Virus record (IMG/VR): IMGVR_UViG_3300026077_000001
Direction: 5' to 3' (one strand)
DNA length: 64,000 nt
DNA from: a virus
Taxonomy: Duplodnaviria > Caudoviricetes
Translations under genes and position numbers: made by a program
Shown: piece after piece, positions 1 to 64,000 of the stretch
Numbering within the stretch: the stretch's first letter is position 1
Layout: every line of letters starts with the position of its first letter
Notes under the pieces: model-generated
Told to the model about the DNA's origin: nothing
Databases searched by the model: none
Seen by the model: the letters and a program-made list of their open reading frames with translations, nothing else

Positions 1-1365
1 ATTCCTGGCTTATATGATTGGGTGGTCAGTTTTGATCTCAACAGTCTATATCCTCATCTCATTATGCAGTACAACATTAGCCCAGAGACGCTTGTCGAAA
101 GAAGGCATCCCACCGCCAGTGTTGATGGACTGCTCAACCAAACTGTTTCTGTCGGAGGGGACTATGCTGTGTGTGCCAACGGAGCACAATACCGCAAAGA
201 CATCCACGGATTTCTCCCAGAGATGATGCAACGCATCTACGATGAGAGGACAATATATAAGAAGCGTATGCTTCATGCAAAGCAAGAGTATGAAACAAAA
301 CCAACAGACAAACTCAGACGAGACATTGCTAAGTTTAATAACATCCAAATGGCAAGAAAGATCCAACTTAACTCTGCCTACGGTGCTATCGGTAACCAAT
401 ACTTCAGGTATTACAATCTTGCGAACGCTGAGGCAATCACTCTATCAGGACAAGTCTCAATCCGATGGATAGAAAACAAGGTAAACAAATACCTAAACAA
501 TGTATTAAAAACTAACGAGAAAGATTATGTTATTGCTAGTGACACTGATAGTATTTACATCCATATGGGTCCTCTGGTACAAGCTGTATTCCCCAGTGGA
601 GAGAAGGACGATCAGAGTACACTTAGGTTCCTTAAAAAGGTGTGTGATGTGGAACTTGATCGCTATATTGAGAGTGCTTATCAAGAAATGGCAACCTATG
701 TAAATGCATACGAGCAGAAGATGGTCATGAAGCGAGAGAATATCGCTAACAAGGGTATCTGGACTGCTAAGAAAAGATATATTCTTAACGTATGGAATAG
801 TGAGGGTGTCCAGTATGAGAAACCTAAACTAAAGATGATGGGTATCGAAGCAGTTAAGTCTTCTACACCTGCACCATGTCGTGTCGCTATTAAAGAAGCA
901 CTCAATGTTATTATGACTGGTAGTGAGTCTGACACACAGAAATATATCAAGGACTTCCGTGAGAAGTTTGAAGCAATGCCACCAGAGGAAGTAGCATTCC
1001 CACGTGGTTGTAATAATATACAGAAGAATACATCTTCGGCCACTATCTATGGTAAGGGATGCCCTATGCATGTGCGTGGAGCGTTGTTGTACAACTTCCA
1101 CATTAAAAAGAATAAGTTGTACCACAAGTATCCTGTTATCCAAGAGGGTGAGAAGATTAAGTATCTTCATCTACGTACCCCAAACCGAATCAATGAGAAT
1201 ATTATCTCATTCTTTCAAACACTTCCCACCGAGTTTGGGCTTGACAATAGTATAGATTATGATTTACAATTTGAGAAGAGTTTCCTTGCTCCTCTTAAAG
1301 CAATCCTTGATACTATTGGGTGGGAAGCAGAGAAACGTCACACATTAGAGGCACTATGGTCTTAA
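1..1365 (+). CDS. gp43: DNA polymerase B family, T4 gp43-like (5'-truncated by window edge)
   Basis: Frame 1 open from nt 1; motifs SFDLNSLYP, KIQLNSAYG, ASDTDS, KKRY, KMMGIEAVKSSTP. Confidence 0.98.
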   Translation: MPGLYDWVVSFDLNSLYPHLIMQYNISPETLVERRHPTASVDGLLNQTVSVGGDYAVCANGAQYRKDIHGFLPEMMQRIYDERTIYKKRMLHAKQEYETKPTDKLRRDIAKFNNIQMARKIQLNSAYGAIGNQYFRYYNLANAEAITLSGQVSIRWIENKVNKYLNNVLKTNEKDYVIASDTDSIYIHMGPLVQAVFPSGEKDDQSTLRFLKKVCDVELDRYIESAYQEMATYVNAYEQKMVMKRENIANKGIWTAKKRYILNVWNSEGVQYEKPKLKMMGIEAVKSSTPAPCRVAIKEALNVIMTGSESDTQKYIKDFREKFEAMPPEEVAFPRGCNNIQKNTSSATIYGKGCPMHVRGALLYNFHIKKNKLYHKYPVIQEGEKIKYLHLRTPNRINENIISFFQTLPTEFGLDNSIDYDLQFEKSFLAPLKAILDTIGWEAEKRHTLEALWS

Positions 1366-1622
1366 TATCCTGTCCACCAGTCTATCATTTACCTGGCACA
1401 TGGACTAAATGTAAGGGAGCAGTCATCCCTCACTTCAATCTAACACCTGGTCAGGGGTTTGGTGTATTCATGGGTCTGTTAGTGGTAGCACTAATGATCT
1501 ATGGTCTCTACATGACCTTTGGTAGTGGTGGTAAAGATCTCAGAGATGAGATAGACGAGCATTCTAAGATGCATGAGTTAGGAATAGCACATGGACATAG
1601 CCCAAGAACGAAACACAAATAA
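1356..1622 (+). CDS. PsbN-like small membrane protein, copy 1
   Basis: One TM helix then [18 protein letters not shown], resembling PsbN YxxFG..LxDP.EH; ATG 1356 overlaps gp43 stop; paralog at 26783. Confidence 0.65.
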
Positions 1623-1624
1623 TT

Positions 1625-2632
1625 ATGAGTTTTCTAAAAGATATTGTCAAGGAGATAGACAATGAATACGCTAGTGTCGTTGCTGATGGTGTTGCTGCTG
1701 GCGATACAAGTGGTTATATCGACACGGGTTCATACATCTTTAACGCACTACTCAGTGGCTCCATCAAAGGTGGGGTTCCAGGAAACAAAATCTCTGCTAT
1801 TGCAGGTGAGTCATCAACAGGCAAAACTTTTTTCTGTCTTGGTATGGTTCAGTCTTTCCTCGAATCTAATCCTGATGCTGGGGTTATTTACTTTGAGTCT
1901 GAAAGTGCGATAAGTAGAGAGTTAATTGAGTCAAGAGGTATTGATTCCAATCGTATGGTATTGGTGCCAGTTAATACTGTCCAAGAGTTTAGGACACAAA
2001 GTATTAAGATTCTTGACAAATATTTGGAACAGAAGGAACAAAAGCCTATGCTTATGGTGTTAGACTCCCTTGGTATGTTGTCTACCTCCAAAGAGATGGA
2101 GGACTCCGAGCAAGGTAAAGAGACACGTGATATGACACGTGCTCAAGTAGTCAAGTCTATCTTCAGAGTGCTGACACTGAAGTTAGGAAAGGCAAACGTG
2201 CCTTTAATTGTGACTAACCATACATATGATGTGGTGGGTGCATATGTGCCGACCAAAGAGATGGGTGGAGGTAGTGGTCTCAAGTATGCTGCCAGTAACA
2301 TCATCTACCTTAGCAAGTCTAAGGAGAAGGATGGGAAGGAAGTAATTGGTAACATTATCAAAGCTAAATTGGTTAAGTCAAGGTCAGCAAAAGAAAATTC
2401 TCAAGTTGCAGTACGATTATTTTATGACGAACGTGGATTGGATCGCTATTACGGATTACTGGAGTTGGGTGAGAAGCACGGAGTTTTTGACCGCAAAGGA
2501 AATAGGATTGTTATCAATGGCGATACTGTTTTCCCTTCGGTCGTTTATAAGAATCCCGATAAATACTTCTCGTCCGAAATCCTACAAGCCCTAGACGAGT
2601 GTGCTGCTAAAGAATTCTCTTATGGAACTTAA
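1625..2632 (+). CDS. uvsX: UvsX RecA-like recombinase
   Basis: Walker [28 protein letters not shown]. Confidence 0.97.
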
Positions 2633-3182
2633 AGACTTTATCAAGGTCTACGATGACGTGCTAGACCTTAATCTATGCAGAAATGCTATTGATTTATTTG
2701 AGCATGACACCGAAGTAGTTACTCGTCAAGAAGTACAAGACTTCTGTAAGTTTAACATGTTAAACATGACAGAAGAGACTGAGACGAATAATAAAAAAGA
2801 TTGGACAGTAGTCCATACGCAGGCAATCTATGCTGTTAAACAGTATGGTGAGCAATACATGAAGGAGTTAGACTGTGAGTCATTTTGGCCTAAGGCAAAC
2901 TCCCTAGAGCAGATCAAGATGATTAAGTATGGTAGACAGGATTACTTCAAACGTCACATTGATGTGGGAGATTACCAGTCTGCACGAAGATTTCTTTCTT
3001 ATTTTATTTTCTTGAATGATGTTGTCGAAGGAGGAGAGTTAAAGTTTCCTCTCTTAGACTTGTCAATCCAACCCAAACGTGGTAGGGTTGTCTTATGTCC
3101 GTCCTCATGGCAGTATCCTCATGAATTTGGGGTGCCAAGTAACGACAGTTATATGATAACAACATATCTGCACTACAAATGA
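2622..3182 (+). CDS. 2OG-Fe(II) oxygenase (prolyl-hydroxylase-like)
   Basis: HID ... [12 protein letters not shown] ... YPH double-stranded beta-helix motifs; ATG 2622 preferred over GTG 2601. Confidence 0.85.
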
Positions 3183-4549
3183 CACTAAAGATTGAAGAGA
3201 TTACCCTTAGTAAACTTATCCTCAACGAGAGTTACTGTAGAAAGGTTATGCCTTTCATTAAGAGGGAATACTTTGATGGACATCCTAATGGTGTCTTGTT
3301 TGAAACATTAACAGAGTATGTAAGTAACTTTGATACCAACCCAGAGCCTAATGCTTTGAAGATTGAGGTTGAGAAGAGACGTGACATAACTGAGGATGTA
3401 TATAAGGACATTGAAAGGTTTCTTGATAACTTAGATAGAGACCAATATAATGAAGACTGGCTTGTAGATACCACTGAGAAGTGGTGTAAAGAGCGAGCAA
3501 TATATCTCGCACTGATGGAATCTGTACAGATTGCTGATGGGCAAGACAAAACACGCACAAAGGATGCAATTCCAAGCATCATGTCTGAGGCATTGGGTGT
3601 ATGTTTTGATGATCATGTAGGACACGATTACATACAGGACTCTGATGACAGATATGACTTCTATCACAAGAAGGAAGAGAAGGTTCCCTTTGATCTCGAT
3701 TATTTCAACAAGATTACCAAAGGTGGTTTACCTAACAAGACTCTTAATATCGCACTTGCTGGTACAGGTGTCGGGAAGTCTCTATTCATGTGCCACGTGG
3801 CTAGCTCCATGTTGCTCCAAGGGCGGAACGTACTCTACATTACAATGGAAATGGCAGAGGAGAAAATTGCTGAACGAGTTGATGCCAACCTCTTGGACAT
3901 CCCCATCCAACAACTCAACAGTCCCCTCCTCACAAAAGAAAAGTACTCCTCCAAGTTGCTTCAGTTAAAGAAGAAGACACAAGGTAAGTTAGTAATCAAA
4001 GAATATCCTACAGCGTCTGCACATGTAGGTCATTTTAAGGCACTCTTAAATGAATTGTCATTGAAGAAAGGTTTCAGTCCTGATGCTATCTTCGTTGACT
4101 ACCTAAACATCTGTGCATCAGCTAGATATAAAGGGACTATAGTTAATAGTTACACATATGTCAAAGCAATTGCGGAAGAACTCAGAGGATTGGCAGTGGA
4201 GTTCAATGTACCTATCATCTCTGCAACCCAAACAACTCGTAGTGGGTTTGCTAACAGTGATGTCGATCTTACTGATACCTCTGAGTCATTCGGTCTTCCC
4301 GCTACTGCTGACCTTATGTTTGCTCTTATCAGTACAGAAGATATGGAACAACTCGGACAAATAATGGTCAAGCAGTTGAAGAATAGGTATAATGATCCTA
4401 CAATGTATAAGCGTTTCGTCATAGGTATTGACAGAGCGAAGATGAGGCTGTATGATTGTGAGCAAGCAGCTCAGGATGACATCATCGATGCAGGTGATAT
4501 CGAACCTGTCACACAAACCAAGAATAAATTTGAGGGACTCAAAGTATAA
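3179..4549 (+). CDS. gp41: Replicative DNA helicase gp41
   Basis: AGTGVGKS Walker A, FVDYL, SATQTTR, KQLKNRY. Confidence 0.97.
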   Translation: MTLKIEEITLSKLILNESYCRKVMPFIKREYFDGHPNGVLFETLTEYVSNFDTNPEPNALKIEVEKRRDITEDVYKDIERFLDNLDRDQYNEDWLVDTTEKWCKERAIYLALMESVQIADGQDKTRTKDAIPSIMSEALGVCFDDHVGHDYIQDSDDRYDFYHKKEEKVPFDLDYFNKITKGGLPNKTLNIALAGTGVGKSLFMCHVASSMLLQGRNVLYITMEMAEEKIAERVDANLLDIPIQQLNSPLLTKEKYSSKLLQLKKKTQGKLVIKEYPTASAHVGHFKALLNELSLKKGFSPDAIFVDYLNICASARYKGTIVNSYTYVKAIAEELRGLAVEFNVPIISATQTTRSGFANSDVDLTDTSESFGLPATADLMFALISTEDMEQLGQIMVKQLKNRYNDPTMYKRFVIGIDRAKMRLYDCEQAAQDDIIDAGDIEPVTQTKNKFEGLKV

Positions 4550-5211
4550 TGGCAAAGAAATTTACCAATGAACCGCAAGGTAATGATGTGGAAGCAGCAG
4601 CAGAGAAGATTAACTCTGAAGCACGTGACCAGGTAGACAAAGCACAGAAAGATGTTGAGAAGATTAAGGAGGAAACTCCCCAGAAGATTGAAGACTTCGT
4701 TAATGACGACCGAATGGGTAGTGCTCCTAGGTCTAAAGGCATTGCTGCCGACAAGCTTAAAGATAGGGATAACAAGAAGGCAAAGAAGGGTAAGAAACAG
4801 GATAAATTTGAGATAGACCTAGACAACTACATGAAGTTTGTAGATAGGGTTACCTCTGATGCATCAAAAGATTACAATGCTTTGCTGTCTCGTTATGATG
4901 AGTTGCATAAAGCAGGTTGTAAGATTGAAAGACTAGACACTGCTGCATCTGGTATGGCATCAGAGGGTGGTGAGTTTATGGAGATTGTTAAGAAACTTAA
5001 GTTTCAAGGCAAACCATATGACAAGGCAACTAAAGAGCACCTAGAGAAAGAGTTGGGTGACATCATGTGGTATGTTGCACAAGCAGCACTAGCACTTGAC
5101 CTACGTCTTGATGAGGTTATCTATACCAACACTCTTAAGTTGGCAGCAAGATATCCTGGTGAGATGTTTAACGTCCACTACTCAGAAAATAGAGCACCTG
5201 GAGACATTTAA
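4549..5211 (+). CDS. mazG: MazG-like nucleotide pyrophosphohydrolase with ~85-aa charged N-terminal extension
   Basis: SEGGEFMEIVKK, ELGDIMWY, KLAARYP, SENR motifs of cyanophage MazG. Confidence 0.92.
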   Translation: MAKKFTNEPQGNDVEAAAEKINSEARDQVDKAQKDVEKIKEETPQKIEDFVNDDRMGSAPRSKGIAADKLKDRDNKKAKKGKKQDKFEIDLDNYMKFVDRVTSDASKDYNALLSRYDELHKAGCKIERLDTAASGMASEGGEFMEIVKKLKFQGKPYDKATKEHLEKELGDIMWYVAQAALALDLRLDEVIYTNTLKLAARYPGEMFNVHYSENRAPGDI

Positions 5212-5212
5212 A

Positions 5213-5347
5213 ATGGAACAACTTGATCTTGATAGAATTGCAACTGCACTTGAAAGAATTGCAGAGAAGCTAGACCATCTTCATATAGATGCTATAGATC
5301 ACAATCACGTTGAAGGTGATGTTAACACACACGCTAAAACTTGGTAA
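5213..5347 (+). CDS. Small hypothetical protein (44 aa)
   Basis: ATG 2 nt after mazG stop; stop overlaps next ATG. Confidence 0.6.
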   Translation: MEQLDLDRIATALERIAEKLDHLHIDAIDHNHVEGDVNTHAKTW

Positions 5348-5931
5348 TGAATTACATTCATAACAACTTAGGTGCACTTGAACCCCACGAGTGCACCTTT
5401 TTAATTAACTATTTTAAGCAGAACCCAGACAAACAAGTCGAAGGTCTTCTAGGATTTGGTGATTCTATGAGGGTATCTCCAGATGAGAAGAAGTGTACAG
5501 AGATATTTCTTTCATCAAATCTATTAATAGATCAGTTCATTTTTAAACCTGTTGCTAGGGTATTAAAAGAAACTTGTGAAGCATACATCAAAGAGTTTCC
5601 ATTCTTAGATAAGATAGGAGCGTGGCAAATAGCACCTAACTTTAAGATCCAACATTACAAACCAGGTGAAGGATACTTTAAAGAACATTGTGAGAATGAT
5701 GGTGGAACAGATGGTGATGCTGAGTATAGAGTTGTTGCTTGGATGATATATCTAAACACTGTTACTGATGGTGGAGAGACAGTATTCCCTACACAGAATG
5801 AACAGTTTAAACCTAACCGTGGTGATGTATTATTCTGGCCAGCATACTGGACACATCCACATCACGGAGTTGTATCCCCTTCACAAGATAAATATATCTT
5901 GACAGGTTGGTACAACTTTAGTGGCAGATAA
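5347..5931 (+). CDS. 2OG-Fe(II) oxygenase
   Basis: HCE, WMIYLN..GGET, HPHHG, KYILTGW. Confidence 0.88.
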   Translation: MNYIHNNLGALEPHECTFLINYFKQNPDKQVEGLLGFGDSMRVSPDEKKCTEIFLSSNLLIDQFIFKPVARVLKETCEAYIKEFPFLDKIGAWQIAPNFKIQHYKPGEGYFKEHCENDGGTDGDAEYRVVAWMIYLNTVTDGGETVFPTQNEQFKPNRGDVLFWPAYWTHPHHGVVSPSQDKYILTGWYNFSGR

Positions 5932-6931
5932 GGGAATTACAACACCATCAGCTCGATCTAGACTCATAGAAGATAATCCTGAGTGGAAATCTATTAGGCT
6001 GACATTACTTAAAAATACTTTGATGTATGATAAAACATCGAAGGAGGAGATTAAGTGTACTTGTAGGGAAGGTACTCAGGTCAAAATACAATCACCTAAA
6101 CTAGCTCAGTGTGGTCCAAACAAGAAGTCCAAGTGTGTACTAGCTAAGGTTGGTACTGCTGGACCTGGATATATTATGGTATCACATATACTTAAACCTG
6201 ATATAAAGACTAGGACTACTGATACTAAGAAAGCAGAACGAGCTGCTATGAAACAATTAGATAAAATATTAAAGGAGAAAGTTAAGTGTCTAGGAGAAGC
6301 AACAATATGTACACCTATAGGTAATATTGTAGGTGCTTGTGGTGTTGAAGAACTTAAAGGTACACCTAAAGCAGATTTTGCTATCGTAGATAAGAAGGGT
6401 AAGGAGATATTTTGGATATCACATAAGAAGACAGGTGGTGCAAAAGCATTTCAACAGTATGGTGGTGTGTCTAAGTCAGCAGGAAGGAAGATAGCAATGC
6501 ACGAACAAACACAGAACTTCTTACAACAGACTACTGCGTATGTAGATGATGATCAATTACAAGTACCAGTAATGAAGGAAATAAAGGATGAGAATTTAAT
6601 TCGTATGTCAGTGTTTGGTCCTGATGCAGATGGTAATAGTACAAAATTTGGTAAGAATAATTGTCACGTTTTAGGTCAAGGCAATGCAGTTATGACTTGG
6701 AAAGAAGATAACTGTTGGGATTTGAAATGGGAACATACTGTCTGGAACAATCGTAATGGTGTAGATGCTTTCACGAAAGGTGATGGTTATCAAGCAGTCT
6801 TTGGTGCTACCTTCCGTAAGGATAGAGGATTCACATATCTGGAACAGAAATATAAGGGTGCACGTGTGGGGATTTACCCAAAAGCATTGATGGAAGGTCG
6901 AACTAATGTTATAGTATTAAAGGACGCATAA
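5921..6931 (+). CDS. Putative PD-(D/E)XK restriction-endonuclease-like protein
   Basis: PKADFAIVD...WISHKK and FQQYGG resemble a PD..(D/E/S)xK core; no nearby methyltransferase. Confidence 0.5.
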   Translation: MADKGITTPSARSRLIEDNPEWKSIRLTLLKNTLMYDKTSKEEIKCTCREGTQVKIQSPKLAQCGPNKKSKCVLAKVGTAGPGYIMVSHILKPDIKTRTTDTKKAERAAMKQLDKILKEKVKCLGEATICTPIGNIVGACGVEELKGTPKADFAIVDKKGKEIFWISHKKTGGAKAFQQYGGVSKSAGRKIAMHEQTQNFLQQTTAYVDDDQLQVPVMKEIKDENLIRMSVFGPDADGNSTKFGKNNCHVLGQGNAVMTWKEDNCWDLKWEHTVWNNRNGVDAFTKGDGYQAVFGATFRKDRGFTYLEQKYKGARVGIYPKALMEGRTNVIVLKDA

Positions 6932-6935
6932 TAAT

Positions 6936-8132
6936 ATGGCTACTAAGAACACCCATCTCGAACACTTAGAAGATGACATCCTAAACCAAGGTTCCAAGGG
7001 TGGTAAGAATGCTATTGCTTTCCTGAAAGAACTAGGAAAGATGTTGACAGAACCCAAGAGTGCTATTACTGTCACTACTAAATGGGATGGAGCACCTGCT
7101 ATTGTATGTGGTGTCAATCCTGAGACAGAAGCGTTCTTTGTGGGAACTAAATCAGTATTCAATAAGACCAATCCTAAGATCATATATGTTGAGAGTGATA
7201 TAGAATTCCACGGTTATAGTGGTGAACTAGCAAAGAAATTAAAACTAGCATTGAAATATCTAAGTACACTTAAGATTAAGGGTGTACTACAGGGTGATAT
7301 GTTATTCAGTAATGGTGATAAGGTTAGGAAGCAAATAGATGGTAAGTCTTGTATTGCTTTCACACCTAATACTATTACCTATTGTGTAGAGAAAGGATCT
7401 GATATCTATAAGGAAGTTAATGCTGCAGAGTTTGGTATTGTATTCCATACAAAATACAGTGGTTCTGATATGGCATCTATGAATGCAGTATTGGGTGATG
7501 TTAGTGGGAGTTTTACTAAGACTGCTAAGGTATTCTCAGGTACTGCTACGTTCAAGGACGTGTCAGGACAGTCAACATTCACACCAAAAGAGAAGACTGC
7601 CTTCAATGCTCAGGTCAATAAGACACACGGATCATTGAAGCAAGCATCTAAGTTCTTAGATATACTTGGTGGCACAGGTGATGGTAGGTTTTTATTCTCT
7701 GCTCTATTCAAACAGTACTTTAACTCTTATGTGAGAACAGGTAAACCAATTACTAACGTACAAAAAGTAGCAGCAGGATTTGAAGGCTTCTATGTCACGC
7801 TATTAGATAAGCAAATTAATTCAGTTAAACAACCTACTACTAAAAAGAAATATCAAAAGATAAAAACAGACGGACAAAAGTTTTTAAAGCAGAATGCAAG
7901 GGCAGTTTATATGACTGTGGCATCCTATATGAACCTAATATCCGCAAAAAATATAGTTATTAAGAAACTTAATGCAGTAAAGAGCGTAGGCACCTATCTC
8001 AAGACTGACAAAGGGTTTAAGGTTACTTCTCCCGAAGGATTTGTGGCAATAAAATCAGGAAAAGCACTCAAACTTGTTGACCGAGTTGAATTTTCCCGTG
8101 CCAACTTCACAATAGAGAAGAACTGGGGGTGA
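6936..8132 (+). CDS. Conserved T4-like marine phage protein (DUF6267-like) with ligase-type nucleotidyltransferase motifs
   Basis: KWDG (motif I), QGDML (III), EGFVA (IV), KLVDR (V); no obvious OB domain. Confidence 0.65.
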   Translation: MATKNTHLEHLEDDILNQGSKGGKNAIAFLKELGKMLTEPKSAITVTTKWDGAPAIVCGVNPETEAFFVGTKSVFNKTNPKIIYVESDIEFHGYSGELAKKLKLALKYLSTLKIKGVLQGDMLFSNGDKVRKQIDGKSCIAFTPNTITYCVEKGSDIYKEVNAAEFGIVFHTKYSGSDMASMNAVLGDVSGSFTKTAKVFSGTATFKDVSGQSTFTPKEKTAFNAQVNKTHGSLKQASKFLDILGGTGDGRFLFSALFKQYFNSYVRTGKPITNVQKVAAGFEGFYVTLLDKQINSVKQPTTKKKYQKIKTDGQKFLKQNARAVYMTVASYMNLISAKNIVIKKLNAVKSVGTYLKTDKGFKVTSPEGFVAIKSGKALKLVDRVEFSRANFTIEKNWG

Positions 8133-8138
8133 TAAATA
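8132..8138 (+). promoter_or_regulatory. T4-type late promoter upstream of the cytidylyltransferase-like gene
   Basis: ATAAATA ~25 nt before ATG 8164. Confidence 0.6.
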
Positions 8139-8163
8139 ATAAACGACAACCAATTATATTGCG

Positions 8164-9378
8164 ATGAAGTTAAGTCAATTCTTATCTGAGGCACGTACTG
8201 TTGCAGGTGAAGCTGCAGCTAAAAGAGGACTTGCACACGCAGGTCACGGTTACTATGCTGACAGGGCAGGGAACATTGTTGCCAAGTCTGTTGGTGGTGA
8301 GCGTCTTGTAGCTGTAGATAAGAAAGAAGCAGAGGAAGCTACTGTAGGATCAGCACAAGGTGAGGCAGAAGATGCACATCTTCCTGAGAAAGGTGGTGAA
8401 GGTCTAGGACATATCGCATTAACATTTGGTCGTTTTAATCCTCCTACTATTGGACACGAAGCACTCTTAGATAAGGTTGCATCTGAAGGTGCTGATAATT
8501 ACAGGATCTATCCTAGTAGGACAGTGGATAGGAAATCTAATCCACTAGAACCAGAAACAAAGATTCAGTATATGCAATCGATGTTTAAAGAACATTCAGA
8601 AGCCATCGTTAACGATGCTGATATGTCAAACATCTTTAACGTACTGTCTACTCTCAATCAAGAGGGTTATTCTGGTGTCACTATGGTTGTTGGTTCTGAT
8701 CGTGTGTCAGAATTCAAAGGACTTCTTGAGAAATATAATGGTGTTGCATACGAATTCGAAGAACTCGAAGTAGTATCAGGTGGGCAGAGAGATCCCGATG
8801 CCGAAGGTGTTGAGGGTATGTCTGCATCTAAAATGCGTGCGTTTGCTGCTGAAGGAAACCTTGAATCATTTGAACAGGGGTTACCTAAAGGGTTTAGTGA
8901 CGCTAAGAAATTAATGAAAGAAGTTCGTATTGGAATGGGTCTACCACCAGAGGTAGAAGTTGAAGCAATTGAAACTGAACCTAAGAAGAAAAAGGTTACA
9001 GAACTCTGGAAGATTGCACCTAAACTTGCTCAAGAAGATTTGCGTGAAGCATATATATCAGAGCAGGTATTCAGTATCGGTACTTTAGTAGAGCATACAG
9101 ATACTGGTGTCCGTGGTGAAGTGGTACAACGTGGAACTAACTACGCTACCTTTAAAGATGAGCACGGATGGGAATTTAAAGTATGGTTAACTAGTTTAAC
9201 AGAAGTTGCAGATGCTTCAATCAAAAGAGATGACCAATCAAACTTCTCTGCTGATGATGGATCAGGCAACACTTGGAAAGTCGGTACTGATGAGTATAGA
9301 CAAGCAGTTCAAGCACTAACACCTGGTCAAGGTGTAGTGAAGTTCAGTCATTTCCGAAAACAAACCCCTACTAAATAG
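8164..9378 (+). CDS. HxGH-family nucleotidyltransferase (cyanophage 'cytidyltransferase'), extra C-terminal domain
   Basis: FGRFNPPTIGH, VGSDR, SASKMR; N-terminus MKLSQFLSEA. Confidence 0.88.
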   Translation: MKLSQFLSEARTVAGEAAAKRGLAHAGHGYYADRAGNIVAKSVGGERLVAVDKKEAEEATVGSAQGEAEDAHLPEKGGEGLGHIALTFGRFNPPTIGHEALLDKVASEGADNYRIYPSRTVDRKSNPLEPETKIQYMQSMFKEHSEAIVNDADMSNIFNVLSTLNQEGYSGVTMVVGSDRVSEFKGLLEKYNGVAYEFEELEVVSGGQRDPDAEGVEGMSASKMRAFAAEGNLESFEQGLPKGFSDAKKLMKEVRIGMGLPPEVEVEAIETEPKKKKVTELWKIAPKLAQEDLREAYISEQVFSIGTLVEHTDTGVRGEVVQRGTNYATFKDEHGWEFKVWLTSLTEVADASIKRDDQSNFSADDGSGNTWKVGTDEYRQAVQALTPGQGVVKFSHFRKQTPTK

Positions 9379-9399
9379 TAATTACAAAGAATTAGTCAG

Positions 9400-10791
9400 A
9401 TGGATTTAACTCTTACGTCAAAACTCCTGAAGTATAGTCCTTCAGACGTACAAGCGGTACGTTATACAGTATCTTATGCCAAGAATAACTTTCAAGGTGA
9501 TGCTGTGGATGATTATATTCAAGAGCACTGTAAGTCACGTGCCAAGTTGGAGATAGCAGAGATCTTTTTAGGTGAGACCTCCAATGCAAACACTATTAGT
9601 GCTAAGTCAAGTGCTGCCAGTGGTAAGATTGACAAGATCAAAGAGAAGCCATCGACTGAGGGATCTACTTCCCCTGCAATGAAGTCTATTGAAGCAAAAG
9701 GCGATGCAAAGAAAGTAGGATACAAAGGTGGACTAGAAGGTACTGGTACTAATGTTGTACAGAAAGAAGAGACCGACTGGATCGCTGATGTCGTAGAAGA
9801 ATTAGGTGATGAGTTCGATGAGTTGACTGATGAGGATTTGGAGAATGTTATCCTCGAAGCACTAAGCGAACTAGACTCCGAAGAATTAATTACTGAGGCT
9901 TTAGATTCCTTTGAAGATCTAGAGTTATTAACAGAAGCACCATCAAAGCATTCAGCATTCCCTAATGTTGCAGTGCAGAAACCTCAAAAGGAAAAGCCTG
10001 CACGTGATGCTGGTGCAATTGCTAAGAAGCGTTTATCAGATAAACAGGGATCTAAACCTGCTAAGTCAGATAAACCTAGCCGTATGGCTCGTCTTGGTAA
10101 TGCTGCTAAGAGAGTAGGATCAGCCGTTAAGTCTGGTGCTAAATCAGTAGCTAAAGGTGCAGTTAAAGGTGCGGGTTATGCTACTGGTTTAGCACAACGT
10201 GCGGCTTCAACTACTAAGAAAGAGTTCTCTAAAGGTAGAGAGCGTGGTCTTAAAGGTAGTGGTGCGAAGAAGGCAGTTGCTTCTTCTTCAGGATCTGGAT
10301 CTTCAGGATCTGGTGACACTCCCACTTCAAACTTAGCGAAGACTTCTTCTACAACCACAACAACCACAACAACAGGTGGTGGCGGTGGTTCTGGTGAAAC
10401 AAAACCCAAGAAAAAATCTCTATTACGTCGTGCTGCAGGTGCGATAGGTAGAGGTCTCAAAAAGGTCGTGGGTAAAACCTCACGTGCTGTTTCTAAGGGT
10501 TCCGATAAACTAGCAAGGAAACTTGGAGAAGACTCCACTATGGAAAACAAAGTACAACGTGTTCGTCAGATACTTGCGATGCAAGAAACTGCTGCTCACG
10601 ATAAGAGATCACTAGATGCTAATGCTAACTCTTGGAGAGAGCGTCTTGGTTGGGACTTAGAAGAAGAGAAGACTCCTGAGCAAAAGAAGAAGTCTGATGT
10701 TCTTAAGCAAACCAAAGATCTTACAAACAAAGGTAAGCACAAAGAAGCATCTGCTTTATTCAAAAAACATTTCCCTAACTTTGGTAAATAA
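9400..10791 (+). CDS. Putative head-internal protein with acidic L/I-x-E-rich block and basic low-complexity block
   Basis: CTAAATA at 9371-9377; ILEA, ITEA, LTEA motifs; S/G/T runs. Confidence 0.6.
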   Translation: MDLTLTSKLLKYSPSDVQAVRYTVSYAKNNFQGDAVDDYIQEHCKSRAKLEIAEIFLGETSNANTISAKSSAASGKIDKIKEKPSTEGSTSPAMKSIEAKGDAKKVGYKGGLEGTGTNVVQKEETDWIADVVEELGDEFDELTDEDLENVILEALSELDSEELITEALDSFEDLELLTEAPSKHSAFPNVAVQKPQKEKPARDAGAIAKKRLSDKQGSKPAKSDKPSRMARLGNAAKRVGSAVKSGAKSVAKGAVKGAGYATGLAQRAASTTKKEFSKGRERGLKGSGAKKAVASSSGSGSSGSGDTPTSNLAKTSSTTTTTTTTGGGGGSGETKPKKKSLLRRAAGAIGRGLKKVVGKTSRAVSKGSDKLARKLGEDSTMENKVQRVRQILAMQETAAHDKRSLDANANSWRERLGWDLEEEKTPEQKKKSDVLKQTKDLTNKGKHKEASALFKKHFPNFGK

Positions 10792-10793
10792 CT

Positions 10794-11246
10794 ATGGCTA
10801 AAAAGGTGAAGGGTAAAAAAACCACCGTAATTGTTAACCCCAAAAAGGACGATCTAATGAAAGAGGACATCAAAAGATTACTTCGTAGTGAAGTTGATAG
10901 CTTGCGTGAAGCAGCTAAGAAGAAGCTCGATCCTGTAGGGAAGGAAGACAAGGACATCGATAACGATGGTGACAAGGACAACTCTGACACATATCTTCTA
11001 AACAAAAGGAAGAAGATAACTAAAAGTGTCACAGGTAAAACACCCAAGCACCTTTGTGCTAAGTATGTCGAACATAAAGAGTTCGGTGTATGCGAGACCA
11101 TTCCTGGTGCTCACGATCTAGTGGAGCAAGAGGATGGATCTTATAAAGTATTTCATTATGACCTCAAGGATGAGTCAGGTAACCTTTATGAGGACGTATC
11201 TATTGAGGACTTCGAAGTAATAGTAGAGATGGAGCACGCTCACTAA
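10794..11246 (+). CDS. Hypothetical late protein with DxDxDG motif
   Basis: GTAAATA at 10784-10790; LDPVGKEDKDIDNDGDKDNSD. Confidence 0.65.
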   Translation: MAKKVKGKKTTVIVNPKKDDLMKEDIKRLLRSEVDSLREAAKKKLDPVGKEDKDIDNDGDKDNSDTYLLNKRKKITKSVTGKTPKHLCAKYVEHKEFGVCETIPGAHDLVEQEDGSYKVFHYDLKDESGNLYEDVSIEDFEVIVEMEHAH

Positions 11247-13042
11247 TGAAAAGTTTTAAATCCTTTAATGAAGCTGTTGCTAACAAGAAGCAATCTGATG
11301 CTATAGCACAAGCAAAGTTAGATCGTAAGTCTGCACTTAAAGTTAAGTCTGTTAAGTACAGAAAGGAGAACAATCAGGTTGGTGACCCTAACTCTAGTGC
11401 ACCTGAACAGAATTTCTCTGAAGCTAAGGTAGATGCTGGTAAGTCTCCTGAAACAAAAGAGAAGGATAGGAACGTACGTAAGTTTGGTGTAAGTCATAAC
11501 GTATCAGGTCACGGTAAACTAAGAAGATCTCTTCATAGGATGAACCGTGGAGATAAAAAGATACCTGGTGATAAGTCTAAATGGATGGAGATGGAAGGGA
11601 AGGATTACGGTATCACTAGGGGAGATGGTAAACCAAAGGGTGTTATGAAAGCATACCTTGATGCCAAAGCAAAGAAATTAAGTAAAGAAAAGGCAGCACA
11701 AAAGCCTGAGTATAGAAACAACCCTGCATTTGGTGATCCATCACATCATTCAAACAGAAAGAACATTAAAGAATTTGTAGGAACAACTATAGCTGGAACT
11801 GCTGGAGCAGCGACTGCAAAGAAAGGTGATAAGGTTCGTAAGGCAGTTGGTTCTGGTGCAGGATATGCAGTAGGTTCCACAGCTGGTCGTGCAGCTGGTG
11901 GTGCAGTTGGTCAAGCAGTAGGTAGAGCAACGGTTCCTATTGTTGGTGGTGCAGTTGGTAAACAGGTAGGTAAAGTAATTGGTGGTACTGCAGGCGGTGT
12001 AGCAGGTGCTGTTGCAGGTAACAAGTTAGCTGGTACATCAAAGAAGAAAGTAAAGGAAGAGGTAGAATTAACTGAAGCTCCTGGAGTTAGTACAGCTATA
12101 TCTCAAGGTGTTAAACAAGGTGGTAAGTGGGCTGTTCGTCAAGGAATAAAAGTTGGTGGTAAACAAGGTGGTTACGCTGTAAAGAAAGCAGGTAAATATG
12201 CAGGACAAGCTGCTAAAGAAACTGCTGTTGAATATGGTAAAGGAGCACTTAAAGGTGCTAAAGAAAGAGCTGGTAAAGCAGGTGAACGTCACGCAAAGAA
12301 TTTAAGTCTGCCACAACAGACAACTAACGAAGGTCTTGCTACTGCAGGTGGATTAACTTATAAAAAGTCTGAAAAACCAGGTAAATTTGAAAAAGCAGGT
12401 AGAGTTGTAGGTGGAATTGGTGGAAGTATTGGTGGCAGTATAGGTGGTGCTGCAGCTGCAGGTGCTGCAGGTAGTGTCGTACCTGTTGCAGGTACTGCTG
12501 CAGGTGGAATTGCAGGAGGAATTGCAGGAGGAGTTGCTGGTGATATAGCTGGCACAAGAACTGGTGGTTCTATAGGTCAAAAAATTGATAAATTAACAGG
12601 TGGAAACAAGAAACCAGTTGCTAAGAAGACTACTGCAGTTACTAAAGAGTCTAAAGACATTGCAGATATACTTGCAAGACTAGAGAAGAAACGTATCAGT
12701 AAGGGTGGAGACGCAAAGGACTCACCACTACCTGCGTTCCGTAAGTATCACGCTGACAAAGATAAGAAGAAGAAAGAAGTAAAAGAAGATGTGATAGGTG
12801 AAGAAGGTTACGATCACTGGAGAGACAAACAACTTGAGAAGTATGGTACTGGGTGGAGATCTAATGACAGACCTAGACCATCATCAGGTGGTGGAAAGCA
12901 CAGTGGTAACGATAAGATGACCAAGAAGAAGAACTCTGACAAGGCATTGGACAGTGTAGTAAGTGACCTCAAGAAAAAATATGGGGACAAAGCTGTGCTA
13001 GTATCAAAGAGAAAGTACAGAGGAGGCAAGAGAGTACAATGA
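11246..13042 (+). CDS. Putative head-internal modular protein with two glycine-zipper segments
   Basis: N-terminus MKSFKSFNEA; GxxxG repeats; Lys-rich modules separated by x-x-E motifs. Confidence 0.6.
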   Translation: MKSFKSFNEAVANKKQSDAIAQAKLDRKSALKVKSVKYRKENNQVGDPNSSAPEQNFSEAKVDAGKSPETKEKDRNVRKFGVSHNVSGHGKLRRSLHRMNRGDKKIPGDKSKWMEMEGKDYGITRGDGKPKGVMKAYLDAKAKKLSKEKAAQKPEYRNNPAFGDPSHHSNRKNIKEFVGTTIAGTAGAATAKKGDKVRKAVGSGAGYAVGSTAGRAAGGAVGQAVGRATVPIVGGAVGKQVGKVIGGTAGGVAGAVAGNKLAGTSKKKVKEEVELTEAPGVSTAISQGVKQGGKWAVRQGIKVGGKQGGYAVKKAGKYAGQAAKETAVEYGKGALKGAKERAGKAGERHAKNLSLPQQTTNEGLATAGGLTYKKSEKPGKFEKAGRVVGGIGGSIGGSIGGAAAAGAAGSVVPVAGTAAGGIAGGIAGGVAGDIAGTRTGGSIGQKIDKLTGGNKKPVAKKTTAVTKESKDIADILARLEKKRISKGGDAKDSPLPAFRKYHADKDKKKKEVKEDVIGEEGYDHWRDKQLEKYGTGWRSNDRPRPSSGGGKHSGNDKMTKKKNSDKALDSVVSDLKKKYGDKAVLVSKRKYRGGKRVQ

Positions 13043-13344
13043 GTTGGTTACCCGATGACTTAGGTCCTATGGCTCAATTTGATGAGCGTGTATTAGCACA
13101 GTTCAATGATGCTAAATCAAAGAAGAGGATACAAGATAACGAGGATAAGAATACCGAGCAGAAATTAAAGATGGTGCACGGTAAGAAGAAGGTCGGTAAG
13201 GATTGGAGAAAGTTTAAGTCTGAATTAGATCAGAAAAAAGCAGACGAGAAGAAAAATGCACGTGTAGATAAGAAGAAAGGAGTACGTGCTCTATCAGGTG
13301 GCAAGTGGGGTTACGTTAAGGATGGCAAATTTAAGTCTGATTGA
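13039..13344 (+). CDS. Lys-rich hypothetical protein
   Basis: ORF coupled to upstream stop. Confidence 0.65.
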   Translation: MSWLPDDLGPMAQFDERVLAQFNDAKSKKRIQDNEDKNTEQKLKMVHGKKKVGKDWRKFKSELDQKKADEKKNARVDKKKGVRALSGGKWGYVKDGKFKSD

Positions 13345-13364
13345 TCATATATACTTCTAGATAA

Positions 13365-13565
13365 TTGACTAGAGTTATGATTAACTTCTTAATGCCCATT
13401 GCTATTAGCATCATTAACAAAGCTATTGATAGAATACCAGAAGATCTGGATTCTGTTATCAAAGACTTTGTTATTAAGATCCTAAAGAAAGCAGCTGCCA
13501 AGACTGATAATAAGGTTGACGATGAACTCGTTGCTGCAGTCGCTAAGGCACTACTCGAATCTTAG
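13365..13565 (+). CDS. Small conserved hypothetical protein
   Basis: KAAAKTDNKVDDELV pattern familiar from cyanophage/cyanobacterial small proteins. Confidence 0.65.
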   Translation: MTRVMINFLMPIAISIINKAIDRIPEDLDSVIKDFVIKILKKAAAKTDNKVDDELVAAVAKALLES

Positions 13566-13570
13566 TAGCA

Positions 13571-13578
13571 TATAAATA
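13571..13578 (+). promoter_or_regulatory. T4 late promoter
   Basis: Exact TATAAATA upstream of ATG 13613. Confidence 0.75.
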
Positions 13579-13612
13579 AAACATAGAACAGTACAAATCT
13601 CTGGAGATACCA

Positions 13613-14440
13613 ATGGCAGTCCACGGAAAAATAGATGCTGCAGCCTTTAGTAATACTATAGGGGTCGTTAATGGCGACGCTACAGTAACTAAAAATGCTG
13701 GGGACTCTGTAGTTGTAGGTGATGTGCTAAACATTAGTAGTGTAAACTATATTGTTAAGCAAGTAACTAGCACTACTGCAATAGAATTGCACAAGAATTA
13801 TGCAGGAAGCACAGCAACTGTTGCTGCTGCATCCGTTATAAGGAGAACACCTCCTAAAGCAGTCGCAGAATACGTCATCAAAGGTGGTGACAGTAATTCA
13901 AACTACGACTTAGTTTTTGTTGATACATCTGAAGATGGTATCGCATCAAACAAAACTCGTGGTATCACTGGACCTGGTTGGTGGCTGTATCAAACTTATC
14001 AAACACATAATGGTACTGAACGTCACAAGGCAGAGTGTTTAGTTCCCCTCAAGGTTGCTGCTGGTACAGCAGGTGACTTTGCTCAGGATACTATTGACGC
14101 TGATGTCAACGAGACAATCACAGTCGGTACACAACCTGCTAACTCTACTTCTTCTAGTGGTGCTGGAACATTCGTTGCTGCATTCACAGTGGATCAGTCT
14201 GGTACTAAGGTTTACAAGTGGCAACGTCAGACAGCAAATGCAACTACTCGTTGGGTAGATATTGCTGCTGGTACTGATACTGGTATCACATACGCTGACT
14301 TCACTACAGCAACACTTGCTTACAGTGGACTCGCAGGTACTACACTTAACGGTTATAAGTATCGTTGCGTACTTAACACCAGTAAGGGTGCTGAGACTAA
14401 GTATACCAATGGAGCAGCGACTCTAACATTTGGTAGTTAA
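13613..14440 (+). CDS. Virion structural protein with C-terminal Ig-like domain
   Basis: Thr/Ala/Gly beta-rich; YKWQ...YRCV Ig-like pattern; late promoter. Confidence 0.7.
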   Translation: MAVHGKIDAAAFSNTIGVVNGDATVTKNAGDSVVVGDVLNISSVNYIVKQVTSTTAIELHKNYAGSTATVAAASVIRRTPPKAVAEYVIKGGDSNSNYDLVFVDTSEDGIASNKTRGITGPGWWLYQTYQTHNGTERHKAECLVPLKVAAGTAGDFAQDTIDADVNETITVGTQPANSTSSSGAGTFVAAFTVDQSGTKVYKWQRQTANATTRWVDIAAGTDTGITYADFTTATLAYSGLAGTTLNGYKYRCVLNTSKGAETKYTNGAATLTFGS

Positions 14441-14456
14441 TTTTATTTAATTTGGT

Positions 14457-14828
14457 ATGAATTTTAGTAATCTCAATGCGGAGAACTTCTTGTTCTTCGC
14501 AATGAAGCATTACGACAACCCCCAGTCTGTGACATACGATGACTTCCTTGAAGATATGATGAGGTTTAAGTATCTCAAAAGACTCTTTGGAAGGTATGTT
14601 AAGACTGGGGTGTTACGTAATCATTTGATCTTGAATCATCTTATAGTACTGTTTAATGTATTTGGTGAGGCAGCGATCCCCCTACTTGTTTATAAACTAG
14701 AGAAACAGTACTGGGATATTCTGAAAACCTATCTGGTGTATATCAATAGATATCCTGAACAAGGATGTGGGACGCTAGATTTTGTAGAGGTCGATCCCAT
14801 AGTAAGTAAACAGTTATCGGAACTATAA
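14457..14828 (+). CDS. Conserved T4-like cyanophage hypothetical protein
   Basis: FAMKHYDNP, LILNHLIVLFNVFG. Confidence 0.8.
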   Translation: MNFSNLNAENFLFFAMKHYDNPQSVTYDDFLEDMMRFKYLKRLFGRYVKTGVLRNHLILNHLIVLFNVFGEAAIPLLVYKLEKQYWDILKTYLVYINRYPEQGCGTLDFVEVDPIVSKQLSEL

Positions 14829-15502
14829 TGAATCTAACTGACAAAGTTAAGCAAGGAATTGACAATGCCATACTAGAGAGACTAGGTGGTAAAGGTTACT
14901 CTAGGAAAGCCACTGGAGGTGGAGGTGACTGGGAAGATTCAGACAGAGGTGAAGGTAATAAGGCAACTAGAAGAGCAGGTGGTAAGGTAAAGGTAAAGAG
15001 TCCTACCTACATTGCTCACGTTAAGAATAAAAAGTTGAAGGAGGATGCTCCTACAATGAGTGCAGGTTCAGATCCTGCAGGTTTTAGTAACGATGCTGAT
15101 AATAATGGTCCTGTTGCAGGAGTAGATCAACCTTTAGGTGGTACACAGAAACAACCTAGTGGTAAGGGAGCAAAGAAAGCACTTAAGTATAAGTGTAAGA
15201 AGAGTAAAGACGGTGTGAATGAAATTGATTGTCGTGTTAAGAGTAATGTAAAAGAGGGAAGACAACCTGATGATGCTGCATCATCTGGTAACCCACGGTA
15301 CTTACCATTCAAAGTCAGGTGTGATAGTCCTACCTGTCCTGGATGTATGGAGTTTATATACTATGGTAAGTCACCTGCTGAGGTAAAGATTGAACTCAGA
15401 AAGATATACAGACCAGAGAGACTAAAGCATTTAACAATTACTAGGGTATACCCTGCTGATGTATTGAAGTACTACTGGGATAAGCGTAGGGCAGCAATGT
15501 AA
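14828..15502 (+). CDS. Hypothetical modular basic protein
   Basis: ILER, LKEDAP, VKEG motifs; CxxPxC near C-terminus. Confidence 0.65.
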   Translation: MNLTDKVKQGIDNAILERLGGKGYSRKATGGGGDWEDSDRGEGNKATRRAGGKVKVKSPTYIAHVKNKKLKEDAPTMSAGSDPAGFSNDADNNGPVAGVDQPLGGTQKQPSGKGAKKALKYKCKKSKDGVNEIDCRVKSNVKEGRQPDDAASSGNPRYLPFKVRCDSPTCPGCMEFIYYGKSPAEVKIELRKIYRPERLKHLTITRVYPADVLKYYWDKRRAAM

Positions 15503-15888
15503 TGTCAGATATAAATGGAGCAATACTGGAGCGACTGGAAAAGGTCGTTGATAAACTCTCCGAGAACTCTTCTAAGATGGGGGAGTTACTTGCTGTTCAT
15601 AATGAGAAGTTAGATAAACAGGATAGAATTGATGCTGTACTCTTTGAAAAGATAGAGTCAGTTCATAGAGAAATTAATAGGAGATCAGATGAGATCAAGA
15701 AAGGATGTGAACGAGACATACGAAAGGTCGATGACCGTCTTCGCACGATGGAAAAGAAGATGTGGTCTATTTTTGGTGCTCTTTCTATTATATCTGTCAT
15801 CGTTAGTCCAATCGGACAATCGGTCCTCAGGAACTTGACAGAAACTACTCCACCATCTATAGTAAATTCAGGCGATATGATTATGTGA
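15502..15888 (+). CDS. Conserved coiled-coil protein with C-terminal TM segment
   Basis: Heptad-rich, then WSIFGALSIISVIV. Confidence 0.7.
   Translation: MSDINGAILERLEKVVDKLSENSSKMGELLAVHNEKLDKQDRIDAVLFEKIESVHREINRRSDEIKKGCERDIRKVDDRLRTMEKKMWSIFGALSIISVIVSPIGQSVLRNLTETTPPSIVNSGDMIM
15835..15863 (+). promoter_or_regulatory. Sigma70-type promoter for primase/nrd genes
   Basis: TTGACA-N17-TATAGT. Confidence 0.7.
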
Positions 15889-16877
15889 GTTACATTGACA
15901 TCAAGTACGCTCGCCTAGTAGGTGGACGACTTGATAAATTCAAAGAAAAGAAATCAGGACTATACAACTTCCGTTGTCCTTACTGTGGTGACTCAGAGAA
16001 GCACAAGAGTAAGGCACGGGGGTATTTTTTTCTCAAGCAGAACGATTTAATATACAAGTGTCATAACTGTGGTGTTGGTAGAACACTAGGTAACTTCCTC
16101 AAAGATCACGCACGTGATTTGTTTGATGAGTTTGTGTTGGAAAGATATAAAGAAGGACTAACAGGTAAGCATAGGAGGGCACCAAATCCTATAATCAAAA
16201 CATCAAAACCAAAGTTTAAAACTAGTACTAACCTCCCAAATATTGCATCGCTAAATAAAGAACATCCAGCACGTGAATATCTTGAGCAACGTAAGATTCC
16301 AATCGACAAATTGGAACATTTGTATTACGCTGATCACTTCAAACAGTATGTAAACTCGGTAAAACAAACCTTCGATAGTTTGAAGAATGATCAACCCCGA
16401 ATCATCATCCCTCTTAAGGATGAGGATGGTAGTATGTTCGGGTTACAAGGGAGATCTTTAGATCCTATTTCGAAGTTACGTTATATAACTATTATCTTTA
16501 ACGAGGACAAACCCAAACTCTTCGGTCTCGACCGCATTAATTATGAAGAACCCATTTACATCGTCGAAGGACCAATCGACTCGCTCTTCTTGGTCAATTC
16601 CGTTGCGATGGCTGGGTCTGATGTTAATATTAGGTCGCTTGGTTGGAGCGATTATATTTGGGTTTATGATAACGAGCCTCGGAACAAACAAATCGTTGAT
16701 CGAATCGAAGCAGCCATCGATAGAGGAGATCAAGTAGTTATCTGGCCAGATGGAATTGTTGAAAAGGACATCAATGATATGGTGTTGGGTGGACAAAATG
16801 TGCAGAATCTAGTACAATCAAATACGTACAAAGGACTGCAAGCAAAATTAAAACTATCACAGTGGAAAAAAGTATGA
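15885..16877 (+). CDS. gp61: DNA primase gp61
   Basis: CPYCGDS...CHNC zinc finger; VEGPIDS TOPRIM. Confidence 0.96.
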   Translation: MSYIDIKYARLVGGRLDKFKEKKSGLYNFRCPYCGDSEKHKSKARGYFFLKQNDLIYKCHNCGVGRTLGNFLKDHARDLFDEFVLERYKEGLTGKHRRAPNPIIKTSKPKFKTSTNLPNIASLNKEHPAREYLEQRKIPIDKLEHLYYADHFKQYVNSVKQTFDSLKNDQPRIIIPLKDEDGSMFGLQGRSLDPISKLRYITIIFNEDKPKLFGLDRINYEEPIYIVEGPIDSLFLVNSVAMAGSDVNIRSLGWSDYIWVYDNEPRNKQIVDRIEAAIDRGDQVVIWPDGIVEKDINDMVLGGQNVQNLVQSNTYKGLQAKLKLSQWKKV

Positions 16878-19216
16878 ACGGAGGAATGAAAGTAATTAAG
16901 AGGGATGGTAGCATCGAACCTCTTACTCTTGATAAGATTCACAGGATGTGTGAATTTTCTTGCGAAGATCTGGCAGGTGTATCTGCAAGTCAGATTGAAA
17001 TGAATGCCAATCTACAATTCTTTGATGGCATTAAATCCTCAGAGATACAACAGATACTAATCAGGTCAGCGAGTGATCTTATTAGTACTGAGACACCCAA
17101 CTATCAGTACGTAGCAGCACGTCTGTTACTATTTGATATACGCAGAGAAGTATTTCCTGGTTGGGCAGATGAAACAGGTTACACACACCTTAAAGACCAC
17201 GTAGAGAAGTGTGTTGAAGATGGTGTATATGATTCTAGTATCATAGATAAGTATAGTGAAGGTGAGTGGAATCTAATCAATGGTTTCATAGATCACCAAC
17301 GTGATTATGGATTCACGTTTGCAGGTCTCCGTCAGATTGTTGACAAGTATCTTGTTCAAGATAGATCAACTGGAACTCTCTATGAGACCCCACAATATAT
17401 GTACATAATGGTAGCAGCAACGCTGTTCCAGAATTACCCCACAGAAACGAGACTTGATTATGTCAGACGCTACTACACCGCCACCTCCAAAGGAAAGATC
17501 AACATCCCAACACCAGTCCTCGCAGGCGTTCGAACCCCCATTCGTCAATTTGCAAGTTGTGTTCTGGTTGATGCTGATGACACCCTCGATAGTATCTTTA
17601 GCAGCGATATGGCTATTGGCAAATATGTCGCTCAAAGGGCAGGAATTGGTATCAACGCAGGTAGGATCAGGGGTATCAACAGTAAAATCAGGGGTGGAGA
17701 AGTTCAGCACACAGGTGTTGTCCCCTTCCTTAAAAAGTTCGAAAGCACTGTTAGATGTTGTACTCAGAACGGTATTAGAGGTGGGTCAGCGACAGTCCAC
17801 TTCCCCATCTGGCACCAAGAAATAGAGGACATCCTTGTACTTAAAAATAACAAAGGCACAGAAGACAATCGTGTTAGAAAGCTCGACTACAGTATCCAAG
17901 TTAGCGAGCTCTTCTACCAGAGGTTCATTGAGGATAAAGAGATATCTCTCTTTAGTCCTAACACCGTTCCAGGTTTGTATGAATCTTTTGGCACTGATAG
18001 TTTTAATGAACTTTACGAACGATATGAAAAGGATGAATCAATACCTAAGAAGACTATCAAGGCACAAGAATTAATCATTGATCTCTTAAAGGAGAGAGCA
18101 GAGACAGGTCGTATCTACATTATGAATATCGACCATTGTAATACACATAGTTCATTCAAAGATAAAGTTTATATGAGTAACCTCTGTCAGGAGATTACTC
18201 TACCTACAGATCCTATTCAACATATTGATGATGGTGATGCTGAGATTGCTTTGTGTATACTATCTGCTATCAATGTAGGTAAGTTAACTAAGAACTTAGA
18301 TGAGTTAGAAGAACTCTGTGACCTCTCTGTAAGGGGTCTAGAAGAACTTATAGACTACCAAAACTATCCTGTTGCTGCTGCTGAACGTAGTACTAAAAAC
18401 AGACGGTCTCTAGGCATAGGATTCATAGGATTAGCACATTACCTAGCAAAGAATGGTGTCAAATATAATGATCAAGAAGCATATGATTTAGTCCATCAGT
18501 TGACAGAAGCATTCCAATACTTCTTACTTAAGTCATCTAATGAACTTGCTAAAGAGAAAGGTTCTTGTGATGGTTTCGAACGTACCAAATATTACGATGG
18601 CATACTACCAATTGATACATATAAACAGGAAGTAGATGAGATTACTGAACCATCTTACAAATATGATTGGAATAGTTTACGGACATCTATCACAACCCAC
18701 GGTCTTAGGCACTCAACACTGTCCGCACAAATGCCTTCGGAGAGCAGTTCCATTGTGTCAAACGCAACAAATGGAATCGAGCCACCTAGAGACTACTTGT
18801 CCGTTAAAAAATCAAAGAAAGGACCCCTTAAGCAGATTGTTCCTGGGTTTCCCCACCTAAAGAACAAGTACACATTGCTATGGGATATGGAATCCAATGA
18901 GGGTTACATAAAGATCGTAGCAGTAATGCAGAAGTTTTTCGACCAAGCAATCAGTGGTAACTGGAGTTATAATCCAGAGAACTATCCTGATAACGAAGTC
19001 CCTATGCAAGTAATGGCTATGGACTGGTTAACCACATATAGATATGGATGGAAGACTTCTTATTATCAAAACACATATGATGCTAAGAAGGACGTTGACG
19101 AACCTTCACATCCAATAGGATGGAAGGATAACATTTCAGAAGGAGAGCAATCTCTTGATGAACTAATTAATGAACTCGCTACTGTGGAGGATGACTGTGA
19201 GTCCTGCAAAATCTGA
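16874..19216 (+). CDS. nrdA: Ribonucleotide reductase class Ia alpha subunit
   Basis: ATP cone, TPVLAG, SNLCQEI, C-terminal CESCKI; ATG 16874 overlaps primase stop. Confidence 0.98.
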   Translation: MNGGMKVIKRDGSIEPLTLDKIHRMCEFSCEDLAGVSASQIEMNANLQFFDGIKSSEIQQILIRSASDLISTETPNYQYVAARLLLFDIRREVFPGWADETGYTHLKDHVEKCVEDGVYDSSIIDKYSEGEWNLINGFIDHQRDYGFTFAGLRQIVDKYLVQDRSTGTLYETPQYMYIMVAATLFQNYPTETRLDYVRRYYTATSKGKINIPTPVLAGVRTPIRQFASCVLVDADDTLDSIFSSDMAIGKYVAQRAGIGINAGRIRGINSKIRGGEVQHTGVVPFLKKFESTVRCCTQNGIRGGSATVHFPIWHQEIEDILVLKNNKGTEDNRVRKLDYSIQVSELFYQRFIEDKEISLFSPNTVPGLYESFGTDSFNELYERYEKDESIPKKTIKAQELIIDLLKERAETGRIYIMNIDHCNTHSSFKDKVYMSNLCQEITLPTDPIQHIDDGDAEIALCILSAINVGKLTKNLDELEELCDLSVRGLEELIDYQNYPVAAAERSTKNRRSLGIGFIGLAHYLAKNGVKYNDQEAYDLVHQLTEAFQYFLLKSSNELAKEKGSCDGFERTKYYDGILPIDTYKQEVDEITEPSYKYDWNSLRTSITTHGLRHSTLSAQMPSESSSIVSNATNGIEPPRDYLSVKKSKKGPLKQIVPGFPHLKNKYTLLWDMESNEGYIKIVAVMQKFFDQAISGNWSYNPENYPDNEVPMQVMAMDWLTTYRYGWKTSYYQNTYDAKKDVDEPSHPIGWKDNISEGEQSLDELINELATVEDDCESCKI

Positions 19217-20357
19217 TGTCCAAGGTGTGACTGTATTCAATCGTGAGAATCACGACAATACTAAACAACCAATGTTCTTTGGTAAACCCTTGGGTGTACA
19301 GAGGTACGATGAGTACAAGTACCCTGTATTTGATAAGTTAACAACACAAATGTTAGGTTATTTCTGGAGACCTGAAGAAGTTTCATTACAGAAAGACAGA
19401 GCAGACTATACACAGTTAACTTCAGCACAAAAACATATATTTACAAGCAATTTAAAGTACCAGATACTACTTGACTCAGTACAAGGACGTGCACCTGGTA
19501 TGGCATTCTTACCTTACGTAGCACTACCTGAACTAGAAGGTGCTATGAATGTATGGCAGTTTATGGAGACTATCCATAGCAGATCATACACTTATATTAT
19601 TAAGAACGTATACCCAGATCCATCAGAGGTCTTCGATACTATTCTTGAAGATGAAAGGATTATGTCACGTGCAGAGTCAGTCACTAGAGCATATGATGAG
19701 TTCATTCAACTTGCAAGTGAGTGGGGTCAGAGTAATAACTGGAGAGACGATTGGCGAGATCATATCAATGCACAATGGACTAAGAAAGATCTAAAACGTG
19801 CATTGTATCGTGCAATTATGAATGTTAATATCCTTGAGGGTATTAGATTCTACGTATCATTTGCTTGTAGCTTTGCCTTCGGTGAACTAAAGTTTATGGA
19901 AGGAAGTGCAAAGATCATTAGTTTAATTTCACGAGATGAGTCACAGCATCTTGTACTCACACAACAGATCCTAAAGTATTGGGATCAAGGTGATGATCCT
20001 GTGATGAATGAGATTATTGAAGAGGAAAAGGATAACGTAATCAATATGTTTAAGAACGCAGTCGAAGAGGAGAAGGAGTGGGCAGAGTATCTCTTTAAAG
20101 ATGGTACTATGATTGGTCTTAATGCTAGACTGCTAGAGAAATATGTTGAGTGGATTGCTAACAAGCGTATGAAAGCAGTAGGTATTGCACCTATCTACGA
20201 TGTACCTGCACGTAACAATCCATTACCTTGGACAGAGCATTGGTTGAACTCTAAAGGTCAACAGAATGCACCACAGGAAACAGAGATTGAATCTTATGTT
20301 GTCGGTGGTATCAAACAAGACGTTAAGAAGGACACTTTCTCAGGATTTAAGTTATGA
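19191..20357 (+). CDS. nrdB: Ribonucleotide reductase class Ia beta subunit
   Basis: FWRPEEV, ETIHSRSY, RDESQH, PQETE. Confidence 0.98.
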   Translation: MTVSPAKSDVQGVTVFNRENHDNTKQPMFFGKPLGVQRYDEYKYPVFDKLTTQMLGYFWRPEEVSLQKDRADYTQLTSAQKHIFTSNLKYQILLDSVQGRAPGMAFLPYVALPELEGAMNVWQFMETIHSRSYTYIIKNVYPDPSEVFDTILEDERIMSRAESVTRAYDEFIQLASEWGQSNNWRDDWRDHINAQWTKKDLKRALYRAIMNVNILEGIRFYVSFACSFAFGELKFMEGSAKIISLISRDESQHLVLTQQILKYWDQGDDPVMNEIIEEEKDNVINMFKNAVEEEKEWAEYLFKDGTMIGLNARLLEKYVEWIANKRMKAVGIAPIYDVPARNNPLPWTEHWLNSKGQQNAPQETEIESYVVGGIKQDVKKDTFSGFKL

Positions 20358-20635
20358 TTTTTTGGATTGGATTCTTCGTTATGTTTTTTAACGAAGGTTT
20401 TGTTATGATGAGACACGTGTCACCTTGGTTTGCAAGACGTAGACAAGGTTTCATTGATAAATTTGGTGAGAATATATGGTATAGGTTCCACGGTACATTA
20501 GATTATGTTTGGATGGGACTAGTCACACTAGGATTAATAGTTAACTCTCACAGAGTACTACACATAATGGTGTTACTAACATTCTGGACTTTAGCTTGGA
20601 TGATATTTTATCTACCGAGGTGGATCAAGAGATGA
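20354..20635 (+). CDS. Hypothetical membrane protein
   Basis: Several hydrophobic stretches; coupled to nrdB. Confidence 0.65.
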   Translation: MIFWIGFFVMFFNEGFVMMRHVSPWFARRRQGFIDKFGENIWYRFHGTLDYVWMGLVTLGLIVNSHRVLHIMVLLTFWTLAWMIFYLPRWIKR

Positions 20636-21192
20636 CTTCTTATGTAAATCTTACTCTACCTATTTTTGAGTTTATATTACCTCAGAAATGTATTGATGAA
20701 GCAAATGAAGTCATTGATAACTGGAAACAATCAGGTGAACCTGCACCAGAAATATCAAACGTAAGAGCAAAACAAACGCAGTGTAACCTACAGATGCCTA
20801 AGACTGTAGAGTTCACTGCTTTATGTTGTAAGATGATATCTAATCTAGTTTATAATGCTGGTGGTAGAGTCTATGGAGGACTCAATGATGGCACCAATGA
20901 TATAGAATACATTGCACGTGACTGTTGGGGTATTGATTATTCTCCTGGAGATTATACTGTACCTCACAATCATTTTCCAGCAGACTTCTCTGCTGTAGGA
21001 TTCTTAAAACTAGAAGAGGGATGTTCCCCTGTTAGATTTCACGGTGCAGGTATGTTTATGGACTGTACTTTCCAACCATCAGAGAGACAGTTAATTATAT
21101 TTGATGGCAAGATTCTTCATAGTGTTCCACCTACTTCTGCTGAACGTAGAGTGGTAGCATTAAATTTGTTTAAAGAACCAGGTACTTATTAA
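20632..21192 (+). CDS. Putative 2OG-Fe(II) oxygenase
   Basis: PHNH, LHSVPP, RRVVALN. Confidence 0.72.
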   Translation: MTSYVNLTLPIFEFILPQKCIDEANEVIDNWKQSGEPAPEISNVRAKQTQCNLQMPKTVEFTALCCKMISNLVYNAGGRVYGGLNDGTNDIEYIARDCWGIDYSPGDYTVPHNHFPADFSAVGFLKLEEGCSPVRFHGAGMFMDCTFQPSERQLIIFDGKILHSVPPTSAERRVVALNLFKEPGTY

Positions 21193-21824
21193 TGTTTTAC
21201 ATAGGTGAGGTTCCTAAGTCTATTAGTGAACCAGTTAAAGCAAGGTTACTACACAACCCTTATTGGCCTTGGTTTATGCAAACAGAAACCACGTCATACG
21301 ATAAGGAGTTTAGTACCTCTATACCTGATGAATTATCAAGTGAGAACCCACAGTTTATGCACACTGTACTCAATACATTAGGTGAGATAGTATCACCTGA
21401 TGGGTATGAGAGAGTATGTGAACCAGTGTGGAAGTGGATAGTATCTAACACAGAGATGCCTGAGTTCGCAGACTTCAGAAGAATAAAAATTAATCTTGCA
21501 CCTAGAAGAGAATCTAATACCCTCTACCATACTCCTCACGTTGACTTTGACCAACCACACTGGACTATCATTTACTATGTGAATGACTCTGATGGTCCAA
21601 CATTCTTCTTCAAACAAAGGTACGATGGTACCAGACAAAAATTACAAATAGAACAGAAGATTGAACCTAGACAGGGTAGGTTCGTTCTGTTTGATGGATT
21701 GCAGTATCACACGAGTAGCAATCCGCAATACAATGATATGAGATGCGTAATCAATTTCAATTACACCTCAAGTTCCTCCGACAACTTAAACAGGAGCTTA
21801 GACGTGAACCCAGAGAACCATTGA
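21192..21824 (+). CDS. 2OG-Fe(II) oxygenase
   Basis: PHVD, IYYVNDSDG, YH, RCVINFN. Confidence 0.82.
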   Translation: MFYIGEVPKSISEPVKARLLHNPYWPWFMQTETTSYDKEFSTSIPDELSSENPQFMHTVLNTLGEIVSPDGYERVCEPVWKWIVSNTEMPEFADFRRIKINLAPRRESNTLYHTPHVDFDQPHWTIIYYVNDSDGPTFFFKQRYDGTRQKLQIEQKIEPRQGRFVLFDGLQYHTSSNPQYNDMRCVINFNYTSSSSDNLNRSLDVNPENH

Positions 21825-21940
21825 CACCTGACTTTTATAAGAAGATGCATAAGTTAAAACCAAAAGGTTCACGCAGATACAAAAAGTAGTTTTAGCTACA
21901 AAAGTTGCTAAATAGTTGTGCATATGCTAACATATGCATA

Positions 21941-22157
21941 CGTTCGCCCTTCGGGGTGCAAGTAGGTCACGGAACGGAGCGTTCATCCTGATGATTCCTA
22001 TTCTATTAGCCACTTCTATATCTTGTTCTGATGCTAATGTTCTTATCGATAAGATAAACACATTTAATGTTGATGAAGAAGTACGTGCTGAAATGATTCA
22101 GGTCGTAAAGGAAGAGGTAGACTGGTGTAATTGGGACGCAAATGTCTGAAGGAACGG
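21941..22157 (+). ncRNA. Tandem glnA-type (glutamine riboswitch-like) aptamers
   Basis: Unit 1: CGTTC(21941)/GAACG(21972) with GCCC-TTCG-GGGT hairpin and GCAAGTA. Unit 2: CGTTC(21980)...GCAAA..CTGAAGGAACG(22156). Upstream of DUF4278 gene; matched to consensus from memory. Confidence 0.6.
21991..22149 (+). CDS. 52-aa ORF nested in the riboswitch-like element
   Basis: MIPILLATS...CNWDANV*; stop codon lies within CTGAAGG. Confidence 0.6.
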   Translation: MIPILLATSISCSDANVLIDKINTFNVDEEVRAEMIQVVKEEVDWCNWDANV

Positions 22158-22189
22158 GGCTAAAAATCCTACTACTTTGGAGTAAAACA

Positions 22190-22324
22190 ATGGCAAAAGT
22201 CATCTACCGTGGTGTCGAGTACGACACTAAAGAGTACAACGCTAAGGTTCTCGATGAGAATTCAAAGCGTAACAGACACGATCTAATGTATCGTGGACTG
22301 AAGGTTCAAAAAGCATACGCTTAA
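22190..22324 (+). CDS. DUF4278-family small protein (44 aa)
   Basis: Two YRG motifs (IYRGVEY, MYRGL); GGAG ribosome-binding site. Confidence 0.8.
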   Translation: MAKVIYRGVEYDTKEYNAKVLDENSKRNRHDLMYRGLKVQKAYA

Positions 22325-22363
22325 CCTGTACCACCGACTTAGAACAGTCTATGTCAGTAATCA

Positions 22364-22393
22364 AAGAGATCCCTTGATGGATCTCTTTTTTTG
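22364..22393 (+). terminator. Rho-independent terminator
   Basis: AAGAGATCC-loop-GGATCTCTT then T-run. Confidence 0.85.
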
Positions 22394-22425
22394 TGGTAAT
22401 ATATAATCTAAAGATATAAGCACCT

Positions 22426-23097
22426 ATGAAACTATTCCTCGACTGTTCGGATCCTGATCTTATAGGTCACGCACTTGAAACTGGTCTTGTGGATGGTGTT
22501 ACCACTAACCCAACTCTGATGAAGAAGTTGGGACAAGATCCACAAGAAGTTATTAAACGTATTGCAGAGATGTTTCCTTGGGATGCATCCATATCTGCTG
22601 AAGTTGTTGGTCAGAATGCTGACGAGATGCTAGAGATGGCATCCCAGTACATTAGGATCGCACCTAACATTACTATTAAACTACCTTGCTCACGTGAGGG
22701 ATTGATTGCTTGTGGTGATCTAACTGGTGATGATATTTCAACCAATGTTACTCTAGTATTTTCTCCTGCACAAGCAGTTCTTGCTGCTAAGGCAGGTGCT
22801 AGTTACATCTCACCTTTCATAGGAAGGGTTGCAGATCAATACTGGGATGGACTATCTCTTATAAAAGATATCCGTAAAATTTATGATCGTAATGATGTTA
22901 CAACTCAAATCCTTGCTGCAAGTATTAGGAACCCCATTGATGTACCCAATGCCTTTGGAGTGGGTGCTGACGTATGTACTTTACCGTACGACATATTCAA
23001 CAAACTATTTGACCATTGTTTAACTACAGCAGGTCTTGAAGCCTTTGATAAAGATTGGGCACAACTAATGGAAGATTTACTACCTGAAGATGAGTGA
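22426..23097 (+). CDS. talC: Transaldolase (TalC/FSA type)
   Basis: DGVTTNP, TIKLP, NVTLVFS, YISPFIGR, LAASIR. Confidence 0.96.
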   Translation: MKLFLDCSDPDLIGHALETGLVDGVTTNPTLMKKLGQDPQEVIKRIAEMFPWDASISAEVVGQNADEMLEMASQYIRIAPNITIKLPCSREGLIACGDLTGDDISTNVTLVFSPAQAVLAAKAGASYISPFIGRVADQYWDGLSLIKDIRKIYDRNDVTTQILAASIRNPIDVPNAFGVGADVCTLPYDIFNKLFDHCLTTAGLEAFDKDWAQLMEDLLPEDE

Positions 23098-23590
23098 ACT
23101 AAAAGAATTACTAAGAGAGTATGCCTATAAGAAGGGAGAATTTGTTCTCTCTTCTGGTATGACTAGTCAGCATTATGTTAATTGCAAACCATTGATCCTT
23201 ACATCTGTAGGATTGAATCTTGTTTGTGATGAGATGCTTAAGTACATTGACACTGCCTGTGTAGCAGGTCTTACCCTAGGTGCTGACCCATTAGTGTCAG
23301 GTCTAGTGGTGAAAGGAAAGAGTGGTTTGATTATTAGGAAGGAACCTAAAGGACACGGTACTGCATCACAAGTAGAAGGACCATTACCTCCAATAGGAAC
23401 TACCATTACTGTTGTAGAAGATGTCACCACTACAGGTGGATCATCACTCAAAGCAGTTCAAGTCCTAAGAGATCTAGAGTACCACGTTGATCGTGTTGTT
23501 ACAATCGTTGACAGAGAAGACTGTGCTAAGGATAGGTTCTTGACAGAGGGTGTAGAATTAAAGAGTCTTATAACCCTTAGTGAATTATGA
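23090..23590 (+). CDS. pyrE: Orotate phosphoribosyltransferase
   Basis: LSSGMTSQHY, RKEPKGHG, VVEDVTTTGGS. Confidence 0.95.
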   Translation: MSELKELLREYAYKKGEFVLSSGMTSQHYVNCKPLILTSVGLNLVCDEMLKYIDTACVAGLTLGADPLVSGLVVKGKSGLIIRKEPKGHGTASQVEGPLPPIGTTITVVEDVTTTGGSSLKAVQVLRDLEYHVDRVVTIVDREDCAKDRFLTEGVELKSLITLSEL

Positions 23591-23691
23591 AGAGTGATAC
23601 TCTCTTGAAGATCTACCTAGCAGCTAAGGTTAGGAAGAAACCTAAGTACTCACCCCCTCGCAAGTCACACAACGTGGCTTTATATGGATGA
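23587..23691 (+). CDS. Small basic hypothetical protein (34 aa)
   Basis: ATGA overlaps on both sides. Confidence 0.45.
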   Translation: MKSDTLLKIYLAAKVRKKPKYSPPRKSHNVALYG

Positions 23692-23855
23692 AGTGGCAAG
23701 TAAAGTTCTTGTACGAAGGTACAGAGTATGCTATGGTAGTAGAAACTTCCTTCAAACACGAGGCTAATAAGTTAGCTAAGACTATGGTAAGGAAGATAGA
23801 CGGTATCAACATTGAACCTATTGGAGAACCTACATTATGGACAGAGAAAGAGTAA
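23688..23855 (+). CDS. Small hypothetical protein (55 aa)
   Basis: Translationally coupled ORF MKWQVKFLYEG... Confidence 0.5.
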   Translation: MKWQVKFLYEGTEYAMVVETSFKHEANKLAKTMVRKIDGINIEPIGEPTLWTEKE

Positions 23856-23980
23856 AGGAAATTATCAGGCAACTGAAAACCATCACCTTCGAACTTGAAT
23901 CAGAGGTCTGGTCTGACGTGGATAAATACACACAAGGACCAAACATTATGATCGGTGATGACAACGACGGAGAGTACTAA
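23837..23980 (+). CDS. Small conserved cyanophage protein (47 aa)
   Basis: MDRERVKEII..LESEVWSDVDKY pattern. Confidence 0.6.
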   Translation: MDRERVKEIIRQLKTITFELESEVWSDVDKYTQGPNIMIGDDNDGEY

Positions 23981-24422
23981 TGAAAAACCTTTGGAAGGAG
24001 ATTATGAGAACCCCTGGTACTACAAAGGTACAGCTTTCACTTCTGACGATATTGGCGACGAGTTCGGTTTTGTCTACAGGATTACAAATCTCATCACGGG
24101 TCGGCAATACATCGGAAGGAAGTACTTCATCCAACGTAGAAAGCCTAGAGGTGGGGTCAGGCGTGTTTCGTCTGAGAGTGACTGGAAAAAATACTACGGC
24201 AGTTCTCCAGAGCTTACAGCAGACATTAAAGAATTTGGACGGAACTCTTTCAGCAGGGAGATCCTATCTCTACATTCCACAAAAGGAAGAGTAAATTTCG
24301 AAGAGACAAGACAACTGTTTATAAATAACGTTTTAACAGAGGCAGCTTCCGATGGGAATCCTGCCTTTTATAATAGCAACATCCTAGGTAGGTACTACCG
24401 TAAGGATTATTTTAAGGCTTGA
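23955..24422 (+). CDS. Free-standing GIY-YIG endonuclease-like protein (start uncertain)
   Basis: GFVYRITN...YIGRK, YYGSS. Confidence 0.85.
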   Translation: MMTTTESTNEKPLEGDYENPWYYKGTAFTSDDIGDEFGFVYRITNLITGRQYIGRKYFIQRRKPRGGVRRVSSESDWKKYYGSSPELTADIKEFGRNSFSREILSLHSTKGRVNFEETRQLFINNVLTEAASDGNPAFYNSNILGRYYRKDYFKA

Positions 24423-24434
24423 AATCGGGATAGG

Positions 24435-24534
24435 TATAAATACTCTGGTATGCTGACAATAGTATAGGTATAATTACCGAACCTTGACAAAGTGTCAGGG
24501 AATGCTATATATTATTGTTACGTTTCTTAACAAA
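24435..24534 (+). promoter_or_regulatory. hli promoter region: late TATAAATA, sigma70 TTGACA/TATATA and HLR1-like repeat
   Basis: TATAAATA 24435; TTGACA 24484; GTTACGTT-TC-TTAACAAA 24517-24534. Confidence 0.6.
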
Positions 24535-24537
24535 CGA

Positions 24538-24753
24538 ATGACAACTTCCACAAATTCAGTTGGTAGGTATACTACCACCGAATATGGCAAGCAGAATATA
24601 TTTGCTGCTGAGCCAGAGATGTCCTACGTAGAAAACTACGAAGGATATGGGAAGAATGCCGAGCAACTCAATGGTCGCCTAGCGATGATTGGATTCTTTG
24701 CTTTAGTACATAACTACATCTTATTCGGTGCAGTTATTCCAGGCATCTTCTAA
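24538..24753 (+). CDS. hli: High-light inducible protein
   Basis: AEQLNGRLAMIG. Confidence 0.93.
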   Translation: MTTSTNSVGRYTTTEYGKQNIFAAEPEMSYVENYEGYGKNAEQLNGRLAMIGFFALVHNYILFGAVIPGIF

Positions 24754-24825
24754 GACTATAGGTCTTTACACCACGAGCATAAGCTCGTCACTTTTAACCC
24801 TCAAATCTAAAAAGGAGCAAAAACA

Positions 24826-24933
24826 ATGACACCAGAAGCAGAAAAGTTTAATGGTTGGGCAGCAATGATTGGATTCGTTGCAGCATTCGGAGCATACGCA
24901 ACCACAGGTCAAATCATCCCAGGTATATTCTAA
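24826..24933 (+). CDS. hli: High-light inducible protein (35 aa, absent from ORF track)
   Basis: MTPEAEKFNGWAAMIGFVAAFGAYATTGQIIPGIF; AAGGAG RBS. Confidence 0.95.
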   Translation: MTPEAEKFNGWAAMIGFVAAFGAYATTGQIIPGIF

Positions 24934-25043
24934 TGAGTAACGACACTCAAGCAGATATCTGGTTCAGAGCAAACGGAAGGTTCACTATGGTGGCTTTCTG
25001 GGTAGGGATAGCTCTGTACACGAAGTACACTTACTTCAGTTAA
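24933..25043 (+). CDS. hli: Divergent HLIP-like peptide (36 aa)
   Basis: FRANGRFTMVAF; lacks the conserved Glu. Confidence 0.65.
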   Translation: MSNDTQADIWFRANGRFTMVAFWVGIALYTKYTYFS

Positions 25044-25046
25044 ACA

Positions 25047-25238
25047 ATGGGTGATCTAGCAGTCAACGAAATATCACCCTTCGTTGCTGTCCTCTGGGTT
25101 TTATATCCAATGGCAGCACTTGTATTCATTGAGTTGTTACTCCGAGCATTGGGTAATGATGATGACGATGATACATCTGGAGGTAAGGGTATACGTGTTA
25201 CTCAGATGCAACCTGTAACGGTACCATCAGGAGCGTAA
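25047..25238 (+). CDS. Small membrane protein with acidic tail
   Basis: TM helix then DDDDD..GGK. Confidence 0.7.
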   Translation: MGDLAVNEISPFVAVLWVLYPMAALVFIELLLRALGNDDDDDTSGGKGIRVTQMQPVTVPSGA

Positions 25239-25239
25239 A

Positions 25240-25317
25240 ATGTATCAAGCACTATTTTTGTTAACTGTAATTGCCTATGTTTGGATCCCAAGCATCAGTC
25301 AGTTCGCTTACCAATGA
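25240..25317 (+). CDS. Very small hydrophobic ORF (25 aa)
   Basis: GGAG RBS; coupled to next ORF. Confidence 0.45.
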   Translation: MYQALFLLTVIAYVWIPSISQFAYQ

Positions 25318-25415
25318 CATTCAACAGAATAATGATGAGTCCCTATAGGGATCTTATTGAATTTGGTTTTCTAGTTTCAATTGGAATCACTGCTGGTTCT
25401 ATGGGTCTAGTATAA
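25314..25415 (+). CDS. Small hydrophobic ORF (33 aa)
   Basis: PYRDLIEFGFLVSIGITAGSMGLV. Confidence 0.5.
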   Translation: MTFNRIMMSPYRDLIEFGFLVSIGITAGSMGLV

Positions 25416-25424
25416 TCAAGATAC

Positions 25425-25454
25425 AAAAACCTTCTCTTAACGAGGAGGTTTTTT
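25425..25454 (+). terminator. Rho-independent terminator
   Basis: AAAAACCTTCTC-loop-GAGGAGGTTTTTT. Confidence 0.8.
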
Positions 25455-25492
25455 GATGCTATAATAAATAACAATGAATTGTTTTATATTCA

Positions 25493-25783
25493 ATGGCGAC
25501 TGTAACTTTTAAAGCAACAGATGGTTCGACAGAATCATTTGAGTGTGCTGCAGACGAGTACATACTTGATGCTGCTGAAGAAGCAGGTATCGACCATCCT
25601 TATTCTTGTAGAGCAGGTGCTTGTAGCACGTGTGCAGGTAAGGTAATAGAAGGTACAGTTAATCAAGAAGATCAATCCTTCTTAGATGAAGAACAGATAG
25701 AAAAAGGTTTCGTACTAACGTGCGTAGCATATCCTCTATCTGATGTCACTATTCTGACTGAACAGGAGGAGCATCTTTACTAA
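25493..25783 (+). CDS. petF: Plant-type [2Fe-2S] ferredoxin
   Basis: CRAGACSTC...LTCVAYP. Confidence 0.97.
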
Positions 25784-25932
25784 TGGATGAACATCACGTA
25801 AATGATCTATGGGAAGATATGGATCGTCTGAATTCTCTTTATGAAGAATTAATGTGGGACCACGAGGACGAGTTGCAATTTACTATCGAAGGTAATAAGA
25901 TAGTGATAACAAACAAATCTATAGAAGAATGA
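25783..25932 (+). CDS. Small acidic hypothetical protein (49 aa)
   Basis: TAATG coupling to petF. Confidence 0.6.
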   Translation: MDEHHVNDLWEDMDRLNSLYEELMWDHEDELQFTIEGNKIVITNKSIEE

Positions 25933-26099
25933 AACGAACTTACAGTTTACAACTTGAAGAGAAACCAGATCACTGGATCACTTTAAGGAAGTATTGTGGA
26001 CTGTCTGAAACTAAAGCAAACTTCTATATAAATCTTTGTAACTTTGGTAAAGACTACGTTCCCTATTACAAAAATGTGAGGATGATTAATGACTTATAA
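25929..26099 (+). CDS. Small hypothetical protein (56 aa)
   Basis: ATGA coupling. Confidence 0.5.
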   Translation: MKRTYSLQLEEKPDHWITLRKYCGLSETKANFYINLCNFGKDYVPYYKNVRMINDL

Positions 26100-26364
26100 A
26101 ATCACAGATGAAATCCTTGACCTACGTAAACGATGTTTACAGGACTGCGTTGATCGCAAAGGGTTGCTAGACTATAATGACTATGCCTTTTGTGATTGGG
26201 TCATAGATTCAGGAGAATATAAACAACTCAGAGAGGATGAGATCTGTTTCAGGTCTGACCTCGCAAGTTTATACATTAAATGGTATTACAATGCCAGACC
26301 AAAATCGCAAACAAACACGGAAAGCAGCGAAGAAAATCATCCGCTTGGCAAAAGAACATCCTGA
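26089..26364 (+). CDS. Hypothetical protein
   Basis: ORF track; 3' end overlaps next gene by ~75 nt. Confidence 0.45.
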   Translation: MTYKITDEILDLRKRCLQDCVDRKGLLDYNDYAFCDWVIDSGEYKQLREDEICFRSDLASLYIKWYYNARPKSQTNTESSEENHPLGKRTS

Positions 26365-26443
26365 TTGGTATACCAAACAAGATGTTTACTATGCAAAGAT
26401 GATTAAGAAACAAACTAAAAAAGACAAACCTAAAGATGATTGA
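26291..26443 (+). CDS. Small basic conserved cyanophage protein
   Basis: KAAKKII..AKEHPDWY..DV.YAKM. Confidence 0.65.
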   Translation: MPDQNRKQTRKAAKKIIRLAKEHPDWYTKQDVYYAKMIKKQTKKDKPKDD

Positions 26444-26783
26444 GTGGTTATTCCTAGCATTTATGTTCACCCTGTTCATTCTCGCATTGAGATTGATGTC
26501 ACAGGGATGGGATGCTGCACAGCAATTAGGTAGTGGAAAAATTGTAGAGTCAACAACTCAGGTAACACGACCACCTCATCCAGAAATGAAGGATGTACAA
26601 CCAGGTGAAGAGTTAATGGTCGTACAATTTACTCCCGACGAGGAGTTCAAAAGAAAAGTACTGACATCGGATTCTAATTTACAACAGTCCCTTAAGGAAC
26701 GTATCAATGATCTCAATGATCCGTGGTATGATGACGAGGATGATGACGATGACGGTGACGTTCCAGCAATTATTAAACGCTAA
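26436..26783 (+). CDS. DUF2973-like membrane-anchored protein
   Basis: N-terminal TM, HPEM, ELMVVQF, acidic tail. Confidence 0.6.
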   Translation: MIEWLFLAFMFTLFILALRLMSQGWDAAQQLGSGKIVESTTQVTRPPHPEMKDVQPGEELMVVQFTPDEEFKRKVLTSDSNLQQSLKERINDLNDPWYDDEDDDDDGDVPAIIKR

Positions 26784-27031
26784 TGATTTTTTTATCTTGC
26801 CCACCAGTGTATCACTTACCTGGTACTTGGACTAAGTGTAAAACACCTCTAGTCAATCACCTAACTTTGACACCTGATCAAGGGTTCATACTATTTTTAG
26901 TATTATTTACTCTCACCTTAGTGGGTGTTGGTATATACAGTACCTTTGGTCCTGGTAAAAAGAAACTTAGGGATCCTATTGATGAACACTCTAAGCTTCA
27001 CGAGCTTGGCATTGCACATCGTCACGACTAA
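26783..27031 (+). CDS. PsbN-like small membrane protein, copy 2
   Basis: YSTFGPGKKKLRDPIDEH; shares [16 protein letters not shown] with copy 1. Confidence 0.7.
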   Translation: MIFLSCPPVYHLPGTWTKCKTPLVNHLTLTPDQGFILFLVLFTLTLVGVGIYSTFGPGKKKLRDPIDEHSKLHELGIAHRHD

Positions 27032-27055
27032 ATAAAATTAGTTTCACTTCTTACT

Positions 27056-27352
27056 ATGACAAACTCACAGCCTGATCCTGTAACAGGTCAGAACATTAAT
27101 ATAGATATTGGTAATGCTGCTGACACTTTCACAGTGGATACTAGTAATCTAGATTTAGGTGTTGATCCTGCGTATCAAACTGATCCATTGGCATACGTGC
27201 CACCAGTTGATCCACGTCTCAACGAAATCCATCAGCACTTACACGAGATCAATCAGAAAGTTGATCATATATTAGAGCATTTACATCAACCTCTTACTGG
27301 TACAGTAACGATTGATTGTCCACCTAAGACCCCTGCAGGTCTAGAAGAGTAA
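27056..27352 (+). CDS. Hypothetical protein
   Basis: ORF after TAAATA; short coiled segment. Confidence 0.6.
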   Translation: MTNSQPDPVTGQNINIDIGNAADTFTVDTSNLDLGVDPAYQTDPLAYVPPVDPRLNEIHQHLHEINQKVDHILEHLHQPLTGTVTIDCPPKTPAGLEE

Positions 27353-27603
27353 TGCCCTTACCAGAGATTCCTTATGATGAATGGTTTGATAACAGAATAA
27401 ACCCATTAGATCTTATGCCAATAGCAACAGACGAACCATTAGACACATCACCATCAGAGATTCAACCACCTGGTGTTGATCAGGAACCTGAAGAAACAAT
27501 ACACGAGAAGATGTATAGGATTGCTACTGATAAGTACAATCCTTTCTCTGTAGGAGGAACAGAGCAGTTGGGTGGCGGTTCAGAAACCGTCCACAAGGCT
27601 TGA
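27352..27603 (+). CDS. Hypothetical acidic protein
   Basis: TAATG coupling. Confidence 0.6.
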   Translation: MPLPEIPYDEWFDNRINPLDLMPIATDEPLDTSPSEIQPPGVDQEPEETIHEKMYRIATDKYNPFSVGGTEQLGGGSETVHKA

Positions 27604-27634
27604 CAAAGTGCTTAACATTTTGTTACTATAAATA
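27600..27634 (+). promoter_or_regulatory. psbA dual promoter (sigma70 plus T4 late)
   Basis: TTGACA 27600, TGn-TACTAT 27621-27629, overlapping TATAAATA 27627-27634. Confidence 0.75.
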
Positions 27635-27665
27635 TATCGGGTGAGGGTTTCCTCATCTTTTTCAT

Positions 27666-27720
27666 CTTACCCCTAACCAAGACCACGGGGATTCCCGAAA
27701 GGGATTAGTCTTTTCATATC
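27666..27720 (+). ncRNA. PhotoRC-II RNA motif in psbA 5' UTR
   Basis: TACCCCTAACCAAGACCACGGGG...TAGTCTTTTCATA pseudoknot-like pattern directly upstream of psbA; matched from memory. Confidence 0.75.
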
Positions 27721-27749
27721 TGTTCACTTTAAACGTTCTCTTAATTCAG

Positions 27750-28832
27750 ATGACAACTCTTTCAAGAAAGGAGCAAGGTCTACTGTCAGGATGGAGCGAG
27801 TTTTGTGAGTGGGTTACAAGTACAAACAACCGCATTTATGTTGGTTGGTTTGGAGTTTTAATGATTCCTTGCTTGTTAGCTGCTGCTACTTGCTTTATCG
27901 TGGCGTTCATCGCTGCTCCTCCCGTAGATATCGACGGGATCCGTGAACCAGTTGCTGGTTCATTTATGTATGGTAACAACATCATCTCTGGTGCTGTCGT
28001 TCCATCCTCTAACGCTATCGGACTACACTTCTACCCTATATGGGAAGCTGCCACACTAGATGAGTGGTTGTATAACGGAGGTCCATATCAGTTAGTAATC
28101 TTCCACTTCCTTATTGGAATCTCTGCCTATATGGGTAGACAGTGGGAGTTATCATACCGTTTAGGTATGCGTCCTTGGATCTGTGTAGCATATTCTGCTC
28201 CAGTATCTGCTGCATTCGCAGTCTTCTTAGTTTATCCTTTCGGTCAGGGATCTTTCTCTGATGGTATGCCTCTAGGTATATCAGGTACGTTCAACTTTAT
28301 GTTCGTATTCCAAGCAGAACATAATATCTTGATGCATCCATTCCATATGGCAGGTGTCGCAGGTATGTTCGGAGGAGCACTATTCTCTGCTATGCACGGT
28401 TCACTTGTTACCTCTTCTCTTATCAGAGAAACAACTGGGTTAGACTCTCAGAACTATGGTTACAAGTTCGGACAAGAAGAAGAAACATACAACATAGTTG
28501 CTGCACACGGTTACTTTGGAAGACTTATATTCCAGTATGCTTCATTCAATAACTCAAGAAGTTTACACTTCTTCCTTGCAACATTCCCAGTTGTTTGTGT
28601 ATGGTTAACCTCTATGGGTATCTGTACAATGGCATTCAACTTGAATGGATTTAACTTCAACCAGTCGGTTGTAGATACAAATGGAAAGGTAGTTCCTACT
28701 TGGGGTGACGTTCTTAACAGAGCAAACTTAGGTATGGAAGTAATGCACGAGCGTAATGCTCACAACTTCCCTCTTGATCTTGCTGCTGCTGAGACATCTG
28801 AAGTTGCACTTGTTGCTCCTTCAGTTGGATAA
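27750..28832 (+). CDS. psbA: Photosystem II D1 protein, Prochlorococcus-like, intronless
   Basis: Full 360-aa D1; [33 protein letters not shown]. Confidence 0.99.
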
Positions 28833-28915
28833 TGAAAATTAAACGACTCAAGCACTGTAAGTTATCCCAGATGAAATTCTTCTACTGGGATGAACCATCA
28901 GATGATTCGATATAT

Positions 28916-28942
28916 AGAGGGAGTAATACTCCCTCTTTTTTT
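28916..28942 (+). terminator. Rho-independent terminator after psbA
   Basis: AGAGGGAG-TAATA-CTCCCTCT then T-run. Confidence 0.85.
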
Positions 28943-29167
28943 ATGGAAACTTCTAATTTCTATAGCGATGATCGCTTGAGAGAATCAACTGTTATAAACA
29001 ATGAATTCTATGGTGAAGGATACAATGTATTATGTGCAGAGTATGATACTCCTCCACCCAAAACTACTAAGCAATACTATGAACGCATTGCTAGTACTGT
29101 AACCAAACAATTTTTACACCTTCAGGATGCAGAGAATTTTGCTGAAGACTGGGTACTACGACGATGA
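28943..29167 (+). CDS. Hypothetical protein
   Basis: ATG after terminator; C-terminal AENFAEDWVL. Confidence 0.6.
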   Translation: METSNFYSDDRLRESTVINNEFYGEGYNVLCAEYDTPPPKTTKQYYERIASTVTKQFLHLQDAENFAEDWVLRR

Positions 29168-29631
29168 TTTTTAAACTTATACCTTCAGACGATCCCCTAC
29201 TACACAAGAAAATAAAGAAGTGTAGTTATAATTTAGATCGAAAAGAATTAGCCTCTGAATTAGCAGAGAATATGTTCCATCACAATGGGGTGGGACTGTC
29301 TGCTAATCAAATAGGTATAAATGAACGTGCGTTTGTTATGATGACAGACGTAGAGACACAAGCAACCTTAGTTCTATTCAATCCTAAGATTCTTAAGGAG
29401 TCTGTGGTTGAACACGTAATGGAAGAGGGTTGCTTATCATATCCAGGACAGACAGTAAAAGTACAACGTCCTTATGCTGTGACAGTTAAATATGAGGACG
29501 TTGATAAGAAGATACATAAAACTAAAATGTCTGGTATAACTGCTCGTATATTTCAGCACGAGTATGATCATATGGAAGGCATCGACTTCACACAACGTGC
29601 AAGTTGGAATTCTATTAAACAAAATCTATGA
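29164..29631 (+). CDS. def: Peptide deformylase
   Basis: GVGLSANQIG, EGCLS, HEYDH. Confidence 0.96.
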   Translation: MIFKLIPSDDPLLHKKIKKCSYNLDRKELASELAENMFHHNGVGLSANQIGINERAFVMMTDVETQATLVLFNPKILKESVVEHVMEEGCLSYPGQTVKVQRPYAVTVKYEDVDKKIHKTKMSGITARIFQHEYDHMEGIDFTQRASWNSIKQNL

Positions 29632-29933
29632 AGATTGATACACAAGGGATGAGTGGTCCTATTGATCCTAACTACGTAGGAAAACCACTAGAGCAACAGC
29701 AGAGGGAACTTCCTAGAGCAACTATCAAACCTAACAGGTTGTTCACTGAGACTTATGTCAAAGAGTTAAAGATTCTACTGAATGAGGTACTGGATGAACG
29801 TGAAGGTAAGATGGACTACGTATCTTACTTTGATACAAAATGTTTCAGTTACTTGGTAGGAGATGAAGAACCTGCTTACAAATCTAAAGATGTTGTGCTA
29901 GAATCTGAATACAAACCAAGTTACTACCAATAG
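29628..29933 (+). CDS. Hypothetical protein
   Basis: Coupled ORF. Confidence 0.6.
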   Translation: MKIDTQGMSGPIDPNYVGKPLEQQQRELPRATIKPNRLFTETYVKELKILLNEVLDEREGKMDYVSYFDTKCFSYLVGDEEPAYKSKDVVLESEYKPSYYQ

Positions 29934-30017
29934 TATGCACCTAATTATTATGGGTGTCAGTATCTTATTGATCTGCACCATCATTTGTTATCTGGTACTT
30001 TATAATCCACACAACTA

Positions 30018-30539
30018 ATGAGACTAGGAATAATGTGTTCGGGCGAAGGATCAAACTTCGAGAACATAGTACACTCTTGTCCTAATCATCAGGTTGTTCT
30101 GATGGTTTACAATAAAAAACATTGCGGTGCTAAGAAGAGAGCAGACAGACTTGACATCCCTTCTGTTCGCATCGCTAGTAAGAATGAGGATGACATCATC
30201 AAAATCTTTGATGCATATAATGTTGACCTCATCGTTATGGCAGGGTGGATGAGAGTTGTCAGCAAGAAATTTGTTGAAGCTTTTCCAGGGCGAATAATTA
30301 ATTTACACCCCTCCCTCCTACCAAAGTACAAAGGATTGCACGCTATAGAGCAAGCAATCCAAGCAGGTGAAGCAGAGACTGGTTGTTCTGTACACTTTGT
30401 TACTGAAGAGTTAGACTCTGGACAAGTGATCAAGCAACAGTCAGTACCTATTTTACCTGACGATACTGTAGAGACTGTCACTAGAGCAGTCCAACAATGT
30501 GAACACCAACTTTTACCACTCGTTATTAATTCATTATGA
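30018..30539 (+). CDS. purN: Phosphoribosylglycinamide formyltransferase
   Basis: SGEGSN, AGWMR, INLHPSLLP, GCSVHFV..LDSG. Confidence 0.96.
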   Translation: MRLGIMCSGEGSNFENIVHSCPNHQVVLMVYNKKHCGAKKRADRLDIPSVRIASKNEDDIIKIFDAYNVDLIVMAGWMRVVSKKFVEAFPGRIINLHPSLLPKYKGLHAIEQAIQAGEAETGCSVHFVTEELDSGQVIKQQSVPILPDDTVETVTRAVQQCEHQLLPLVINSL

Positions 30540-30727
30540 CTGAAGCAAAGGATTTAATTGCTCCACCAGAAGTAGAGACACACGGATCTCTATCTGTTGT
30601 AGTACCGATGGAAGATATGAAAGATATAATTCAACAACTATGGAAGTCACGTTCCACTGAGAAAAGATGTGGAGAGTTGTATAATAAATACAAAGAGCTC
30701 ACAACTTTTGATGATGATAGTAAGTGA
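30536..30727 (+). CDS. Small hypothetical protein
   Basis: Coupled ORF. Confidence 0.6.
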   Translation: MTEAKDLIAPPEVETHGSLSVVVPMEDMKDIIQQLWKSRSTEKRCGELYNKYKELTTFDDDSK

Positions 30728-31391
30728 TGTTGCTGACATAATTCGTAGTGCAGTTAAGACACTACCCATTACTAAGATGGAGTGTGACTTCCCTGAGATT
30801 CATAAGGATGATGTCACTATAGTTAATGAGATGTGGCATTGTCCTGGTCTTCGTAAGTTGCATCTAGAGACAGGTCGCACTAATAATCTTGAGGTATTAC
30901 ACTGTGTATTGTATCCTGATCCTGCTTATCCTATCCCTATTTTCGGATGTGATATTGTTGCAAATGATAAGGTTGTCACTGCAGCAATAGTAGATGTAAG
31001 TCCTGTAAGACATCTTAATCAGATTGATATCTATCCAGCAGTCACAAAGATTAGTAATAGATTTCAGTTTAAAGAAAGTAGAGCACTACCACTGTGGAGT
31101 GACGATATATTCTCACCACACTGTAAGTTTATGAGATTGAGAACGTATAATGAGAGGATAGATTACTGTGAATTACTATCACAACTGTTGACTGTATACT
31201 GTGGTCTAGTAGAGCAAGCAGAGTTAGATACTGATTGGGTTAATACTATGTTGAGGTTAGACGATCAAATATATTATTGTAAGCAGCAGAAAAAGAATCA
31301 GAAGACAATCGCCGTGCTATCTAGATGGTTTGATCCCCTATGGGCAAGGAATTATATCGATACAATATTATTTGACGAACCAAGAATGTAA
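30711..31391 (+). CDS. pcyA: Phycocyanobilin:ferredoxin oxidoreductase
   Basis: RKLHLE, LHCVLYPDP.Y.IPIFGCDIV, AAIVDVSP match the PcyA branch of ferredoxin-dependent bilin reductases. Confidence 0.85.
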   Translation: MMIVSDVADIIRSAVKTLPITKMECDFPEIHKDDVTIVNEMWHCPGLRKLHLETGRTNNLEVLHCVLYPDPAYPIPIFGCDIVANDKVVTAAIVDVSPVRHLNQIDIYPAVTKISNRFQFKESRALPLWSDDIFSPHCKFMRLRTYNERIDYCELLSQLLTVYCGLVEQAELDTDWVNTMLRLDDQIYYCKQQKKNQKTIAVLSRWFDPLWARNYIDTILFDEPRM

Positions 31392-31425
31392 TAAGGTTAA
31401 ATAATATTACTAATAAGGATATTTT

Positions 31426-31725
31426 ATGCTCTCTACTCAATATCGTCTGCGTTTAGAAGCAATTTGTAAAGACATTGCTGCTGGCACAGAAGTTAGTCTG
31501 GAAGATATGATCTGGGCTGACAAACTAGCAAAGTCAAACACATCTGCTAGAGGTATGTTAAGTAAAGCACGAAGACTATCGATAGATCCAACAGATTCTT
31601 TTCTGAATGAGTTGAACATAGGTGACCCCGATTCAACTCAACACCGAAGGGGTTTCGGAGATCCACAAGACGTGGTAGATTGGTTCCATCAAGAGAGGTC
31701 TGATGACTGGAGACAAAGAGATTAA
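31426..31725 (+). CDS. Conserved cyanophage hypothetical protein
   Basis: MLSTQYRLRLEAIC..MIWADKLAK, GDPD. Confidence 0.75.
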   Translation: MLSTQYRLRLEAICKDIAAGTEVSLEDMIWADKLAKSNTSARGMLSKARRLSIDPTDSFLNELNIGDPDSTQHRRGFGDPQDVVDWFHQERSDDWRQRD

Positions 31726-31996
31726 AGGTTACACCAGAGAGGATATCAAAAGGATCTTAGGATCCTCTTGGCCTACTATGCCTGAAGATCACGAGACTGG
31801 TAATGATGAAAGGAAGAGAAAGGGTAGGGAGATGAGAGCAGGGTTGAGACCATACCCTACATACCCTGCAAAGAAAGTTGGTCCTCAATTTGATGAGGAT
31901 GGAAAATATATCTACCCACCAGGTTCAGGATTTAATTGGATGGAGAAAATAGATCCTAATTCTCCTTGGAATTGCACAGGTGGTAAGGTATCCTAA
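31703..31996 (+). CDS. Hypothetical protein
   Basis: ORF track. Confidence 0.55.
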   Translation: MTGDKEIKGYTREDIKRILGSSWPTMPEDHETGNDERKRKGREMRAGLRPYPTYPAKKVGPQFDEDGKYIYPPGSGFNWMEKIDPNSPWNCTGGKVS

Positions 31997-32023
31997 CTAA
32001 ATACCTGTAGTAAAAGAGTGTAA

Positions 32024-35000
32024 ATGTCTGGCAATAACGCCTGGTTCGAACAAAATTGTGATCCTGATGACGTAGTAGAAAGTACTGAACCCGTTGCGTC
32101 AGGTGGTGGTCCTATTGGTGCACCTGGCGGTGGAGCTTCACCTAATACTGTTAATGCTGTCATCGAACAACTCATTGGACAGTGTTACGGGACACCTATA
32201 CCAAGGAAGCCAAACTTTAGGGATGATGATGACGATGATGACGATGATGAATTCGAGCTTGACTGGGAATACTTAGTACCAACATTAACTGGACACGGTT
32301 GGCCACCACCAACTATAACCAAGATAAAATTAAAGATACCAACAACAGATAATCCAGGTGAACCTAATATTTGCTTCGCTGAGAATGGTGAGGAGATAAA
32401 GTGTGACCACGGAAAGGATCCTACCCTAGAGGATTGTATTAAAGAGCATTTGAAGTGTGTCTTTAAACCTTACGTTGGTGGTGCTTGGAAACCACCAGCA
32501 GCAGACTGTGATTCGTTTGTACCAGCTTCAATGTTTGGTACGACAAAGAAAATATGTGTACAGGATTGTGTAACAGATAGAGTACCAGTATACGAACACA
32601 TCTTAGGTGATACTCCTACAGCTACTGCAGCCTTCAGTGATAAAGATACTGTCACAGTAACAGGTAGTGGTACTTGTCTCTGTACCTTTGAGCATAGATG
32701 GAAAGACCAAGAGTATACTGCTGGTACTGCTGTAGATACTATTACTATTAATGGTACTACGTTCACCCGTTCAGGTACCCGTGGAAAGACGACACAGACT
32801 ATCGCATTAACCGCAGGAAATTATCCCATAACTTATGGAGGTTTACACCCCACTGGTGGATATAATATTGAGGTGAATCAAGAGTATGGTACTAATAAGA
32901 CTGTCGTATTCAGAGATGGACACGGTTCTGATGTCAACGGTAGGTTTAGTATTCTATCTAGCAATATATCTTCCGATCATATGTACAGCTTGAGCCCGAC
33001 TGCTCCAGCTGGGTACTTACAGAACAGTACACCAATGTTCTATGCACACAACGTGCAACAGGCTCGTGGTGCGTTCCCTGTGTACACGTCATACTCATCA
33101 ATGAATGTAGATCATATGCTTACCACTGACCCAGCTGGTGAGAAAGCAACGATGGATTCTCAAGGGTTCGGTGCACGGGATGAAGTATTGTTCTACGGGT
33201 TCACAGACAAACAGGATATGATATCAGAAATGATGGATGGAGAAACTCCTGTGACACTTTATAGGTATTACTCCCCTGAAAGTAAGGATCATATGTATTC
33301 CACCACACCTATTGGTGGTCCTCCTATTGAAGCTAACCTAGAGGAAGGATATTATATGTTATCGAGTAAGGCAGAGACTTATCTGAACTTTACTTTTAAT
33401 TGTAGACAGGGATCAGCAAGTTATGACAACACAATGGGGTTCTATCTATGTAATGCTGACGATGAACCTGTACACGGTAGAGTTATACTAGAGAACGCAA
33501 CTGATGCTAGTGGTACGTTTACTTACAAAGTACCAGTTGATGAACTGAATCAATACATCCCTTGCAAATTAGGATTCTTTATGATACCTGACGGAGATGG
33601 ACGTGGAACTTCTCGTGGTGATGCAGTGACTTTTAGTACCCTTAATGGTGGGTGGAGAGTAGACCAGAGTGGATCTGCACAGAATAATAATACTTGGTTC
33701 TCACAAAAGCATTTGAATCCTGGTGGTAAAGATATGACCAAGTGGCCTGATAGAACGTGGCAATATTGGGAAGACTTATTGAATGGTGATGATGATTATA
33801 ATGATATGAAACAGTCATATCAATTACGTTATGGAGACAGCGAGTATATTTACGAAGGAATACAATGCTTTGTCTTTGGAGTGGATTCTAATCCAGTATA
33901 TGAGGACATCACTTCTGTAGATAAGTGTGAAGAGAGAGTGTTTGATGAGCAGTTTGTTAACTGTTCGATGACAAGGACTGAGTGTGGAGCAATGCAAGAA
34001 GAGAATGACTATGGATGTTCTGCTTGTACTGGTACTGTTGCATATAAAATGGCAACCACACAGAATGTTACTGCACTTAAGAATGCAGACCTAGAGATCA
34101 GATCACACGGTGGTATGACAGGTGGTTGGGGTGACTGTACTAAATTTACTTGGTCACTTCATAAGAATGGAGTACAAATACATTCTAAACAAGAGGATGT
34201 AAGTAAGTGGAAGAAGATTGGAACTCCTCTTTATAGTTTTAGTGTTATTAAAGGTGATCGTATCACTTGGAAGTTAGATTCTATTGATGTAGGACATTAT
34301 AATGGTAGGGTGACACCTGCTATGTCCCTACGAGATGCTACTACTAAGAAGTTCCTGAACACTTGGGAGTTATTGTTGATAACTCAGTCAAGTAGTTACA
34401 GAACTAATAACCCTGCACAGAATGATGGTAACCTAGCAACACACGAACCAACAGAACCTTGTGGTTTACCTTATAGTATTCAGTTGTATAACTTTGAAGA
34501 TGATGGTGACGATGAAGTAACTAAAGAGAATTACACTACTGTACTTACTAATCAGGTAGTTCAGAACAATGTACTTGAAGTACGTGGTGGATACCAGACC
34601 AATGAGTTGAAAGTTATAGGACGTAAACCTACTTGGCAAATGGTCAATGGTGACACAGGATACATTAATACTACTGGTGACTATGGTTTCACAGTTAAAC
34701 TTCAGTGGACAATGCACGATGATGATAACGGTGAGACTGACTGGAAGTTAATAGAGGTAATTGATTGGGGTAAAGGTGGATACTATGTTGATGATGAGTG
34801 TAAATTATTTGTTGGTAAGTATCCAGAGGATGATGATGATAATTCTGGATCTTTCTACCTAGGTATGAAGGTAACAGGCATCAATGATGTTGAATGTCCT
34901 GCTGCTGGTAGTACACAAGGTAGGATCCAAGACCTACAGTTACAAGCATCACACGAGAGAGATCAATCAACACCTAGACAGTTAGATGTATTGGTTGTAG

Positions 35001-35578
35001 ATCAGCAGGTTGTACAAACTAATGAGTTCGTAGTTAATATGGATTCAATCTTCTCTAGTTTCTTTAGATATAAAACAGGTAAGGCTGAGTCCTTCCATCA
35101 ATATTGGTTACAACAATCTCTTCTAGGTAATGATGTTCTATTCTATACAGACTACAGAGATCCTCAAGGATTAGAATTTAGATTACGTATAAGAGTTACC
35201 AGACAAGAGTACTATCAAGCAGGTGATGCTTATAAGTTTAAGAAGTATGGATGGTTTGGTAACGTAAGGATGCACTCAGTAACAAGTTATGGTAAGAGGT
35301 ATGCTGAAGGACACATAGCACAGATCTCTTGGCCACCTGAAAGATTGCAGTATACTAATGGTAAGGAACCCAGTTCACCATACTTCCCAGTGCAGACAAA
35401 CTTACCTAAGAAGGTACAGGTGAGAGATGCTACCAACGCAAGGTTCCAACGTAACGCTAGGTATGCAATTTACCAGTCAATGCACGACAAAACCTCTCAA
35501 GTGTGGTATAGTAATCAAAACAGCTATGTACCAACTCAAACGAGATGGTTTGACATCCTAGCAACGGAGGTAGATTAA
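32024..35578 (+). CDS. Large probable virion/surface protein with DUF4114-like and DHMY-repeat beta domains
   Basis: CTAAATA 31997; WEDLLNGDDDYND; three DHM(Y/L) repeats; Cys-rich linkers. Confidence 0.7.
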   Translation: MSGNNAWFEQNCDPDDVVESTEPVASGGGPIGAPGGGASPNTVNAVIEQLIGQCYGTPIPRKPNFRDDDDDDDDDEFELDWEYLVPTLTGHGWPPPTITKIKLKIPTTDNPGEPNICFAENGEEIKCDHGKDPTLEDCIKEHLKCVFKPYVGGAWKPPAADCDSFVPASMFGTTKKICVQDCVTDRVPVYEHILGDTPTATAAFSDKDTVTVTGSGTCLCTFEHRWKDQEYTAGTAVDTITINGTTFTRSGTRGKTTQTIALTAGNYPITYGGLHPTGGYNIEVNQEYGTNKTVVFRDGHGSDVNGRFSILSSNISSDHMYSLSPTAPAGYLQNSTPMFYAHNVQQARGAFPVYTSYSSMNVDHMLTTDPAGEKATMDSQGFGARDEVLFYGFTDKQDMISEMMDGETPVTLYRYYSPESKDHMYSTTPIGGPPIEANLEEGYYMLSSKAETYLNFTFNCRQGSASYDNTMGFYLCNADDEPVHGRVILENATDASGTFTYKVPVDELNQYIPCKLGFFMIPDGDGRGTSRGDAVTFSTLNGGWRVDQSGSAQNNNTWFSQKHLNPGGKDMTKWPDRTWQYWEDLLNGDDDYNDMKQSYQLRYGDSEYIYEGIQCFVFGVDSNPVYEDITSVDKCEERVFDEQFVNCSMTRTECGAMQEENDYGCSACTGTVAYKMATTQNVTALKNADLEIRSHGGMTGGWGDCTKFTWSLHKNGVQIHSKQEDVSKWKKIGTPLYSFSVIKGDRITWKLDSIDVGHYNGRVTPAMSLRDATTKKFLNTWELLLITQSSSYRTNNPAQNDGNLATHEPTEPCGLPYSIQLYNFEDDGDDEVTKENYTTVLTNQVVQNNVLEVRGGYQTNELKVIGRKPTWQMVNGDTGYINTTGDYGFTVKLQWTMHDDDNGETDWKLIEVIDWGKGGYYVDDECKLFVGKYPEDDDDNSGSFYLGMKVTGINDVECPAAGSTQGRIQDLQLQASHERDQSTPRQLDVLVVDQQVVQTNEFVVNMDSIFSSFFRYKTGKAESFHQYWLQQSLLGNDVLFYTDYRDPQGLEFRLRIRVTRQEYYQAGDAYKFKKYGWFGNVRMHSVTSYGKRYAEGHIAQISWPPERLQYTNGKEPSSPYFPVQTNLPKKVQVRDATNARFQRNARYAIYQSMHDKTSQVWYSNQNSYVPTQTRWFDILATEVD

Positions 35579-35847
35579 TGGATGCAGCAGACAGAAGACT
35601 TGCAAAGTCAATGAAAGAACTCCAAGCAATCAATCGTGGATTGAAGAGAGCAGACGGAGATCAGAGTAAAATGAACAAAGAACTTAAGAAAATAAGGAGA
35701 TATTTTAAAAGTCCCTTAGCAGAGGTTGCAAGATTAGACAATACGCTATATAATATAACGAAACCAACACAAACTGTCCAGGATGAGCACAAAGGAACAG
35801 AAGCAGAGGGGGATAACCCTTCTATTGGAGAGTCTGCACAAACCTGA
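35578..35847 (+). CDS. Hypothetical protein
   Basis: TAATG coupling. Confidence 0.5.
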   Translation: MDAADRRLAKSMKELQAINRGLKRADGDQSKMNKELKKIRRYFKSPLAEVARLDNTLYNITKPTQTVQDEHKGTEAEGDNPSIGESAQT

Positions 35848-35962
35848 TACTAAGCTTAGGAATTGTGCACACAACCAAGAATGTTATAATGAACTCATAA
35901 TGTACAGAGAACAGGTTATTGAATACTGTCAGACATTACTAAAGGAGGTAAACGATGATTAA
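35783..35962 (+). CDS. Small conserved cyanophage protein (59 aa)
   Basis: LLLESLHKPD.KLR.CAHNQEC; sigma70-like TAGACA..TATAAT upstream. Confidence 0.6.
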   Translation: MSTKEQKQRGITLLLESLHKPDTKLRNCAHNQECYNELIMYREQVIEYCQTLLKEVNDD

Positions 35963-36170
35963 TCTGGACGAAAAGTATCATCACTACCTCGAATCAGGTA
36001 GAACACTCAGAATTGATGGGTGTAATGAGAAACTAACAGGATATGGTTATAACTGCGATGGCAATGAAATCGTAGGGTACTATCTACTCACGGATAACTA
36101 TAAGTTATTCTATAATATGAATGAGCAGTTCCTTAAGCTTGTGCCAGTTCGAGAACTGTCACACACATAG
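35955..36170 (+). CDS. Hypothetical protein
   Basis: AGGAGG RBS. Confidence 0.7.
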   Translation: MINLDEKYHHYLESGRTLRIDGCNEKLTGYGYNCDGNEIVGYYLLTDNYKLFYNMNEQFLKLVPVRELSHT

Positions 36171-36316
36171 TTGACGGTTATCACACTCTCATAGTATTAT
36201 AAATACTTCTTAACAAAGGACTCGAAATTATCGTACCCCTGCGTTGGATTCATACAACTCTCTATGTCGAGAGAGTTATCATCCGCAGGGTATTTTTGTG
36301 TCCTTGCGAGATAGAA
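36171..36316 (+). promoter_or_regulatory. Dual promoter and structured 5' leader
   Basis: TTGACG 36171/TATTAT 36195, TATAAATA 36198; nested stems AAGGAC/GTCCTT, CCCTGCG/CGCAGGG, AACTCTCT/AGAGAGTT. Confidence 0.6.
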
Positions 36317-36326
36317 ACATAAACAA

Positions 36327-36716
36327 ATGTCTATTAAATCAACAATCGCTGCAGTAGCAGCATCTCCATTCCTATTCGCTGGTGCAGCTTTTGCTGGTCC
36401 ATATGTGAATGTCGAAAGCAACCTTTCTTACCCTGATGGTGAGTATTCAGGTGCTACAACTGACATCCACGTAGGTTACGAAGGAGTTAATGCAACAGGA
36501 AAATTAGGTTACTACGTACAAGGTGGTCCAGCTATTACTCATAGCGAAGCTGCTTCTGATACTGATACAGATTTCTCTGGTAAGGTTGGAGTATCTTATG
36601 CTCTTGCTGATGCTACATCTGTATACGGTGAGCTTTCAGGCATCACTGATGAGGACACTAATGGTGACTCACTAGTTAACTGGGGAGCAAAAGCTGGAGT
36701 TAAGTTCGTTTTCTAA
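36327..36716 (+). CDS. Host-like outer-membrane beta-strand protein with signal peptide (DUF680/porin-like)
   Basis: Signal peptide ending AAFA; amphipathic strands; terminal GVKFVF. Confidence 0.7.
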   Translation: MSIKSTIAAVAASPFLFAGAAFAGPYVNVESNLSYPDGEYSGATTDIHVGYEGVNATGKLGYYVQGGPAITHSEAASDTDTDFSGKVGVSYALADATSVYGELSGITDEDTNGDSLVNWGAKAGVKFVF

Positions 36717-36746
36717 TTGACAAACGTCTATTAGATAATATATACT

Positions 36747-36773
36747 GGGTGGGGATTTTCTCCACCCTTTTTT
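36747..36773 (+). terminator. Rho-independent terminator
   Basis: GGGTGG..GA/TCCACCC then T6. Confidence 0.7.
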
Positions 36774-36789
36774 ATTGCTTTAAAACCCT

Positions 36790-37038
36790 ATGGCTGCTCC
36801 CAATAATACTGCAATCTACACTAAATCAGGTTGCCCATTTTGTACAAAGATTAAGAGAGTATATAACGAGAAAGGTTGGAACTACGTAGAGTATAAACTT
36901 GATGAGAATTTTAATCGTGATCAATTTTATAGTGAGTTTGGACGTGGTGCTACCTTCCCTCAACTAGTAGTTGATGGTAAAAAGTTAGGAGGATGTAACG
37001 AAAGTATCAATCTTTTTAGAAGTCAAGGTATCATCTAA
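36790..37038 (+). CDS. grx: Glutaredoxin
   Basis: CPFC, TFPQ, LGG; TTGACA-N18-TATACT at 36718. Confidence 0.93.
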   Translation: MAAPNNTAIYTKSGCPFCTKIKRVYNEKGWNYVEYKLDENFNRDQFYSEFGRGATFPQLVVDGKKLGGCNESINLFRSQGII

Positions 37039-37066
37039 ATAGAATCAAGATCCCTAGGAGGTTTTT

Positions 37067-37306
37067 ATGGAAGAAGTATTGAGTTCACTTTATAACTTTG
37101 CACTCTTTGGATCTTTCCTCCTTGGTGTGGTTGTTACCTTTATTGGTAAGAGTTATCTCGACTCATACATTGACAACGCAGCGTATGCTAAGTCAATCAC
37201 ACACCCTGAGATGTTGGATGAAAACGGAAACGTAGACCAGTCAGAGTTACTCTATTTGCATCTCGTTGACGATGATGCTATACTAGAGGACAATGACGAC
37301 GATTAA
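37067..37306 (+). CDS. DUF2973-like membrane-anchored protein
   Basis: TM then HPEMLDENGNV. Confidence 0.7.
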   Translation: MEEVLSSLYNFALFGSFLLGVVVTFIGKSYLDSYIDNAAYAKSITHPEMLDENGNVDQSELLYLHLVDDDAILEDNDDD

Positions 37307-37325
37307 TTAATTTCTTGGAATTACT

Positions 37326-37763
37326 ATGAAACTGATGTTATCTGAAATTATTCAGAAGGCACACAATGCTAAGACTAAAGCAGAGAAGATTAAAATCCTT
37401 CAAAGCAACAACAGTCAAGCATTGAGGTCTCTATTCATTTGGAACTATGATGACAGTGTTACTTCTGTCATCCCTGAAGGTGAAGTACCTTATAGACCTA
37501 ATGAAGCACCTCAAGGAACTGAGCACACTAACTTAGCGTTAGAGTCAAGGAAGTTCTACTACTTTGTTAAAGGTGGTGCTGATAATCTATCTCGCACTAA
37601 GAGAGAGACAATGTTCATTCAAATGTGTGAAGGATTACACAAGGATGAAGCAGCAATTCTATGTCTTGTTAAGGACAAGCAACTTGGGAAGAAGTATAGG
37701 ATCACTAAAGCAGTGGTGACTGATGCATTTCCTGAAATCAAATGGGGAGGTCGTAGCAAGTGA
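37326..37763 (+). CDS. Conserved T4-like marine phage protein
   Basis: PEGEVPY, RETMFIQMCEGLHKDEA. Confidence 0.75.
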   Translation: MKLMLSEIIQKAHNAKTKAEKIKILQSNNSQALRSLFIWNYDDSVTSVIPEGEVPYRPNEAPQGTEHTNLALESRKFYYFVKGGADNLSRTKRETMFIQMCEGLHKDEAAILCLVKDKQLGKKYRITKAVVTDAFPEIKWGGRSK

Positions 37764-47794: not shown

Positions 47795-50010
47795 TGGCAA
47801 AGATAAAGATCAGATCCTTTTTACCATCGAAAGTTACAGGAGACATTCGAACAGATCCTACAGCTGCGATGACCGTACAAATCAATCGTTTAGGATTTGT
47901 GGTGGAGGATATTGGTAAATTAGTAGCCTGTATGTATGAAGAGAAATTAGATGCTGTACAAGATAATAAAAGGAAGAGGACACTATCACGGGATAAGTCA
48001 CGTGAGGATAATATAGAGAAGAAGGTACAGAAGAAAGTAGCAGATAAAGCACAGAAAGAATCTGGCAATGCAGATAAGAAGTCAGGCACTTGGTTACAGA
48101 AGTTATTGGCACCATTCAAATGGTTAGCAGAAAAGGCTTTAACCTGGTTTGCTTTGGACTGGCTGTCTAATCCAGACAATAAAAAGTTTATAGGTACGAC
48201 ACTTAATGTTATAGGTAAGTGGTTAGGGACATTCTGGAATGTATTCTCTAAAGGTGTTGGTTGGTTACTAGAAGCATTTAGTGAGAAGAGTCCAGTAATG
48301 GGTGCTCTTAAGATACTTGGTGGTATCGGAGCATTATTTTTAGCAGATAGGATACTTCAACCGTGGAAGTTACTTGGTGATTTCCAGAAGTTAAGTAAGT
48401 TCCTAGGACCAGGAATTGATAAGTTAGGAAAAGCACTTCAACAGGTAAAACCTGGTCAGTTGGCAAAGAACTTTGTCACCAACCCAATGGCAATGTCACT
48501 AACTGCTGGTGTTGTATCAACAACCACTAGATTAGCAGCAGGTGATGATGCTGACGTTGCTATTGGTGCAGGTATTGGTGCTACTGTCACGTCACTTGGA
48601 TTGACTGCACTGTTAACACCCATATTAGGACCATTTGCTCCTATAGTGGGCAGTATGCTTGGTGGTTTTATAGGAGATAAGATTGGTGCATTCCTTGGTG
48701 AAGCAATGAGACCTGTCTTTGGTCCCATTAAAGATTACTTTGTTGATGTATGGTTCCCAGCTATGAAGGCATTCATAGAACCAATTACTGGACCTGTGAT
48801 GGATTTCTTCCAAGAATTTCTACCAGTAATGAAGAAACTTGGAGAGTTCTTACAACCTATAGCTGAGTCAGCAATAGTAGAGATTGGTAAGTTCTTAGGT
48901 GGAGTTGCAATGGTTCAGTTTCAATCATTAGTATGGATAATTAAGCACGGTGCTAGAGCTATAGCTGATTTTGTAGAAGGTGCAGGTGATCTTGGATCAC
49001 GTATTGATATTGCTGGTGTATGGACATCTGATGTTGATAAAGCAGGTCAAGAGTTTAGAGATAGAGAGAGGGAAGTTAAAAATCATAAGAGATCTATAGA
49101 AGATTCCAAGAAGAAACTTGGAGAATTGATACAACAAAGAGATGAAGACGGTAAAGGTGATGATAATTGGAAAGGATGGGGTTGGAGATTTACCATTGGA
49201 GAACGTATCGAATTTGAAAAAGAACATATAATGAATCTTGAAAAGCAGCTTATACAAAGGGAGGCTGCTGTTATTAAAGCAAAAGAGAAGTGGGAACTTG
49301 AAAAGGAAATTGCTCAACAGGAAGCTGAGGAGGCTAAAGTATTAGCTGCTGAGAACTTAGCTATTGGAGATGGGGGTCATATTGTTACTTCAGAAGCAAT
49401 GAGAGATCGCCAGATGCAATTATCACCTGGTATGCATATGGGTGTAGATATTGCCACACAGATTGGTGAAGAACTTAAAGCGTTCTTAGGTGGTACAGTA
49501 CAACACGTAGGATATGATGAAGGATATGGTAATTATATTGCTTGGACATCTAGTGATGGTTTAGGTCAGTTATATGCTCATATGAAGGATATGTCACCAT
49601 TTAAAGCAGGTGATACATTCCAAGCAGGAGCAATACTAGGTTATTCAGGTGAGACTGGTAAAACTACTGGTCCTCATCTACATTGGGAGACATCAAAGAA
49701 TCCTCTTGATGTTGGTAAACCAAATACTGATCCTTTAAGTAGAATAAATCCTTTAGGTTTATATGGTAAAGAATCTCCATTCACAGGTAAACAAGAACCT
49801 GTTACTGAGATTACACCTACCAATGGTAATGAAGGGGGTGGACTAAATAATGAATTGATAGAGAGGTCTATTACAGAAGCATCCCAACAATGGAAAGGTT
49901 CTACCACTAATACTCAATTCATTGTTCAACCAGTGGTTAAGGAGGTCGTTAAGACTAACCAAACTAACGTCTCGGTTATTACTAAACCAGCATCTATAAG
50001 CATAAATTAA
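47794..50010 (+). CDS. Tape-measure-like baseplate hub protein with M23 peptidase domain
   Basis: Helical/amphipathic body; HMGVD, GYGNY, YAH, GPHLHWE. Confidence 0.78.
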   Translation: MAKIKIRSFLPSKVTGDIRTDPTAAMTVQINRLGFVVEDIGKLVACMYEEKLDAVQDNKRKRTLSRDKSREDNIEKKVQKKVADKAQKESGNADKKSGTWLQKLLAPFKWLAEKALTWFALDWLSNPDNKKFIGTTLNVIGKWLGTFWNVFSKGVGWLLEAFSEKSPVMGALKILGGIGALFLADRILQPWKLLGDFQKLSKFLGPGIDKLGKALQQVKPGQLAKNFVTNPMAMSLTAGVVSTTTRLAAGDDADVAIGAGIGATVTSLGLTALLTPILGPFAPIVGSMLGGFIGDKIGAFLGEAMRPVFGPIKDYFVDVWFPAMKAFIEPITGPVMDFFQEFLPVMKKLGEFLQPIAESAIVEIGKFLGGVAMVQFQSLVWIIKHGARAIADFVEGAGDLGSRIDIAGVWTSDVDKAGQEFRDREREVKNHKRSIEDSKKKLGELIQQRDEDGKGDDNWKGWGWRFTIGERIEFEKEHIMNLEKQLIQREAAVIKAKEKWELEKEIAQQEAEEAKVLAAENLAIGDGGHIVTSEAMRDRQMQLSPGMHMGVDIATQIGEELKAFLGGTVQHVGYDEGYGNYIAWTSSDGLGQLYAHMKDMSPFKAGDTFQAGAILGYSGETGKTTGPHLHWETSKNPLDVGKPNTDPLSRINPLGLYGKESPFTGKQEPVTEITPTNGNEGGGLNNELIERSITEASQQWKGSTTNTQFIVQPVVKEVVKTNQTNVSVITKPASISIN

Positions 50011-52047
50011 ATGACAGCAATAAGCAAGGTTAGATTCTTTAAAATGGTGACTCCGCCTGACAAGTCGGATGATACCAAAGTTTCTGTTGGAAATAAAACT
50101 ATAGCAGGTAGTAGTTTTTCTACAACTATATCTGCTATTAATTCTTTAGGTGCTACAGTTAATAGTATTGCTGTAGCAATAAAAGAAGTTAAGGATCAGA
50201 ATAAGCGTCAAGTTGACCGTCAGAAAAGAAATGCTGCTTTAGCATCTGATGCTGCTAGAGAGAAGAAGTTAGAAGCAGATAAAGATGGTGGTGGTGATGA
50301 TAATACAGTAGCGAAGCTTGTTGGAGGAGGACTGGGATTCTTAGGGAATCTTATGAAGTTCTTCAAGGGTCTTATAATGTACAAGGCTCTTGATTGGATT
50401 AGTGATCCTGCTAATAGAGAACGAGTAAAAACAACGTTAGAAAGAATTAAAAAGTTTTGGGAGATGTTAGTTGGTGCATTTACTAAACTAAGCAATTGGA
50501 TTGGAGAGAACTGGGAGAAGACGTTTGGTGAAGATAAGACCTTAATAGAAAGGTTACAAGGAATAGCTGGGCTTACAGGAGCATTAGCTGGACTAGCATT
50601 TCTAGCAAATCCAGTAGGTTTCATTAGTAATATCACTGGCATCCTTCAGATGGTTGGTGGTGGTATTGTTAACCTTGGTAAGTTCTTAGGTGGGAATACT
50701 GTTGGTAGATCTCTATTGGCAATTGGTCAAGGAGTTGAGGCTTATAATAGAACACTAAATGATGAAACGATAGCAGAAGAAGATAGACAGTCAAGTGCTA
50801 TAGGTGCTGGTGTTGGTAGTACTACTGGATCAATGGTTGGTAGTACTATTGGTGCTAGTTTCTTAGGACCTATTGGTGGTATTATTGGTGCTGCTCTTGG
50901 TGGATTTATAGGTGAGAACGTTGGTAAGTTTCTTGGTCCTATTGCTGAGGACTTCTTTAAAGGAATTAAGGAGGTCTTTGATGTGGTTATGGAATGGTTC
51001 GAGAAACTTATGGAACCATTAAAACAAGCAGTATCAGAGGTATTTGAAGCACTTGGTCCTGTAATGCAAACGATAGTCGATAAACTTAAAGAACATATGC
51101 CTTTCATTGAAAAGGTAATGGGTATTTTAGGTACGGTTGTCTTTGGTCCTTTGATTCTGTTGCTTAAAGGTTTGACTGGTCTACTCAAATTAGTACCAAC
51201 AGAGTCTGAGATGAATGAAATAAAGGATGGACAGGAGACTAATGGTGATACACCAGAAGCAAGTAAGGGTGGAATAATACCGTACAGATCTATTGGTGGT
51301 ATCGTTCCATTCAATATGGACTTTAAACTACCTGAGAGAAGTCAAGGTGGTTGGATAAGTGGTCCTCAGTCTGGTTATCCTGTTAGTCTGGATGGTAGAG
51401 GTGTTGATTTCATTGGTCACGGACTAGAGTACGTTGCAAAGAGATCGTCAGGTGGATTTGTTATACCCGTTGACACACCACACACCCGTAGAGATCCTGG
51501 TTTAACTAAGAGAAAAGCAGTTCAAGCAAATGCATTTGGATACAAGGTTCCTGGCTTCTCTGAAGGTGGTAAGATTAATATTGATAAACTTGTTACATCT
51601 CCAGTACTTAATTTACCTGAATTTAGTACTGGTGGATTAGCTTTAAGTGGAGGAGAGTCTGATTCTGCGATAATGAGACAAATGATAGGATCTGGAATGC
51701 TTACATCTCCAGTAACAAATTCTATTAGTGTAAATTTGACTGGAGGGGAGTCTGATTCTAATATATTGTTAAAGGCGATCAAAGCTCAACAGAATAATGT
51801 TGGACAGAATCTTAATGATCTGGTTGGTAGAGTTAAGGATGCAGCCTCCTCAGTAACCTTGACTGGAAATGAGTCTGATTCTCAAATAATGTTAAAGGCA
51901 ATCAAAGCTCAACAAGAGCAAGTTCCTCAAGATGTTACTGAAATACCTATCACTAGAGAAGGTAAGCGTAACCCTGCAGCACCATTCTTAGTAAGTAGAT
52001 TCGGTAGAAATGCTGAGTCTAGTAACCCAGTAAGCAACTTCTTATGA
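50011..52047 (+). CDS. Second tape-measure-like protein
   Basis: N-terminus similar to previous gene; Gly-rich hydrophobic segments; three GESDS repeats. Confidence 0.7.
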   Translation: MTAISKVRFFKMVTPPDKSDDTKVSVGNKTIAGSSFSTTISAINSLGATVNSIAVAIKEVKDQNKRQVDRQKRNAALASDAAREKKLEADKDGGGDDNTVAKLVGGGLGFLGNLMKFFKGLIMYKALDWISDPANRERVKTTLERIKKFWEMLVGAFTKLSNWIGENWEKTFGEDKTLIERLQGIAGLTGALAGLAFLANPVGFISNITGILQMVGGGIVNLGKFLGGNTVGRSLLAIGQGVEAYNRTLNDETIAEEDRQSSAIGAGVGSTTGSMVGSTIGASFLGPIGGIIGAALGGFIGENVGKFLGPIAEDFFKGIKEVFDVVMEWFEKLMEPLKQAVSEVFEALGPVMQTIVDKLKEHMPFIEKVMGILGTVVFGPLILLLKGLTGLLKLVPTESEMNEIKDGQETNGDTPEASKGGIIPYRSIGGIVPFNMDFKLPERSQGGWISGPQSGYPVSLDGRGVDFIGHGLEYVAKRSSGGFVIPVDTPHTRRDPGLTKRKAVQANAFGYKVPGFSEGGKINIDKLVTSPVLNLPEFSTGGLALSGGESDSAIMRQMIGSGMLTSPVTNSISVNLTGGESDSNILLKAIKAQQNNVGQNLNDLVGRVKDAASSVTLTGNESDSQIMLKAIKAQQEQVPQDVTEIPITREGKRNPAAPFLVSRFGRNAESSNPVSNFL

Positions 52048-53753
52048 GCGACTTACCAATACAACCTAAAGGTTATAAGATAACCAAATTCAATCTTATA
52101 ACTAAGGACGATTCTAATCCTGATCAAAAAGTTGACCAGATTGAACCTCTTGGGGAACATTCTCTTGTTGATGTAAGGAAACTTTGTTCTGGGTTTAATT
52201 ATATTGAGTCCATAGATTCACCATCGGTTAGGATGGAGATTGCTATGTTTGATACTATTGACCTTATCAGTGGTATGACTGGTAATGAAATTATTCAAAT
52301 AACAATAGAAACTGACTCTGCTCCTGGTATGGAACTGGAGATAAGTCAGAAAATATTTAAAATTGGTGAGATTACTAAGTCTGAACGTGCACAACTCTAC
52401 GTCATTTATACTGTGTCACCTGAGACTATTAACAATGAAACCAATAAAGTCTTCAAGTCGTTTAAGGATAACATCGGCTCAGCACACGTTGAGTGGTGTG
52501 TTAAAGAAAAATTGAAGTCCTCTGGCAAGAACTATTCCTACGAACCCTCGAAGGGTAACTTCAGATTCCTAGCACCGACTTGGAGACCATATGATTGTAT
52601 CGGATATATCTCAGATAAAATTGTCAGTTCAATAACCAATACTGCTGGTTACTTGTTCTTTGAGAATAGAGATGGTTATTATTTCCATACTATAGATTGG
52701 TTATGTTCGGACAGAAATCCTACTGCTGCTAAACCACCCAAGTATACTTATGAACAGGCAAACGTAGGTGACTCAGATTTTAATGCTTTTAAGATTGAAA
52801 GTATAAACTTCCCAGACAGAGCAAATCATTTGGAGAAGATGAGATCAGGTACCTATAGTAATACAGTAATAGGAATTAAGTTACCTGCAGTAACCAGTGG
52901 TAATCTACCTGCATCAGGTGATGGTGACTCCTCTCTTGTAGATATTGCTGCAGCCAACGATGTCAGCAGATTGATTGAAATAGACAATCGAATGGATACA
53001 TTGAATGCAAGACGAGATACCTGGGATGATGCGGATAAAGCAGAATATGCTGCTCTTGAAAAAGAAGAAGCGGAAATAGATGCAAGAAGTGAAGCTGCAC
53101 TTATTGCCAATCAACAAACAACTACCACGACCAGTGGGAACAGCACAACAACTACTACGACCTCTTCCACGTATGTTGAGGCTAAAATAAATGCAGGTGT
53201 AACAACTACTGCAAATTCAGACGGACTGAATACAAACCAAGTTACTACAACTGGAGGGTCTGGTTCTATACAACCACCATTACATATGGGACTGGACAAT
53301 GTGTTTGGAATGGCTAACACAGCAGGTGGAATTTTAAATGATCAGTTCCCATTTCCAAAGGTTAAACCTATATACTTTGATGAAAAGAGACCAACACGTA
53401 CTAAAATACGTGCTCTTCCTGGTATGAAGAACGCCCAGAACCAACAGGATTCTACTGGTGGTGCTGGTAATATGGACTTCGATACAGTGTGGGCATCTGC
53501 ATATAGTTTCAGCCGTTGGCAGTTACTTAATGCAATTACACTTGACATCAGCATACCAGGTAATGTAGCATTAGCAGTAGGTCAACAACTAGAATGCGTT
53601 ATACCTGCTTCAACTAAGGAGGAAGAACGCACAGTTTTAGATCCCATTTATTCAGGTAGATACCTGATTATTGGATTGACTCACAAGTACAATCCAGAAG
53701 GGGTTACGACTATGTTAAACCTATCTAAGGACAGTATTACTACTCCTACTTAA
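52044..53753 (+). CDS. Baseplate hub gp27-like protein
   Basis: YIESIDSPS, YLFFEN, SIPGN..LAVG, SGRYLI..LTHK; position before gp5. Confidence 0.65.
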   Translation: MSDLPIQPKGYKITKFNLITKDDSNPDQKVDQIEPLGEHSLVDVRKLCSGFNYIESIDSPSVRMEIAMFDTIDLISGMTGNEIIQITIETDSAPGMELEISQKIFKIGEITKSERAQLYVIYTVSPETINNETNKVFKSFKDNIGSAHVEWCVKEKLKSSGKNYSYEPSKGNFRFLAPTWRPYDCIGYISDKIVSSITNTAGYLFFENRDGYYFHTIDWLCSDRNPTAAKPPKYTYEQANVGDSDFNAFKIESINFPDRANHLEKMRSGTYSNTVIGIKLPAVTSGNLPASGDGDSSLVDIAAANDVSRLIEIDNRMDTLNARRDTWDDADKAEYAALEKEEAEIDARSEAALIANQQTTTTTSGNSTTTTTTSSTYVEAKINAGVTTTANSDGLNTNQVTTTGGSGSIQPPLHMGLDNVFGMANTAGGILNDQFPFPKVKPIYFDEKRPTRTKIRALPGMKNAQNQQDSTGGAGNMDFDTVWASAYSFSRWQLLNAITLDISIPGNVALAVGQQLECVIPASTKEEERTVLDPIYSGRYLIIGLTHKYNPEGVTTMLNLSKDSITTPT

Positions 53754-53759
53754 ACTATT

Positions 53760-53987
53760 ATGGAAACCATAGAACAACACATCCAAAAAGATAGAGAGAT
53801 CTTAGACGATCCTCAAACAAACCCTGCTGCTCGCAGGCACTACAAAGAAGAGCTACACGATTTAGAAGAGTATGCAGAGCATCATAAAGCAGAGATTGAT
53901 GCAGGAGATCATCACGATCCTAATGCTATTGAACTGTTTTGTGATCAGAACCCAGATGAGCCAGAATGCCTAGTGTATGACGATTAG
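53760..53987 (+). CDS. cp12: CP12 Calvin-cycle inhibitor
   Basis: C-terminal FCDQNPDEPECLVYDD. Confidence 0.92.
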   Translation: METIEQHIQKDREILDDPQTNPAARRHYKEELHDLEEYAEHHKAEIDAGDHHDPNAIELFCDQNPDEPECLVYDD

Positions 53988-54150
53988 AAGATTATGGAGA
54001 ATCTGGAAGTATACTCTAGGTTCTTTTAGTGACGAGACAACCAAACGATACGATAATACTGTAGCAATTATGAGGTCTCTCATCTTTGCTACATATCTTA
54101 TAACCAACTGCTTTATTACAGCAGGGGTAATTCGTCACTGGAACAATTAA
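53977..54150 (+). CDS. Small conserved membrane protein (57 aa)
   Basis: WRIWKYTLGSFSD, TNCFITAGVIRHW. Confidence 0.65.
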   Translation: MTIRRLWRIWKYTLGSFSDETTKRYDNTVAIMRSLIFATYLITNCFITAGVIRHWNN

Positions 54151-54153
54151 ATT

Positions 54154-54717
54154 ATGACTGCTGTACAATCATTCATCGCAGGTGGAACCATTGAACCTGA
54201 GATATGCGATGGGGTTTTAGATTTTTATAACACTTGCGAATACCTTGAAAAGGTAGCAGGTGAGACAAGTCAAGGGGTTGATAAGATAATTAAACAGTCT
54301 ACAGATATGGCAGTACCATCTTGGATAAAGGATCCACGTATTGTTAAATATCTTGATGCCGTTCAAGGTGGATTATCTCTATACATAGAACAGTATCCGT
54401 GGGCTTCTATGGCAGACTTAGAGGTACTTGAACCATTTAATATACAACATTATATTCCTGGTGCTTGTTTCTCTCAACCTCATACTGAACGTGTGGGATC
54501 TAATAAGACAAGTTCCTTCAGACATCTAGTCTGGATGACCTATCTTAATGATATTGAAGAGGGTGGTGGTACTAACTTTGTACACCAAGATTTAGAGTTA
54601 GAACCTAAGAAAGGACTGACTATGATCTGGCCTGCAGACTGGACTCACGTACACCACGGAATACCTGCACCTAAAGAAGATAAATATATAGTAACAGGAT
54701 GGGTATCATACGCTTAA
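54154..54717 (+). CDS. 2OG-Fe(II) oxygenase
   Basis: HTE, WMTYLND..GGGT, HVHHG, KYIVTGW. Confidence 0.88.
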   Translation: MTAVQSFIAGGTIEPEICDGVLDFYNTCEYLEKVAGETSQGVDKIIKQSTDMAVPSWIKDPRIVKYLDAVQGGLSLYIEQYPWASMADLEVLEPFNIQHYIPGACFSQPHTERVGSNKTSSFRHLVWMTYLNDIEEGGGTNFVHQDLELEPKKGLTMIWPADWTHVHHGIPAPKEDKYIVTGWVSYA

Positions 54718-54720
54718 ACA

Positions 54721-57141
54721 ATGCCAGCAACACTTGACGCTATAGGAAAATCAGATGTAATGGGACGTGACGGATTCACTTGGTGGGTCGGTGAAGTCGA
54801 AGACATTGAGGATCCCCAGAATCTAGGACGTACTAAGGTACGTATTATAGGTTGGTATACTGGTGCGGGTGAAGTTGCCTATACTAAAGAAATGCCGACT
54901 GAGGATTTACCTTGGGCGGTTACTATGCTGCCTACTGATCAGGCAGGTATAAAAAACTCTGGGACGAAGTGTGAACTTCAGGTCGGTGCTCAGGTATTAG
55001 GGTTCTTCCTTGATGGAGAGGAAGCACAACTACCTGTTGTTATGGGATCACTGCGTGGTTTCAAGAACAATAGTCAAGACGGACAAGCAAGTACAGAGGC
55101 AGAGACAGGAGCTACAGTTGTTGCTGATCCTACGAAAGCTCTTCCAGAGGAAGAGATGCCACCTCAGGCTAAGTCTTTACAAGGTGAGGTAGTTCACGGA
55201 GGATCACCCTTTAATGTTGTCGGTGGAGAACAAGCAGGAGATGAGAACGGAGGAGAAGAAAAGTCCCGTGGTGTCATCTCAATAGCAGAAGTTCGAGCAC
55301 CAGGTAACGTTTATACGAACCCAATAAAAATCCCTGCAGATGCGTTTGCAGTCGGGGATGGACTCAGTGGACCAGCAGGTATAGGATTCGAGAAGGATCT
55401 TAAGAGAATGCTTACCGAATTTGGTCAATTAACAGGTTCCATAGCAAGAGGAAGTAAAGGAGATTTAATCTCCATTATTAGTGGAGGAAAGATTAGTAAC
55501 AAGCAGATCCAAGCTTCTCTTGATGGCATTAAGACATCAGTGTCTAATGCAATTAGTGGTATTATGAGTGCATTGAAGAACGTACTAGCACAAGGAATAG
55601 AGAGTATGGTTAGTAGCCTACTCGGTTCGTTAACAAATGTGATACCACTCGGTATAATACAGCAGCTATTGAAACTCGCTACATTCATTACAGGTCTGTT
55701 TTGTAACTTCGAAGCAAATTATATTTTAGGAGCGATCAGTGGTGCTCTAGGAGACATTACTGGATTTGCTAATAGTATTTCATCTAATATCGTTGATAAA
55801 GTTGTCGGTGGTCTTGCCACTAAGGTAAATGACACAGTTAACGGTGTTCTATCAAAGGTACAAGGAGCAGTAGGTAAGGTTGCTGCTATGGGTAACAAGG
55901 TAATGGCTGCAATTAACGTTGCAAAAGGTGGATTGAGTCTAGTATCTAAACTTAAGTCATTATTCTCGTTCGATTTCTCAAAGATGAACTGGTCTTCCTT
56001 GATCAGCATCATCATCGGACTATTGAAGATGTTGTTCGGTAACAAGGACTGTGGGAGGGGTCATCGAGAACCTAAACAAAAGTTCTGGCTGCCACTGTTA
56101 GGTACGAGTACGTGTGAATCCGTACCAGAATTCTTGCAGCAAGAAATTGAGATAGGAGGATCAAGTGATTTAGCTGGTGAAGGTAATTACACCACTAAAG
56201 GTGACTATTTCAGTAGCTTGATGGAAGGTATTAACCCATTTAAGGTTCAAGCTCAAACATTCCTTAACGGTTCTTCTATTATTCAGGACAATACACCTGG
56301 TAAAGAAAAGACCATTGTTAAGCATAGTGGTGGTCAGACTACTATTGCTACTGCTGATGGTAATCAACACAGGAACCAACCTGGTAATGATACAAAGATT
56401 GTTGGACGTGATGAATGTACTAATGTTAAAGGAAATAAGACTGTAACTATTGAGGGTGACTATACTCTTAAAGTTATGGGTGACTTCAACATAGAAGTTG
56501 GAGGAACACACAACCTAAACGTATCACAGGGTGTTGGTAATGGTGGTAGTAAGCAATCTAAAGCAGCAACAACTTATGCATCTGACTACGATGTGAGTTA
56601 TGAAGGAGATTACAAAATACAGGCTCCTAATATCACGTTTAATGCCCTTAATGAGTTCTCTTGTAATGCTTCTACGATTTCTAACAAGGCATCTTCACTA
56701 ATGAACTCCATATCTGGTGAGATTATTAATGAGTGTGCTTGGAAGACAGAATTTATTAACAACGTTCACTTTAAGAATGTTGGTATGATGAACCCCATAC
56801 CTGCTATCACAGGTGTGGTTAACCTTGTTAAAGGACCAACTATTTCAATTAATGGTAGTGGTCTCGGTCCTGTACCAATGCCAGCAGCACAGATTAATAT
56901 TTGTGAATGTACAATTCCTGGTGGAATCATTGATGTTGTGAACGGTACTTCAGGTGGTCGCTTAACTCTTGTAAACACTGGTGCAGGTGGTATCGGAGAA
57001 TTCAATACTGCTCCAGGTGGTGCGATATTTAATCAGGTTCAAAGCGGTGTAGCAGTATATAACGTAAACACAGGGGTCTTCGCTGCAGGATGTGGTGGTG
57101 GACCTGCTCAATTCTATGGGTTGCCAGTTCTGCTGAATTAG
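54721..57141 (+). CDS. gp5: Baseplate hub / tail spike gp5 (no lysozyme domain seen)
   Basis: WWVGEVED..DP..LGR.KVRI.G OB fold, GFFLDG..Q.PVVMG; beta-helix repeats. Confidence 0.9.
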   Translation: MPATLDAIGKSDVMGRDGFTWWVGEVEDIEDPQNLGRTKVRIIGWYTGAGEVAYTKEMPTEDLPWAVTMLPTDQAGIKNSGTKCELQVGAQVLGFFLDGEEAQLPVVMGSLRGFKNNSQDGQASTEAETGATVVADPTKALPEEEMPPQAKSLQGEVVHGGSPFNVVGGEQAGDENGGEEKSRGVISIAEVRAPGNVYTNPIKIPADAFAVGDGLSGPAGIGFEKDLKRMLTEFGQLTGSIARGSKGDLISIISGGKISNKQIQASLDGIKTSVSNAISGIMSALKNVLAQGIESMVSSLLGSLTNVIPLGIIQQLLKLATFITGLFCNFEANYILGAISGALGDITGFANSISSNIVDKVVGGLATKVNDTVNGVLSKVQGAVGKVAAMGNKVMAAINVAKGGLSLVSKLKSLFSFDFSKMNWSSLISIIIGLLKMLFGNKDCGRGHREPKQKFWLPLLGTSTCESVPEFLQQEIEIGGSSDLAGEGNYTTKGDYFSSLMEGINPFKVQAQTFLNGSSIIQDNTPGKEKTIVKHSGGQTTIATADGNQHRNQPGNDTKIVGRDECTNVKGNKTVTIEGDYTLKVMGDFNIEVGGTHNLNVSQGVGNGGSKQSKAATTYASDYDVSYEGDYKIQAPNITFNALNEFSCNASTISNKASSLMNSISGEIINECAWKTEFINNVHFKNVGMMNPIPAITGVVNLVKGPTISINGSGLGPVPMPAAQINICECTIPGGIIDVVNGTSGGRLTLVNTGAGGIGEFNTAPGGAIFNQVQSGVAVYNVNTGVFAAGCGGGPAQFYGLPVLLN

Positions 57142-57176
57142 TGTATAATAATTTTGTTGGGTTGATCACCCGACAA

Positions 57177-57344
57177 GGGAGTGACTGAATAATCTTTCTG
57201 GCAAACGCTGGATAAGGTGATGAGACACAGGTGGTGCTGCACCGAGAGGTGAATCGACTTACCAGTCGGGTCTCAGGCAAGGACGTAAAATTTACTACTG
57301 TAGTAATGCCCGTTCTTTGTTGGTATACAGAAATCCAACCTCCC
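57177..57344 (+). ncRNA. manA RNA motif (probable)
   Basis: GGGAG/CTCCC and GTTGG/CCAAC closing stems; GAGAC/GTCTC pairing; resembles the cyanophage manA motif from memory; TATAAT at 57144. Confidence 0.65.
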
Positions 57345-57368
57345 ACCCTACCTATTCACGAGGCTATT

Positions 57369-57521
57369 ATGAGTAGAAGACAGTACACAGTCAAACTTAG
57401 AAGACCACAGTCTGCGGTTCCACTAATTGAAATCGTTACAGATTGCTTGACTATGCAAGAAGCAATCATTCGTGCAGAAGCACGTACAGGTTTAAAGCAC
57501 TTTACTGCATTCCCCTCCTAA
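57369..57521 (+). CDS. Small hypothetical protein (50 aa)
   Basis: GAGG RBS after the RNA motif. Confidence 0.6.
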   Translation: MSRRQYTVKLRRPQSAVPLIEIVTDCLTMQEAIIRAEARTGLKHFTAFPS

Positions 57522-57769
57522 TGGATTCTGAAGAAATCAACTATATACTCTTTGAGTACTTCGATCTTCTTATGGACACACAAGAACTCTGGTTAGATTA
57601 TGTGTGGATTAATGTTCCACAACGATCAGTATCCCTTCAGTCATCTGATGGAAATATTGAAAAGATACGATTCAAGTGGGATGAAGAAGGTGCAGAAGGA
57701 TTCCAAGAGGTAATCGCAACTATTTGCGAGACCGTACCTGAAGACCAACGTTGTTTTGTATCTAAATGA
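57521..57769 (+). CDS. Hypothetical protein
   Basis: TAATG coupling. Confidence 0.6.
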   Translation: MDSEEINYILFEYFDLLMDTQELWLDYVWINVPQRSVSLQSSDGNIEKIRFKWDEEGAEGFQEVIATICETVPEDQRCFVSK

Positions 57770-58056
57770 ATAGACTAACTTATGAAGAAGCCATTGAAAA
57801 CATTGGTTTCACTTTGAAATTAGCATCACGAGGACAACCATTTGTAGTGGAATGTCCAGAAGGAAACGTTATTATTTCACCTGTTGCTAATTCACCTACA
57901 CAAGAATTTGCAGATAAAGAGATAGAAGGATATCATCAAGGACCACCACCAATGCCAGGAGTGGGTGGACTTCCAAGTCAAACAGATGTAGCGAGTTTCG
58001 CTCAACAAGAGACTATGGAAGCGGTTAAGGAAATTAGAGCACGTGGCAATCTCTAG
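57766..58056 (+). CDS. Hypothetical protein
   Basis: ATGA coupling. Confidence 0.6.
   Translation: MNRLTYEEAIENIGFTLKLASRGQPFVVECPEGNVIISPVANSPTQEFADKEIEGYHQGPPPMPGVGGLPSQTDVASFAQQETMEAVKEIRARGNL

Positions 58057-64000: not shown

Follow-up and report, generated by a model that had tools for sequence, protein, structure and literature searches.

Phages are known to avoid restriction sites: the Staphylococcus phage K-like myoviruses, for example, are completely devoid of GATC, and site-poor genomes are found among Bacillus phages and the Anabaena and Nostoc cyanophages. In T4-like phages and cyanomyoviruses, mosaic joints are located at gene ends and small mobile cassettes between core genes, and recombination is frequent in wild cyanophage populations. 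A limited literature search found no reports of CATG avoidance in marine cyanomyoviruses. The stretch of DNA analysed here (the window, 64,000 nucleotides) contains 22 CATG sites in positions 1-5067 and none in positions 5068-64000 (whole-window count), and this boundary is shown, as far as sequence comparison goes, to be a joint between two deeply diverged lineages, A and B, of marine T4-like cyanophages (cyanomyoviruses).

The preliminary description had listed 21 sites, all of which are present, but position 2756 had been missed; a computed scan agrees with it that the rest of the window has none. Over these 58.9 kb, a Markov model based on trinucleotides predicts about 193 sites, close to the 200 or so that had been reckoned as missing, while the GC content comes to 39.8% rather than the earlier figure of about 37%. 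Dinucleotide shuffling of the whole window gives 289 +/- 17 sites, versus the 22 observed. Block A (Table 1) would be expected to contain 27.7 sites, so that its 22 are ordinary, as had been proposed. When blocks A and B were compared for each of the 136 strand-symmetric tetramers (binomial test), CATG had a p of 1e-24 and the runner-up in patchiness, GAAC/GTTC, a p of 2e-5. The possibility that other tetramers are equally patchy, which had been raised earlier, does not therefore undermine the observation, since CATG is the only tetramer to behave as an on/off switch. CCGG and GCGC are absent from either side of the boundary and CGCG is almost absent from both (a single site in block B); with these depletions common to the two sides, the boundary is marked by CATG alone.

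Table 1. Features of the window, with strand and basis of assignment.
Feature	Position	Strand	Basis
Block A	1..5198	+	PHROG and Pfam matches; identity to lineage A contigs
gp43, C-terminal part	1-1365	+	PHROG/Pfam
PsbN-like ORF	1356-1622	+	PHROG/Pfam
uvsX	1625-2632	+	PHROG/Pfam
2OG-Fe(II) oxygenase	2601-3182	+	PHROG/Pfam
gp41 helicase	3179-4549	+	PHROG/Pfam
mazG	4549-5211	+	PHROG/Pfam
Shared cassette "s", 160 bp, with 44-codon ORF (5213-5347)	5199..5358	+	Alignment, per-base comparison, exact-protein look-up
Crossover interval, 134 bp	5207..5340	.	Nearest A and B relatives without differences there
Block B	5359..64000	+	0 CATG versus ~193 expected; identity to lineage B contigs
2OG-Fe(II) oxygenase, start of block B	5347-5931	+	
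336-aa protein	5921-6931	+	SH3-like N-terminal domain, restriction-endonuclease-like C-terminal domain (predicted)
DUF6267	6936-8132	+	
Cytidylyltransferase-like gene	8164-9378	+	

In block B, histidine followed by a codon starting with G is encoded 78 times by CAC and never by CAT, a preference that had already been noticed; before other codons, CAT is used 148 times and CAC 84 times. Not one of the 318 codons preceding an internal methionine ends in C (14% expected), and NCA followed by TGN occurs in 0 of 80 cases. None of these three biases exists in block A. Together with a whole clade of related contigs without CATG, they bear out the claim of strong selection against CATG and support the conclusion that its loss reflects selection on the DNA, acting through synonymous and context-dependent codon choice throughout.

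The absence of CATG is shown to be a trait of the whole clade and not of the window alone. There are 37 related loci with no CATG, and all 16 of the CATG-free loci in the gp41 tree (16/16) form one clade. The relatives of block B have no CATG over 12.6-21 kb, their own gp43-uvsX-gp41-mazG region included. The 94%-complete, CATG-free genome G002 (172 kb) has no site versus 584 expected, and also lacks RGCY and nine 6-mers. The isolates and single cells examined for a CATG-free relative (P-RSM6, P-SSM2, AG-345-O18, AG-345-L05, and S-SCSM2R) are all CATG-normal, and the phage collection searched contains no cultured member of the clade, the best isolate gp41 having about 70-71% identity. In lineages that are only partly depleted, the bases flanking the residual CATG sites have nothing in common.

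Block A, which the preliminary description had taken as a gp43-to-mazG block of other origin, is indeed 99.7-100% identical in nucleotide sequence to contigs of lineage A (L001 and L173-L182, from at least 10 assemblies), every one of which is CATG-normal. The lineage B relatives have a different version, with a gp41 of 463 aa and a mazG of 216 aa, to which the corresponding window proteins are 65% and 52-57% identical, respectively. GATC in block A has an observed/expected ratio of 0.51, a deficit that resembles that of lineage A contigs, unlike lineage B. To the right of 5199, the window is 99.94% identical to L194 and about 99.9% identical to L185-L193. The separate gene trees that had been proposed disagree: for gp41, the window groups with L001 within CATG-normal clades, and for DUF6267, it lies within the CATG-free clade (support 100); the AU test rejects a position of the window gp41 inside the CATG-free clade (lnL difference 154, p 1.3e-5). 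A hint of finer mosaicism at uvsX was dropped because lineage A identity runs on through this gene (99.95%), in which few CATG sites are expected anyway (2.6 from the Markov model; 0-3 in relatives).

The ancestry switch does not coincide with the last CATG (5064), where the boundary had first been drawn; comparison with relatives places it in the crossover interval (Table 1), within a cassette that is near-identical in contigs of lineage A (L173-L181, L184) and of lineage B (L082-L085, L185-L194). At 5206 the window has the A allele, from which L185-L193 differ, and at 5341 and 5353 it has the B alleles, from which L173-L175, L179-L181, and L184 differ, their match ending at 5358. These diagnostic SNPs bound an interval of perfect parental identity. 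Between the lineages, the cassette is about 98% identical (3 differences/160 bp) versus 55-75% for its flanks, and it is missing in some members of both (L001 in A; L081, L086, and L107 in B). These features of the cassette prove, on the evidence of alignment, that gene flow between A and B is real, with a recent natural exchange at this spot. A related copy occurs in a different context in L195.

Two earlier candidates were abandoned. A joint at 5199-5207, in a 9-nt microhomology at the mazG stop, had been derived from L001 and L082-L085 only; closer relatives in lineage A carry the cassette, and once this was found the microhomology was also given up as an argument against a chimera. The 60-mer at 5174-5233, present in only two runs, had been counted in favour of the hybrid joint. 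It covers just the edge between A and the cassette, which is common to many lineage A contigs, so it is uninformative about the complete A-cassette-B arrangement.

How did this arrangement arise? The preliminary description had proposed recombination or an assembly chimera, and exactly these two explanations remain. A third would be that block A is native DNA that was spared the purge, through relaxed selection or in a protected region, without any transfer. It would account for the bare CATG pattern and nothing more; it is refuted by the 99.9% identity to another lineage, by the CATG-free version of the same genes in the nearest block B relatives (0 CATG in the native gp43-uvsX-gp41-mazG of L185-L190 and L204), and by the AU test's rejection of a common ancestry for gp41, so that its probability is negligible. 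On balance, it seems somewhat probable that the window is a recent natural hybrid produced by homologous recombination, and we infer that such a hybrid molecule occurs naturally. The bulk of the genome (5359-64000) would come from lineage B, that is, from a clade purged of every CATG, and the gp43-uvsX-gp41-mazG module would have been taken whole from lineage A and would stand in place of the native CATG-free module. The exchange would most likely have occurred by homologous recombination during co-infection, with the crossover in the 134 bp of perfect identity, which form part of a 44-codon cassette circulating in both lineages. The event would be very recent since both arms are at least 99.9% identical to the parents and block A keeps the CATG density and the GATC deficit of its donor.

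The other explanation, to which we would give rather less than an even chance, is that co-occurring A and B populations were mis-joined during assembly at the identical cassette (134-160 bp), with no hybrid molecule behind the contig. It remains an alternative because the arrangement was seen nowhere outside the window among the contigs examined. All six contigs (6/6) that carry the exact mazG of the window and extend beyond 5358 go on into lineage A genes, and all those that carry its exact 2OG protein and reach to the left of 5199 have a lineage B mazG; each arm, near-identical to an abundant population, is thus found repeatedly with its own partner and never with that of the other population. 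The IMG/VR and JGI metagenome contigs, among which the record of the window itself may be masked, yielded no match to a gapped pattern bridging the cassette, in a search where a control pattern did retrieve a related contig; the exact 30-mer junction pattern had no match either, and four metagenome runs contain the parental forms only. In these runs the parental depths are unequal (11 vs 67, 12 vs 51, 6 vs 15, and 34 vs 8), and both parental arrangements occur together in at least three of the same samples (ERZ28655846, 3300020395, and ERZ841809). Short contigs that terminate within the cassette (L176, L177, L178, and L182) resemble a branch in an assembly graph, and the joint lies in a perfect repeat, where assemblers can mis-join. 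Moreover, the imported block bears no trace of adaptation: it has its 22 CATG sites, and a comparison with L001 gives 2 losses and 2 gains. Against a chimera, common k-mers reach 141, more than the 134-bp repeat, and a wrong crossing of the X-junction requires the pruning of both correct partners; in addition, the shared cassette is itself the mark of a recent natural exchange at the same spot. A second hybrid also bears on the question. The contig L191/L217/L222 combines 31 kb of another CATG-normal lineage with 22.5 kb of lineage B, and has 25 CATG sites to the left of the joint and 0 to the right; the two parts meet within uvsX, in 98 bp of identical sequence. This mosaic uvsX recurs in L218, from a Tara run that was assembled separately, and its presence in two separate assemblies, both with k=127, favours natural recombination.

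By analogy, the agent behind the avoidance would most likely be a restriction activity that the clade encounters in its hosts and that has long been cutting at CATG. No CATG-specific enzyme was identified, and the candidate encoded next to the joint, the 336-aa protein, lacks support as a general cause. This protein has no Pfam match. Its AF2 model (pLDDT 79.7) gives fold matches to 1sa3 (Z 6.7), 6uke (Z 6.1), and 1ynm (Z 5.7) over 147-171 residues, a range of Z that may mean just a common arrangement; MspI, HhaI, and HinP1I, which are monomeric 4-bp cutters, are three among its top non-SH3 fold matches, aligned with residues 100-320. The family has an invariant K150-A-D152 ... S167-H-K169.

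It is very unlikely that the clade encodes its own CATG cutter, such as this MspI/HinP1I-like protein, an idea that concerns the cause of avoidance and not the joint. Site-free DNA would then mark self, the DNA of hosts or competitors would be cut, and the imported block A, whether the cutter is this protein or the product of another gene, would be salvage from a cut competitor. The predicted fold is consistent with such a role, as is the absence of an adjoining methylase or methyltransferase gene, and homologues are enriched where CATG is lacking (14/37 CATG-free and 3/15 CATG-poor versus 1/104 CATG-normal loci). Furthermore, a second, distant clade includes three carriers with a specific shortage of CATG, namely L110 (10/52), L111 (3/16), and L132 (2/32), whereas eight sister loci that lack the gene are CATG-normal. 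This association is only partial, however, and the protein was rejected as a general cause: 23 of the 37 CATG-free loci have no homologue at the syntenic place, none was found in G002 or in four other CATG-free contigs, and the carriers L137 and L223-L227 (the latter distant) have normal CATG counts, with no palindrome absent from all of L223-L227. The constant pairing of the gene with DUF6267 suggests that it has a different role, and a genome with both a cutter and 22 CATG sites would cut itself.

A broader proposal, which we regard as unlikely, is that this uncultured oceanic clade stays CATG-free because cleavage at CATG serves as a marker of self and non-self. The cutter could be encoded by a phage or be a widespread picocyanobacterial enzyme that has yet to be described. 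The site taboo would then partly block gene flow from one cyanophage lineage to another, and hybrids of the kind seen in the window and L191 would be fresh breaches of this barrier, caught ahead of selection.

That abundant ocean phages of a deep clade all lack one 4-bp site entirely implies strong, lasting pressure from cleavage at CATG, which would be exerted by marine picocyanobacteria or by the phages that infect them; the literature searched describes no such pressure. In cyanophage metagenomics, the CATG switch also offers a simple marker of recent exchange between lineages or of chimeric contigs. Should the hybrids be real, modules for core replication functions can move between lineages with helicases that are just 65% identical in protein, and such hybrids are natural material for measuring the speed at which a restriction taboo returns; should they be chimeras, the quality of viral assemblies can be checked cheaply by their CATG profile.

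Compared with known restriction-site avoidance in phages, the clade has the same hallmarks: a short palindrome is missing genome-wide at hundreds of expected sites, synonymous codon choice removes it, its absence is an inherited trait of a whole lineage, and further palindromes are missing too (CCGG and GCGC here, and RGCY and nine 6-mers in G002). Unlike the known site-avoiding phages, it has no cultured member in the collection searched. The window resembles metagenomic chimeric contigs in having one joint, in a repeat common to two populations that co-occur in samples, and in having both arms near-identical to separately assembled parents. It differs from them in that the repeat is only 134 bp, the two lineages share almost nothing else at such identity, and two assemblies elsewhere both contain a comparable hybrid. 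As in the modular recombination of T4-like phages, the segment exchanged is a syntenic core module, its joint falls at a gene boundary in a short run of identical sequence, genomes differ with respect to a small ORF cassette, and gene trees are discordant. Unlike the usual case, the partners are very distant, as judged from gp41, and it is the replisome core that is exchanged; since the parents differ in a genome-wide sequence taboo, the joint shows itself as an on/off switch of a single tetramer.

A scan of the window finds CATG 22 times, at positions from 274 to 5064, and not once in 5068-64000. The preliminary description had listed 21 of these sites, overlooking the one at 2756, and its account of 5068-64000 as free of sites holds. 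The window has a GC content of 39.8%; trinucleotide counts predict about 193 sites for the CATG-free part, against none present, and 27.7 for the first 5 kb, against 22 present, and dinucleotide shuffles of the whole window yield 289 +/- 17. When all strand-symmetric tetramers are compared, CATG alone is present in one part and wholly absent from the other (p 1e-24); the runner-up in unevenness, GAAC/GTTC, reaches 2e-5 with merely a 2.4-fold difference, and no other tetramer is equally patchy. CCGG and GCGC are absent from either side and CGCG occurs once, to the right of the boundary, so these scarce tetramers do not mark it.

In the CATG-free part, CATG is avoided through codon choice. Histidine followed by a codon starting with G is written CAC 78 times and never CAT, a usage that the preliminary description had recognized; ahead of other codons, CAT is favoured (148 vs 84 CAC). 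Similarly, a C-ending codon never precedes an internal Met (0/318), nor does NCA precede TGN (0/80). None of these CATG-avoiding biases is seen in the first 5 kb.

The window belongs to a T4-like cyanomyovirus, and the sharp boundary is explained by two phage ancestries that meet at a cassette common to both (see the table). The ancestry of the left part (lineage A, giving block A) can be followed through the exact MazG of the window, which is encoded on contigs from at least ten assemblies (Tara, other ENA, JGI and NCBI). Between 791, their leftmost reach, and 5358, these contigs share 99.7-100% identity with the window; beyond 5358, they run into other genes with a normal CATG density. The ancestry of the remainder (lineage B, giving block B) can be followed through the exact second oxygenase, found in 54 collection blocks. 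The contigs concerned reach 135 kb, have no CATG and, to the right of 5199, agree with the window at about 99.9% identity (for L194, 4 mismatches over 6.7 kb). To the left, these contigs carry their own gp43, uvsX, gp41 (463 aa) and mazG (216 aa), CATG-free as well, with native proteins that are 65% (gp41) and 52-57% (mazG) identical to those of the window; upstream of gp43, the corresponding position in B relatives holds purM and no ferredoxin gene. The GATC deficit of the donor lineage is also present in block A, where observed/expected is 0.51 (0.33-0.51 in lineage A contigs); the ratio is near 0.93-0.97 in block B and its relatives. The PsbN-like ORF is typical of lineage A contigs, its exact protein occurring in 59 blocks of the collection; in lineage B, this ORF is absent and gp43 is directly followed by uvsX.

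Features of the window on either side of the joint, from left to right
Feature	Position	Remark
gp43 (C-terminal part)		
PsbN-like ORF	1356-1622	overlaps the gp43 stop
UvsX		
2OG-Fe(II) oxygenase		
gp41 helicase		
MazG		
Lineage A-specific allele AGAGCACC	5191-5198	
Cassette	5199-5358	160 bp; per-base comparison
Ancestry switch	5207-5340	134 bp of perfect identity
44-codon ORF	5213-5347	held by the cassette
Second oxygenase		
336-aa protein	5921-6931	
DUF6267		
Cytidylyltransferase-like protein		

A tree built from 102 gp41 sequences unites all 16 zero-CATG loci, including the closest relatives of block B, in a single clade, and groups the window with L001, an IMG/VR contig representing lineage A without the cassette, within purely CATG-normal clades (supports 99, 96 and 95). 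For DUF6267, the tree places the window with L081, L082, L085 and L086, among the sequences from CATG-free loci (support 100). When the gp41 of the window is constrained to fall in the CATG-free clade, the log-likelihood drops by 154 units (AU p 1.3e-5). The different origin that the preliminary description had proposed for the gp43-to-mazG block is thus borne out by the discordance of the two placements.

The cassette is nearly letter-identical in lineage A (L173-L181 and L184) and lineage B (L082-L085 and L185-L194), between which the flanking genes are 55-75% identical. It is missing from other members of both (L001; L081, L086 and L107), and a diverged copy lies at around 600-740 of L195 in an unrelated context, behind a promoter-like TATAAT. 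Given this combination of near-identity, patchy presence and a copy elsewhere, the cassette behaves as a small segment that recently moved between the lineages. Its ORF matches nothing beyond a sub-threshold Imm32 hit (E 0.003). At 5206 the window carries the allele of lineage A, and at 5341 and 5353 those of lineage B, which places the ancestry switch between 5206 and 5341; the CATG at 5064 is merely the last site of block A, and the switch is further right.

How the two lineages came to be joined can be explained in two ways. We lean slightly towards natural recombination between lineages A and B, which would have taken place at the cassette; an assembly chimera of the two is a distinctly possible, if somewhat doubtful, origin. 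The A-cassette-B arrangement of the window was not found elsewhere, whether in the contigs with the exact MazG or the exact oxygenase, in IMG/VR, in JGI contigs or in four metagenome runs, and a gapped pattern spanning the cassette has zero matches in IMG/VR or JGI contigs. As a chimera would have it, all six exact-MazG contigs running past 5358 stay in lineage A, every exact-oxygenase contig extending left of 5199 is lineage B, and the four runs, from four studies, contain the parental forms only, at unequal depths; moreover, both parents occur together in at least three samples, the joint sits in a perfect repeat, and CATG has not been lost from the imported block. However, a repeat of 134 bp is short for a mis-join, and the cassette itself proves that DNA has been exchanged between these lineages at the same spot.

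A natural recombinant also has a precedent, since a second hybrid of the same kind is known. In this Tara contig (ERR599137 k127_368958; L191, L217 and L222), a 31-kb stretch from another CATG-normal lineage matches L219-L221 at 100% identity, and a 22.5-kb stretch from lineage B matches L185, likewise at 100%; CATG occurs 25 times on one side of the joint and is absent from the other. The two stretches meet within 98 bp of identical sequence near the uvsX 3' end, a patch shorter than the k of 127 used in the assemblies, and the mosaic UvsX protein, together with a 1.18-kb segment spanning the joint, recurs at 99.6% in L218, from a separately assembled Tara run; hybrids of this type belong to the Tara runs ERR599137 and ERR599048. 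The CATG-normal foreign arm encodes a D12-class adenine methyltransferase (L219:15742-16581, same place in L220-L222), flanked by gp62 and three 2OG oxygenase genes; if this enzyme methylates CATG, imported sites could be protected.

The absence of CATG is a trait of a clade, beyond this one genome, since 37 related loci with GC contents of 37-45% have no CATG, nor does a 94%-complete genome of 171,756 bp (G002, IMGVR_UViG_3300020416_000001, L164-L172), for which 584 sites are expected. No cultured member of the clade was found among the phages in the collection, the best isolate gp41 being about 70% identical; P-RSM6, P-SSM2, AG-345-O18, AG-345-L05 and S-SCSM2R are CATG-normal. G002 also lacks CCGG, is nearly without RGCY (AGCT 11/341, AGCC 3/102, GGCT 7/212 and GGCC 19/64) and has none of nine 6-bp palindromes (AGTACT, CAATTG, CGATCG, CTCGAG, GATATC, GTATAC, GTCGAC, TACGTA and TTTAAA). 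The loss of many unrelated palindromes is a classical sign of pressure from several restriction enzymes, which would be a candidate cause of the losses here.

Among the cyanomyovirus loci (L001-L227), CCGG is absent from nearly all, irrespective of CATG status, and GCGC and CGCG are missing from many. Some loci (L011-L014 and L037) are CATG-normal yet nearly GATC-free (0-3 vs 19-45 expected), and in lineage A (L001, L173-L175) GATC reaches roughly half of its expected count or less, so site taboos differ between lineages. CATG is partially depleted (observed/expected 0.06-0.5) in L045-L047, L108, L110, L111, L114-L121, L130 and L132, where the remaining sites share no flanking bases; such lineages may be intermediate stages or have hosts exerting weaker pressure.

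The 336-aa protein encoded in block B has no Pfam match. Its model (pLDDT 79.7) begins with an SH3-like domain. For the C-terminal domain, a comparison with 48,161 chains gives MspI, HhaI and HinP1I as the top fold matches once SH3 folds are set aside (Z 6.7, 6.1 and 5.7). These values, in the grey zone of the tool, are suggestive of a likeness to these 4-bp cutters. The protein has 153 homologues, all unnamed and metagenomic, and loci in which CATG is absent or scarce carry homologues more often than others. However, the gene is missing from a near-complete CATG-free genome, CATG counts are normal in five distant carriers, and DUF6267 always follows immediately downstream of the gene, even where the T4-like phage is distant and GC-rich; the protein is therefore not supported as what drives CATG loss in general.

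Both restriction-site avoidance and mosaic joints belong to kinds already known; the novelty lies in a clade of ocean cyanophages without CATG, together with apparent hybrids that breach it.

What the first reader, a model, noticed from the sequence alone, without database searches (positions are those of the whole stretch)
21908..22393. Tandem glutamine-riboswitch-like aptamers with a whole ORF nested in one loop
After a late-promoter motif (CTAAATA 21908) come two glnA-like units. Unit 2 is split: its 5' arm (CGTTCATCC, 21980-21988) and 3' arm (GGGACGCAAATGTCTGAAGGAACG, 22133-22156) flank a 52-aa ORF that starts 3 nt after the 5' arm and stops inside CTGAAGG. A translating ribosome would unfold the aptamer, so translation and ligand binding could be coupled to control the downstream DUF4278 gene. 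Glutamine riboswitches upstream of DUF4278 genes are known in marine picocyanobacteria. The protein-in-a-loop design suggests phage sensing of host nitrogen status.
Basis: partly seen in the sequence, partly recalled or inferred. Interest (0 to 1): 0.75.

Follow-up and report, generated by a model that had tools for sequence, protein, structure and literature searches.

The report
Gene nested inside glutamine riboswitch aptamer
In this marine cyanophage, and in hundreds of related phage contigs, a complete small protein gene sits inside the hairpin loop of a glutamine-sensing RNA switch, so folding of the sensor and translation of the inner gene cannot both happen; I found no published description of this riboswitch layout.

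Summary
Window 21908-22395 is one small transcription unit of a T4-like cyanophage. It runs: late-promoter-like motif, 5' hairpin, aptamer unit 1, aptamer unit 2, a DUF4278-type gene, terminator.

Unit 2 is a split glutamine (glnA-type) aptamer. Its 5' arm (21980-21988) and 3' arm (22130-22156) pair across a real 52-aa gene (21991-22149, phrog_504).

A covariance model trained on other phages, with the window's clade left out, finds it as the only hit in 64 kb (41 bits, E about 2.5e-10). The ORF is read as a loop insertion.

The design recurs in over 150 IMG/VR contigs and in cultured phages. Unit 1 can hold a second gene (phrog_6471), and P-SSM4, P-HM2 and P-RSM4 have both units nested.

The evidence:
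- compensatory changes in the long-range helix
- frozen synonymous sites in the arm-coded codons
- a fixed stop position
- codon periodicity in the ORF interior

The start codon lies in helix P1a and the stop in the aptamer core, so folding and translation exclude each other.

Glutamine binding and the direction of control are not tested. Reciprocal control of the nested gene and DUF4278 is my inference. In this window unit 1 is degenerate. No paper describing this layout was found.

The parts
21908..21914 (+). Late-promoter-like motif CTAAATA (T4-type TATAAATA variant)
   Evidence: Read. There are 10 copies in the window, all on the + strand, but no more than chance expects. Relatives carry TATAAATA, CATAAATA or CATATATA at the homologous place. 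RNA-library contig depth rises from 2 to 23-28 at about 21932. Inferred, not shown.
21917..21940 (+). 5' hairpin at the presumed start of the transcript
   Evidence: A 10-bp stem in both the MFE and the centroid fold. Relatives have different palindromes at the same place, judged by eye only.
21941..21976 (+). Aptamer unit 1, unsplit and degenerate in this clade
   Evidence: Sub-threshold Rfam matches: Glutamine-II 18.2 bits (E 0.044) and Glutamine 15.1 bits. It keeps P1 (CGUUC/GAACG) and the AAGUA core. It lacks the bulged A and the C of GACG that the other unique unit-1 sequences have.
21980..21992 (+). Unit 2 5' arm: P1 5' strand CGUUC (21980-84), bulged A, P1a 5' strand UCCUGAU (21986-92) running into the start codon
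   Evidence: CGTTCA is invariant in 71 aligned sequences. RNAalifold pairs it with the 3' arm. Model R1 matches it.
21991..22149 (+). Nested gene ORF-B, 52 aa plus TGA; phrog_504 / T4-GC 430 family
   Evidence: phrog_504 at E 3.9e-15. All 70 unique homologues have an open frame, against P about 0.02 per random frame. Codon entropy at positions 1/2/3 is 1.25/0.75/1.46 bits. Two Cys are invariant and one Glu is 99% conserved. The AF2 model is a two-helix hairpin, pLDDT 76. Free-standing homologues exist elsewhere.
22130..22156 (+). Unit 2 3' arm: P1a 3' strand AUUGGGA (22130-36), core CGCAAAUGUCUGAAG, P1 3' strand GAACG (22152-56). It also encodes the last codons N-W-D-A-N-V and the stop of ORF-B.
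   Evidence: Synonymous sites are frozen: Asp GAC 135 to GAT 0 in the last six codons, against 28 to 127 in the interior.
22157..22182 (+). Short hairpin directly after P1 (GGG...UCC), then the UACUACUUU tract and Shine-Dalgarno GGAG (22179-82); presumed expression platform of the DUF4278 gene
   Evidence: An 80-sequence alignment shows the hairpin's third pair as G-C, A-U, U-A or C-G (read by eye). RNAalifold returned no consensus structure. The mechanism is unresolved.
22190..22324 (+). DUF4278-type gene (44 aa, two YRG motifs), phrog_5049
   Evidence: The P-TIM40 homologue is annotated as a DUF4278 domain protein.
22363..22395 (+). Intrinsic terminator
   Evidence: 10-bp stem, 6-nt loop and a T-run.

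Best explanation
Window 21980-22156 is a glutamine-riboswitch aptamer of the glnA type. Its P1a hairpin loop has been expanded to hold a complete, translated small gene (ORF-B, phrog_504).

Shown by comparison:
- Both arms are under RNA-level selection.
- They form P1 (5 bp) and P1a (5 bp; 7 bp in this window) across 134-190 nt.
- The inner ORF is a real protein gene.

It follows from the geometry that the folded aptamer buries the nested start site. The 11 nt before the AUG are the two 5' strands, and A and U of the AUG pair in P1a. There is usually no Shine-Dalgarno.

It also follows that a ribosome reading the last six codons or stopping at UGA melts P1a, the ligand core and the P1 3' strand. 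Aptamer folding and ORF-B translation are therefore mutually exclusive.

Inferred: glutamine locks the fold. That would shut off ORF-B and turn on the downstream DUF4278-type gene, as glutamine riboswitches do for gifB in Synechocystis (PMC6212724). At low glutamine ORF-B would be translated, and its ribosome traffic would keep the sensor open and DUF4278 off.

The phage would then read host nitrogen status and make one of two small proteins, or one of three where unit 1 is also nested.
For: - Held-out model: one hit in 64 kb, 21978-22158, 41 bits, E about 2.5e-10.
- RNAalifold on 71 full-length sequences recovers only the long-range P1 and P1a plus a 2-bp hairpin in the 3' core. It predicts nothing inside the ORF.
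- Covariation on unique arm pairs. ORF-B, n=74: pair 4 is CG 52, UG 13, UA 7; pair 5 is AU 58, UA 6, CG 4 (Fisher 1e-3 and 4e-9). Pairs 6 and beyond are random. ORF-C, n=42: pair 4 is AU 29, UA 4, CG 2, GC 1 (3e-5).
- In P-SSM4 and P-HM2 the Trp codon becomes Lys AAG, matching a CCC-to-CUU change in the 5' arm. In L009 the frame of the tail changes but P1a is kept as UCUC/GAGA.
- Frozen synonymous sites in the arm-coded codons: Asp GAC 135 to 0, Lys AAA 35 to 0, no Ala GCT. This is against the interior codon preference.
- The stop lies exactly 7 nt before the end of GGAACG in 69 of 70. All 39 unique nested unit-2 3' tails carry TGA or TAA there, whereas 6 of 27 unsplit unit-2 aptamers have CGA (p 0.003).
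- The AUG lies 4 nt after CGUUCA in 57 of 70. 27 of 34 unique leaders have no 4-mer SD core. All 80 unique DUF4278 leaders retrieved carry a GGAG, AGGA or GAGG core; that core was part of the retrieval pattern.
- Two different genes in two aptamers use the same plan. ORF-C (phrog_6471) in unit 1 stops at the UAA of the conserved GCAAGUAAG in 75 of 80 loci, and 77 of 80 have both arms.
- Unsplit aptamers from other phages, whose arm sequences closely match the split arms (several 3' arms letter for letter), score 31-39.6 bits on RF01739 (cut-off 35).
- RNA-library contigs from three studies cover aptamer 1, the ORF, the 3' arm and DUF4278 without interruption.
Against: - No ligand binding, structure probing or translation data exist for any split form.
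- Rfam's curated models do not report unit 2, and unit 1 of this window is far below threshold.
- The MFE fold does not recover either aptamer (z = -0.66).
- P1a is short for closing a 134-nt loop, so folding may need the ORF to be ribosome-free and compact.
- The covariation statistics ignore phylogeny. Most ORF-B arms are the same UCCCA/UGGGA.
- One sub-lineage (L009, P0023, P0050) reads through the whole 3' arm in another frame, so stopping before P1 is not obligatory.
- The expression platform of DUF4278 could not be resolved. The ON direction is borrowed from Synechocystis and Prochlorococcus reporters.
Confidence: 0.5

Rival explanations
1. Passenger genes in a tolerant loop. The aptamers are ordinary ON switches for DUF4278 only. 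Two small phage genes were inserted into the P1a loops, the only places in the leader where an insertion does not destroy the sensor. Their starts and stops abut the arms because phage genomes are compact. Translation of the passengers is incidental to regulation.
For: ORF-B has free-standing homologues with their own SD and unrelated C-terminal tails in other phage contigs, so the gene predates the nesting. Unsplit, singly nested and doubly nested forms coexist among close relatives: 34, 41 and at least 30 loci. That suggests easy gain and loss. T4-like phages shuffle small genes often (general knowledge).
Against: No nested ORF keeps an SD or any spacer inside the loop. The AUG is drawn into P1a in nearly all. 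The stop position is fixed and a non-stop codon is never seen there. Two unrelated or barely related genes adopted the same plan in two aptamers, although other places in the unit would serve as well. Whatever the origin, the physical clash between ribosome and aptamer remains.
Confidence: 0.3
2. Relic aptamer. After the insertion the split unit no longer binds glutamine. The arms are kept for another reason, such as a long-range helix that stabilises the mRNA, directs processing, or brings the ORF-B stop close to the DUF4278 start for translational coupling.
For: In this window unit 1 has clearly degenerated, so aptamer decay does happen in this lineage. A 134-190-nt loop is unprecedented for this class. 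The ORF-B stop is only about 40 nt from the DUF4278 start.
Against: The unpaired ligand-core nucleotides of the 3' arm (ACGCAA...GAAGG) are as conserved as in unsplit aptamers, including synonymous sites. A plain helix would not need them. The bulged A after CGUUC is invariant in 71 sequences.
Confidence: 0.12
3. The loop is not coding. The 'ORF' is a chance open frame within a large variable RNA domain of the aptamer.
For: No proteomic or ribosome-profiling evidence was available. Most leaders lack an SD.
Against: All 70 unique sequences have an open frame, against P about 0.02 per random frame. Length varies only in whole codons. Entropy by codon position is 1.25/0.75/1.46 bits. Both Cys are invariant and one Glu is 99% conserved. 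245 clusters at 50% identity match the profile, including free-standing genes. No conserved RNA structure is predicted inside the ORF.
Confidence: 0.03

Closest known systems
Tandem glutamine (glnA-type, RF01739) riboswitches upstream of DUF4278 / gifB-like genes in cyanobacteria, marine metagenomes and cyanophages (PMC2864571, PMC6212724, PMC9481103, PMC9964418)
   Same: The P1 and P1a helices, the bulged A, the ACGCAA / GAAGGAACG core, the tandem arrangement and the downstream DUF4278-type gene with YRG motifs. Other phages carry the unsplit form at the same locus, for example P-TIM68.
   Different: The P1a terminal loop is 3-8 nt in the unsplit phage aptamers seen here. Here it is a 134-190-nt translated gene. 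Its start codon is in P1a and its last 5-6 codons and stop are written in the aptamer core. No paper I could search mentions this.
Short ORFs inside riboswitch leaders, such as mgtL in the Salmonella mgtA Mg2+ leader (from my own knowledge, not checked here)
   Same: A translated ORF lies within a ligand-sensing leader. Ribosome position and ligand jointly decide the RNA fold.
   Different: mgtL is a 17-codon regulatory peptide in the expression platform and has no function of its own. Here the ORF is a conserved 49-63-aa protein family with free-standing homologues, and it sits inside the aptamer itself.
Homing-endonuclease ORFs in peripheral loops of group I introns of T4-like phages (from my own knowledge)
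   Same: A protein gene is carried in a loop of a functional structured RNA. Long-range helices close over the ORF, and translation into the core competes with RNA folding.
   Different: The host RNA is a self-splicing ribozyme and the ORF is a mobile selfish gene. Here the host RNA is a metabolite sensor within an mRNA, and nothing is spliced: RNA-library contigs keep the ORF.

Membership tests
Glutamine riboswitch aptamer (Rfam RF01739, glnA RNA) | P1 helix CGUUC / GAACG enclosing the aptamer | tested here: met
   Unit 2: 21980-84 pairs with 22152-56. The helix is invariant in 71 sequences and is predicted by RNAalifold. Unit 1 keeps it too.
Glutamine riboswitch aptamer (Rfam RF01739, glnA RNA) | P1a helix after a bulged A, supported by covariation | tested here: met
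   There are five pairs with compensatory changes at pairs 3-5 in the split forms and at pairs 1-5 in the unsplit forms. In this window P1a is 7 bp, 21986-92 with 22130-36. The bulged A is present in unit 2 and replaced in unit 1.
Glutamine riboswitch aptamer (Rfam RF01739, glnA RNA) | Conserved unpaired core (ACGgAAGUA ... GAAGGAACG) | tested here: inconclusive
   Unit 2 has ACGCAAAUGU...CUGAAGGAACG. The GAAGGAACG half is exact, but AAGUA is replaced. Phage unit 1 types show the reverse pattern. Unsplit phage aptamers with these same cores score 31-39.6 bits.
Glutamine riboswitch aptamer (Rfam RF01739, glnA RNA) | Score at or above Rfam's gathering cut-off (35 bits) | tested here: not met
   In the window, unit 1 scores 15.1 bits and unit 2 is not reported. 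The curated model did not report the 181-nt split unit, probably because of the length of the loop insertion (my inference). The session model R1, which allows the insertion, gives 41 bits. Unsplit relatives straddle the cut-off.
Glutamine riboswitch aptamer (Rfam RF01739, glnA RNA) | Selective binding of L-glutamine | not testable with these tools
   Needs in-line probing, ITC or SHAPE.
Glutamine riboswitch aptamer (Rfam RF01739, glnA RNA) | Location in the 5' leader of a nitrogen-metabolism or DUF4278 gene | tested here: met
   The DUF4278-type gene starts 34 nt after the aptamer. The association is described in PMC6212724.
DUF4278 (PF14105), downstream gene | Pfam score above the curated cut-off; YRG motifs | tested here: inconclusive
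   23.2 bits against a 25.3 cut-off, E 9e-5. Two YRG motifs are present. The homologue in P-TIM40 is annotated DUF4278. phrog_5049 matches at E 1.8e-19.
phrog_504 (nested gene ORF-B) | Full-length profile match | tested here: met
   E 3.9e-15 over residues 1-51. Function is unknown. There is no Pfam family.
Regulatory leader peptide (attenuation / mgtL type) | Short peptide whose sequence matters only for ribosome stalling, with no independent protein family | tested here: not met
   ORF-B is a diverse protein family (245 clusters at 50% identity) with a conserved two-helix core and free-standing members.

The most novel reading that the evidence does not exclude
A single metabolite-binding aptamer works as a two-output toggle. 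The glutamine-bound fold silences the gene held in its own loop and activates the gene downstream. Ribosomes on the inner gene feed back by unfolding the sensor. In phages such as P-SSM4, P-HM2 and P-RSM4, two such units in series would order the translation of three small proteins according to host nitrogen status. This would be a natural split aptamer that integrates ligand and translation.
Probability: 0.35. Interest if true: 0.9.

Novelty: new variant of a known kind. Interest (0 to 1): 0.8.

Why it matters
Riboswitch aptamers are normally treated as compact non-coding domains in 5' leaders. Here a translated, conserved protein gene lies inside the aptamer, and part of the protein is written in the ligand-binding core.

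If the split form still binds glutamine, several things follow:
- One sensor can control two genes in opposite directions.
- Ribosome traffic becomes a second input to a riboswitch.
- Aptamers tolerate far longer loop insertions than search models assume, so split riboswitches may be missed systematically by covariance-model scans.

It also gives three uncharacterised small cyanophage proteins (T4-GC 429, T4-GC 430 and the DUF4278-type protein) a shared link to host nitrogen status. These phages infect Prochlorococcus and Synechococcus, the most abundant marine phototrophs.

The layout is present in cultured model phages, so it can be tested directly.

Tried and rejected
- Rfam cmscan gave no hit to unit 2 at the gathering threshold over the whole window, or at E up to 10 over 21850-22450. 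Unit 1 gave only weak hits.
- The MFE fold of 21915-22200 recovered only the 5' hairpin and neither aptamer (z = -0.66). It is uninformative.
- RNAalifold on the 80-sequence expression-platform alignment returned no consensus. I found no convincing anti-SD pairing by eye, so the platform mechanism stays open.
- hhalign of ORF-B against ORF-C gave probability 8.6%, although both Cys align. One ORF-C hits phrog_504 at E 0.087. Common ancestry is not established.
- The protein atlas returned only hypothetical viral clusters for both ORFs. I ran no fold search because a two-helix hairpin would give meaningless matches.
Whether hosts encode it was not tested.
- The window's own assembly is not held.
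- Read laying offered only assembled contigs, so there are no transcript ends, strand or levels. Stretches without cover (22299-22392 and upstream of 21782) are not interpreted.
- Ames and Breaker 2011 (PMC3127080) is not held. I cannot exclude that it mentions long P1a insertions.
- The supplements of PMC2864571 do not discuss glnA insertions.

Full report
WHAT IS THERE. The window comes from a T4-like marine cyanophage. It carries talC at 22426-23097, large ORFs just upstream (20596-21824; the gene at the corresponding place in S-SSM4 is annotated 2OG-Fe(II) oxygenase), and a manA RNA at 57155-57349. Positions 21908-22395 read as one compact unit:
- a late-promoter-like CTAAATA (21908-14)
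- a 10-bp hairpin (21917-40)
- aptamer unit 1 (21941-76)
- a 3-nt linker
- the 5' arm CGTTCATCC (21980-88)
- a 52-aa ORF from ATG 21991 to TGA 22147-49
- the 3' arm GGGACGCAAATGTCTGAAGGAACG (22133-56)
- a short hairpin and a GGAG Shine-Dalgarno (22179-82)
- a 44-aa DUF4278-type gene (22190-22324)
- an intrinsic terminator (22363-88 plus T-run)

IS UNIT 2 AN APTAMER? Rfam's curated models see only unit 1, and weakly: 18.2 and 15.1 bits against cut-offs of 33 and 35. The decisive information comes from relatives.

P-TIM68 carries two ordinary unsplit glutamine aptamers in tandem in front of its DUF4278-type gene (neighbouring genes differ). ACG-2014b, P-TIM40 and S-SSM4 have the window's layout. 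Unsplit aptamers from other phages score 31-39.6 bits on RF01739, straddling the cut-off of 35. Their arms closely match those of the split forms, and several 3' arms are identical letter for letter.

I built a covariance model from 27 unsplit and 12 split unit-2 sequences of other phages. The window and its close relatives were left out, and RNAalifold chose the structure (P1 plus P1a). In the 64-kb window, on both strands, the model gives a single hit at 21978-22158: 41.0 bits, E about 2.5e-10 (rough calibration), full model length, with the ORF as a loop insertion.

HOW WIDESPREAD? Three samples of IMG/VR contigs were examined.
- Anchored on the nested protein: 56 of 56 loci have both arms. 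The two that start at a contig edge lack only unit 1.
- Anchored on the DUF4278 protein, and so unbiased for architecture: 34 loci have two unsplit units, 30 have the ORF in unit 2, and 11 have a different ORF in unit 1.
- Anchored on that second ORF (ORF-C, phrog_6471, about 68 aa): 77 of 80 have both arms. Of the three exceptions, two are cut by a contig end and one is degenerate. Thirty of the 80 also have a nested unit 2.

More than 400 further IMG/VR matches exist for each anchor. In cultured phages the two ORFs are annotated as T4-GC 429 and 430. P-SSM4, P-RSM4 and P-HM2 have both units nested, followed by the DUF4278-type gene.

THE ARMS ARE UNDER RNA-LEVEL SELECTION.
(i) RNAalifold on 71 full-length unit-2 sequences, ORFs included, predicts the long-range P1 (5 invariant pairs), P1a, a 2-bp hairpin in the 3' core, and nothing within the ORF.
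(ii) On unique arm combinations P1a is a 5-bp helix. For ORF-B (n=74), pair 4 is CG 52, UG 13, UA 7 and pair 5 is AU 58, UA 6, CG 4. For ORF-C (n=42), pair 4 is AU 29, UA 4, CG 2, GC 1 and pair 5 is AU in all 42. Pairing falls to random from pair 6. The 5' and 3' letters are associated (Fisher 1e-3, 4e-9, 3e-5), with the caveat that the sequences are related.
(iii) Pairing overrides the protein. In P-SSM4 and P-HM2 the 5' arm reads UCCUUA and the Trp codon is replaced by Lys AAG, giving UAAGGA. In L009 the tail is read in another frame but P1a is kept as UCUC/GAGA.
(iv) Synonymous sites in the arm-coded codons are frozen, against the gene's own codon preference. Asp is GAT 127 to GAC 28 in the interior but 0 to 135 in the last six codons. 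Lys AAG to AAA is 114 to 73 against 0 to 35. Ala GCT is 121 against 0. Entropy in the W-D-A codons is about 0.1-0.2 bits at every position, against 1.25/0.75/1.46 in the interior.
(v) The stop codon lies exactly 7 nt before the end of GGAACG in 69 of 70 unique sequences. At that site all 39 unique nested 3' tails have TGA or TAA, while 6 of 27 unsplit unit-2 aptamers have CGA (p 0.003).

THE ORF IS A REAL GENE. All 70 unique homologues are open, where a random frame of this composition is open with P about 0.02. Lengths range from 49 to 63 aa. Variation is lowest at codon position 2 and highest at position 3. Two Cys are invariant and one Glu is 99% conserved.

AlphaFold predicts a two-helix hairpin (residues 12-24 and 29-42, pLDDT 76). 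The aptamer-coded tail is disordered (pLDDT 44). A profile search of 1.8 billion representatives finds 245 clusters.

Some distant members are free-standing genes in other phage-like contigs. They have no aptamer arms, unrelated C-terminal tails, and a strong SD in three of the four inspected. So the gene family predates the nesting, and the W-D-A-N tail is the imprint of the aptamer. No function could be assigned.

GEOMETRY AND MECHANISM. In this window U21986-U21992 pairs with A22130-A22136 (7 bp, two of them G-U), so A and U of the start codon are in P1a. In 57 of 70 sequences the AUG follows CGUUCA by 4 nt. In 27 of 34 unique leaders there is no 4-mer SD core. The DUF4278 leaders retrieved all have one, though the retrieval pattern required it.

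Initiation without an SD depends on an unstructured start region (general knowledge), so a folded aptamer should block ORF-B initiation. Conversely, a ribosome on the last six codons or at the stop occupies P1a, the core and the P1 3' strand. Mutual exclusion is therefore a structural consequence.

What glutamine does is inference. Both cyanobacterial glutamine riboswitch types switch translation of DUF4278-type genes ON (PMC6212724). By analogy I propose that glutamine closes the aptamer, silences the nested gene and activates DUF4278, with the reverse at low glutamine. I put about 0.5 on this reading as a whole.

The platform after P1 is a 3-4-bp hairpin whose third pair appears as G-C, A-U, U-A or C-G, followed by a UACUACUU tract and the SD. 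I could not derive a switching mechanism from it.

EXPRESSION. Contigs from three marine metatranscriptome studies cover 21932, 21957 or 21963 through 22291 or 22294 at 100% identity and without interruption. Depth is 27.6, 29.4 and 6.4, against 2 immediately upstream. The unit therefore occurs as one uninterrupted stretch in RNA libraries, with the ORF in place. Contigs cannot prove transcript ends, and DNA carry-over is possible.

SPECIAL TO THIS WINDOW. Unit 1 of this clade is degenerate (CGUUC-G-CCC...GGG-U-GCAAG), so the split unit is the only consensus-like sensor here. This explains why the usual CCCAUG of the 5' arm reads CCUGAUG here, with the pairing kept through G-U pairs.

COMPARISON AND NOVELTY. 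Glutamine riboswitches, their tandem arrangement, their link to DUF4278 and their presence in cyanophages are all known (PMC2864571, PMC6212724, PMC9481103, PMC9964418). A translated, conserved gene inside the aptamer's own hairpin, sharing codons with the ligand core, was not found in any searchable paper.

The nearest analogues are leader ORFs such as mgtL and ORFs in loops of group I introns. Both differ in kind. I class this as a new variant of a known kind, of high interest, with the regulatory logic still to be shown.

Noticed in passing
L041, L069-L075, L097, L108, L121, L138, L141-L220; L221 (P-SSM4), L222 (P-RSM4), L223 (P-HM2): A second gene family (ORF-C, phrog_6471, T4-GC 429, about 68 aa, motif HWE.SC..WN) is nested in the P1a loop of aptamer unit 1. 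It ends at the UAA of the conserved GCAAGUAAG core, in a different frame from ORF-B. In many phages both units are nested.
   Followed up: yes
L225-L229 (metagenome contigs): Distant ORF-B homologues are free-standing genes in operons of small overlapping ORFs. They have no CGTTCA/GGAACG arms and unrelated C-terminal tails. Three of the four inspected have a strong SD.
   Followed up: partly
L009; proteins P0023, P0050: One sub-lineage reads the 3' arm in another frame (tail YETQKPTEGTG) and stops just after P1, while P1a is kept by a compensatory change (UCUC/GAGA).
   Followed up: partly
window 5068-64000; 21986-21993: CATG is absent from 59 kb of the window (all 22 sites lie within 1-5067, against about 288 expected for the whole window). 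The 5' arm reads CCTGATG here instead of the usual CCCATG, which avoids CATG while keeping P1a through G-U pairs.
   Followed up: partly
window 21934-22149: An in-frame upstream ATG at 21934 gives a 71-aa ORF running through unit 1. Gene callers used such upstream starts in relatives (74-90-aa representatives P0003-P0006 and others, matching from about residue 25). This would hide the aptamer from annotation.
   Followed up: no
A7 (unsplit unit-2 aptamers, for example L083, L084, L085, L096, L097): Several unsplit P1a loops contain ATG directly before GGGAC, giving a 5-codon mini-ORF (M-G-R-K/T-S-stop). They may be scars of ORF loss by deletion, or chance.
   Followed up: no
window 21917-21940 and homologous places in L001-L004, L029, L097, L110: A strong hairpin of differing sequence lies between the late-promoter-like motif and aptamer 1 in all relatives inspected. 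It could be a 5'-end stabiliser.
   Followed up: no
L035, L048, L049, L060, L069, L070 (after the second GGAACG): Some loci carry an extra stem-loop of about 30 nt inside the short hairpin between P1 and the Shine-Dalgarno of the DUF4278 gene.
   Followed up: no
L035-L060: In a Synechococcus-phage group the gene after the aptamers is a longer two-YRG protein beginning MNTLN (about 55 aa), not the 44-47-aa MAKVTYRG type.
   Followed up: no
window 57155-57349: A full-length manA RNA (RF01745), 180.9 bits.
   Followed up: no
window 21988-22131 (read laying joints, runs X3 and X4): RNA-library contigs of related phages match both arms but carry a different 138-nt sequence between them. This shows, in environmental data, conserved arms around a diverged ORF.
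   Followed up: no
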